50,857 nt of DNA, taken from NCBI GenBank assembly GCA_001938485.1, contig MQRK01252507.1, positions 141,021-191,877 on the forward strand, given 5' to 3'. Positions 1-50,857 of this stretch are shown here, one piece after another; positions within the stretch are counted from its first letter, which is position 1, and every line of letters starts with the position of its first letter. The notes beneath the pieces were generated by a model, which saw only the letters and a program-made list of their open reading frames with translations, searched no databases and had not been told where the DNA came from. The DNA comes from Girardia tigrina. Taxonomy: Eukaryota. The position numbers were made by a program, and so were the translations under genes.

Positions 1-177
1 GAATGAAAAAAAAACCAAACAAAAGATATTTGATTCGAATATGATGAACCTAGAATGGTGATTCTCCCATCCAGATGGAAATTGGTATTTTTTTTTGTTT
101 TTACGGTAATTGACAAAAGTAATTAAAAAAATACCGAGATAGAGTGTTGATTGTACAAATAATGAAGAAATTCGTAC

Positions 178-284
178 TTTAATGTTTGGCAGTTCCGATG
201 CAACCTGTGAAACTTTTTCTAAACAATCTTCATTTGTGAATAATATTGATGGTTGCGAGTCTTTCAACTGATATACAACTTCCT
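178..284 (-). CDS. 4CL/luciferase-like acyl-CoA synthetase, copy A, exon 4 (gene presumably continues beyond the window start)
   Basis: EVVYQLKDSQPSILFTNEDCLEKVSQVASELPNIK; 107 nt, AG/GT flanked, in phase with exon 3 across a 6.2-kb TE-filled intron. Confidence 0.85.
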
Positions 285-426
285 CTAAGAAAGAAAATCT
301 TTTAACTTAAGATAATAAATAAGTTAAATATAAATTTTAAAAAACTAAACTATTCAAAAAGTAAAAAATAGATGACTATTTAACTTAAATCATTAAGTTG
401 TGCTGAATATATATGTAATAAATATT

Positions 427-615
427 TTAATTATTGTATGCCCAGCACTCACTCCCATAATACACTGCCGAAAAAATGCTTGATCTGATTATTCTTCTTT
501 TCAGCGCTGTATGAACTCGATTACTTTGAATCGCAGGCTGCAGTCCTTGTAACTTCAACATTCCACAACGCACCCTCTGACCGATATCCCGAATCCAGTT
601 ACCACATGTGATCAA
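427..615 (-). mobile_element. non-LTR (LINE, RTE/CR1-like) reverse transcriptase fragment
   Basis: LKRRIIRSSIFSAVYYGSECW resembles the K-R-x-Y...LYGSETW motif after the RT thumb of LINEs. Confidence 0.55.
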
Positions 616-1078
616 TAAGTTTTAATAAAAATAGATTTAAGAATAACATTTATAAAAAACATCGATTATGTTAAAATAGTGTCCGAAACATCCAAAGTAA
701 GAAATTACCTTACCATGAACTGCAAAACGGATAATATGGTGAAAGATATTCTTGTGTATAAATTTAATTGCCACGGGTGTAAAAACTAGTGCATTGGAGA
801 GAAAAAATGTCATTTCAAAGCACGGATTAGTGAACACTCACAGTCAATCAGATCAAGTAAGGTTCTTGATCACTGCAGATGTTGCAAAGATAGAACTTCG
901 TGTATTTCAAAAGATGAATTTTCTATTCTTCAGAAGAATTTTGATTCCCAATTTGAGAGTTTGTATTGTGAATCATTGCTAATAAGACACTATATAACCT
1001 ATTGATCAATATCCAAAATGGAAAAAGTAAAGCAGCCTCAATATTAAATATCTTTAAATAAAATAAAATAAATTAATG

Positions 1079-1118
<40 letters not shown>
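1079..1118. repeat. compound (TA)n(TG)n microsatellite
   Basis: Seen directly. Confidence 0.95.
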
Positions 1119-1119
<1 letters not shown>

Positions 1120-1145
1120 TCGTTCTTTTTTATGATTTGTATTGT

Positions 1146-1172
1146 CTAATGATGATGTGCGTCCATCGAAAT
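1146..1172 (+). ncRNA. degenerate Penelope-associated minimal hammerhead ribozyme
   Basis: CTAATGA-TGATG-tgcgtc-CATC-GAAA: CUGAUGA core with one substitution, a stem II and GAAA, downstream of a Penelope ORF. Confidence 0.5.
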
Positions 1173-1519
1173 GAATCACGTATTTTGGGAATAAATCACT
1201 TAAATGAAATCGTGATTATAAATTATTTTAATTTAATTTAATTATCGATTAAAAAGTGCATAAAATAAAAATATTAAATTATTTGGCTATTATTCACTAT
1301 TGGTACATTGAACCCACTATTACCACTGAACTTTTGTACTTTAATTGTGCAATGAAACATAGGAGACAACACTTTAAAAAATATTTAGATAATAAAGAGG
1401 CACTTGGAAGTTTCAAATATCCCTCAATATACTCGAATCATGAACAATTGGAATATTTACAAAAGATAATGGGCATTAATAAAACTAAATACATTTTCTT
1501 GATGATATACATCATTACC

Positions 1520-1664
1520 TGTGCGATGAGATGATAATCGAAAATAATAATCTCGTTAATTCGATTTTTATATTTTGTTTAAATATTTCGGTCTTTGTGA
1601 AAAACGTGTGTTTTCTATTTAATATAATTTAGGAACGTGTTATTCATTGTCATTCTCTACAACA
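1520..1664 (+). repeat. 5' LTR (145 bp)
   Basis: TGTGCGATGAG...CTCTACAACA, repeated at 3202. Confidence 0.95.
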
Positions 1665-1677
1665 AGCTATCCGGACA

Positions 1678-1840
1678 ATGTCGAACATGAAATTGATCCT
1701 TGATTGCCTCGAGAAATTCAAAGGGAATCAAACGTGGGAACTATGGAAGAAGCAATTCGTTTTATTGACGTCGATGCAGCAGATAAAGGATGTATTTGTA
1801 TTGATGCCGTTCGTGTTGAGTGGATCGGCTCTCAATATAT
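1678..1840 (+). pseudogene. gag: gag N-terminal fragment
   Basis: MSNMKLILDCLEKFKGNQTWELWKKQF...MPFVLSGSALNIY, a retrotransposon gag pattern, fused by deletion to RNase H. Confidence 0.75.
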
Positions 1841-3201
1841 ACATGGTTGAGGAAAAAAGGCGATTCAAGGCATATAAATATCGCTGAGCTGGAGGCGGTC
1901 GTGAAAGGGCTTAATTTGTGCGCGAAATGGGGAATGACGGACATCACGATAAAGTGTGACAATAAATCAGTAGTCTCCTGGGTGAATGACGTGATCACAA
2001 GTAAATCTAGGTTGAATACGAGTGCCTTTTCAGAATTGCTTATCAGACGGCGGTTATCAATCATTAAGGCAATTTGTGATGATTTTAACATAATGATAAA
2101 GATAAAGTTCGTAGCGAGCAGTCTGAATAAAGCGGATGAGATGACGAGGATATCGAAGGCATTAACTAAAAACGTATGCTGCGTGGCCACGACAAGTGAA
2201 ATTGAGAGATTAGATAACCTTCATAAGAAATGCCATTTGGGAGCGAAATGAATGAAATTTCTCTGTGGGATTGAAAACATTCAAGTAACGGATAAGGATA
2301 TCACAAACATGATTTCAAAATGTCAAAAATGCCAGTCAATTGATCCCGCACCGGTAAAATGGAATCACGGTTGCGTGGCCGTAAGGGAGAATCGGTATAG
2401 ATTGGCAATCGATGTGACAAAATACAACGACAGGAAGTATTTAAGCTTAATCGATTGTGGACCATTCAGATTTGCAATTTGGAAAGAAATTGGTGACGAA
2501 AGTTCATACTCCATCTCCACGGTAATAGATTCTATATTTTTTGAACGCGGAACCCCCAGCGAATTGTTAGTAGACAATTACACCACTTTTTATTCAAAGG
2601 AGTTTGTTGAGCTTTGCAATCGATGGGGAGTAGAGTTAATTTATCAAGCGAGCAATCGGCCTGGTGGGAACGGGATCGTTGAAAGAAACCATAGGACGAT
2701 CAAAAGAATTGCGGCGAGATCAAAAATTACAATTGCAGAAATGTATGGTGGTACAACAATACGCCATCGGAGAACAAAGAACCACCGAGTTGGATGATAT
2801 ACAGTTATAAATGTATGAAACCCGTAAGCCAAAAAAAGTGACAATGAGATAGAGGGCAGTACAAAGGGTACAATGTATTGTGATTATCAATTAGTCTGGG
2901 TGAAACCAATGGGAAGCACAAGGTGCACGCAACAATGGTTAAAGGGTCAAGTATTGAAAAAATTATCATACTGTAAATATTTAGTGGATTGTAATGGGTC
3001 GAGGTTCCCTCGGCATGTTGCTGATTTACGGCCGAGAAGAGTCGAATGCGAGCACGTGAAGAACACAGCTTTGTCTTGGGACACAGAGTCAGAAGTCGAT
3101 GAACGAGCGACTACTCATATGAAGCGTGTGCGAAGAAGGCCTAAATACTTGGATGACTACGTCATAGATGGAGATTCGTGTACGGACGAATCTGGTGGGG
3201 A
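1841..3201 (+). pseudogene. pol: pol remnant: RNase H C-half plus integrase
   Basis: HINIAELEAV...KCDNKSV...NKADEMTR (RNase H); H-x3-H...C-x2-C; LAIDVT, LLVDN and NGIVERNHRTIK (DDE core). Stops and frameshifts present. Confidence 0.9.
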
Positions 3202-3336
3202 TGTGCGATGAGATGATAATCGAAAATAATAATCTCGTTAATTCGATTTTTATATTTTGTTTAAATATGTGAAAAACGTGTGTTTTCTATTTAATACAAT
3301 TTAGGAACGTGTTATTCATTGTCATTCTCTACAACA
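3202..3336 (+). repeat. 3' LTR (135 bp)
   Basis: Matches the 5' LTR except for a 10-bp deletion and one substitution noticed by eye. Confidence 0.95.
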
Positions 3337-4627
3337 TTACCTTTTTTACAATGAAAATATTATCGATTCCCTCTAGCGAACTTTAATTTTAAGAATCTTA
3401 GAATTCTTATGTCCACATCTTTATTCATTTTTATATCACAGATAACCATTAAAATAATTATTCAATTCTCCATCCGAAATCTCAAGAATGACTCAAGAAA
3501 ATAGGGAAAGAACACAAGACATGACTTAAAACAAAAACGTTATTATAAAAGTATTATAAAAGTCATAAAATTTTGGTTAATTTAAATTTTTAATATTTTA
3601 GTTAATTTCCGTGGATAAATGATTAAAGCAAATTGTGTAGATACAGAAATAATCATATATCGCATATATTTAAGGTATATCCCATAAAGTAGTTGTGAAT
3701 TCGACCAAAAAGACAAGAATTTCTTTTTTTTCATTCAACGATAAAATTTTATATCGAATTCCTCATCATTGTCCATTGTTTCCATTTAGACTAAAATTTG
3801 ATACTTCAAGTAAATGCATATTGACAAGGTCTTTTATTTCTTTAAGATATTTACAGATGGAGATTTTATAATCGTGTATTTTCTGGTACCCCGACAAATG
3901 CGCTAAAAGGGGATTGTTTAATATTTTTGAAATTTTTTTATTATTGATTCGTTAATGCGAAAATAATTTTGAAATATAAATTTAATATAATGGACCAAAA
4001 GATAAAAAACACAAATTTATTATCAATTTAACAATTATCCAAAAGACGCAATCTAAATTCCACTAAATATACGACTTATAATTTGCTCTGTCAAGTCCTG
4101 ATCTCAACGGAAATGATCCACCAATGCATAATTGGAAGGATGATGACAAGCAATAGATGACATTATGTCAGCTCTCATTACCGCGCATAGTTAGGAAGAA
4201 ACACAAGATTGAAAAGATCCGTATGGAAATCTTGGACATTGGACTCCCACATCCCATGGATATTATCGCGAGTAAAAGGCTTACTTTTCACAGTAAGACG
4301 GAAACTTCAGAGGAGTACGAGACAATCAAACGAATCTGAAAGAGAGAAATACAAATGGGGAAAAAGATCAATGGAAGTAAGTAATATTTTTCAACACTAT
4401 TTATTGTTATATTATACATTACGCAATTTCATCTCTCAAAGAAGTCACAATGTCACGCTTTTAACAAAACATCAGTGGCAAACAGTTAAGTATTCCCAAC
4501 TTCATATCTATTTTCTTTATAATATCTGAAATCAGCGAAACAAATCACACAACCCCAAATGCACCAGATAAATTAAAAAAACGTCAAACCATTTAATTTT
4601 AAAAATATCAATTTAATATAAAAAAAA

Positions 4628-5291
4628 GGCGCGCCGTTTTTCGCCGAAAACATGAAAAACCATTTTTTGCCGAAAAATTGAAAATTAGCTTTTTTGTCGG
4701 AAATTGTAAAATGTGTTTATTTAAAAAATTTAAATAACATGCTATCCGCATTTTTAGCTTACTATAAAAATACTTTTTATGATTATGAAAACCGACAAAC
4801 AAGCAATAATACAACCGAACTTTTTCTTCAAAGCATGCGGAATGCAGCTGATCGTACACTGTTAGGGTTTCCAAGATCTTCGAATGCAGTTGAAGCATGG
4901 AATCGATCGTTAAATGCACGGGCTGTTATACCTCTCCCCAAATTGATCTGATTAAATATAATGAGGAAATCACTCATGTTGAAATAAATAAGAGTGGAAA
5001 GTTTAGTTTGAACAGCAAGAATTTAATTTTTGAAGAAAGGATACGCATATTCAGTGCTAATATCGAATTGATTTCTATAGGTGAATATTTCGAAAAACCT
5101 CACTATTTAGAAGCGTGAAAAATTGATAACTATAATTAAACTTTACAATAATAAAAATCTTTTTTTTTGTTTTTTCTTTTTTATTAGTTTAGTATTGCGG
5201 TTTTTTTCAATTTCTGTAATTATTTTGTAATCGATAATATTTTTTTCGACAAAAATGTGGTTTTATTTAATTTCGGCGAAAAACGGTTACC
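4628..5291 (+). mobile_element. non-autonomous Mutator/MULE derivative
   Basis: Inverted termini CCGTTTTTCGCCGAAA / TTTCGGCGAAAAACGG; internal GFPRSSNAVEAWNRSLNA matches the MULE PRTNN-x-x-E-x-W motif. Confidence 0.8.
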
Positions 5292-5554
5292 GAATATCGG
5301 TTTATACATGGAACATCGCAACGGCAACAAGTTTTTAACACTTATCACCAACGAAACGATAATATCCAAGCCACATAAAATTGTTAATAAAAGAACAAAA
5401 ACGATATTACATCAAATATGATATTGATTTAAATTTTGTGTGACATATAGCATATAAAAATTTAATAAAAAATAATAAATTTAAAATGTTTATTATGAAA
5501 GTAGTTGCATGTTATGCTTACAACAGTTTTCTTTTAATTGTTGCTCATATGTAA

Positions 5555-6410
5555 TATCCAAGTAAACCCCTGGGTCCCGATCACCCATAGACCATCAATC
5601 CGGATATCATTTAACTCACCAGGAGGAGGCAATTCCAATGGTATATTCTCATGGGATTGATCCGGAGAGGATTGTAATGAACCCGCTGAGTATCCATTTT
5701 CGAGAACAAAGTCTTACATTCATCGTAAATTTTCCTCAGGATATGAAAAATATTGTAACTCTTAATGCTGAATTGCTATGTACTTTTCTTAATCTAAAAA
5801 CCTTTCAGAAATTCAAACCCGGGCGAAAAATCTCAACAGAACCGAAAACGGGAGAATATTGGGATTTTCCGATAGACAGAGTGTCACACTTGGAAAATAG
5901 TACACCGTTCAAAGTGCCTTCTATTTGAAAGTAAAATGATATCCAAATTGATGGTCAACAGCCTACAGGTACTGAGGTGATGCCTATGACAAAGTTCCCT
6001 CAAAGTGAGTCCGCCCGGTACTGGTATAACCGGCTTGCAATAACGGTTCTTTCGGTATGAAACTTTCGTCCATGTGTCATTGCTATAAAAATTCATATCA
6101 GAAAAACAAAAAAAAGTCGATAACTGCTTTTCGCTCGCATGACAACGGGGCCAGACCAAAATAAAGTCCATATTTTTTCATTCTAGCGGTGTATTCATCC
6201 CATCGCTGTGGTATAAATCGTTGTGGCCGCCTCTTGAAATAATTGAACCATATTGCAAAAATGTTAATAATTTTTATAATCTTATTAATTTTTTGACAGA
6301 TATCATTCCCCAGATAATTACAAAAAAAATTTCAAAGTTTGGTAGCAATCGGTTTAGTAGTTTTTGAGAATATATCTCACGCGCACAGTCATTCATTTAT
6401 ATATATACAT
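5555..6410 (-). mobile_element. probable non-autonomous Helitron-like element
   Basis: Minus strand starts TGTATATATATAAATGAATGACTG...CTCAAAAACTACTAAACCGATT, typical of invertebrate non-autonomous Helitron 5' ends, and ends in a GC-rich patch then CTTG. Boundaries approximate. Confidence 0.4.
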
Positions 6411-6453
6411 AATAAGTACTAAATTATTTGTTACAAAATGTTCTCAAACTAAC

Positions 6454-6661
6454 TTTGTGTATAGTTTTGATTGCAGACGGTAACGGAGCAGCCCATGCTC
6501 GATAATGCGAATATGAGCATCACATATTCAGCACAATTTGTGGCAATTATACCGACCATCGTTCCTTGTTTGACGCCCCTTTTGGTTAGAGCACTGGCGA
6601 TGTTATTAATAGAATTTTTAAGATCTCCATATGTATATTTAGTCTTTGTAACATCATTTAT
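6454..6661 (-). CDS. 4CL/luciferase-like acyl-CoA synthetase, copy A, exon 3
   Basis: INDVTKTKYTYGDLKNSINNIASALTKRGVKQGTMVGIIATNCAEY...VTVCNQNYTQ, the N-terminal part of the AMP-binding domain; 208 nt, AG/GT boundaries, phase compatible with the exon at 178-284. Confidence 0.88.
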
Positions 6662-7775
6662 CTGAAATTAATCTCATTATAAACAATATTAAATGAAATC
6701 CATAGTCTGTTAAACATTTATTTGATTTTATTTAAAAATTGAAGTTTAAAAGATTTGTAGAAATCATCTTGAATAATGATTAGAAATTAACATTTTCCTA
6801 AATGAAATTAACTTATCAAATTATTTTTTTATATTTTTTAAAATAATTTTTAATTAAAATTAATACAAGCCACCATCACTTTTTTTCTTAAAATTTTAAT
6901 ACAAGCCATGGCTTGTAATTTAAGAAATTTTTACGAAGAATAATGTATTTTATTTAAAAATTTTGTGTATAGTTTCGATTGCAACAGTAACGGTAAATTT
7001 AATAATATCAAATTTTACTAAAAGGAAAGAAGTTTTAATTTTAAGTAACATCAATTTCAGAAATCATTTTTTACTCAATTTATACATTTAATACAATAAA
7101 CATTTTTTAAAAAAAAATTATACTATTTTCTTAATTAATAATCAATCTGCCGATCTCTATTTCCAAATAATTTTTCATTTATTTAAAATTTTAATCAAAT
7201 CAATATAATATTTAATTTTTTAATATTAAAATTTTAATAAAACTATTTATGAAAATTATTATTTCACATATATTTAATTTTTAATGAAAATATTTAATTT
7301 TTAAATTTGTTGTCATTTTAAGACATACTGTTTTTTTATAATTTGGTTTTTCAAATGAAATATTACCGTGTTCTCTTTATTACAAGCCATGGCGTGTATT
7401 ACATGTTTGACAAAAAGTGATGGTGGCTTGTAATGAATTAGTGGCATGTATTAATTTTTATTTAAAATTATTTTAAAAAAATAATAAAAAATATAAAAAC
7501 ATAATAAAAATTTAAATAAAATTTCGTATAGCGTAAATGTAGTTTGTTTAAATCGAAAGTTGAATTGTTTTAAATAAAATAACTTTTTAATTTATAGGTA
7601 AAATGTTTTTTTAATAATTGTATGTTTTCTATAATAAGTTTAATACATGTTATATCTTATAATTGGAATGTTATCTAGAAATGCGTTGTTTCATTTTTAT
7701 CCTTTATCTATATAGATGTATTTCTTTGCGATGTGTTTATAAATATAATAAATATGATATAATCGATGATCTCAC

Positions 7776-7898
7776 ATAAGCGAGTTTGTTTGAGTATTTA
7801 TCACAGAATGGAAATAAATGTTCGGCGATCGTCTCATTCTTAATATGAACGTCTGGATAAGGACTCGTTACGATCGATCTCAAATTGGATCTAATACT
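7776..7898 (-). CDS. 4CL/luciferase-like acyl-CoA synthetase, copy A, exon 2
   Basis: Manual translation SIRSNLRSIVTSPYPDVHIKNETIAEHLFPFCDKYSNKLAY, with the I-x-x-SPYPD N-terminus typical of 4CL-like enzymes; AG/GT boundaries, phase 0. Confidence 0.8.
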
Positions 7899-7943
7899 CT
7901 GAAACGAGATTTATTAAAGATACTTCTAATTGATGCGAGACAC

Positions 7944-7982
7944 CTTCGGGAGATACTCGGTCAATGTGCGGTACACAAACAT
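7944..7982 (-). CDS. 4CL/luciferase-like acyl-CoA synthetase, copy A, predicted exon 1
   Basis: ATG-MFVYRTLTEYLPK, then a GT donor; a 45-nt GT..AG intron (7899-7943) joins it in frame to the next exon. Confidence 0.55.
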
Positions 7983-8429
7983 CACAACTGAATCACAATG
8001 ACGATATTAGGCTGACAAATGACCGTTAAATTCTTTACTTGGTATTTATATGCAATTTTCAATTGGTTCAAATTTTCAAGGTCAATTATTGATGTAGATA
8101 AACAACAAGTATTAATTGTTTATTTATCTCTCATTTTTACCTTAACTAATAGATTTGGTATTACTTTCTATATTTTCAGGTGTATATATTTTTTCTTTAT
8201 ATATATATATATATTCTTTAATAGTTAATAACATTCTTCCCATTATAATCCATGTGACAATAAAGTAATAAATTAGACAATTTACTATCGAAATAATTAG
8301 TTAATCATATGTTTCGAAAGTAACCAAATTTGTGATTCGCTTTATTTATAAATTAATTAAGAAACAATTTAATTCATTTTTTAAAATTTGTAATAGCTCT
8401 GATTTTTCAGTATCTTTTCTTAATAAATG

Positions 8430-10080
8430 CATTCTTGGATTGTTTATTAGTTATGGTATATTTGGTTATATCTTTTTCATGAGAAAGTTTTAAAAAATAT
8501 TTATTTTCTGGACTCGGGTCATTCCTTCACTATATTTTTAAGTGGAAAAGACCTTTTGGTAGTTTAAGGTGTGAAAGTGGTTCTTCAAAGACCAAATTAT
8601 AAAAATCAGCAATTTGTATCGAATTATCCTGTACAAAGCATTAGATTTTGACCGAATAGTTGAAGATTTCATCATAGTTCTACAGTTGTGCCACATTGAA
8701 ACACATTAAAATAGTCTACTTAAGCAATTTCTTTCTAGTTCGAGTTTAAGACCCAAAATATCAGGTCAAAATCTATTGAAGTGTTTACAAATAAGTTCAT
8801 TATCAAGGATATTTCTTATTAATTAGTTTACATTGCTCTGATGACAATATTTCTTTACATTCTCCTTTACTTTCACTGTGTAACGCTGCTGCTAATTCGC
8901 GATATACTTGATAAAACTTCGATACTAGTTATGTAGACCCTAAAAGTGCTCATAAGCTTTGCGTACTCTTCGGAATCGGAAAATATTGATTCTCTATCAC
9001 TTTAAATATAAATTTTGAGATACATTCTTCATTATTTATATGTCATTGAAATATCAACTCCCCGATTCCAAATTTGCATTTCTCTATATTGCCTTTTAGA
9101 TCTCTTTTCTTCAGTGTATTTAATACTTCTAATAGTTTTATATAGGTTCCTCCATTGATTTTGAGTAGAGTAAGACATTGTCTAGGGATACTACTCCAGA
9201 GAATAGTATATCTTTAAATAATGAATTTCTTCCAATGTACTTCCTGTACTTCCAATACTTCCTGTACAACGTTCCAGGTACTGTTGAAAGTCTAAACGGT
9301 ACACGGTTAAAACAATACTACTGTGTTCTTCTACCAAGCTCGTTTTTTTCCTACAAACTTTCATCAAATGCAACTTGATGGTATACTTTACTTAAATCCA
9401 TACTCGAAAAGATTCATGAACCACCAAGAGTATCTACTAACATGTAGATGTCTGACATTGGAAAGGAAACTTTCTTTGACACGTTATTCAATTTCTTGAT
9501 CTCTAAAGAACTTTGAATACCTCTATCTTTCTTTAGCATATTGACCAATTGTGAGTTCCATTAACTTTTACGTTTCTGAATCATTTTAGCTTTTTCTTAT
9601 CCTTTCAAAAATCTCTCAATGTGACTTTAAATACATGGAATACCTTCTTTCATTCAGAAGAATCGGTTCGCCTTCTGTTTCTATTTAATGAACCACAATA
9701 TCCATAAATCCCAAATCGTATTTGTATTATTAAAATATAATTGTATCATTTCCCGAGGTCTTTCTGTACTTTATTTTTCACTTGCAGCTTAGGGTATATT
9801 TCTTCATCATCATAACTGACTTCCTAATAGTTCCTTTTAAGTTTGATTCTAAACTTATACACATCTTTGATGTATATTACATTAACAACCTTGACGTGAT
9901 TACAGTTTCTTAAACCATGTCAACTTTTTCCACAGATTAAACAACGATTATTTAAAGGACAATCTTTCTAAAATGCCCGGGTTTTCTATTACTAAAACAA
10001 TATAACTTCCTGGTTAATTCCTAGTTAATTGTTCCTCTTTTGGAGTGGGTTGTCCATTGCTTTGCAATATAAGAAACATT
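8430..10080 (-). mobile_element. heavily decayed Gypsy pol remnant (RT and RNase H)
   Basis: Minus-strand fragments IFSSMDLSKVYHQVAFD and YCFNRVPFRLSTVPGT near 9260-9420 match the Gypsy RT motifs LDL-x-x-GYHQ and MPFGL. Many stops; boundaries approximate. Confidence 0.75.
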
Positions 10081-10301
10081 CATTTTAATTAGACTTTCCC
10101 TTTTTTTAATTGATTTTCTAAAACTTGTGTAAAATTATTTTAACTTATCTTAACTATATTTAAGATTTGTAATTTAAAATTTTTCAAAAATATAAAATTC
10201 ACGGAAAACCCTTAACATGAACTTTAACTGAAAAAAATATAACGCATAGTTTTGCGATTATATAAAATTGATCCTTAATTTCTTAATACATAATCACTTA
10301 A

Positions 10302-10532
10302 CCCTTTCCAGTCCAAATTATTATTTTTGAATGTTGATTTAAATGTTACAATGTTGATTTAATTTGCTAAGAAACAAGTGAGAATCGCTCTTTTTGCATT
10401 CTAATATATGTAGTGTATATATTAGACTTTTTAGAAACTATTACTGTGCAACATTTAAATTGGGTAAAATAGATAACTGTAATTTAATTTTTTCAAATAT
10501 GTTGTCATATGGCATCAATGGACTGGAAAGGG
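10302..10532. mobile_element. piggyBac-type MITE
   Basis: TIRs CCCTTTCCAGTCCA / TGGACTGGAAAGGG; TTAA on the left flank and TTTAA on the right. Confidence 0.8.
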
Positions 10533-11560
10533 TTTAATTAATATGACAATTGCTCGGGGGTCATTACAACAATTATTATATTATATATTGCCGTTCGATT
10601 GTAGTTTGATTTTTATTAAGCAAAATATACAATTTGGTACATTCTCTATCCCCCATTAATATACCATTCCCTATGTCAGTAGCTTTTTTGAGTTCATAAA
10701 ATTTTCGAATTTGAAATTAAATCAATTTAATAATTCAATATTTTACATTTCTATTTACAGATTAGGTTAAAATGAGATTTTTATAAAATAGCGTAAAAAG
10801 TAACTTATATAAAATTAATTTTTAATGTGAACATAAAACCAAAAAATAGATTTATTAATACAGTAAATTGTAATTTTATATGAAACATAAAATTTAATTT
10901 TTGGGAAATAATAAATATAACTCACATAAAAAAGGGATTAAATGAAAACAATTAAAAATATAATTTGCAATTTTTTAAGCAATATAATTTATTCTTATTT
11001 TTAAAAGACTACATTTTTCACAGAAATGGAAAGGGATTTTAAAAGTTGTTTAATTGAACTGAAAGCGTAATTATTATTAAAAATATAATTTTATTTTATG
11101 TGAAAAAGTTGTAATTTAAGTCGTTAAATTAAATGAAAATTGCGATTTTAATTTTATTTTCAAAACGTTATTTTATCAAGTCTAAAATTAATTTTTAAAC
11201 GATTATGAAAACTAAATGAAAATGTTATTGTATAGAACGAGGAAATATAATTGAAAAACGACTAAATTTAAATTTATAAAGAAATGGAAATTTAATAAAA
11301 GATGTAACAAAATCTTTGAAAAATTTTTAATAAAATCACCTTATAATTTTTAACGAAAAAAGGTATAACATTTGGACAGGAAACCGTGTCTCCACGATAT
11401 TTTAGGCTGAGAATAATTATTTTGTTTACGATAATTACTGTTTTTTAAATTTATCGTCATTGATACTCAGACAATTTTCAACGAAGCAATATAAAAGGTT
11501 GTGAGGGCAATAAGCTGCACCGGCGCTCAATAACAGTTGACAAATTCGATAGTTTCCACA

Positions 11561-12404
11561 NNNNNNNNNNNNNNNNNNNNNNNNNNNNNNNNNNNNNNNN
11601 NNNNNNNNNNNNNNNNNNNNNNNNNNNNNNNNNNNNNNNNNNNNNNNNNNNNNNNNNNNNNNNNNNNNNNNNNNNNNNNNNNNNNNNNNNNNNNNNNNNN
11701 NNNNNNNNNNNNNNNNNNNNNNNNNNNNNNNNNNNNNNNNNNNNNNNNNNNNNNNNNNNNNNNNNNNNNNNNNNNNNNNNNNNNNNNNNNNNNNNNNNNN
11801 NNNNNNNNNNNNNNNNNNNNNNNNNNNNNNNNNNNNNNNNNNNNNNNNNNNNNNNNNNNNNNNNNNNNNNNNNNNNNNNNNNNNNNNNNNNNNNNNNNNN
11901 NNNNNNNNNNNNNNNNNNNNNNNNNNNNNNNNNNNNNNNNNNNNNNNNNNNNNNNNNNNNNNNNNNNNNNNNNNNNNNNNNNNNNNNNNNNNNNNNNNNN
12001 NNNNNNNNNNNNNNNNNNNNNNNNNNNNNNNNNNNNNNNNNNNNNNNNNNNNNNNNNNNNNNNNNNNNNNNNNNNNNNNNNNNNNNNNNNNNNNNNNNNN
12101 NNNNNNNNNNNNNNNNNNNNNNNNNNNNNNNNNNNNNNNNNNNNNNNNNNNNNNNNNNNNNNNNNNNNNNNNNNNNNNNNNNNNNNNNNNNNNNNNNNNN
12201 NNNNNNNNNNNNNNNNNNNNNNNNNNNNNNNNNNNNNNNNNNNNNNNNNNNNNNNNNNNNNNNNNNNNNNNNNNNNNNNNNNNNNNNNNNNNNNNNNNNN
12301 NNNNNNNNNNNNNNNNNNNNNNNNNNNNNNNNNNNNNNNNNNNNNNNNNNNNNNNNNNNNNNNNNNNNNNNNNNNNNNNNNNNNNNNNNNNNNNNNNNNN
12401 NNNN
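11561..12404. other. assembly gap
   Basis: Run of N. Confidence 1.
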
Positions 12405-12908
12405 CTTTATTATTTATTTAACTCATTTATTTTATTTAATGAAATTGATTTACTTAATTATTTTAGTTTCTTTAATTTATTAATTTAATTATATTTTTTA
12501 TTTACAAATTTCTGAAACTGGCATAAATGTTCGGTCAAATTGGCAATTCTCCGCTCCAACATTTTAATTCATAATAAATGAAATATATTTTAAATTATAT
12601 ATATTTTTATTTATAATGGTTTGTTTAAAAAGAAAGTGTGAAAATTCCTCGAAAATATTTGTTTAAAAAAGTTAAATTGTTATAGAAATAAAGCTTTGTG
12701 TTAATCACGTCTTCTTTTGATTAAGCACCCAATACCCTAAATGTTATTTGTAATTATTTTTTTATTTGCAAAGATAGAATATATTATTCAAAATAGTTCT
12801 AAAAAATTCTAAAAAATACATAACATAAACGTTCCTTATTCTCTTTTAATCATATTGGCGTTAAAATATCAAAAATTCTATCAACTTAAAAAATTTTCAA
12901 ATTTACAA

Positions 12909-13015
12909 TCAGTTATCCTTAAGAAGACTTCGAAGGATTTTTCCAGTTGTACTTTTTGGAATCTCATTTAGAAAAACAATTCCGCCTTTCAATTGCTTGT
13001 GAGGACTTAATTGAC
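12909..13015 (-). pseudogene. 4CL/luciferase-like copy B, last exon
   Basis: QLSPHKQLKGGIVFLNEIPKSTTGKILRSLLKDN*, the A10 motif PK-x-x-x-GKILR. Confidence 0.9.
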
Positions 13016-13080
13016 CTAACGAATAATATTATACAATAATATTATACAATATTATACAATATATAATAATATAAAATAAC

Positions 13081-13233
13081 TGTTCATGAATTCGTGAATA
13101 TCAGATTCTTTAATGTCTTTATTTTTGACAATAAAAGCTCGGGGTACTTCTCCACATCTTTCGTCAGGAACGCCGATCACAGCGCAATCTGCAATACCTG
13201 GTAAACAGAGTAGAGTGCTTCCTAGGGCGCCAC
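13081..13233 (-). pseudogene. 4CL/luciferase-like copy B, penultimate exon (frameshifted)
   Basis: AG|VAP, then a small deletion, then STLLCLPGIADCAVIGVPDERCGEVPRAFIVK; the AMP-binding C-terminal domain with the VAPAELE motif broken. Confidence 0.88.
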
Positions 13234-14820
13234 CTAGATAAAGAAGTCATTGTGGTTCATTTAAATCTATTGACTCATAATTTCATATTTTGTAAATCAT
13301 CAACGACATTACACATATCATTAACAAAAAGGGTGCCTACCAGAACCGTATTCTATAACATTTTAATCTAAGATATCATGGAAAGATAAATTTGAAAATC
13401 ACAAAAAAATTTTTATATTTATGTTTTATGATGGCAGAACTCTACTTGGCCAACAGAATTATTTTTGTTATCTTTTGTAGAAGGGAAATTTACTATTACA
13501 TTTTTTAAAAAAAATAATAATGTTATTACTAATTATTTAATTGCTAAATGTTTGTTAAAATGTTTAGTATGAAATTTTTACATCTACAAAATTTTATTAA
13601 TTCCATTTCTATATACATATAAAAAAGTTAATATACAACATAGGAAACCGGAGACTTGATGCTTAAGCCAGACAAACACGATATGACCATGAATCAATAT
13701 GAAAACTTGATATATGTACTCAATGTGGTAGAATGATACCATCTTTATGTCTTTATGATCTCAAAGTTCCATAAAAACAAAAATAATTATTAATATCATG
13801 CAAAAACATAATTTGGATCATATCTCAAGTATTAAAGTATTAATTATAAACACTCAAATTAAAAATGATCGTTAATTCTTAGGCTACAATTAATTGGAAA
13901 ACTTAATAATAAATAGATTACTGGACATTTGCCAACGCGGAAAATTGCCCACAAGAACATTTACCCACAGTTGATTTTTATGCCGAATTTATATAAATTC
14001 CGAATACACGAAATTGGCAAAAATGTTTTTATAGAATATTTTCATAATATTCAATTTAATGTGACGAATTGTGAATTTAATATGAAAAATTCTCAATTCA
14101 ATATTGAAAATTCTGAATTTAATATGAAAAATTGCTAAAAATAAATTTTCAAATTTAAAATCAATAAAAATAACTTCAAATAAAGGTACGGGTCATTTTG
14201 ACACCAGAAATTAGTTTTTATTAAACGGAGCAAGGACTCGATGTTTCGATTAATTCGATTACAATAATGAATTGATGTCAAAGCGAACACTATTTCCGAT
14301 GTCATTTCGTTTATTTATTTTTTTATTCGTATCAGAGATTTCCACTTTTTTTGCATTTACGCATTATATAGATCGAGCAATCGAGAACGCTTTTGCTTCA
14401 TTCTATTTGCATGTTTTCCATTTATTAATTTGCATGTTTCCCAGATTTAATTCGATATCGATAATTAATACAGAAATGTAATAGAAATAATTGTTGAGAA
14501 TTTCTTTGCAATGATAAATTACTACTTATGAGATGTTGTTGGTTTATTTGAGATTGTGAGGAAGTTTTCTTCACTGGAATCATTTTTTAGGTTCCTGACT
14601 TCTTCTTTATTGTAAAATTTATTTATTATCTATTGCTATTATGTAAAATTGGTTTGCATTTTATTATACTTAGTGCCCCGAACAAATGAAAAAAATCCCT
14701 ATTAAAATGAAAGCAGGTGTAATAATAACAATATTTGATGCATTAGAAATATATAAATCAATATCAACAAACACAATAATGAAGAATAAAAATTATAGAA
14801 AAGAATAGTTGTAAGAATTA

Positions 14821-15183
14821 TCTTATCTTATAAAAGCCCAAGTCACTCACTGCCTGCCTCACTGCCTCACTAACGCTGTAAGGTAAATTTTTGAAATGAT
14901 TTTATAATCAATAAAGAAATGATTGTATATTAATAAATAAATATTATTAGACTGATATTAGAATGAATGCGATTTTTGTAACCGTAATTTCTTAAATATC
15001 ATTTTGTCTCGAGATATGATTTTCAAACTTTGCATTAAACAGAAATAAAAACTTTTGTTATACGATTTTTTATACTCGAAACACTGAAATTTTCAATAAA
15101 AATGCTTTCAGAAAAAAGTTGCGTGATCTAATAACATTGAACCCCCGGCAAGAGAGGGCCGCGAAGCGGGCCGAGCGCGCTAG
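14821..15183 (+). mobile_element. non-autonomous Helitron
   Basis: A|TC 5' end (TCTTATCTTATAAAAGCCCAAGTCACTCACT), GC-rich subterminal palindrome (GGCCGCGAAGCGGGCC) and CTAG|T 3' end. Confidence 0.8.
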
Positions 15184-18100
15184 TACACGATAATTACAAA
15201 CTATAAAAACAAATACTGTGTAGAAATTTCTGCTTATGACTTTGATCATATCGCATCATTAATATGTACTCGACATCTCTATATGCTACAATATACTCTG
15301 CTCCATAATTTAATACAACGAAATGTTTTGAATATGCCTTTATGCAAGACAGCGCTCCACCAAATGTGACTCGAAGTATTTGTAATTTATTACCATCCCA
15401 AGATTTTGGAATTTACAATTTTATCTCTGAACTTTCCTTCAAATTAGTCAACCTTATCCTTTTAATGCCTCTCCGTTTTTACTGTGGAGATCTTAACAAT
15501 ATTTTATGCCAACAAAAGCATGGAACATTTCATTATTTGAAAGAGAACATTTGATTGAGCATTAGTGAAATTCCAGTAGAGTTACTGCTTTCAGTTGTGG
15601 GCCATTTTGAAGACTGTAAGGAAATTACTGTAGAAAATAGGATTGACACATCATTTTGTTATTTCTTCTTCACTTTATGTTTTTCTTAAAAAATAATTTT
15701 TAATAATTTAAAAAAATTCATATTAAAATATACAATCTTATCATTCAAACGATGTATCATATACTTCAAATACAATATCCCCCTTGTAATTTTACGATTT
15801 AGAAAGCAAGAAACTTTTCAAAAACCCTAGATGTTTAAATAATAATAGATGTATTAAAAATAATAAACCAAATTATTCTCAAATTCAGTTTTGGAATTCA
15901 AAAAATTTGAATTTGTATTTATCATTATGTCTAATATATTTAAAATGTCCCCTCTTTCCTTGTCCAAAAGACACTCAGTCATATCGTTTCGAAAATCTTA
16001 AACCGATTTATATTGTTGAATTGCATATCGTTAAATTGCTAGCTGACTATTTATACATATAATGATATGTATATTTGTAGATGTTATGAAAATAATGTCT
16101 AGAAAGAAAATTACATAATTAATAGATTAATAAAATTAAAAGAAATAATGTAAATAATTACAAAATAATTTGCATTACTATTAATATGGGCATTTTATGA
16201 TAATTATGCAAATCTGAAAAAAGGGTTCTTTGACCGAACTGTGCTAATGTGACGAGTCATTGTGCACTGAAGTTGGAATTATTCGGTTCAATTGGCTCGT
16301 TCTGATTGGTTAAATAATCAGCTTTCTCTTCAATTGCAGATTGGACTCAACCTATAAATCTTATTTTTAAGGAACTTCTTTTTATGACGGTAGTAATTCC
16401 ACATGTTTTCGTACTCCTTATTATTATCCTTATTATTTTAACGACCACCTCACTGCACTCCTGTTTCTATATCCTCCGACCCACTTCCGTGTATCGAAAT
16501 CCATAGAGGTCGCTCCCTGGGACCAGTTGTACAGATCATTCGGGACCGGTGCTGCACTCACAACAATACATTTCCATGTATGGAATTACGTTCAACAGTT
16601 GCACAACCGACTACCCACCAAAACCCCACCACATACTCTTTACCTTTGTATCGCCAATTTCTCTGTACCACCGTTTCTACAGCTTTCAACCCACTTACAT
16701 GCATTAAAATCGTATCGAGGTTGCTCACTGGGACCAGTAATCTACCATTATTTGGTAGGATGAAATGATTATACTTTCCACGCTACTTTTACGCATGAGA
16801 AATATACCTCATTTTTTGGCACTTGCGCACCACAGCATTTAAGTGAACTCTTATCTGGATCTCGCCAGAGCTTAGGTTCGATTGAGACAGTGTGAACCAA
16901 CAGGTCACCGCCATGTTAGATACCACATTTACCGGTTCCCCATATAATATTCCTAAGAACGACCGATGCATTGAGAGCTTATTACTGATGCCTTCGCCTT
17001 AGCTATCCGAGTCCAGGGAAGGACTTACAACCGCCGGTCTTTACGTGGACCGGACTCCTTGACGTCCTATGCCTGACGGTGTATACTACAGAACTCTTAC
17101 TACTCAATCTAATCGTTCCAATTTTATTATATGAGGAGCCGAAGCTTACATTAAAAATTAAATAATACATTCAAAAATTATTTTAAATCTTTTTACTTTA
17201 AAATTAAATTAAATTATTTTTAATTAGTAGGAATCAAAGAAAATACCAATCATCCATCTCGTTAGGAGAGGCTCAATCCGAATCAACAAACAACATGCAC
17301 AATATCAACAAACAATTCAAAACATTCCTCACAATGATTTTACTGTAATATTTTTGTCACTATTCCTTTAATTTTTCGATATATATCATGTTACACTCTC
17401 GTTTCAAGTTGGCGTACAATTCTTTGTTTGATCTTGGCATGATTGTGTCAATAAAAAATAATTATTAATGAGCTTAAATCAATAAGAATAATTAGAAAAA
17501 TCAATATCCATAATATAATGCAGTTAACTAACGACAAATCTCTCAAAAACCAAACATGAAGAACTTCTGCGATTATCACTTCAACAACTCAAGAACGTTG
17601 AAACTGATATAAAATATTAATTTTTCAAAAAAATTTTCCTTCTCTCCATCGCTCTCGCACATTACACAAGAAAATCGCTTTGTTTTAATTACTGTTTCAA
17701 CTAGGTTCTTAAATCATATTTAATCCTTCATGTGTGAAAGGAATGAATTTTCATATTGATTTCAAATTTGAGTCCCTTTGAAAATTCATAGAAACATAAA
17801 GTAACAATTCTTTTTATCCCTCCCTCCTTCAGTAACAAAATGTCACAAAATTTTGAACCCTGGTCTCTTCAGTACGTTACATTTAACATAGCATATTCTG
17901 TTTAACTTTTCGAATGTATAACATTTAAAATGTCAATCACTTTTATGTTGCGAAAAAAACTTTGACGTCAATCATATGGAAATTGGTATTTTTAAAAATT
18001 TTAAGTGATTGACTATTCGAACATAATTAAAATAATAATTTGATAAATTTATATTTTTTAAATTAACAATTTAAATTAAGCTTAATATTTTTTAATAAAT

Positions 18101-19130
18101 TTACATTAAATTCATTTTCAATAATTTGATAACATTTTTATTATTTTGGGTTTGTATTAAGAAATGGTTTAAATTATTATTTTTAATTAATATTTTAGAA
18201 ATTAAATATTTTAAAAAGATTTAGAAAAATTGTTTGAATAGTCATGATTAAAAATAGAAATAATAAAACCAATTAGAACGATGCCAAACGGTGAAAGATC
18301 TTCTGAGAGTTGTAATGACTCTAAATGTGATAGTCTCAATGTTCTTAATAATGTTAATTTAATATCGCTTTCCTGTATATTTTTTGCTAGTGTGTATATT
18401 TAGGTTGTCATCATTTTTGTTTTTATTATTTTTATTATTTTTTTGTCTGTATGAAGAAGACAAAAACAAATAAAGTTAGAATCAGAAGTGAGAAAATTCA
18501 AGAAACTAAAGGATGATTTTTAACGCTAAAAGTTTCCCCCACAGCCATTTAATTATACAATTTAACATTATATAATAAATATATTAAAAAGTCAATAATC
18601 AATGAAATAAATTAATGGTATAGAAAACCAAAAACATAAGTGGATAGGATTATAATAAATTAATCATACAGAAACCAAAATACATCATGATTGGAAATTT
18701 TTAACTGGAAATAAACAGAAAAAGAAAGTCAAAAAGCCAACTAAAATTTCGCAGACGTCATCCATCATTACAATCAAAACTATCCTTATCGAATTTTTGG
18801 AACATTTAGTAACAATTACAACTGAAAGTTATTTACTACTTTTATTTTCGTTTGACTTTACTTGTCAGTCGTTTTGAGGTTTTTTACTAATATAATTTTG
18901 TTATACTATTTTCGATTCAGTATTTGATTTTGTATATTTTCAAATACCAAGCTCATTGAAACCCCGACTTTCAATTAGCCTTGTCTAGGAAATATTAATA
19001 GCACTTTAGAACAAAAAAATATTGAACTGATCAAGGAATTCATTAATGGAACATAAAAATAAATATAAAAAATATATTAAAATAATAACATAAAAATAAA
19101 TTTATTTATTTTATTTATTTAATATATTAC

Positions 19131-19237
19131 TTTAATATTTAGTATCTCCGATGCAACTTGGGAAACTTTCTCTAAACAATCTTCATTTGTAAATAATATT
19201 GAGGGATTTGAGTCTTTAAATTGATATAGGACTTCCT
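19131..19237 (-). pseudogene. 4CL/luciferase-like copy B, exon paralogous to 178-284
   Basis: EVLYQFKDSNPSILFTNEDCLEKVSQVASEILNIK; same 107-nt length and splice phases as the copy A exon. Confidence 0.85.
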
Positions 19238-19312
19238 CTAGAAAAGAAATTGTATTTCATATTGAAATAAAGTCAAATTAGTACATTAAAATACAAATCT
19301 AAATAAGATGTG

Positions 19313-20050
19313 CAGTGGAATCTCTTTATCATGAACTTTTTTATAACGAAATTCCGTCTCTAACGAAAATTTCTTTAGATCCCTGCTAAATCTAACTTAA
19401 ATAAGCATAAATAAATCCGTTTAAAACGAATTTGTCTATAACAACATACGTTTTAAGGTCCTTTATAGTGGAAACTCTTTATAACGAACTTTTTTATAAC
19501 CAAATTTCGTTTATAACTAAAGTTTTTAAGATTTTTTTAATCTCTCGTAAATAAGCATAAATAATTCTCTTTATAACGAATATGTTCTTTTATAACGAAG
19601 TTTCAAAATTTTCAAATCAAGTAAAAATATTACTAAACAAAACCTCGATGACATATCGACGATTCATAGCTATTCAAAAGGCTTAATGTTTATTTGAGTA
19701 ATTGTCTAAGGTATTAGCCATTATTAGTCTTTATTCAAACACAAATATAAAGATTAATCTAATAAACTCTTATTTAATTATTAATAAATTATATATATAT
19801 ATATTTATCATTTATGTCTAGAATTCAAATCTTTGTTACTAAAAAATGTCTTCTATAAGACATTTAAAGCGAAAAAAAGGACAAAAAAGTAAGAATAATA
19901 CAAGTAGTTCAAAGAAACATGAAAAGAAGGAGATGTTGCTACAAATTTTGAGATTTCACCAAGTACACTTTCAACTATATTGAATCAAAAAGATTAAATT
20001 ATGGGCAAATGAACAAGAAGCGGTTTTTTTTCTAAAAGGAAGAAAATCAG
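19313..20050 (+). mobile_element. Tigger/pogo element, left part (TIR plus CENP-B/psq HTH)
   Basis: CAGTGGAATCTCTTTAT terminus with TATAACGAA subterminal repeats; ORF remnant from 19846 ...KKVRIIQ...DVATNFEISPSTLSTILNQKD...KRKKIR. Confidence 0.85.
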
Positions 20051-20520
20051 ATTAGTGGAATATTTACAAGACCTTTGCCTAATATCCTTTTTCTTTCAAT
20101 CATTTTTCTTGTGTTTGTTATATATTTTTTTCCTCTTATTCTTATATCCGCGCTCTCTATAATATTAATATATCTTTCAAAATCATTTACAAGATATTTT
20201 AGGGGAATATTTCTAATATTTACTATCTCGTTATTTCCTATAAGAAAATTTAGAATATTATCCGTAAGATAATATTTTTTATTTTGATAATACAAAAAAT
20301 ATTTATTTTCAAAATCCATATCAACAAAAAATATTTTTCCATTTAATTGAATATATTGATGATGAGCATATTTTTCATTGTCTAGAGGATTTATATATCC
20401 TGTTAAAGGACGAAGTTCTATATCAAGATTATTTAAAAATGCAATTTCATTTAAAATTGGTAAATATGGTGGAACTTCTTTTATTATATTTGTGTTATTA
20501 ACTTTAAATTCAGTCCCCAA
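20047..20520 (-). CDS. Polinton-like hypothetical protein (likely the truncated continuation of 20572-20955)
   Basis: 157-aa ORF ending ..ILGKGLVNIP that runs into Tigger DNA at the deletion junction. Confidence 0.5.
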   Translation of the reverse strand: MGTEFKVNNTNIIKEVPPYLPILNEIAFLNNLDIELRPLTGYINPLDNEKYAHHQYIQLNGKIFFVDMDFENKYFLYYQNKKYYLTDNILNFLIGNNEIVNIRNIPLKYLVNDFERYINIIESADIRIRGKKYITNTRKMIERKRILGKGLVNIPLI

Positions 20521-20571
20521 TTTAGTTGATAAATCCTCTAAATACTTTTTTGCTTGTGCTATTATAATATA

Positions 20572-20955
20572 TTATAAATTATAATCTTCCGGTGATTGAG
20601 TCATTAGCTCTGTTGAAATTTTATTGATTTCTTCCTGAATCTCAGTGAATTTTTGATTGAATTGCTCATAAAAAGATTTCGATTTTATGTTGTCATAATT
20701 TTTGATATCGACTTCAATAAATTTTTTTAACTCGTTTTCGTTGTTTAATATTTTATCTTTTAACACCTGAATTCTTTGAGTTATTGGTGCTTGCATCGAT
20801 GAAATCAGAGGACTAAATAATTGTTGAGCTGTTTGCTGGAAATCAAATTGTCCGCTTCTTCGCTCTAATTCCTGGCGATTATACTCATTTACATCAGCTA
20901 TTTTTCTTTGTAATCCAACTCGTAATTCTTCAATATATTGTTTATGTGGGTTCAT
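20572..20955 (-). CDS. Polinton-like hypothetical coiled-coil protein
   Basis: 127-aa ORF; QQLFSPLI resembles the L-F-x-P-I motif of Polinton accessory or structural ORFs; A-rich start context. Confidence 0.55.
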   Translation of the reverse strand: MNPHKQYIEELRVGLQRKIADVNEYNRQELERRSGQFDFQQTAQQLFSPLISSMQAPITQRIQVLKDKILNNENELKKFIEVDIKNYDNIKSKSFYEQFNQKFTEIQEEINKISTELMTQSPEDYNL

Positions 20956-21410
20956 TTTTTAGCTTTATTATTTTTTTATCAACCTTCGGTATCATTTTCA
21001 CCAAACCTTTGGAAATCTTTTTTATCCCATTACCTTGTTTTTGTAATCGTAATTTCTCTTTCTCTTCTTGTTTTTGTTTTTCACGATCTATTTTCTCTTT
21101 TTCACGCTCTTCTCGTTCCTGTTTAACATTCATTTCATGAAGAATTTTAGCGCGTAATTCTTCTTCTTTCAATTTTGCTTTCATTCTTTTTTCCTCTAAC
21201 TCCCATTCTGATTTTTGAGGTTTATTGTGATAATAATTTTCTGAGGTCTTTTAACGATTTTTTTATTGAATTTCTCTCGAGCCTCTTTCTCTTTTTTAAT
21301 TCTTCTGTTAATGATTTTAAGTGTTCATAAAATCTGTTAGCTGTTCTGGGATTTTGGGGTAAATCCTCTTTATTTTCTTTTTTCTTTCTAGGCATTTTTT
21401 GGGATAAAAG
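20942..21410 (-). pseudogene. Polinton-like K/E-rich hypothetical protein (broken ORF)
   Basis: MPRKKKEN... (within 21222-21434) plus the co-oriented 20942-21184 fragment; highly charged. Confidence 0.4.
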
Positions 21411-21619
21411 GATTTTTGTTACCAGAGGTAACAACCTTCGGGATTTCCTATTTTCTATTAGGATCCCAAGGTTCTAAATACAATCCTTTTCCATCAAATC
21501 GACATTTCAATTTTCCGCCTATTTTCTTATTTTTTGATAATAATGATTTCTTATTTTTTGCTGATTTAGATGATAAATTTATTTGTTCGTGAAAAAATTT
21601 TTGAAGTCCTTTACCAACA

Positions 21620-22247
21620 AAATCTTCAAGGTATAGACCATTTCCTTCTTCTTCATCATCTTCTTCTTCATCTTCTTCTGAATCTGAATCATAATCCTCA
21701 TCATAATCATCTCATTTTCCCCTTTTTCTTGATTTTTTGGCAAATCCTTCGCCTTTGGCGAGGTCTTTTCCCTTTTGCGATTTCACCTTTTTTCCCTTTA
21801 GTAATCCGCTTCCAGTCTGATCATCTGTATCATTTCCGGTATTTGTTGTGGGAGATGTATTTGTATTTTTATTTGTGCTTGGAGTTGTATTTTTCAAAGG
21901 CTTTTTCGGTTCTAAATCCTGTTTCAATTTCTGTTTTTCCAATTCGATTTTCTCGATTTCGGCCTTTTTTTCTGGGCATCCCGGGCAGATGAGACTGTTT
22001 TTGCAACTCCAGCTGCTGCACCTGTTAATCCACCGAAAATTGACATAATTAATGAAATTAGGGCTGCTAATGGTAAAATACCTCCAGAATGATATTTATT
22101 ATCATTAATTGGACCTCCTTTCTTTTCTATTTTTTTAATTTTTTTCAACATTTCACGATTAAGATAAATTTCACGACCATTTACCCTGATTAATCCAGGT
22201 GTTTCGGTATCTATCAATTTTCTTATTTTTAATCCGTCAGTACTCAT
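21620..22247 (-). pseudogene. adenovirus pX-like core or membrane-active protein (frameshifted)
   Basis: HSGGILPLAALISLIMSIFGGLTGAAAGVAKTV matches the GG-x-LP-L...GGAAG-x-AK-x-V motif of adintovirus/Polinton pX-like proteins; continues after a frameshift into a basic then acidic tail. Confidence 0.75.
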
Positions 22248-22298
22248 TTTTTGGTGAAAAGCATTTTTTGCTTTTCATCAATTACCTTTTATTTGGTT

Positions 22299-24695
22299 TT
22301 ATCGTCTTTCAGAGCCGCCTCTCAATTCTTCAACAATGGTTATTTGGGAATTTCGAATATTCATTTTTAGTGTAACTTCTTGTAAAATCAAACAAAATAT
22401 TTTATCTTGAAAGTTTACATCTTTATTAATTACAATTGTCACAACAACATTATTGATAGCCATGGTTTTATCAATATCAGAAGTATCGAAACAAATAATT
22501 GGGTATAAACTTCTCCAATCTCTTAATGATAATAATGGTGCTTTATCTTGAAATCCGCGACAAACTTGAACATAAGAATTATATGTCATAATAATCGTTA
22601 TTATTTTTATTGATTACTGTAAAATTTGCTATTTTCACGTTTGCCAAAATAGCAAATCTTACATACAAATAAATGAAAGAGAAATAACTTTCTAACTACT
22701 CAATTAACTAACACAGCAATTAATAAAAAAAAAATAAATAAATAAATAAATATAACCCGTTCGTTGAGGAAAATTTATTCAGGATTACAAACATTAGTGT
22801 CCAAAAAAAACACGGTAAGTAATTATGTATATCAAAATTAATTCATCAATTTTATTATTGATTTTTTATTTTCAGTAAATTATGTAAATTATAAGACGTT
22901 TCGTCAAAAACAATGTCTTTATAATCGTTTATGTAGGCATTATTAAACCAAAGTGCGTATTCCGGTTATTTTTCCGATTCATTGACTCTGTTAAAATTCT
23001 TTAAGTTAATTTTTAATTTGGATAGAGCTCGAACAATGATCGTAGTTGAAATTTCGAAATTGTCAGCATAAAATATTATATACATATTTAATTGAAAACT
23101 TTTAAAAATATCAAATTTGGATTCATTTGATAAAATCATTTGATTATAAAGAGATTCCTTATTTCTGTAGTTCGCATATCTCACACAAATATGATTGATT
23201 ATTTCTGCAATGAGCCTTCAATGTTTATCTATCGGATCCAACCACACGAAAAATATCGATTATCTGAATATTGAAATTCGTCCTCAGTTTCTAAATAATG
23301 TCTTTACCAAAAATTAACATAGTCCCGCAATTCACATTTAAAGCAGTTAGATAACTTTTCAGTTTTTCTTCGATATCTTCCAACAATAAAAATATTTCAA
23401 ACATAACAACAAATGAGCACCAACACACACATTTGACCAAATACAAAAGGTACTAAAAAAATATACAGACTCAAAAATAAAAAGAAAGTCTAAATCAAAG
23501 ATCGTTCTGAGAGAAGACTTGAAATCCGCGACAAACTTGAACATAAGAATTATATGTCATAATAATCGTTATTATTTTTATTGATTACCATTGGTTGAAT
23601 GGGATAATATTCATTATTCAATTTCAATTGAATAGTGAAATCTCCTGTGCCGTCCATGGTAAATAATGAATTATTCGATTTATATTCCGAAGCTGATTTC
23701 TTGAATCCAAAAATAATATATCTTGGTAAATATTCTAAATAGGAAACATTCCATGAGAAAATTTTTTGATTAGATAACAAGTATTCCATGGTCATTCTGC
23801 GCAAGAAATCAACATAAATCGGTTTATCTTTAAGACTTAATCTTTCAACTAATTCACCATATGATTCGGCATTCAATTCTAATTGATCCATTACCAGCTC
23901 TAAAGAATTGATTTGAATTGATCCTTTTGTATTATTATCTCCAATATTTTGTAAAAAGAAAATATTTGCGTTATCAACTTTGCGAATAGCTGTGAATTCA
24001 ATGAAAACGTTATACAAAATTCGGTTATAATTCTGTAAAAATCTAAATAAATGTTTAAGTGAGAAGCAGCCTTTGAATTTATTTTTCCCATGATATTGTA
24101 ATTTTCGAACAAAATAACCCGAATTAGCATATTTCATTTCACCTTCAACTCCCGCTACTGCATCTGCTGCCACTACTGCCGGATTTGCATTTGGATTTGC
24201 TACTACTGCCGCTTTTGGTACTACTGGAAAAGCTTTTATTTGTAGATCTTTATGATCGGGAATAAATCCAGTTATTTCACCGCATGGGACATAATTCTGA
24301 TCTTTTGAGACATATCAGATGCGATTCCGGGATTATTGATCGTTTCAACAACATGAGCTCATAATTTTAATGACATTGATGAGAATAATTTCGGGAAAAA
24401 ATTCGTTTCAAGAATTGGTCTTTTTGTTACAGCTTCATCTAAATCTTTTAACTCGATTTCATAAACTAATTTAGCGTTACAAATATCTATTGGATCTGGT
24501 TGTTTGCGATAATTGGAAAACAATAGGACCATTTTTATTTTTGTTTTCAGTTGATCCGGAAGTTGGACATATTCTTATTAGGTTTGTTTTCTTTAAAACA
24601 TGAGAAAATTCCTTATTTGAATCTAAATTCAAGATTCCTTGGGGTACGAGACCTGAGACTAATTGACTAACTGGTTTTTCGAAAGTTGTTTCCAT
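22299..24695 (-). pseudogene. major capsid protein (double jelly-roll), interrupted by a 900-bp insertion and frameshifts
   Basis: Colinear Polinton MCP motifs: NKNGPIVFQL, FFPKLFSSMSLKL..VETINNPG, NSGYFVRK..FSLKHLFRFLQNYNRILY, PRYIIFGFK, LNNEYYP, then after the insert PLLS..YPIICFDTS. Confidence 0.85.
22618..23517 (-). mobile_element. 900-bp insertion (probably a decayed Penelope-like fragment) flanked by a 71-bp direct repeat
   Basis: 22547-22617 equals 23518-23588. The minus strand shows a weak GIY-YIG-like remnant near 23350 and a GAAACGTC hammerhead-like remnant near 22895-22925. Confidence 0.7.
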
Positions 24696-24705
24696 TTTTA
24701 AATTC

Positions 24706-26192
24706 CTAATTTTTTTGTGAAGGTATCTTTGATTTTTGTAAATCTTGTTCATAATAACGACCAAATATTATAGCGCCTGATAAATCTCGTAATTTATAAG
24801 TCACTGGGTATTCATAGTCCAGAACTTTGGCGATTTCATATAATTCTCTTGTCCATTTTACCTCGTAACCTTTGATATAATTTCTCTTTTTTCGCTCTGC
24901 ATCCGTTAATAATGATTTGGCAATGAAAATTCTTACCTTATCACCGATTTTGAATTTTGATTTCAAATTTTTATCCTTATCATAAGCTTTTTCGGGAATT
25001 TTTCTCACTGGAAAATCGGGTATCTTATTAAACATAACATCATTCGGAGTCTGTTTTGTAGAGCTATGAATTTTATTATTATATTCATTAATTATTATAT
25101 CCAATTCTTTCTGATTAATCTTTTTTCTGATTTTTTACGGGTAAATAAGCGATATATTTGGGATTTTATTGTTTTATTAAATCTTTCAATAAAAACAGGT
25201 TTCTCTTTTACATAGTATAATTTTATATTATTTTTCTCACAAAATCGTTTGAAATCTCCAGTTTGGAACTCAGCTGCGCGATCAGTCCAGAGATAATTTG
25301 GAATTACATTTCCAGCTTCATGAATAATTTCGCGAAAAGCTTTTAATGTTGCTGCAGATGATTTATTCGGTAATAATTTATAAAATCCGTAAAGAGAATA
25401 AAGATCAATAACAGTTAGAATTGGAAACGGGACTGAAGTTGATTTAGGATTTTTAGGTATTTTTAAATTTGTAATTTTCTCAACTATTTCATCTTGTTGA
25501 TTTTCAATATATTCCCTGGTTAAAAATATTAAATCAGCAGACCAGATATGATTCGGCTGATAAACATTTATTTTGAGAAAAGTTTTATTTTTATTATGTG
25601 GAAAATGTAATTTTCTAACTAATTGATCTTCTTGGGATGTTAAATTTTTTTCATGAATTTTACTTTTATAATGTTTATCTTTTAACTTGATATTATAACT
25701 TTTTACACAAGTTTCACAGTAAAATTCGAGAACCTTCGGTTTTCCTTTTTCATCAATATTACCACCAAATACAATTTTACTTTTCATTATGAAATTAATT
25801 AGAAATCTTTCAAATTTTTGTCTTAATTTCAGATCTTGGAGTTGATTTATATCGTGAATTAAATTTATATCAGCCAAGTGTCTATCACGAATATCATCGC
25901 TCCGATATGCTAAATTATGACGATAACACGCTTCATCGAGGCCATCAACAGGCTCATTTTCTTCTCCTAAAGGTTTATCGGTATTGGGATCTAATCGAAT
26001 ATCCAATCTCGTTAATGGCCCACAATAATTTTTACCCGGTAAATGTAATTCACTGTATTTTGTTTTCATAAAACTAGGAATATATTTTGCATAATTAGCG
26101 AGATTTTGTTGTATGTCAGAACCAATTTTGATTTTATTCATTTTTTGATTAAATTTCATCAAAAACCTTCGGTAAATAATAAAAAATCTCAA
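24706..26192 (-). pseudogene. PLA2 / zinc finger / rve integrase fusion (one frameshift near 25100)
   Basis: LHLPGKNYCGP...PVDGLDEACYRHNLAY (parvovirus-type PLA2); CETC..HYKSKIH (zinc finger); IWSADL, LWTDRAAEF and IERFNKTIK (DDE); C-terminus YNNKIHSS..GDKVRI..KGY..WT.ELY..TYKL.DL.G...YYEQDLQK, typical of Polinton integrase. Confidence 0.93.
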
Positions 26193-26307
26193 CTATATCC
26201 TGTTGAATTTTATTCTAATCACGAATACAAAAGAGATAAAATGTATGTTTTTTATTGAAATATTAAATAAACCCTTCTAATTTCAAAACCATTTGTAAGC
26301 AAGCATT

Positions 26308-27304
26308 TTATTTGTGATATACATTTTTCCATTTTAATAAAATTTCCCTTCGGGTAGCACCTTTGGTGCTAAGTGTATCTTTCTCTTCATCTTCACTACA
26401 TTCTTCTATTACTATTTCTTCTTCTTTGAATATATTTTTATAAATTTTTTTCTGGGTACGGTCATAATAGATATAATTATGCTTCTCATCATTCCAGTGA
26501 TCCATTATTTTCTGTTTATATAATTCGGTACAACGCTCATTAAACATGAATAAATCGTTGAATATATAAGATTTATCCCGTTTTCCCAGTTCGAAAAAGA
26601 TGAAACCATTACTATTATTCCGGATAGAATGTTTATCCAATCCATAAAAAGTTTGGGAAATATAAATAGTATTACAATTATTATGTCTTCCTCTGGTAAA
26701 GTAAGATTTCATTATTTTCTGATCAGAAAGGTTAACAACATCATCGAAAATGATAAGATTTTTAGCGTCTTTGGGTAACGAATCACAGGGAACAATCTGA
26801 TTTGGATCACTTGAAAATAGAACGGAAATCGCTTTTTCAGGGTCTCGGATTAAGTATTTTAATTGGTTTTTAGTGCTAAAATTATTAGTTATATATCTCT
26901 TATACGCATAAACCAGATATTCCGGAGGAGGAACATATTTCTTATCAGAAATGTTTCCTAATTCCTCTTTTATCATGTCAAAAAGCATTTCTTGCTTATC
27001 AAAAATATCGAGTATTCCGGCTTTTGATAATGCTGATCCGTCCTCAAATCGAAATCCATTTGCAATGACTTTCAATGACTTGATCAATTGTTGTGGAATA
27101 AAAAATTAGATTATTGAAATCTAAGAAATTATCTTCCAGCAACATTTTGGTTAATAAAACATTTTTTCCACAACCTGATTCACCAATAATTAAAATTCGA
27201 AAATTTTTCGGGAATAATTTATTTTCGAATTTGGATTCGTACATGCGTAAAATATTTAATTTTCCAAAATTCTTTTTGGAAACCTTTGGAAAATCTTTAG
27301 TCAT
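26308..27304 (-). pseudogene. A32/FtsK-like DNA packaging ATPase (frameshift near 27070)
   Basis: Walker A ILIIGESGCGKN, Walker B LIIFDDV, arginine finger/sensor RGRHNNCNTIYISQ, and IRNN. Confidence 0.93.
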
Positions 27305-27907
27305 TTTTAAAGTTATTTTGTTTTTTTATAAAAATGAGTCAAAAAATTTACTTACGAACAGAATTATCTGGATAATATTGATTATGATGAGTGGAATTCG
27401 GATGAAGAATATTATTCGGATTATTCAGATGATATGGATGATGATGAATTGTACAATTTTATTTTAATTGTTAAGAAATGTTTAGATAAAAATAATAAAA
27501 AACTAAAGAAAATAGACGCAGAGAAAAAGAAACTAAAAAAAGGAGAAAGAATGAATTAAAGAAATATAATAAACTTGTAAGAAAAATTAACTTGCATACT
27601 TCCGGTTCTCAAGATGAAGATGAGAAAATTCATTTTCTACAAGAAATTTCAAGAATTTATATAGAACAAATAGGTAAATTAGATAAATTAATTAACGAAT
27701 TATCGGATAAAAAAATAAATCTTATGAGTAGATTTGTTAATATAGATTGACTTGATTTGTCTTGATTAAATTTTAGGAGCATTAAATAATCTTAAAGTTT
27801 TAACATCTTTTTCTTCAGTTTTACATATTTTTTGATAATTATTAAATAAAGTTTTTTCATTTCCACTAATACTTCTTCATCTTCATCACTTTCATAATCA
27901 TTTTTTT

Positions 27908-28216
27908 CTATTTTGTTGTAATATTCCTAGACCTTAAAAAAATTTTTTGTGTATCAGGGTTAGATTTCATTATATCTTTGGCTAAACTCAATTCTTCTTT
28001 TGTTTTATTATGTTCTTTTTTTTCTTTTATATAATTTCGAGTTGTTTCCTTTAAAGAATTTCCAACCACTTGAATAACATTTTGAGAAATAAAAAGTTTG
28101 CGTATTAATTGTGGTCCAATTTCAATTTTATCTCCAGGGTTCATCTTTTTATATTCTAATATATCTTTCAATTCGTTATCTTTTTTAGAAGCTGCGAAAA
28201 TTTCTTTGATATCCAT
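27908..28216 (-). CDS. Polinton-like hypothetical protein
   Basis: 102-aa ORF, co-oriented and tightly packed, with an A-rich start context. Confidence 0.55.
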   Translation of the reverse strand: MDIKEIFAASKKDNELKDILEYKKMNPGDKIEIGPQLIRKLFISQNVIQVVGNSLKETTRNYIKEKKEHNKTKEELSLAKDIMKSNPDTQKIFLRSRNITTK

Positions 28217-28226
28217 TTTTTATTTT

Positions 28227-28667
28227 TTATATTTTAGCTTTTTCAACTTTATCTAATATTTCTTCCATATCAGAATCTGTTTCTTCTTCTTTTTTTCCTT
28301 TTCCTAATATATTTGATCTCTTTAAAGATTTATTTACAGATTTTTTAATTACATTTTTCACAAGATCATTTTCCATTTCTTTATGATTTTCCTCAATATT
28401 TTGTTTTGATTTATTAGTTTTACTTCTTGTTTTTCGAATTGGAACAGAATGTCTATAAAAAGATTGAATATCATAATCTTTCATTATACGATAAAATTTA
28501 TAAGAAGAAATATTAATTTTTTTACATATTTCATTATGTTTTATACCCTGATTTTTATATTTTATATATTCCGTTAATATTTCTTCATTATTTAATGAAT
28601 TAAAATTCATAACATTTAATTTAACATTTTTTTCCAAACATTCAAATGGGAACTCTCGTAATTTCAT
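28227..28667 (-). CDS. Polinton-like hypothetical protein with a probable helix-turn-helix
   Basis: QGIKHNEICKKINISSYKFYRIMK fits an HTH pattern. Confidence 0.55.
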   Translation of the reverse strand: MKLREFPFECLEKNVKLNVMNFNSLNNEEILTEYIKYKNQGIKHNEICKKINISSYKFYRIMKDYDIQSFYRHSVPIRKTRSKTNKSKQNIEENHKEMENDLVKNVIKKSVNKSLKRSNILGKGKKEEETDSDMEEILDKVEKAKI

Positions 28668-28958
28668 TAAATAATCAAGATCTAAAAACTATTTTCATTC
28701 ATTTTATCTTAGGAATAATATGAATTGAGTATTGAAAAATAAAATTATTATGGAAAAAAAATAAAAAAAATCGTGATGATAAAATAAACATAACAAAGGA
28801 ACAAATCATATATTTCTTTTACTTTTCAAGTGAAAATTAAATTAAATTAATCGAGAAACAAAAAATTAAAAATTCAAGACTTAGTCAAACTAAATTGTTT
28901 ATTTATTTATTTTTAAAATTTATATTTTTTAAGAACCGAAGGTGCTCGCTCTTAGAAT

Positions 28959-29255
28959 TTGAAAAATATATTAATTTTGTTTTTAAAGAAAATGACTGAA
29001 AAAATTTTCGATCTGAATAAAAAAATGATTCCAACACCTGATCATATAAAGTTATCTGATGAACTTTATAAAAAGCTCTTATGGGAGCTAGAAATAGCAC
29101 GAAATACCCGATATAAATATTGGGAAAAAGAAATATTTCGCAGGGATCTAAAAGACGAAAAGATCTTTTATAGAATCTTAGATAAAAATCTGAGAAAATA
29201 TTTAATAAAACGTAATAGAGTTTTTACGTATATTGTTAAATATCGCTCATTTTAG
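28959..29255 (+). CDS. Polinton-like hypothetical protein
   Basis: Small divergent ORF next to the terminal repeat region. Confidence 0.4.
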   Translation: MKNILILFLKKMTEKIFDLNKKMIPTPDHIKLSDELYKKLLWELEIARNTRYKYWEKEIFRRDLKDEKIFYRILDKNLRKYLIKRNRVFTYIVKYRSF

Positions 29256-29767
29256 TGTAGTTTTTTTATTAATTTAATAAAAATAAAAAAATATATAAAT
29301 ATTGTAAAAGTATTTTATATTGTATAGTAAAAGTAATGTATAAGTATTGTAAAAGTATTTAGCTAATTTCGGATTGGCTTTTAGCTACGCGATTTTTTCG
29401 GATTCCCGATTTTTATTCATTTTTATTATTAAATAATATGAATTTGAAAAATTGCAGATTTTTCGAATTTTGAAAAAATTTTGAAATTTTGAGAAATTTT
29501 AGAATTTTAGATATTTCAAAATTTTTGAATTTTGAAAAAAATTTTTCGATAATTTTTTATTTTGAAAAATTTGAAAATTGAAAAAATTTTATAAAAAATT
29601 CGCGAAAAAAATTTTATGATTTTTTATTGATTTACGAGCAAAAAATGGGTTTGGTGAAATTTTTCACCAAGTACTTTTTTTGGTCATAAAATCGATAAAA
29701 ATCGACTATTTTTTTAAATTTTAATTTTTAATCGCCCCTTGGCCTATAACAACAATTATCTATTACT

Positions 29768-29970
29768 GACATCGAGTCCAATCGTTCCAAATTCAGTATT
29801 GTACTGCTATCTTTCGTCGTCTTCTTCTTCATTTTGCAACAAAGCATAACGTATCAAAATGCTCAATTAACATCCTAGATGATATGAGTATGTGTAATGG
29901 TGCCTGGTTGGAGGTGACACCCGAAACAATCCAAGGTTGTTTTGATCATTCAGGCTTTATGAAAAAGAAC
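29768..29970 (+). mobile_element. Tigger/pogo transposase C-terminal remnant
   Basis: QSFQIQYCTAIFRRLL...SINILDDM...AWLEVTPETIQGCFDHSGF, the pogo AW-x-x-V-x-x-x-TI-x-x-CF-x-x-x-GF motif. Confidence 0.85.
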
Positions 29971-32580
29971 TGTATTAAATTAACTATTTAAATAAACAAA
30001 AATAGCGAGAAAGAATATATCAATATTCATTTCATTTCTAGAAGGTTTTAAGGGATTTCGAACAGTCTCACAAGCTCTCGAAAGGACTCATAGGAGCCCC
30101 ATTGCCTACTCTAACTCCAACGCGCTCGGGACCAATCTAAAACTAACGAGGATAGTCGAGCTAGACTATCCTCACAATCTTCTCCAAAGGTCTCGGCCGT
30201 ACGGGGTGTGGGTTTGCTAAGGGGTTTCCTTTCGAGTTATATGTTAGATACAACCGCGGTCGTAACACTAGGTTACAAGATGACGAATATGAGATTGAAT
30301 CGTAAGATCAAAACTAAAGTAAACTCCATCTAATAAATAATGTGTTAACAAAATAATAGAATATTAAACTAAATTACTTACTAGTTAATTTTTACAAATA
30401 TCTTTAAAATTAAATCCAAAATAAAGTAAAACAACATTGTGACGATATTATGATAAATTAGAAATTTGTGACAGTATTATGTAAATAATATTTTGAAGTT
30501 TATTTAAATATTCAGAGATTTTTGATACATCAATCTGAATTAAATAGTGTATTATTATCGTCGCCTTGTTTATTTTATATATATAAAACAAGCTTTCGTG
30601 GCTTTGGAGAGAATAGAGAATTTGAAGATTACTGATGGGGTGACTAAATTCAGTGGACAAGAAGATGTCAAAAACTGGATCGATCGATTAAAAACAGCCT
30701 TAAGAATATTCTGGAGGGAGTCAAAATCAGCCTCACTCATTCCTCTGTTCCTGACTGGTGAAGCATATTCTAACTGGAAGCTACTCGATGAAAGCACAAA
30801 ACAAGATCTTGGTACAATAAAAGTCACCCTGAGGAGAGTATATAGCAAGTAAAAAGCACAAGCATGGACGGAGTTGAATAACCTGTCATCATTGTTGAGT
30901 GAGTAACCGGATGTACTTGCAGAAAAAATATCCACGCGGTTGGCGGTGGCCTGTGGAGGGAAGGCGGTACCTGAGGAGGTAATTTCCTTGTTTTTTCTTG
31001 ACTCTTTCCCCACAAATGTGAGAAATCAAGTGTTGGTGTTACATGGTGAAGATATGATAAAAACAAGATAATATCAACAACCTAAAGCGTACTGTTCAGA
31101 GCAAACGGATCGCCACAATATGCCATGGCAGGAGTATAGGAAGAACCAGACAACAGATTGAACATCGCAAGAACCCCCAGCAGTGATACGGTGCTATTGT
31201 TGCAATAAATTGGACCAAATTCGAAGTAACTGTAGAGTAAAGTGCTTCAACTGTGGAAAAATTAGCCATCGTAAGTCTAAATGCTTTAATCTTTCGGGAA
31301 ACGGGGAGAATGAATCTGTCAATTTGCAGAATTAGATGACTGTCTCCCTGTGGGTTTGTGTGTTTGACCTCAGTCTCAATTGCTAATATTAGAAGAGTAG
31401 CAATAATTGATACCGGCTGCAGCATATCTCTAACTACGCGGTGTTGTGTGGTGGAATTAATGGTAAAAAAGAGATAGTTAAATTTATATTGATCAATGGT
31501 GAGTGATCAATATACAGTGACAGTTATGTGAATATGGTAAGTGTAGTTTGTGAGAGGGGGGACTGCAGATGAGTAATGTAAAAGCATTTATAATGTATGT
31601 GCTTCCATTGTGGTGTTGAAATGGTTCTATGACTTGATATTATAACTAAACACAAGATGCTCGGGATAACCCTGACATAACATTAAAAGTGGTATCAACT
31701 GACAAATCTTTGCCGAGTTTTAAAAGAAACAAAAAGAGGGAATCCGTAGCTAACGATGATGTCGACTTCCTCGCGGAGTGGAATAGTGGCCAGTGGAAAG
31801 TCAAGTGGAAATGGAAGCCAGATAATAGTGGTGCGAAAGAATGCTTGGTTACTCGAAATTTGTGAACGATGGAGATAAAGAAGAATTCAACAGAAAAATT
31901 CAATCATGGATTGATGAGGATGTGCTAGTCAATATAAAGAAAGCAAACACGGGTTAATTAGAAGATATCTGTCACTCATTAGTATGATGCAAGAGAAAGG
32001 AAACATTATGAAAATAAGACCCGTATTTGATTACCGGGAGCTGAAAAAATTACTAGAATCGCATCCAACCAATATGTGGAGATAAAATTAGAAAGTAGAG
32101 GCAGTCGGGACAGAATATTGATGTCCTTGATCTCAAGAGATAATACCTACAGATTCACGTTGATTAAAACTTATGAATACATCAAGCAGTAAGATGGTGA
32201 GGTCAAACGTTCTTACTTACTCGTTTAGAATTTGGTTTATGCTCAGCACCAAAGATTATGACGATTATTGCAGAATATATCATCAATTTAAATGATGATC
32301 TCAAGCGAGGTGTATTTCGGGGTTAGAATGCGAAATCTACATACCTTTGTTTGGAAACTAATAGGTCACCTACACATTGGCAATTGTAGTATTGTTGGAA
32401 ATGTTAACGAGATCATAGGAGATGCCACTTGGTTGAGACCCAAGGATAACCTAAATCACATAAATCGTAGCGAATTGAACAATGCCAACAAGGGAATAAA
32501 CTTAGCAGTAAAATGGGCTGTGCACAGACTGATCCTAAAGGTGGATTCAAAAACAGTGTATGGATGGCTCAACTCAATAA

Positions 32581-34572
32581 CACTGTGTAACAATTACCTA
32601 CCATGACGAGCAAGCGAGCTTGTAAAATCTCCCACGACTCCTTTTGCTATATATACGGGTATTATATAGCTCCAAAACAACAAAAATATGCATTTTCAAC
32701 TGGTAGTAAATTATGCAATGTTTATGAGGCTTACTTTGGTGTTCCTGTCACTGATCAAGACAAATCATGGGCGCCACATTTAAGTTGTGATACTTGCCGG
32801 TCAAATTTAGGAAAATGGTTAAATGGTAATCGCAGCAGCATGCCTTTTAGAATCCCTCGGATATGGAGAGAGCCAACAAATCACCACGATGATTGCTATT
32901 ACTATATGGTAGACATGTCCAAATTTTAAAATCCCAGAGATCGAAAAAGTCTTATTTATCCAAAATTCCAATCATCTTCAACCCCCGTGCTTCACTCTAA
33001 AGAATTTCCAGTACATCAACCGCCACCTCTAAAAGCCATCTCTGACGATGAGTTTCCACATACAGAAGATAGTGACGCTGACGTGGATTTTGTTGAAAAA
33101 AGTTCAAAGAATGTCCCACCCTTTCCTAATCAACAGGAGCTTGATGACTTAATAAGAGTCATAGGACTTACGAAATCAAATGCTGAACTACTTACCTCTC
33201 GTTTGAAAGAGTGGAATTTGCTGGATCCAACCTGCAAATCATCAATTTATCGAAAATGACATGAAAGTTTCTCGAAGTTTTATACGATGAAAGACTCGTT
33301 GTGGTACTGCTCAGACGTGACTGGGCTTAATCAAGAAATTGGTTAAGAACATCATCCAAGTTATGGTGGCTAATTATCGACAGTTCAAATAAAAGCCCAA
33401 AGGCTGTTTTACTTCATAACGGCAATATTTTCCTTTCTATCCCAATAGCCCATTCCGTCCACCTCAAAGAAAAGTACGGAAATGTGAAAATCTTGTTACA
33501 AATGATTGATTACGACAAATATAAGTGAGAGGTCTGCGGAGACTTTAAGATGATTGGATTTTTGCTTGGATTACATGGTGAATATACAAAATATTTCTGC
33601 TTTCTTTGTCTCTGGGACAGTCGGACTACAGATCAACACTATGCTCTAAAAAAATTGGCCCCTTAGAGATGCACTTCTTCCAGGAAAGTACGATGTCATA
33701 CACCCGCTATTAGTCTGAAAAGAAAAGATCTTGCTGCCGCCATTACATATAAAGCTTGGACTTGCGAAACAATTTGTAAAAGCTTTAAATCCCAGTGGAT
33801 GGTCTTTCCAATATATTAGCAAAATTTTTCCCAAGTTGTCTGAAGCTAAAGTCCAAGCTGGTGTATTCACGGGCCTTCAAATTGGACTTATGTTGGCGTC
33901 AGAGGACTTGGAAAAGAAGATGACTCCTAAAGAAAGGAATGTCAGGAGAGCCTTTAGGAAAGTTGTGGAAGGATTCTTGGGAAATAAGAAAAGTGACGAG
34001 TACCAACTACTGATCAGTGATTTGCTCAAACACTTCGAAAATCTGGGTCACAGAATGTCGGTGAAACTTCATTCGCATCTACATTGGCTTCGGGAAAACA
34101 TTAGTGACTTTAGAGAGGAGCAAGGGGAACGCTTACACCAGGATATGCAAACAATGGACAAAAGGTAGCGTGGGATACAGCAATGATGGGAGATTATCTT
34201 TGGTTTTTGATTAGAGATGATAGCACACAACATAAAAGATAGTCTCGTTCAAACCTTCATTTTTGATTGTTCACACATAACTTTACAATCTACTGTTATG
34301 CTATTCTTGTTAGTTTGCGCTTCTTTGCTATTAATATTTTGAACTATAACTTCTTGTGGAACATTTTCTGGTCATTACAACAAATCTGATACGAAAAAAA
34401 ATAAAAAAATGAGAGGTTTTTTTGCTAAATTCTTTTTTTTTAAATTCCTAGGTTAATTAGGAGACGGAAAAGATAAACCGATAACAAATTCAAAACCAGT
34501 ATGTCGAAAAGTATCAAAAAATTCTGAAAACCGTTTGCTGGAAAAAATTTCGAAAAATTTTGTTACATAGTG
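32581..34572 (+). mobile_element. Chapaev3 (CMC) DNA transposon
   Basis: TIRs CACTGTGTAACAA / TTGTTACATAGTG, 3-bp TSD TAA on both sides; removing it restores the host RNase H frame. Confidence 0.88.
32603..34260 (+). pseudogene. Chapaev3 transposase, multiple stops and frameshifts
   Basis: DQDKSWAPH..C..C, WREPTNHHDDCY, LPPLHIKLGLAKQFVKAL and EEQGERLHQD motifs. Confidence 0.88.
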
Positions 34573-37500
34573 TAATCAATAAAACTCACAACGCGATAAT
34601 ACATGCAACATTTGAAACAGTCATTCTACGGCGGCTTGATGGTGTTCCTGAATTCATCGAGGAAGAAGCATTATGTTTATCAATTGAGCTTGTTACATCC
34701 GCAGATAAAAAAGCCGACAGATTAACACGCTTTCCAAACCTGTGGAAGGTAAGGCCACAAACCTAAATTCAGAATTTGGAGAAGGAAATCGAAAAAAATC
34801 ATAACAGTTGTCACTTGGGTGTGTAACGAATATTGGAATTGGGTAGAGTGAAAATGAGATCCGAAGTATCGAAAGAGAAGGTTGAAGTCTTAACCACATG
34901 GTCCCTGTCTTAAACATATGCTTGCGAAATCAATTTTGATTGGTAAGATTACTTTTATTTCATTCTCACAAATGCACTTGTTTACCTTTATAACTTTTAA
35001 ATGTTTTTTTTCTGACTTCCAAAAATGTAAACATATTATTACAAAAAATTAAAGTATTTCTAATTCAAAATATTTCAAAAAAATAAAAAAATTGACAATT
35101 ACTAATTCAAGTTCTAATATTGAAGACAACATAATCGTTACTAAGATGACATCTAACGATATAATGAATGTTTATGGAAACAATTGCTTCCTTACATATT
35201 CAGGAAATATAATAATGTTAAGTCATTCATAGAGTAATGTGAAACATTCTTTTGATTTGCAGGAATTGCAAAGAATTGCATTATAATTTGTGTGCTTTAA
35301 ACATAGATTTGAAATACAATACAAAGCAGTCGACAAAACAATAGTAGAATACAAACCAAGAGATACCGACATAATCAAACAAGAGTTGGTAATTCAAATG
35401 ACATTAGATATTCTCAAGAAAAATTTGTTAGATTTCAAAACTAGAAAAATGGAAGTGTTGGGTTGTAAATATAAATTGTTTATTGTTTTTATTTGGTCTT
35501 AAAATTGTTATTTCTATTTATTTAGTTTTTTGCAATTTATTTTTACTGGTTATTATTTTATTATTTGGTTATTTTATTATTTTATATAATACGATGATAT
35601 TATATAATTGTGCGTTATATATATATATATATATATATACATTAATTATTATATAAATATATTTACATCAATATTATATATGTATTAAAAAGAAAATCTT
35701 AATAATAAATTATAATTATTTTAAAGGTCATTGTACGAACTGAGAATTTTTACAATTTAAACTTACGTAGAATACGTCTTTTTGTAGATTTTGTCTTTTT
35801 TAGAATTATGTAGAATTAATTTTTACAATTTAAATTTACTTATGATACGTCTTTCTTTTTAGATTACGTCTCTCCAGTAGAATTTTGTAGGTCACACGTT
35901 AATATATATAGTAATTAAACGAAATAAATTTACGAATTTTAACATTTTTCACAGATTTTGCTGAACGAATTCTGCGATCGTCGATGGAGAAATTCCCCGT
36001 TTTAACGATATTTTTGAATAATTTAATTTGCCGCAATATTATTGAATAATTTGTGATCGAAGAATCTTTTGGCCCAGTTGTCTAGTTTAACGCGTTGAGG
36101 TCGTTCAATTGAAGGATTTAATTGTCTTGGTTATTGACCAATTGTTCCTGAGTGAATCACACCTTGGATAATCTCCAAATTCAGGTGATTAGTATAGTAG
36201 AATTCTCCTTATTATATTAAATTCAACTAATTAAATTACGTAAACATAGTATCGCTAATATATTAAAATAATAATTTCTATTTACACGTCTTCGATATAC
36301 AGAGGCTGACGAACGGTGTTTCCCAGCCACATTATATCCACAAGTAACAAAGGGATATTGCTTTTAAATTTTTTGAAATAATTAATTGTAATTGTGTATA
36401 TTTTTTATAAATATTTTCAATAAAAATATTTGAACCAAGTCTCGTGTTGTTTTTATTTGATTGATTAAATTTTAAATAATTAATTAACTTATCTGACTTT
36501 CAAAATAATCGATCCTGAGATTTAAGCGGAGATTCTATTGTTATAAAATCTCCTTTGTTAGTACAATCGGTCAATAATTCCTTTTGGCCCTTCGTACCTA
36601 ACAGAAGCGACTAAAGCAAAGAAGGTACACAGCGAGAGTCAATGAGATGGTTTGGATGTGAAAAGAAAAGATATATTATTACGCAAAACTAATAATCATA
36701 TTATGGAGTGTTCTGGATAAGTGACGTAATATTTTGTTTTTAGCAAAATGAGGATTCTCATTTTAGATGTCTTGTGGGTTTCTATTTAATTTTCTCGCTG
36801 ATCTTTATCGATTCGAATATTGATTTTCTTAACCACTATTCTGCATGATTCTAATATTTTTGTATGTATTTATCAGTTTTATGTTCATTTAATTGTGATA
36901 TATTTTAGTTGCTTGTTTAATTCATTTGTTTTATGATTATATGTGGAGCTTTTTTGTTGCAATGAGGTTACGTGAGAGTGCTAGCTAATTTTTCGAATTA
37001 TCATATGTAAATCCTCGAATACAATATAATTAACTTTTGCATTTTCAGTCTTAAACATTTCAATTCACTCCATGAGCTAAAATCATGTCATCAGCCTGTT
37101 CTATATTATCCCATTTTATCATATGAAGGGCAACATCTCTCACATGCTTTTGAGTTACAATTTATAACTTATAAATTAATTACTGATGTTACTAACAAAG
37201 ATTAATAAAATGAAATAGAAGTATATCTATCATTTCCAATTAAATCAAATCATGTTAATGGGGTTTAAGTTGGTCTTCCTAGCCCGCGAAGGTCTTGAAC
37301 CAAAAGACCTTCATCACTAGTCATTGTTTACAAATAATAAGTGTCGTGTTCCGCTCTCTTGACAACATTTTTGTTGACTCAGAGCCCCCATCCGTTTTTT
37401 GAGTTCAACGGCAATTCTTACACATTACGAACTCATCACGATGCATTCTCATTACTTCCTTATTATTTAAGGAAACAGACACGCCTCCTCCACGCATATC

Positions 37501-39367
37501 AACAAGTTTAATGCACTTCGGAGCGCCTTCGGGTTCTAACCAGTAACGGGTATTGCCCAACTCGTGGTCTCAGTACGCGAGGGGTCGATATTACTTCTCC
37601 TGATTTTTTAAAGAACTTATTTTAATTATATCGAACGAAGAGAGCCCCAAGGAAGTAAGCGACGATCAAACCGTGTGCCCCTTGCATGCTGCGGTCTACC
37701 TTTGTCACTTCCAGAAGGTTCTTCACCCCGCTCAACAATATTATTTTATGACAAATATTATCATATAATATTATTTTTTCAATATATTCAAACTTTCGTT
37801 TTTTCTCACCATGCTATCAAAGATTTTAAATATGAATTTTAATATGACTTTGAACAATGATTTACATTACCTACATTAGTTTTGATTATGGTCTCTATTT
37901 TCAGCACTTCCCGATATTAAAACCTTTCGCAGAAAATAAAAAGAATTATTGAACGATAAAACTCTTCGCTCGGTGGTGTCAGTCATATTTCGATATCTTT
38001 TAAATGTTATTTTATTAGAATAATGAATCGACCACTAATAACTTTCAATAAACTGATCAATCGATTTAGACGTAACGTGTAATTTTAATTTATTAATTTA
38101 TCTATTTCATTTATTTATTTATCTATTAAATAGGTGAATAATATAACATATAAGTTATTTGTCTCCGATGTGTTATTAAAACAATTTTATAATTTAATTA
38201 ACTTCAGTTCGTTTTATGGTGTAGTTGCCAGAAATTTTAGGGAACTGTTATCGTAAGAATTTCGTTCATTTTATTCAGAGATTCGATGGTAAGGACTGAT
38301 AGCCCCCTTCCCTCGTACTCGAAGATTACCACCGATTACCATAATTACAACAAATGAATATCTCTTGAACAACTAATAAAATTATATACACTTTATTTAC
38401 AATGATCGCTACTTGTTCAGTTAAAACCTACTTCGCATAACGGCTGAAACCCCACTCCCGTAGACGACTTATGTGCACTATTTACATCAATCCTTGCTTT
38501 ACTCTCCTCTAACTCTCCCTTCTTCGCCGTTCTCCCTACGGTACCTCCCTGAAACTCTTTCTTACTAACTCGACTAATTATCGGCGCGGAACCGAAGTTC
38601 GTAACGATCTCCACCATTAACGAGGGCCGTTCACTATTCATTAGCAGTAAAGTGGAAGGATTGACGTGGACTATAGAAGCGAGACAATTATTTTCAGACA
38701 CCAAAGTTATACAAAATAAATAAGTCTCCTTATTAGGAAATCCCATCGATTTAAATATTTTTCGAAACAAAGATTATATTAAATAATTAAGACTACTCCT
38801 TGATAAATTGTTAACCAAAATATTTTCCAATATAGAAATTATATAAAAGAACTAAGACCTTTCATTAAAAAATTATATTAAATAAAATAAATAAATATAA
38901 GCATAAAAATTACTGGTTATGTAATTACAGTTTCGCTCAATTAAATTTGAATAAATAACAGCGCCAAAACCGAAATAGAATGTAGAATTAATCGTTTAGT
39001 TTTGCAAAATTAGAATTGTATAAACACTGCGAAAAATCGTGCGAATAAATAATTACAAAAATGAATAGTTGTGTGGAAATTGTGTTAAAATTGTGTGCTG
39101 CTGAGCGAAATAGATTCGCTATTTATACTGCGAAAGGCTGTGCAGATTTCGCGATTCTCGAACCTTCCTGCACACCTACACGTTCGCGTGTAATGGATGA
39201 CGTATTTGTGTCTTGACAGATGCTTATTTGTCTGTCGGTTACAGGATGGGAGCGGGGTTTGACATGATTTTGTAAATCTCGGTGTCATGACGCACAAAAC
39301 CATACGTGTCAGGAGATTGTTCAGAAATTGTGTCGAAGAAACGAGCACATATCGCAGGTATTGTGCA

Positions 39368-41620
39368 GTAGGGTGGGTCACATGTTAATAAATTTTGAGT
39401 TCAAGAAAGGAAACATGGTTAAAAAGTTGTATTTTGGTATAGAAACATCGAATCAAACCATTTTACTTAGATTTATGGCATTTACTGCTCCCAACATTTC
39501 TCCGAAAATGCAGTTCAACATAAGTGTGAAAACAATGTAATTTGGCTAGTGTCGGAATGTGTTTTGCGCCTTTGTCCATATTTAGATGTAGCTTTCTTAA
39601 GAGCTTATAAGTATATTATTTACTTTCTTGGGCTGAGATAGTATATTGTGTCCTCATCCCGCATTGAAATATATCCTGACAACGTCAGTGATTAGGAAGG
39701 GCCAAATTTGAATTATCCTTTTCAAAGACAAAAATCAACTTTCGAAATTATTTTTTATTAAAAACATCCAGCCAAANGTTTAAAAATGTATTAGCGAGGG
39801 CATAAAAAGAAGTCACATGAAATCAGCTTTGCTTTGCACCTTGGGCAATTCTTTCCTTGATTTTTTACACAGTAGTACCATACCATGTCTGGACTTGTGA
39901 CCAAACACTTTGCAACTGGCAGAAGAAACATCTTTGATGGATCTTTCAATGGCTTGAGAATGACAGGGAAATTGTTCTAATGTAATTTTCTTATTCATCT
40001 TCAATTCATGATCCAATATATGAGATAAAAGAGCGTCAAATTACATTTTGTCCAGTCAATCATGTCAACATATGATGTAGCAGACGACTGAAGAAAGACA
40101 GTATTCTTGTCCATAGTGCGAATCACTTCGGAAGGGAGAAAATTTTGTCTNNNNNNNNNNNNNNNNNNNNNNNNNNNNNNNNNNNNNNNNNNNNNNNNNN
40201 NNNNNNNNNNNNNNNNNNNNNNNNNNNNNNNNNNNNNNNNNNNNNNNNNNNNNNNNNNNNNNNNNNNNNNNNNNNNNNNNNNNNNNNNNNNNNNNNNNNN
40301 NNNNNNNNNNNNNNNNNNNNNNNNNNNNNNNNNNNNNNNNNNNNNNNNNNNNNNNNNNNNNNNNNNNNNNNNNNNNNNNNNNNNNNNNNNNNNNNNNNNN
40401 NNNNNNNNNNNNNNNNNNNNNNNNNNNNNNNNNNNNNNNNNNNNNNNNNNNNNNNNNNNNNNNNNNNNNNNNNNNNNNNNNNNNNNNNNNNNNNNNNNNN
40501 NNNNNNNNNNNNNNNNNNNNNNNNNNNNNNNNNNNNNNNNNNNNNNNNNNNNNNNNNNNNNNNNNNNNNNNNNNNNNNNNNNNNNNNNNNNNNNNNNNNN
40601 NNNNNNNNNNNNNNNNNNNNNNNNNNNNNNNNNNNNNNNNNNNNNNNNNNNNNNNNNNNNNNNNNNNNNNNNNNNNNNNNNNNNNNNNNNNNNNNNNNNN
40701 NNNNNNNNNNNNNNNNNNNNNNNNNNNNNNNNNNNNNNNNNNNNNNNNNNNNNNNNNNNNNNNNNNNNNNNNNNNNNNNNNNNNNNNNNNNNNNNNNNNN
40801 NNNNNNNNNNNNNNNNNNNNNNNNNNNNNNNNNNNNNNNNNNNNNNNNNNNNNNNNNNNNNNNNNNNNNNNNNNNNNNNNNNNNNNNNNNNNNNNNNNNN
40901 NNNNNNNNNNNNNNNNNNNNNNNNNNNNNNNNNNNNNNNNNNNNNNNNNNNNNNNNNNNNNNNNNTGCGTGCTAACGATGATTGACATGATTTCTTTGCC
41001 AATATCCACAGCTTTACTACTTTGAAGTACAACATGATCGATATATGTTTCCCCTGGAAAGGCGACAATCACATAATGCTCCTCTTTTAGGATCCTTCTA
41101 TGAAGTAAGGTGGAATCTTGTTTCCCGTCGAAACCGAGGCAAATCAAGTTTTTCGCTTCTGCTGAATGCTGTTCAATTTCTCTCTCCCTCCAGTACTTTT
41201 TCTGACGCCATAATTTTGCGGGATCGATGATTGTTTGAGAGGATAACAGTTCCATATCTTTCAGAAAAGCGTTTACTAGCAAACACGTGTCTCTGTTGCT
41301 CACACCACATCTGTCAACAGCTTTACTTAATTCAGGATAATGTCTTCTATTNNNNNNNNNNNNNNNNNNNNNNNNNNNNNNNNNNNNNNNNNNNNNNNNN
41401 NNNNNNNNNNNNNNACGCGTTAGCTTGGACTTGTGAATAGAGCATGTCAAAAATGGTCTTTCTGCAAGCGTGTGACTGCTTGCAGGATGAATTTACAATG
41501 GCACGTGTGCGAGCATTTTTACTGGGATAGTAGTAATACATACAAACAAAAGTTGGGACCTGTAAACCCTTTTAAACAGCAGTCTTTTGCACGGATATTT
41601 CATTTTCTAGCATAAGCACA
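39368..41620 (-). mobile_element. hAT-superfamily (hATm-like) transposon spanning gaps
   Basis: LGFDGKQDST..EEHY and C-terminal FPCHSQAIERSIKDVSSAS..SRKELPK transposase motifs; TAGGGTG and TAGG terminus-like sequences at 39368 and 39693. Subfamily and boundaries uncertain. Confidence 0.6.
40151..40965. other. assembly gap
   Basis: Run of N; a further short gap lies at 41352-41414. Confidence 1.
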
Positions 41621-41631
41621 ACTTTTTAGGC

Positions 41632-42183
41632 ATGTTTGGAGAAAAAAAACCTAACCTAACCTCTCCACTCCATAAAGTTTCTACTGATGTCGTAAACAAT
41701 TGGATTAGTTTGAAAGATTCCGTCATTAACTTAGGTCATTTTTCTTTCCCTCGTTTTATGATAAATCTTTTTGAAAGAATAATCAATTATTTATCGTTGA
41801 CAGAGTTAAAGAAAAAAGATTTGGAACAATTTGCTAGTAGTTTTGAAATGTCTGAGAACATAGTTGAGTTTTATAGGTCACAGATATTGCCAATTAATTT
41901 TGATGAGATTTTGGATTTTAAAGAGATCATTTGCGAATCGATCTATCGATTGATGGAATGGATCAGTCCATTTTTATCGAATGTTTTGAAATCAGATAAG
42001 AAGGAATTTGAGATGGAATATCAAAGAATAAATTATTTAAGTGTCGTTTGTCAGTTATTCCAGAACAATATCGATAAACGATATTTCTACCGGCAGTTGT
42101 TATGTGATATTGAGAATTTATATTACAATGAAAATCAAATTATCAAAATAAAGAGGATTATTAACGATATTCATAACTTTTAA
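41632..42183 (+). CDS. hypothetical protein or exon of unknown function
   Basis: Uninterrupted 183-aa ORF in very AT-rich DNA with natural composition; no recognised motif. Confidence 0.4.
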   Translation: MFGEKKPNLTSPLHKVSTDVVNNWISLKDSVINLGHFSFPRFMINLFERIINYLSLTELKKKDLEQFASSFEMSENIVEFYRSQILPINFDEILDFKEIICESIYRLMEWISPFLSNVLKSDKKEFEMEYQRINYLSVVCQLFQNNIDKRYFYRQLLCDIENLYYNENQIIKIKRIINDIHNF

Positions 42184-43038
42184 ATGTTTTTTTCTGACTT
42201 CCAATGTGTGATACTGGTAAGAGTAATGTATAATTATTTGAGACTGTTTTGTCTTTCCTTTTTTTAGATAAATACTTCTTTAAGTGTATGTTTTGTAACT
42301 ATTGTTTTATAAAAATAAATCATTGTGAGATATTCTTATTCTTTCATTAAAATAATAATGATGACAAATACAAAGAAAATAAGTAAAATAAACCTTACAT
42401 ATAATAGCCGTTTGTATATAATTTTATAAGTCAATAGAATGATACCACGAATTTGTCTTTTACTGTTTTGAGAGGAAAATGTTTTATAGCTAAAATTAGG
42501 CATTTCTTCAAACACAAATAGTTCAATGATAACTAATAGTTCCGATAAATATTGTTCATTTTAGATAGGAAATAAATTTTCAGTGATAAAATGTTCGTAA
42601 TAAGTAAAAAACAATTGTTTAGCAATAATGTTGTTCATTTTAATCGAATAACTGTTCAGTAAGTAGATAATTTAATTATAATTATTTAATATTAATAAAT
42701 TTGAAAAACAATGACATTTTTTTATAAAACAAAATATACACCGTTTCAAAATATATTTTTTCATGATAATATATTTTGACGGTTTTACAATCATCTCTAG
42801 ATCACTGATTTTTAGCTTTTTTATTGCTTATACATGTCATACTGAATTTGTGTAATTGCCGAATTCACGATTTATTTAAAAAAATTTTATTTTTATTTTG
42901 AAATTGTTTATATTATTTTATTTGATAATTCTAGTTATTATTCAGAGAAATTTACCCAAACAAGACAATTAAAAATTATATTCAATTCATTAGTAATAAG
43001 TAATATTATAATTTATATTGATTAATTAAAAATTACAA

Positions 43039-44715
43039 ATGAGTAAATCATCCAAAGTATGGCTGCATGCCAAGCGCATAGGTGACAATAGTGCTAAGTG
43101 CATGCTTTGTGATCTTATTCTGTCAGCAAAAGGCGGCAACACATTTACTCTACGTCACCATCTCATTGGATCGCAATAGATTCATTTGAATGAGACGGGG
43201 AAAAGTATGACTTCAAACATAACTGAGTTCATGGTAGCAGCAAGACCGAAGTTAACCAAATCCAGAGCTTTAAATATTGATAAAAAAGTTGCCAAATTTA
43301 TTGCACGTGATGCAAGGCCCGTCAGCATTGTAGAACGCAAAGGATTCATTGATCTTTTGAAGTTTGTGGAGCCCGACTATAAACTGAAGTCTCGAATAAC
43401 AGTAACTGCACTAGTTAAGACGGAGTTTGAACACCAAAGAAACATACTTAAAACAAGATTGGAGAAGGCATGTTATATTGCCTTCACAACAGATATGTGG
43501 ACATCGATTCAAAATTTAGCATATATGTGCGTAACTGTACATTGGTTGACCAATGATTGGGAACTGCAATCGGCCATTTTGCAGACCAGAGAATTTACTG
43601 AGCGCCATACGGGTGAAAATATAAACGTGCGCTTAAAAGGATGTGCTGAGAAGTGGGGAATACCAACTAACAGAATAGCAGCAACAGTACATGATAACGG
43701 CTTGAATGTCAACTTGGCAATCTCTATTTTGGATGACTGGCCGGACCAGCGCTGTTTCGTACATACACTCCAGCTGGCCATTTGCCTTAAAATTCAGACA
43801 ATTGCCAAGATGCTTGGTGCTGCTAGACAATTGGCTGCCCACTTCAAAAAAAGCACAGTAGCAGTAGAGGCATTGCGAAGCAAACAAACTGTTCTTAAGA
43901 CCAACAATGACAGTGAAGACATTCTTGAGGTAGTCATCGATTGGTCAACAAGATGGAACTCCTCTCTTGACATGCTTGAGCGCTTGGTGAAACTTCGTTG
44001 GACCATTGGAGCTGTGCTGTCGGATCGAAATGTTACAGAGCGCAGAAATACTGCGACATTGGAAATGTCAGATGAAAACTGGTTGCTTTCACAGGCTGTG
44101 ATAATCATTGTAAAACTATTTAAGATGTTGACAATCATATCTTCCGGCCAGAAATATCCGTCATTATCAGCAGTCTATCCACAGTTATACATTATTTGGA
44201 GGCATATACAAGTTGTACAACCAGATGAGTGCACCGCTGTGCAGCAATGTCGATCTGCAATTACAGTTATTACAATTATAACAGCGCTACTATCCTGCTG
44301 GATACAACAAATTGAATGCGGCAAAGGCTTCTGTCTTTCATCCACGATATAAAGTATTGAAATTCTTTGCAGAGCCTTTTCGTGATGAAACATACGCGGA
44401 AATTATATATGAACTGGAAACGATTGTCGTTGCAAATATTGACGACGAACCGAGATTGTAGAACCTGAACCCGTGAAAGCTCTGAATAACCATGTAAACG
44501 TTTTTGATGATCTTGTTATGTTGTGTTCAGCAGATGATCGATTTGTAGGTTTGGATGAGTTAACATCCTACTTGTCCGAGACACCATTGACGGTGAAAGC
44601 TGATATTCTTCAATATTGGAATGATAAGAGCAAGCGTTATCCAAAACTAGCTTTTCTGGCTCAAAAATATTTGTACATACCAGCGACATCTGTACCCTCG
44701 GAATGTGCATTTTTT
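43039..44715 (+). pseudogene. hAT (ZBED1/Ac-like) transposase
   Basis: BED finger (SKVWLH..AKCMLC..GGNT..LRHHL), FTTDMWTS, VHDNG, CFVHTLQL, TRWNS and the dimerisation motif YLYIPATSVPSE; stops and frameshifts present. Confidence 0.93.
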
Positions 44716-45152
44716 GTTGTCTGTTTTATTTTTTATTGCCTATATATTGATTTGCTTAAAATAAAACATACAATAAAGCAACATGAATTTATTAACAAGA
44801 AATGTTGGGACATAAAAATAGCGTTCTATTTTTTATCGTCTATAAATAATAATCAAAACAACAACAAAAACAATGAATTGTTTCAAAAAAGTAAATTATA
44901 GATAGATTGTAGTTTATTAAAATTTTATAAAGTGAATATTATTATTTTTTTTAATTTTTGACCACAGCATTATGATTGATGTGATATGATTGAAGTTTTG
45001 ATCTGTAGTTAGTGATGAAAGTCATTTTCTTTGTACATCGCTTTTAACTTCAATTAACAAAAAACATTTGAAAAAACATACTTTATTTTGAAAAATTTTC
45101 CGAAATTGCGTACATTTAATAATAAAAAGTTTGGACGACGGGTACCCGGGAG

Positions 45153-45154
<2 letters not shown>

Positions 45155-45192
<38 letters not shown>
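45155..45192. repeat. (AT)n microsatellite
   Basis: Seen directly; similar tracts near 35616-35639 and 48447-48488. Confidence 0.95.
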
Positions 45193-45195
<3 letters not shown>

Positions 45196-45813
45196 GATAC
45201 AGTAGCTAATACCCCTCATCAAATAAGTAACAAATCATACCTTTTTTAATACTTTTTTATTTATTTTTCAAAATTTATAAAAATATAAAAAAATAAAATA
45301 ATAAATATAAAATGATAATGAATATTTTGTTTTTGTTTTTGTCATTTTTTTCTAAAGTAAATTTGAATCCAGATAATCAATGAAATAATATTTTAATAAC
45401 AATAACAAGTATCTATTTTATTCTTGCGATATGCTCAATATAATTTAATTGTTTTTTTCTATTTTAAATGATATTTTATTTGTTCATTGGTTCAATTTGT
45501 ATTCGTATTTTTGGTTTATTTTTTCGTTATGTTTAGATTATTGTCACGATTTTACTTTTTTAAATGTGAAATAATTGCATTTTTTTTCATAATATTATTG
45601 TTATATAAATTATTATCTATATAAATTATTTTATTTTTGTCATTGTTAAATATTCATTTGTTGTTTTTTCGTTTCCAATTGTTTATTTCCAATTTAAGTG
45701 AAATAGGAAAAATCGTATTTCTAAAGATTGATGATTCTTGTTTTTCATTTTTCGTTTTTTTCGTTCGTTTCTTTTGTTATTTTTATTTTTCCAAACACTA
45801 ATAACAATAAAAA

Positions 45814-46720
45814 ATGGTGAAGAAAAGATTGAATATTTTAGACATGTACGAGTCGAAATTCGAGAACAAATTGTTCCCGAAAAATTTCCGCCTACTGATC
45901 GTTGGGGAATCGGAATGCGGAAAAATGTCCTGCTTTCGAAAATATTGCTGGAATATGGTTTTTTGGATTTCAATATTTATCTTTTATTTCAATTTTTTAT
46001 TCGACTACCATAGACGAGCCGGAATTGAATGTGTTCGCAAACGGTTTCCGTTTCGAAGACGGATGCTCGTTGACCAAGTTTGCTATTCGTGATATATTTG
46101 ACAAGGAGAAAATGCTGTTGGAAATGATCGAAAAAGAATTGGGAAACAGTAATGATAAAGATTACGTCCCGCCACCGGAATATCTGGTATACTCTTACAA
46201 ACGATATATCAATAATAAATTGAATCTGGATCACAAACGGTATTTGATTCGAGATCCTGAAAAAGTGATTTCCGTCCTGTTTTCATCACATCCCAACCAG
46301 ATCGTCGCATGTGATTCGTTGCCTAAAGACGCGAAAAATTTGATTATTTCCGATGACGTAGTCAATTTGTCAGATCAGAAAATAATGAAGTCGTATTTCA
46401 CTCGCGGACGTCATAAAAACTGTAATACCATATACATTTCACAAATGTTTTACGGTTTGGATAAACATTCGATAAGGAATAACTCAAATGGATTCATTTT
46501 TTCGAGCTCGGTAAACGAGACAAATCTTACATATTCAGTGACATATTTACTATTGGCGATACAGAACGTTATAAATCGGAAATCATTCGACATTGGCAGC
46601 GAAAAAAATACAATTATATTTATTATGAAAAAAAAAAATTTATAAAAATTTATTTACAGAAGAATAAATAGTAATAGAAGATCAAGATAGTGTTTTAAGT
46701 CAAGACAAAGATGAAAGTGA
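45814..46720 (+). pseudogene. A32/FtsK-like packaging ATPase, copy 2
   Basis: LLIVGESECGK, LIISDDV and RGRHKNCNTIYISQ; long stretches match copy 1 at protein level; frameshifted. Confidence 0.92.
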
Positions 46721-46861
46721 TTGAAAAGAAATATTTATGCTATCGAAGAAAAAAATAAAAAAATTTTCATATTTTATCTTATCAGATATTCATGACTAAG
46801 GAATTAACTTGATATTGATTAGATTTTTTATTATTTGGAAAAAAGATAATTTAGCTAAAAA

Positions 46862-47917
46862 ATGGTTGAACAAGTCAATTTTTTTTCAACAAGCAAAAAG
46901 AACGGTGGAGATATTCAAGCGAATTTGGCGCAATACAGTCGATATATTCCTGGTTTCGTGAAAACGAAATACGGAGAATTGCATTTGCCAGGGAAAATTT
47001 ATTGCGGACCACTGACAAGATTGGATATCCGATTGGATCCCGATACTGATCAACCAATTGATCAACCAAGGATGAAAATCGTCCAGTTGCTTGTTATCGT
47101 CATGATTTGGCATACAGATCCAATGATATTCGCGATCGGCATTTGGCAGATATCAATCTGATTCACGATATCAATCAGCTTGAAGATCTATCACTTCGGA
47201 ATAAATTTGAAAAATTTTTGATAAATACCGTTATGAAGGGGAAAATTGCTTTTGGAATAAAAAGAACAAGAAGAAAAATATGATAAAATCTTTAATAAAA
47301 TAAAAAGAAAAAAATAAAAGATAAAAATTCTGATGAACAACAATTGGCCTTGGAGCTTCATCGTGATCATCGGGACTTAAGACAATTCATCCCGATCCAA
47401 GCGAAAAATTTAAACGAAATTTGGTCTGCAGATTTTACATTAATCGATGTCCCATAGGGAGCGAAAAAATGCCATTAAAGCAACAACAATTCCAAAAAAG
47501 AAGAAAAACAAGAAAAATAAAAAGAAAAATAAAGAAGATGATAATGATGAAGAAAGAATTGTATATAAATATTATATTTTAACAGTATTCTCGTTATGCA
47601 TTTTCCAAATTTTTGGTTGGTAAATCTGCAAAAATCGTAGCAGAAGCTTTCAAAGAAATTTTTATTGAAATAGGAGATAAAATGATTGAATTGAAAAAAT
47701 ACGATATTCAAACTCCAAAACTTTTATGGGTAGATGAGGGAAAAGAATTTACTGGTAAAGATTTTAACAAATTTTTTCTCAAAGAATACAATATGAAAAC
47801 TATCATGTGAAAGAGAAATCGGTTTTCATCGAACGATTCAATCGAACATTGTAATCGAAAATATATAAATTGTTTACGGAAAAAGGAGAAAAACTTATTG
47901 ATGAAAAAGAATTAGAA
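46862..47917 (+). pseudogene. PLA2-integrase fusion, copy 2 (broken, truncated)
   Basis: ELHLPGKIYCGPLTRLDIRL, CYRHDLAY, LALELH..EIWSADF, LWVDEGKEF and IERFNRT. Confidence 0.9.
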
Positions 47918-48445
47918 GGGTTCTAGGTGCTTTGACTACAGGTGCTTTGACCATAGGGGGTTTGTCCACAGTTTGACATTATTATAATTTTTTACAGGTA
48001 ATAAATATTTAGAATAGGACATTATTATAATTTTTTACAGACGTCTCAGTCTTCGGCCTATATACTTTAAGGAATCGGGAATTGTTCCAATAGGAAGGTT
48101 TTGGATCAAGCTGTTATTCAAATAAGAAAATTGGGATTTAAATTTTACATTTTGGGAGCGAGATTATCTACGTTGAATACGAACCCAAATGATCGATATT
48201 ATTTGAGTATTGGTGAGGGTTTTTTAAATTTTCGTTAACATTTCACATAAAATTACATTAATTAAATTTCTATATTAAATTTTATATATTCTTAAAATTC
48301 TTGATCGTTATTATTTTTATAAATAAATTTAAATCTTGATCATTTTAAGTAACAACTTGACCTTCTGGATGGTTGTTCCTGTAAGGTCTATATTTATAAT
48401 TCACATTAGGGTAAAAACTGTTATTGTAAAAAGTTTGTACAATTG

Positions 48446-48494
<49 letters not shown>

Positions 48495-48725
48495 AAACAT
48501 ATTTAATAAATTGTCTTGTGTTATTTTGAACTTTTCTAACAATTTTATATAACGATTTTATATCTTTAAAGGTCCGATATTCTGAGAATTTAACTATCTT
48601 GAGTCATTAGTAATTCGTGAAATTAAAGGAATACAGATTCAGTAGAGGTTTCTATATAAAACTACTTTGTTAATCCACATTCGGGGGAAGGATTAAACCT
48701 CTTCCACCCAGTGTTTTAATAAATT

Positions 48726-48743
48726 TGGTGCCGCGAACCGGGA
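48726..48743 (+). promoter_or_regulatory. primer-binding site (tRNA-His-like)
   Basis: 18-nt TGG-initiated sequence complementary to a tRNA 3' end ..CGGCACCA. Confidence 0.75.
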
Positions 48744-49328
48744 CACAAAAACTCCTTGGTCGCGCATTTAAAATAAATTAAATTCTCCCTAAGTTTAAAG
48801 TCATTAAATATTGAAATTGATAAAAGTTATAAAAAAGTGATTAAATTGAAATTGAAGTATTGAATAATAATTAAATTGAAAAAAGAGAATATTGAATAAA
48901 TTTGATTATTTGAATTTTATTGAATTGCGAAAAAACTAATTGATTGATTGTCCAATTGAGCTAGGTCTCGACGTATTAATATTTATAAGTTTCAGGGTAC
49001 AATTTGAGATTAAGTTTGGATTCGGGTATCAACGATTAGCTTCTGGTGAAAAAATTGTTTAATTGTGATTTATCCTTATTGATTTTTGTGATTTCAAAAA
49101 AAAATTTTTTTGTTGTTGTGTTCATTGCCTAAACTGAAATCGAATTGATATATTGTCTAAATTGAAATTGATTTATCTTTAATTGAATTTAATAAAATTA
49201 TTTTTGCATATTTTCTATATTCGTGCAACGCACTTTCACAAAACATGTGACACATAATAAAAAAACAAGATAATCAAGAAAACATAGATAATAATTCAAG
49301 AGACAATACACCTACACTAAGGCGAAAA

Positions 49329-50440
49329 ATGACCAAAAGTTTTGATTCTATTCCACTGGATCCCAACAACGGGAAACCAGAACATTTCGACATATACTTT
49401 GAGAATTACAGAAACCTTGCTGTCGCATGTAATTGGACAGAAGGCGAGATGATACAAAGATTACCTTTGTACCTAAAGGGATACACATTACAAGCATATA
49501 CAAATATAAAGAAGGATAACATAAAAACAATTAGTGAATTAATTAAAACACTTAGAAGTGTAATAGTTTTCGACACAGAGCTAACAAAACTCTACACACG
49601 ATCATTCAGGAACCGCACGCAAAAGCAAAACGAAAATATTGTAGAATATATTCACACTAAGAGAATTAGCTGATAAGGCATTTGGGGAGAATACCCAAGT
49701 TGATAATTTAATACTTGATCAATTTCAAAGTGGCGTGCACGAGTATATAAAAAATGCCTTGGTAATAATTGATTTTGTCGATCTGAATGATTTAGTACAA
49801 AAAGCTAGACGTATCAGCTATGTGAGTAGGGAAAAGCCGAACTTGGAATTGTACGCTTGTAACCCCTCACAAGATAATAAAAAATATAATGGTGATAGAA
49901 ACTCACCAAGAGATGTAGTAATCCAACGAGGTTTTAATGCACAACGGGGATCTATTCGAGGAAATAGATCCACGAATAATTATCATAATGATAATTTAAA
50001 GAATAACTATCAGAATGATAGTTCTAGAAATAACTACCAGGTTGAAAGTAAAAAAAAATAATAATAGAAATAACGATAATTACAGAGGCAATAATTATAG
50101 AGGGAACGGTAGAAACAATTATCAGAATTATAATAGAAATTCTCAGGAGAATAACAATAGAAGTGATAATGAATATTACAGGAATAATAACAATAATTCG
50201 AGAAATTTTCGAGGACGAGGAAATAATCGAGGTAATATTAGAGGTAGAATTTTTAAATAGAGACACAAGTAGAAATAATTATCAGAATAATGATCAAGGA
50301 AATCAGAAGAATAATTATTTACAAAGGACTTATCAAAGTCCTCAACGAGAAAAAGTAAATAGTGAAGGCGAAATACAATGTTATACTTGTAAGAAATATG
50401 GGCACACTAGTAGAACTTGCAATAAAAATAAGGATAATTT
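49329..50440 (+). pseudogene. gag: gag (frameshifted) with an Asn/Arg/Gly-rich region and a CCHC knuckle
   Basis: ACNW..LPLYLKG, RTQKQNENIVEY (major homology region-like) and CYTCKKYGHTSRTC. Confidence 0.9.
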
Positions 50441-50521
50441 TGTTGTTAGTTTGCTACGTTTAATGCTGGGAACAATTAATTGAATTGATGTTTGAAATAA
50501 TTCTGTTCAAGCAAATATATA

Positions 50522-50857
50522 TTAGGTTGTTCGATATGAAACGGGTCAAAATTAAAGTAAAATGTAAATCGATTTTTTTTAAATAATAACATTTTATTTT
50601 TAATCAAAATATCCCCCCATGTTGTCAACACACTGTTGCCATTTCAATGGTAACACATTTACCCCTTTAGTATAAAACACTGATTCACGAGAGTCAATGA
50701 ATTCTTGAAAGGCCGTTTTCACAGCCCCCGAAGAAGTGAATTTTTCCCCGACAAGAAGTTGTCCAAGCTTGGGAAAAAGTGGTAGTCCGTGGGTGCGAGA
50801 TCCGGTGAATATGGTGGGTGGCGAAGAGTTTCGAGACCCAACTGCTGTAGCTTTGCC
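50522..50857 (-). mobile_element. mariner (D,D34D) element right end with transposase C-terminus; runs off the window
   Basis: TA|TTAGGTTG TIR; open frame ..LRHPPYSPDLAPTDYHFFPSLDNFL...KWQQCVDNMGGYFD*, stop at 50600-50602. Confidence 0.95.

Follow-up and report, generated by a model that had tools for sequence, protein, structure and literature searches.

Twelve bases beside the 5' LTR of a Girardia tigrina retrotransposon clade complement the 5' ends of host tRNAs and likely bind a short 5' tRNA primer

Minus-strand DNA synthesis of an LTR retrotransposon begins at a 3'-OH paired beside the 5' LTR, and one element of Girardia tigrina raises the question of what supplies that 3'-OH when the bases adjoining the LTR complement the beginning of a tRNA. 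The element occupies positions 1520 to 3336 of the window, the whole 50,857-nucleotide stretch of DNA analyzed here (assembly GCA_001938485.1, contig MQRK01252507.1, positions 141,021 to 191,877 of the forward strand). As judged from sequence comparison, the 12 bases 3' of the 5' LTR likely bind, as primer for minus-strand DNA synthesis, a 12-nt fragment from the 5' end of a tRNA, and comparative support for the feature as real and clade-wide is strong. The parts of the element, in window coordinates, are as follows.

1515–1519, plus strand: 5' target-site duplication TTACC, the same letters as at 3337–3341
1520–1664, plus strand: 5' LTR, 145 nt, TG...CA, aligned to the 3' LTR
1665–1676, plus strand: putative primer-binding site AGCTATCCGGAC, pairing at 11/12 positions with nt 1–12 of tRNA-Lys(UUU), gapless to the LTR
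1678–1846, plus strand: 5' stub of gag, ended by an internal deletion, from alignment to copy L035
1842–2248, plus strand: RNase H remnant of PF13456 RVT_3 type (E = 3.6e-9), from translation
2252–3201, plus strand: integrase and C terminus of pol, with stops and a frameshift (rve, E = 6e-5, under the curated cut-off)
3187–3201, plus strand: polypurine-tract (PPT) region CGAATCTGGTGGGGA, adjoining the 3' LTR
3202–3336, plus strand: 3' LTR, 135 nt, differing from the 5' LTR by one 10-nt gap and one substitution
3337–3341, plus strand: 3' target-site duplication TTACC, matching the 5' duplication

The end of the 5' LTR is fixed, as the original prediction held, by alignment of 1520–1664 with 3202–3336 and by TTACC on both sides, and identical LTR boundaries with target-site duplications (TSDs) of 5 bp occur in other copies of the window family. 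The gag ATG had been placed at 1678; its position stands, but what it opens is a stub and not a whole gag. Relative to copy L035, approximately 2.07 kb is gone from position 1846 (most of gag, PR, RT, DUF7047, and the start of RNase H), such that the internally deleted window copy is without PR and RT and retains, besides the gag stub, a portion of RNase H and a disrupted integrase. Undeleted copies measure approximately 3.9 kb, are flanked by 5-bp TSDs, and encode gag (CCHC), PR, RT (YVDD), RNase H, and integrase. The hallmarks of an LTR retrotransposon are thus present, namely TG...CA direct repeats with a TSD, a PPT whose region CGAATCTGGTGGGGA is conserved among copies as well as sister Lys families, and, in undeleted copies and relatives, the gag, PR, RT, RNase H, and DDE integrase domains. 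Elsewhere in the window, a Polinton-like remnant (23553–27105, minus strand; double jelly-roll, PLA2-like domain, and integrase core) has a related inverted copy at approximately 45825–47255, and a hAT transposase remnant lies at 43180–44898 (plus strand). Open reading frames listed in all frames at the N runs (11561–12404, 40151–40965, and 41352–41414) are artifacts.

A search of the G. tigrina genome (1.43 Gb) with a query containing the site returned 1195 candidates, of which 40 were scored and 30 fetched, the last including the window copy and some assembly duplicates. Directly 3' of the 5' LTR, 19/30 loci carry AGCTATCCGGGC exactly (12/12), the exact complement of nt 1–12 of host tRNA-Lys(UUU), and the remainder depart from it by one mismatch (nine loci), two mismatches (one locus), or an indel (one locus). 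None of the 30 begins its post-LTR sequence with the TGG that would pair with a tRNA CCA end, and undeleted copies also lack it, so the missing TGG is no peculiarity of the window copy. Host tRNA-Lys(TTT) genes begin GCCCGGATAGCT (Rfam scores of 65.8–74.1 bits). The host therefore possesses a tRNA with the start that the original prediction had called for, and its 11/12 match is accounted for by the window copy being a one-base variant of a family site that pairs at 12/12; the G at position 1675 is found in contigs of all four public runs. Among near-exact copies, 8 of 11 mismatches fall at site positions 11–12, farthest from the priming end, in a set of loci that includes assembly duplicates. 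A comparison of divergence between the primer-binding site and the LTRs was set aside as biased by the choice of loci.

Circularity was avoided by searching with a distant pol protein and fixing element ends by the LTR pair and TSD alone (134 loci supplied, pol in 127, LTR pair and TSD in 27). Own-genome elements found by pol alone and with fixed ends carry an exact complement of a tRNA start at offset 0 in 11/13 cases (eight Lys, three Phe); of the other two, one has an N gap and one has a boundary called 9 nt before a Phe motif. The eight elements starting AGCTATCCGGGC share 48–92% pol identity with the window family, and the LTRs of most are unrelated to it. The three of Phe type start AGCTATCGCGGC, the complement of the tRNA-Phe(GAA) start. 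No intact tRNA-Phe gene was found in the assembly, and the host Phe start therefore rests on four 5' pieces starting GCCGCGATAGCTCAG and two 3' pieces, which carry the GAA arm as well as the acceptor stem's complementary strand and overlap the 5' piece by 14 nt. In the assembly, the tRNA-Phe(GAA) loci (L129–L132 and L215–L216) are broken pieces only.

A third family starts AGCTATCATCGG, the complement of the intron-bearing host tRNA-Tyr(GUA) (CCGATGATAGCT). The Tyr-type pattern CAAGCTATCATCGG has 80 genome matches as against 4 for the control; a second LTR was found at 11/20 loci, with the motif at offset 0 in 7 of these 11 and exact TSDs in 4. The label "Asn" given by ARAGORN to L137 was rejected, as this gene has a short intron and the anticodon GUA, and relatives without the intron receive the label Tyr. 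Lys, Phe, and Tyr sites each complement the start of a different host tRNA, and the anticipated covariation with acceptor-stem 5' strands is thus observed as a change of site with tRNA identity. Shuffled 12-mers match any of 25 host tRNA starts (a partial tRNA set, to which the Phe start was added by hand) exactly 1 (Lys), 2, and 0 times per 200,000, placing the tRNA-start matches of the post-LTR 12-mers far above controls.

Genome-wide, ACAAGCTANNNNGGC has 3825 matches, as compared to 458 for the reversed pattern. By hand tally, the first 100 matches listed comprise 59 Lys, 20 Phe, 19 one letter off, and 2 other; Lys(CUU)- or Thr-type sites number 0 among these 100, though both tRNAs occur in the genome. 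Met-type sites in the same genome number 6, with 21 for the control. The choice of tRNA is narrow, and the Lys, Phe, and Tyr tRNAs used have A7-U8-A9-G10-C11-U12 in common.

A gag start was present in 30/46 metagenome loci (27 clusters), and in 29 of these 30 the 12-mer lies within 350 nt upstream of gag, while the motif AGCTATNNNNG[GC] has 0 occurrences in reversed and reverse-complemented control windows. Seven variants were seen (TTCGGC, 11 loci; CGCGGC, 6; CACGGC, 6; CCCGGC, 3; and CTAGGC, CATCGG, and CCGGGC, 1 each). The CAC, CCC, and CTA variants complement real tRNA starts, most often Phe, as judged from prokaryotic tRNAs, and the commonest variant, AGCTATTTCGGC (11 loci), equals the end of a Drosophila tRNA-Phe GAA 5' probe in the available text of PMC7038984. 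Both LTRs end at the motif in L083 and L090 only. The sole gag-start metagenome locus lacking the motif, L105, has no clear CA end either; upstream of its gag stands CGCTACCGAGGC, with no CA before it. The complement of CGCTACCGAGGC is one letter off the start of the own-genome elongator tRNA-Met, which has G at position 12, and the L105 site may accordingly be of Met type, covarying even at position 12.

Site labels changed 15 times on a quick tree of 53 rows (unrooted, without reference RTs, and with seven rows lacking site data counted as one group), as compared to a shuffled mean of 35.3. Tyr-type sites fall on two branches with starred nodes between them, which points to two origins of the Tyr type. 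Named protein relatives occur in nematodes and crustaceans (Trichuris, Trichinella, Petrolisthes, Macrobrachium, and Amphibalanus), and a longer sister group is present in the sponge Sycon; all are known here from proteins alone. No relatives were found in viral contigs, and the ESM Atlas yielded generic RT/RNase H clusters only.

The pairing is limited by tRNA nt 1 at one end and by the LTR edge at the other, where the site adjoins the terminal CA of the LTR, and it does not pass U12, since pairing of C13 would require G at the point where that CA stands. Continuation into the pre-tRNA leader was rejected, as it would need T after the site and A is present there in 8/10 Lys families. At the position facing G6 of tRNA-Lys, the site carries its Watson-Crick partner C, whereas the tRNA's own 3' strand carries U; the site is thus a complement of the tRNA 5' strand and no copy of the 3' strand. 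The 12-bp duplex with the tRNA has an energy of −23.5 kcal/mol (−18.3 for the window variant), as compared to −10.6 for the tRNA acceptor stem, and cofolding with the whole tRNA, modeled as unmodified RNA without tertiary structure, was favorable by 5.8–13.1 kcal/mol in 6/6 elements. Self-priming was rejected, since duplexes of the site with the LTR of the element itself are weak, the best being −2.2 to −9.1 kcal/mol in six elements; the earlier observation that the LTR holds no complement, raised against Tf1-type self-priming, is in agreement. An anticodon-arm match was likewise rejected, since past tRNA position 3 even the closest match within the partial host tRNA set has 4–5 mismatches.

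In the mechanism we propose, element RNA would invade the tRNA, probably aided by the CCHC Gag protein, to form the 12-bp duplex, displacing the 3' acceptor strand and opening the D stem. Since the last paired tRNA base is internal, a cut or trimming after U12 would be needed; cleavage at the duplex edge, separating U12 from C13, would place a 3'-OH at the LTR boundary, and ordinary LTR replication with the PPT and integrase would follow. The likeliest cutter would be the element's own RNase H, acting as in Tf1 but in trans, a choice favored because Tf1 cuts at a duplex edge and the acidic residues of RNase H are retained in the clade. No Tf1-like accessory pairing was found in the elements analyzed, which weakens a Tf1-like cutting step, and on our analysis the scales stand about level between the element RNase H and a host nuclease or the trimming of a longer 5' fragment. 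The fuller reading, in which an animal-wide clade of compact LTR elements (RT-DUF7047-RNase H-integrase) relies on a primer of a fourth kind and its own RNase H cuts host tRNA after U12, is tentative, and we place it a little short of an even call. Comparison does support the suggestion that the family may prime with a 12-nt 5' tRNA fragment; the fragment, its use in priming, and the cutter are what we infer from it.

Several other explanations bear on the same observations. The primer might be made by the host, either as a pre-existing 5' tRNA fragment or as a longer one trimmed to the duplex edge, which would be a variant of 5'-fragment priming compatible with its main claim and which we consider possible though somewhat doubtful. 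The lack of Tf1-like accessory pairing is consistent with it, and the absence of Lys(CUU)-type sites among the first 100 listed, together with Met-type counts under control, could reflect the fragments that the host makes. However, 5' tRNA fragments usually exceed 12 nt, and a host cut would have to recur at one position in three tRNAs and in distant hosts, always at the LTR edge, a constancy that a duplex-measuring enzyme of the element explains simply. A precedent for host processing is nonetheless available in yeast, as the Ty5 primer end is described, in the accessible part of PMC5371799, as a product of host RNase P. More distant from 5'-fragment priming is the idea that the 12-mer docks an uncut tRNA, serving packaging, dimerization, or translational control of gag, while priming proceeds from a second, 3'-end site or by self-priming. 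The gag ATG is often only a few nucleotides from the site, Ty1 and Ty3 make extra contacts with other tRNA arms (as described in the same part of PMC5371799), and in L053 a second tRNA contact lay above all 200 shuffles. That contact was, however, the only one of 15 tests (U5, after the site, and before the PPT) to exceed shuffles and was not repeated in the other 14, and U5 pairing with the D arm, a post hoc idea from the cofolds, gave p = 0.23 over 41 of 43 elements. Moreover, exact complementarity to a tRNA 3' end anywhere in 19 elements extends to at most 3–7 nt, none of it near the LTR end, the LTR self-duplexes are weak, and the site occupies the sole place from which minus-strand synthesis can be initiated at the edge of the LTR. 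Docking of an uncut tRNA is accordingly improbable.

Lastly, the 12-mer could be functionless, either left over from a tRNA piece once captured or a matter of chance. Common descent does account for its presence in copies of one family, and the window copy carries both a mutation and a deletion. Across families with approximately 35–70% pol identity and unrelated LTRs, however, the 12-mer is kept while the bases after it vary, and the site switches among real tRNA starts of a kind that shuffled 12-mers match 0–2 times per 200,000. Covariation refutes this explanation in the main, and we regard what is left of it as very improbable indeed.

Priming by a 5' tRNA fragment, if true, would add a fourth primer type to whole tRNA, half tRNA, and self-primer, in a clade that is abundant (thousands of sites in the G. 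tigrina genome). Searches testing tRNA 3' ends only, as in the accessible part of PMC13524379, would score such elements as lacking a primer site. Very short 5' tRNA fragments would gain a concrete predicted job, a new tRNA cleavage at U12/C13 is predicted, and the arrangement suggests that competition with these elements, or their silencing, could come from 5' tRNA fragments instead of 3' ones. Were the element's own RNase H the cutter, the system would link self-priming of the Tf1 type with tRNA priming, and the element itself would generate tRNA fragments.

The PR-RT-RH-IN domain order is that of Ty3/gypsy (Metaviridae). PF17917 RT_RNaseH, typical of Ty3/gypsy, was detected in 0/13 members at E ≤ 0.01, and DUF7047 is found between RT and RNase H in 13/13. 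At E ≤ 0.1, the RNase H matched RVT_3 in 24/24, RNase_H in 22/24, and RT_RNaseH in 3/24. Matches in PDB were weak and mixed, and a search of PDB sequences with the RNase H profile gave nothing useful. The RNase H motifs have what we take to be a DIRS-like look, yet LTRs and a DDE integrase are present. Placement in Ty3/gypsy is therefore tentative, with the gypsy domain order on one side and an atypical RNase H and DUF7047 on the other.

A survey of plant LTR retrotransposons distinguishes three primer types, namely whole tRNA, half tRNA, and self-primer (accessible part of PMC6317226), and half-tRNA priming is, in the portions of PMC6317226 and PMC10886601 available, confined to Ty1/copia lineages. 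Half-tRNA systems (Drosophila copia and yeast Ty5; Osser, Bryco, and Bianca of plants; Copia and Helenus of fungi) resemble the one proposed here in using a 3'-truncated tRNA as primer and in lacking a TGG start, as far as the available text of PMC6317226, PMC10886601, and PMC5371799 describes them. In contrast, the half-tRNA site pairs with the anticodon arm, whereas the site here pairs with nt 1–12, from the acceptor 5' strand into the D stem, and half-tRNA elements are Ty1/copia, with IN before RT, whereas the order here is PR-RT-RH-IN. The length and geometry of the predicted primer are reminiscent of Tf1/sushi elements (Tf1, Tf2, and Tj1), Tf1 using an 11-nt 5'-terminal RNA primer released by an RNase H cut at the duplex end (in the accessible parts of PMC7175516 and PMC4600332); the Tf1 primer is, however, the 5' end of its own transcript, while the partner here is a host tRNA in trans, without a complement in the LTR. 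With canonical Ty3/gypsy and retroviral 3'-end priming, including the bipartite site of Ty3, the elements share a host tRNA partner that varies by lineage, TG...CA LTRs, a 5-bp TSD, a PPT, and the order gag-PR-RT-RH-IN, but they have no TGG or 3'-end complement. A literature search, with Repbase, subscription journals, and supplements outside its coverage, found no LTR element whose site pairs with a tRNA 5' end, and searching with the 12-mers themselves led to no retrotransposon paper. On these comparisons of sequence, the proposed truncated-tRNA priming from the tRNA 5' end would be distinct from 3'-end, anticodon-arm, and self matches alike and may be new.

Follow-up and report, generated by a model that had tools for sequence, protein, structure and literature searches.

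The Polintons or Mavericks (Polintoviricetes) are bounded by inverted repeats, produce target-site duplications of 6 bp and carry a pPolB, an rve integrase, an A32 ATPase, a cysteine protease and a double jelly-roll (DJR) major capsid protein (MCP), and the repeats, the duplications and all of these genes are also found in the family described here. In retroviruses the integrase is made as an extension of a virion protein, as Gag-Pol, either by in-frame fusion or by a -1 frameshift at a slippery site of the type X XXY YYZ followed by an RNA structure. In the portions of the Polinton literature covered here, a phospholipase A2 (PLA2) is common in Polinton group 2 (10.64898/2026.06.19.733378) and is either a separate gene or fused with pX as PLA2X (PMC8502044, PMC5803895), while the integrases possess a chromodomain (PMC8502044, PMC5803895). 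The present family differs from the Polintons described in these portions in having PLA2 joined to the integrase, a separate pX and an integrase without chromodomain.

Adintoviruses are defined by a PolB whose N-terminus bears an OTU-like domain, an integrase with a C-terminal chromodomain and a hexon that BLASTp recognises reciprocally with those of reference adintoviruses (PMC11071296). The closest described member is Adintovirus nemertoderma6405 (Adinto6405; BK066529), labelled Alpha hexon/Alpha PolB in the covered part of the supplement of Buck et al. (2024, PMC11071296). Compared by eye, in both Adinto6405 and the family PLA2 and integrase share a frame, meet at a Gly-x-Gly junction and lack a chromodomain; the Hexon, Penton, Adenain, PacK and Macc (pX-like) of Adinto6405 resemble the MCP, penton, protease, ATPase and pX-like protein of the family, its Cah, Slatt and P5669 are included in this match to the coiled-coil and membrane genes, its Hexon has motifs in common with the family MCP, and the PolB motifs are similar. 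Adinto6405 differs in gene order, in length (13.9 kb versus 16.6–19.9 kb) and in possessing a VLTF3-like gene, which was not seen in the family. Pfam finds no chromodomain in the family integrase, which stops after an SH3-like domain, and because the integrase of Adinto6405, an adintovirus in the classification of the same authors, stops at this point too, the written adintovirus definition (PMC11071296) is loosely applied.

Against this background the locus is read, with a probability of about 0.6, as a truncated copy of a polymerase-bearing Polinton whose one-frame PLA2-integrase probably serves as a virion precursor, from which the viral protease would release an entry lipase and an integrase.

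The window copy, its genes and its insertion site

The window, i.e., the whole analysed stretch of 50,857 nucleotides from Girardia tigrina, holds a decayed, left-truncated Polinton copy at about 20065–29767, for which a Tigger element served as insertion host. The left end of this Tigger/pogo transposon with the start of its transposase gene (19313..20064, + strand) was recognised by family matches in the genome, and positions 19807–20064 are 96% identical to bases 116–369 of the Tigger copy L091; the C-terminal part of the transposase (29768..30026, + strand) is 97% identical to L091 bases 861–1119. The intervening L091 bases 370–860 (491 bp) are absent from the window, so that a later deletion took about 9 kb of Polinton and 491 bp of Tigger together, as the initial annotation had supposed for the lost left end. 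The right terminus was found at 29767, the position given originally; its surviving terminal inverted repeat (29340..29767, - strand) is similar to each of the two ends of a full copy from the subfamily and has the AG-type start of full copies. The left limit, formerly placed at 20051, is to be moved to a break at about 20059–20078, because the Tigger similarity extends to 20064.

It is very unlikely that this left junction is an assembly artefact joining the Polinton interior to the Tigger flank, since the two flanks come from a single Tigger copy, in correct order and strand, and the junction has no N gap; in favour of an artefact are the fragmented, repeat-rich assembly (255,254 contigs), the tandem presence of the terminal 657 bp twice on one small contig, and the observation that none of the contig pieces listed for two DNA runs spans the junction.

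The gene order proposed earlier was borne out, and the gene identities were supported by Pfam and by relatives. Leftmost is a conserved coiled-coil gene (20065..20955, - strand), traced by tblastn with relatives in which it has about 400 aa; the break falls within it. The two leftmost reading frames, noted before as coiled-coil, proved to be this single gene, which a stop divides and the deletion truncates. By eye it resembles P5669/Adintoc3 of adintoviruses, and neither it nor the orphan reading frames gave a usable Pfam or Atlas match. Next comes a Lys/Glu-rich reading frame (20942..21184, - strand) with DNA similarity to subfamily copies and no Pfam match, a possible gene, followed by the frameshifted gene of a pX-like (Macc-class) core protein (21457..22247, - strand), whose suggested identity is weakly supported by Adeno_PX matches in a family copy (E 0.36) and a metagenomic homologue (E 9e-4).

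The DJR MCP gene (22302..24695, - strand) matches Pfam DJR-like_dom (PF21738, E 9.2e-9) and carries frameshifts and a 900-bp host repeat (22618..23517) flanked by an exact 71-bp duplication (22547–22617 = 23518–23588). The MCP had been expected to model as a double jelly-roll, and the predicted structure of a relative's protein does so (pTM 0.72), matching the PBCV-1 Vp54, Sputnik and mavirus MCPs with E of about 1e-12. The PLA2-integrase gene (24706..26159, - strand; frameshifted near 25130) was identified by Pfam PLA2 and rve and by fold matches, and the A32-like packaging ATPase gene (26308..27316, - strand; frameshifted near 27078) by Pox_A32, with E 8.6e-4 for the N-terminal piece in the window and 1.5e-8 for a relative, in agreement with the first assignment. 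Frameshifts or stops thus break the ATPase, integrase, MCP and pX-like genes alike.

Three small reading frames precede the terminus. The one at 27908..28216 (- strand) has no Pfam match and is confined to the subfamily of the window copy, with 50–74% identity in 3 of 15 subfamily regions. The family-wide frame at 28227..28667 (- strand; homologues at 34–84%) had been called HTH-like; it has no Pfam match in the window, and a weak hint of HTH_24 (E 0.07) comes from one homologue. The third, also family-wide, lies on the opposite strand (28992..29255, +) with 52–88% identity in relatives, and neither it nor these relatives matched Pfam. A second, more decayed fragment of the same family, with stops and frameshifts in its ATPase and PLA2-integrase, lies at 45811..47917 (+ strand) and is 72% identical in DNA to the main copy.

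Full-length copies and the place of the family

The window element belongs to a Polinton (adintovirus) family that bears a polymerase and is abundant, with 1813 ATPase candidates in the genome and candidate loci numbering in the order of one thousand. Full copies of 16.6–19.9 kb have inverted repeats together with 6-bp target duplications and encode pPolB, a protease and a likely penton. The extension of copies to repeats and 6-bp duplications, advised at the outset, yielded both: terminal inverted repeats of 84–100% identity, and exact 6-bp duplications in all seven family copies with both ends. PolB lies downstream in 10 of the 16 ATPase-bearing regions fetched (8 of 14 after removing two picked for their PolB match), and the other six stop at a contig end or stretch end or are truncated; within the window's own subfamily it was found in 4 of 15 regions. 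The pPolB of full copies matches PF03175 (E 4.8e-11 and 6.1e-16); its N-terminus gave no Pfam OTU match at E<=1, and by eye it shows Cys and His motifs like those we take to be typical of vOTU. The protease, seen in full copies only, has adenain as its best PDB sequence match (E 0.023, weak), with invariant catalytic His, Asp/Glu, Gln and Cys aligned with adenain. The penton candidate of full copies is a gene of some 280 aa that is conserved among them, placed by position and by likeness, judged by eye, to the Adinto6405 Penton; Pfam and PDB sequence searches returned nothing for it.

These copies support the initial annotation of an endogenous Polinton/adintovirus, as they combine pPolB, rve, MCP, ATPase, protease and repeats; the Polintoviricetes features found are pPolB and adenain-type protease (in full copies), rve, A32-like ATPase and DJR MCP. 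PolB, protease and minor capsid protein had been reported missing from the window, and a search with the family's PolB, protease and penton sequences likewise found none there. This absence, together with only three MCP homologues in a word-indexed search (best 39%, none named), would favour a satellite-like Polinton lineage that lacks a polymerase by nature, or else a virus family not yet described. Either is extremely unlikely, since subfamily copies with 80–86% DNA identity run on beyond the break to penton, protease and PolB, the break splits a gene and takes 491 bp of Tigger, and Adinto6405, compared by eye, has the same gene set. The polymerase-less lineage that had been left open is therefore refuted, because full copies carry pPolB, and for the window copy itself this reading was rejected given the PolB-bearing copies and the deletion shared with Tigger; the alternative suggestion that the missing genes reflect deletion agrees with that shared deletion. 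The further proposal of a host-lineage-specific, undescribed virus family is unsupported at the family level, because metagenomic contigs (35–44% identity) and, by eye, Adinto6405 share the gene set, Adinto6405 also having a gene that bears the label PLA2-integrase. Judged by its sequences the lineage is nevertheless divergent, the best named PolB homologues having 31–38% identity and none of the three MCP homologues being named. The window element is thus an ordinary broken copy of a known virus kind, and a single truncated copy should not be taken for a minimal virus.

Purifying selection between copies was detected on every gene tested, the capsid and lipase genes included. Among pairs above the 0.02 dS cut-off, the lowest dS between sampled copies was 0.08–0.45 depending on the gene, and some insertions are recent, with inverted repeats up to 100% identical. 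Such synonymous divergence and purifying selection agree better with integrations that recur from a diverse viral population than with a single burst of transposition.

The PLA2-integrase protein as a putative virion precursor

PLA2 and rve lie in one frame (E 1.5e-7 and 8.8e-7), as was noted originally. The fusion consists of a parvovirus-type PLA2, a Gly-Gly border, a C2H2-like insert, the rve core and an SH3-like end, and the integrase fold matches the PFV and RSV integrases with Z up to 15.7. Both domains are in frame in 18/18 host ORFs examined and in 45 of the 68 environmental loci with PLA2 before integrase. The PLA2 active-site motif is altered in the window copy; 40 of the 41 host rows, in which some copies are counted twice, retain the His-Asp pair. 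For PLA2 the median dN/dS of 0.06 corresponds to strong purifying selection; for the integrase the median is 0.09 (7 of 91 integrase pairs unscored).

Only two Gly-Gly/Gly-x-Gly sites are shared across the fusion protein, one on each side of PLA2; the pX-like core protein has eight shared sites, and the MCP and the protease have none. At the PLA2 junction the glycine motif occurs in 20 of 22 homologues scored versus 0.8% of background windows, 7 of 29 PLA2-bearing proteins, which have no anchor motif, being left out. It also ends PLA2 in 20 of 21 cases without an in-frame integrase, and the published PLA2X proteins, as far as covered, carry it at the PLA2 end; because of both, it may represent a structural end or flexible linker. 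The residue four positions before it does not fit what we take to be the adenain consensus.

In the precursor reading, PLA2 would be a virion protein for crossing the endosomal membrane, a role proposed for Polinton PLA2 in the covered portions of PMC4642659 and PMC8502044. Through its tether to PLA2 the integrase would enter the particle, which would allow incoming DNA to integrate at once, and the adenain-like protease would cut at the glycine motifs that flank PLA2. Gag-Pol-like packaging and cleavage of the precursor are likely as judged from sequence. The analogy lies in a virion protein extended into an integrase, with protease release predicted for the Polinton; it differs in that the Polinton is a DNA virus, the carrier is a lipase rather than Gag, and frameshift and cleavage are predictions. 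The wider generalisation, that in a broad Polinton group the integrase is made only as an extension of a virion phospholipase, by programmed -1 frameshift in some clades or by in-frame fusion in others, this family among them, and is packaged and released by the protease at glycine borders, may hold with about even chances. For mavirus, a literature search found no paper on a packaged integrase. The PLA2-integrase link bears on integrase delivery and particle formation in animal Polintons, which, if the reading is true, would integrate on entry, like retroviruses.

A predicted frameshift in a related environmental clade

In one environmental Polinton clade PLA2 and integrase are likely linked by a programmed -1 frameshift, the integrase lying in the -1 frame behind PLA2 with no start codon of its own. 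The overlap in seven loci contains a slippery A-AAA-AAC and, after a spacer of 5 nt, a 12-bp hairpin, and the integrase domain is not preceded by a Met. The hairpin has z of -3.1 to -5.3, 96% of cells paired and both-side changes in four pairs, a covariation within the shuffle control (reached by 24–100 of 500 shuffles) in a stem that is also protein-coding. Loci fetched afterwards showed the same signal in 3/3 cases (2 distinct), beside open MCP and integrase frames. The shift would produce much free PLA2 and little PLA2-integrase, comparable with retroviral Gag/Gag-Pol.

Among the 68 loci (98 minus 30 without a PLA2-integrase pair) the integrase is in the -1 frame in 16 and in the +1 frame in none. 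A motif-based recount with near-copies removed gave 12 versus 2 (p 0.013), a figure that includes L138 and L200, for both of which the anchoring motif was in the wrong frame. In a further four -1 loci that contain a slippery heptamer the hairpin is missing (z -0.6 to 0.7), and these loci lie inside poly-A runs, where assembly errors are frequent.

These data also bear on the possible, though doubtful, explanation that the element is an ordinary truncated Polinton in which the fusion is incidental compaction, the protein staying uncut in the cell or the integrase arising from an internal start, and the integrase not being packaged. Such compaction is consistent with the scatter, across the integrase tree, of loci in which the two genes are fused, shifted or separate (22 changes on a quick tree, in which host sequences form a long branch and hence were given no placement), with the glycine motif not being fusion-specific, and with the -1 locus L133, where a Met stands just before the integrase domain. 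It is opposed by PLA2 constraint equal to that of the integrase and by the conserved slippery site and hairpin without integrase Met, because of which one clade appears to keep the PLA2-integrase link by an active signal.

The precursor reading does not require this signal in the window's own family, for which a frameshift was considered and rejected. There, in the 6 of 18 copies covered, the PLA2-integrase linker holds either no slippery site or unshared ones, and the frameshift is therefore no feature of the window element itself; the RNA model of the signal found no match in the window, and the 29 host-genome PLA2 loci gave 19 rows in frame, two in +1 (one decayed copy duplicated), none in -1, one with a stop and nine without an integrase match behind.

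The in-frame fusion, initially considered unpublished, is already known, two genes being so labelled in the supplement of PMC11071296; apparently new, if real, is the frameshift in relatives, which was not found in the literature, including the covered parts of the supplements of PMC11071296 and PMC8502044. If the wider generalisation holds, the frameshift would offer a compact and assayable indication of an infectious cycle. The conserved cassette of <60 bases and the glycine-bounded domains are accessible to reporter and cleavage assays. L215, a close relative of the locus L228, lacks 13 nt of the hairpin 5' arm and is fused in frame.

A complete Polinton family and a deletion-truncated copy

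The analysis established a complete Polinton family in the host genome and a deletion-truncated copy of it in the window. In the host assembly, which is fragmented and AT-rich (1.43 Gb), first-look candidates numbered 1813 for the ATPase (150 scored), 2257 for pPolB (91 scored), and 1149 for PLA2 (150 scored), and these totals are not copy numbers. The family gene order runs from an inverted repeat through orphans, ATPase, PLA2-integrase, MCP, pX-like protein, coiled-coil protein, and penton candidate to the protease, a second coiled-coil protein, a membrane protein, pPolB, and the other inverted repeat. The pPolB gene lies downstream of the ATPase in 10/16 fetched regions (8/14 among those picked regardless of PolB), and all seven two-ended copies (16,642–19,872 bp) have exact 6-bp target duplications. 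Each of these seven duplications is GC-rich (4–6 of 6 bases) although the genome has only about 30% GC, hinting at a preference for GC-rich target sites. The family PolB (L062, L079, and L040) has a C2H2 zinc finger at its N-terminus and an insertion resembling endonuclease VII. A second Polinton family of the host (G000:C188483:3864-20934; L073–L075) orders its genes differently and has three penton-like genes in tandem, and likewise shows an in-frame PLA2-integrase fusion.

The window element represents a minor subfamily at 80–86% DNA identity, in which PolB is reached in 4/15 regions and one copy is complete with both repeats. Since family and subfamily copies, including this complete one, carry pPolB, a polymerase-less lineage, which the initial annotation had left open, is refuted. 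The identification of an endogenous Polinton/adintovirus in that annotation stands. The Tigger copy L091 is 96–97% identical to both window flanks, but its bases 370–860 (491 bp) are absent between window positions 20064 and 29768; a full subfamily copy continues for 9,444 bp past the point matching the break, its own gaps and insertions counted in. The simplest history is insertion into Tigger followed by a single deletion across the left end, and truncation of the window element is very probable. An assembly error at the left junction keeps a slight probability, because none of the contig pieces listed for two DNA runs spans it.

The ORFs of the initial annotation were found at 20065–29767, nearly all on the minus strand, and Pfam backed the A32 ATPase, PLA2 plus rve in one frame, and double jelly-roll capsid; the leftmost coiled-coil ORFs are present but constitute one gene, stop-split and cut off, instead of two. 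Each of the four main genes is disrupted: breaks lie near 27078 in the ATPase, near 25130 in the integrase, and near 21950 in the pX-like gene, while frameshifts and a 900-bp host repeat with an exact 71-bp duplication on either side interrupt the capsid gene. Contig L105 (G000:C116681; 1212 bp) contains the terminal 657 bp of the element twice, head-to-tail, at 99.7–100% identity, reflecting either a tandem duplication carried by another haplotype or a loop in the assembly. A second decayed Polinton fragment occupies 45811–47917, and other decayed elements at 1520–3336, 32591–34165, 43180–44900, and 49251–50480 include an LTR retrotransposon retaining parts of RNase H and rve, a transposase of the hAT type, gag-like ORFs, and unclassified ORFs resembling transposases.

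Protein identity and relation to known adintoviruses

The predicted structure of a relative's MCP (pTM 0.72) supported the double jelly-roll assignment: it matched the capsid proteins of PBCV-1 (Vp54), Sputnik, and mavirus at E 4e-13 to 1e-11, as well as a modelled adintovirus capsid. In the fusion model the PLA2 part is helical with a middling match to rice PLA2 (Z 8.0, rmsd 4.7, 97 residues), and the rest consists of an integrase core of retroviral type (Z up to 15.7) with an SH3-like domain at the end. Adenain is the best solved relative of the protease (E 0.023, catalytic residues aligned), and the penton candidate had no profile match.

According to a 2026 preprint (10.64898/2026.06.19.733378), in the parts available, Mavericks, Polintons, and adintoviruses are synonyms and PLA2 is common in group 2; related literature, also available in part, includes PMC3671162, PMC5803895, and 10.1101/2024.03.18.585575. 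The window element is a new, divergent member of an already known kind: the deposited Adintovirus nemertoderma6405 has, by eye, the gene set of this family, and the best homologues of the family, all unnamed, reach 39% for the fusion, 39% for MCP, and 44% for PolB. The nemertoderma6405 integrase, as in the family, has no chromodomain.

The PLA2-integrase fusion

The fusion is conserved and under selection. Among frame-open natural copies, PLA2 had the lowest median dN/dS (0.06), followed by integrase and ATPase (0.09), MCP and protease (0.17), and the remaining genes (0.24–0.35). Because copies were selected for having open frames and resembling the query, the ratios are biased downward; 0/91 PLA2 pairs were closer than dS 0.137. 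Adenain-type and virophage proteases cleave at di-glycine sites. Only two Gly-Gly/Gly-x-Gly sites are common across the family fusion protein, one each side of PLA2, compared with eight in the pX-like core protein and none in MCP or protease. The motif is present at the PLA2-integrase junction in 20/22 scored homologues (background 0.8%) and in 36/39 fused loci, and it also occurs in 20/21 unfused PLA2 proteins; it fits a putative protease site, or may be a mere domain end.

In the available portions of earlier work, Starrett et al. (PMC8502044) described PLA2 fused to pX as PLA2X, Yutin et al. 2015 (PMC4642659) proposed that Polinton lipases are packaged as an entry aid, and one supplement file of Buck et al. 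2024 (PMC11071296) labels two genes PLA2-integrase among 59 PLA2 entries, one of the two belonging to Adintovirus nemertoderma6405. In the model proposed here the integrase would be synthesised as an extension of a putative virion lipase, packaged together with it, and then freed by the viral protease, retroviral Gag-Pol being the analogue by inferred likeness; we assign it a probability of about 0.55–0.6.

Five host PLA2 domains have no integrase behind them (L231, L232, L235, L240, and L241), one with a glycine-rich stretch after PLA2, as in parvovirus capsid proteins, and may represent endogenous elements resembling parvoviruses or bidnaviruses.

A conserved frameshift-like cassette in relatives

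Relatives of the family carry a conserved frameshift-like cassette. Among 98 surveyed viral and metagenomic loci PLA2 directly precedes integrase in 68, where the integrase is in frame in 45, in -1 in 16, in +1 in none, and 7 have stops; recounted without near-copies, -1 versus +1 was 12 versus 2 (p 0.013). By comparison, 85 loci together had only 4 frame breaks within the integrase core, although it is much longer. Seven loci of one clade have in common an in-phase A-AAA-AAC, a 5-nt spacer, and a 12-bp hairpin (z -3.1 to -5.3), with no Met ahead of the domain in the integrase frame; compensatory changes at four hairpin pairs were within the range of the shuffle control. Nine further loci fetched out of sample added three (two distinct) to this clade, all with the identical signal and with capsid and integrase frames open alongside. 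The putative frameshift, as read from these sequences, is probably real. In a close relative 13 nt of the hairpin are missing and PLA2-integrase is fused in frame, which indicates that one state can change into the other and back. The remaining -1 loci have no hairpin and could be poly-A errors. In the window's family PLA2-integrase is in frame and the A-AAA-AAC/hairpin signal was not found.

In PMC11071296 the covered passages assign predicted -1 frameshifts to penton and to hexon-adenain but none to integrase, and no paper describing a PLA2-integrase frameshift was found in a search that covered a minority of subscription journals.

The candidate programmed -1 junctions (L187, L202, L216, L217, L223, L228, L230, and L260–L262) belong to environmental Polintons with a chromodomain-bearing integrase. 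In a single case of the same clade (L191:547-646) the hairpin is kept and an in-frame UGA 8 nt upstream replaces the slippery site, possibly reflecting stop-codon readthrough or decay. The Polinton contigs L260, L261, and L262 were assigned to metagenome-assembled genomes of bacteria and archaea, probably as a result of contamination.
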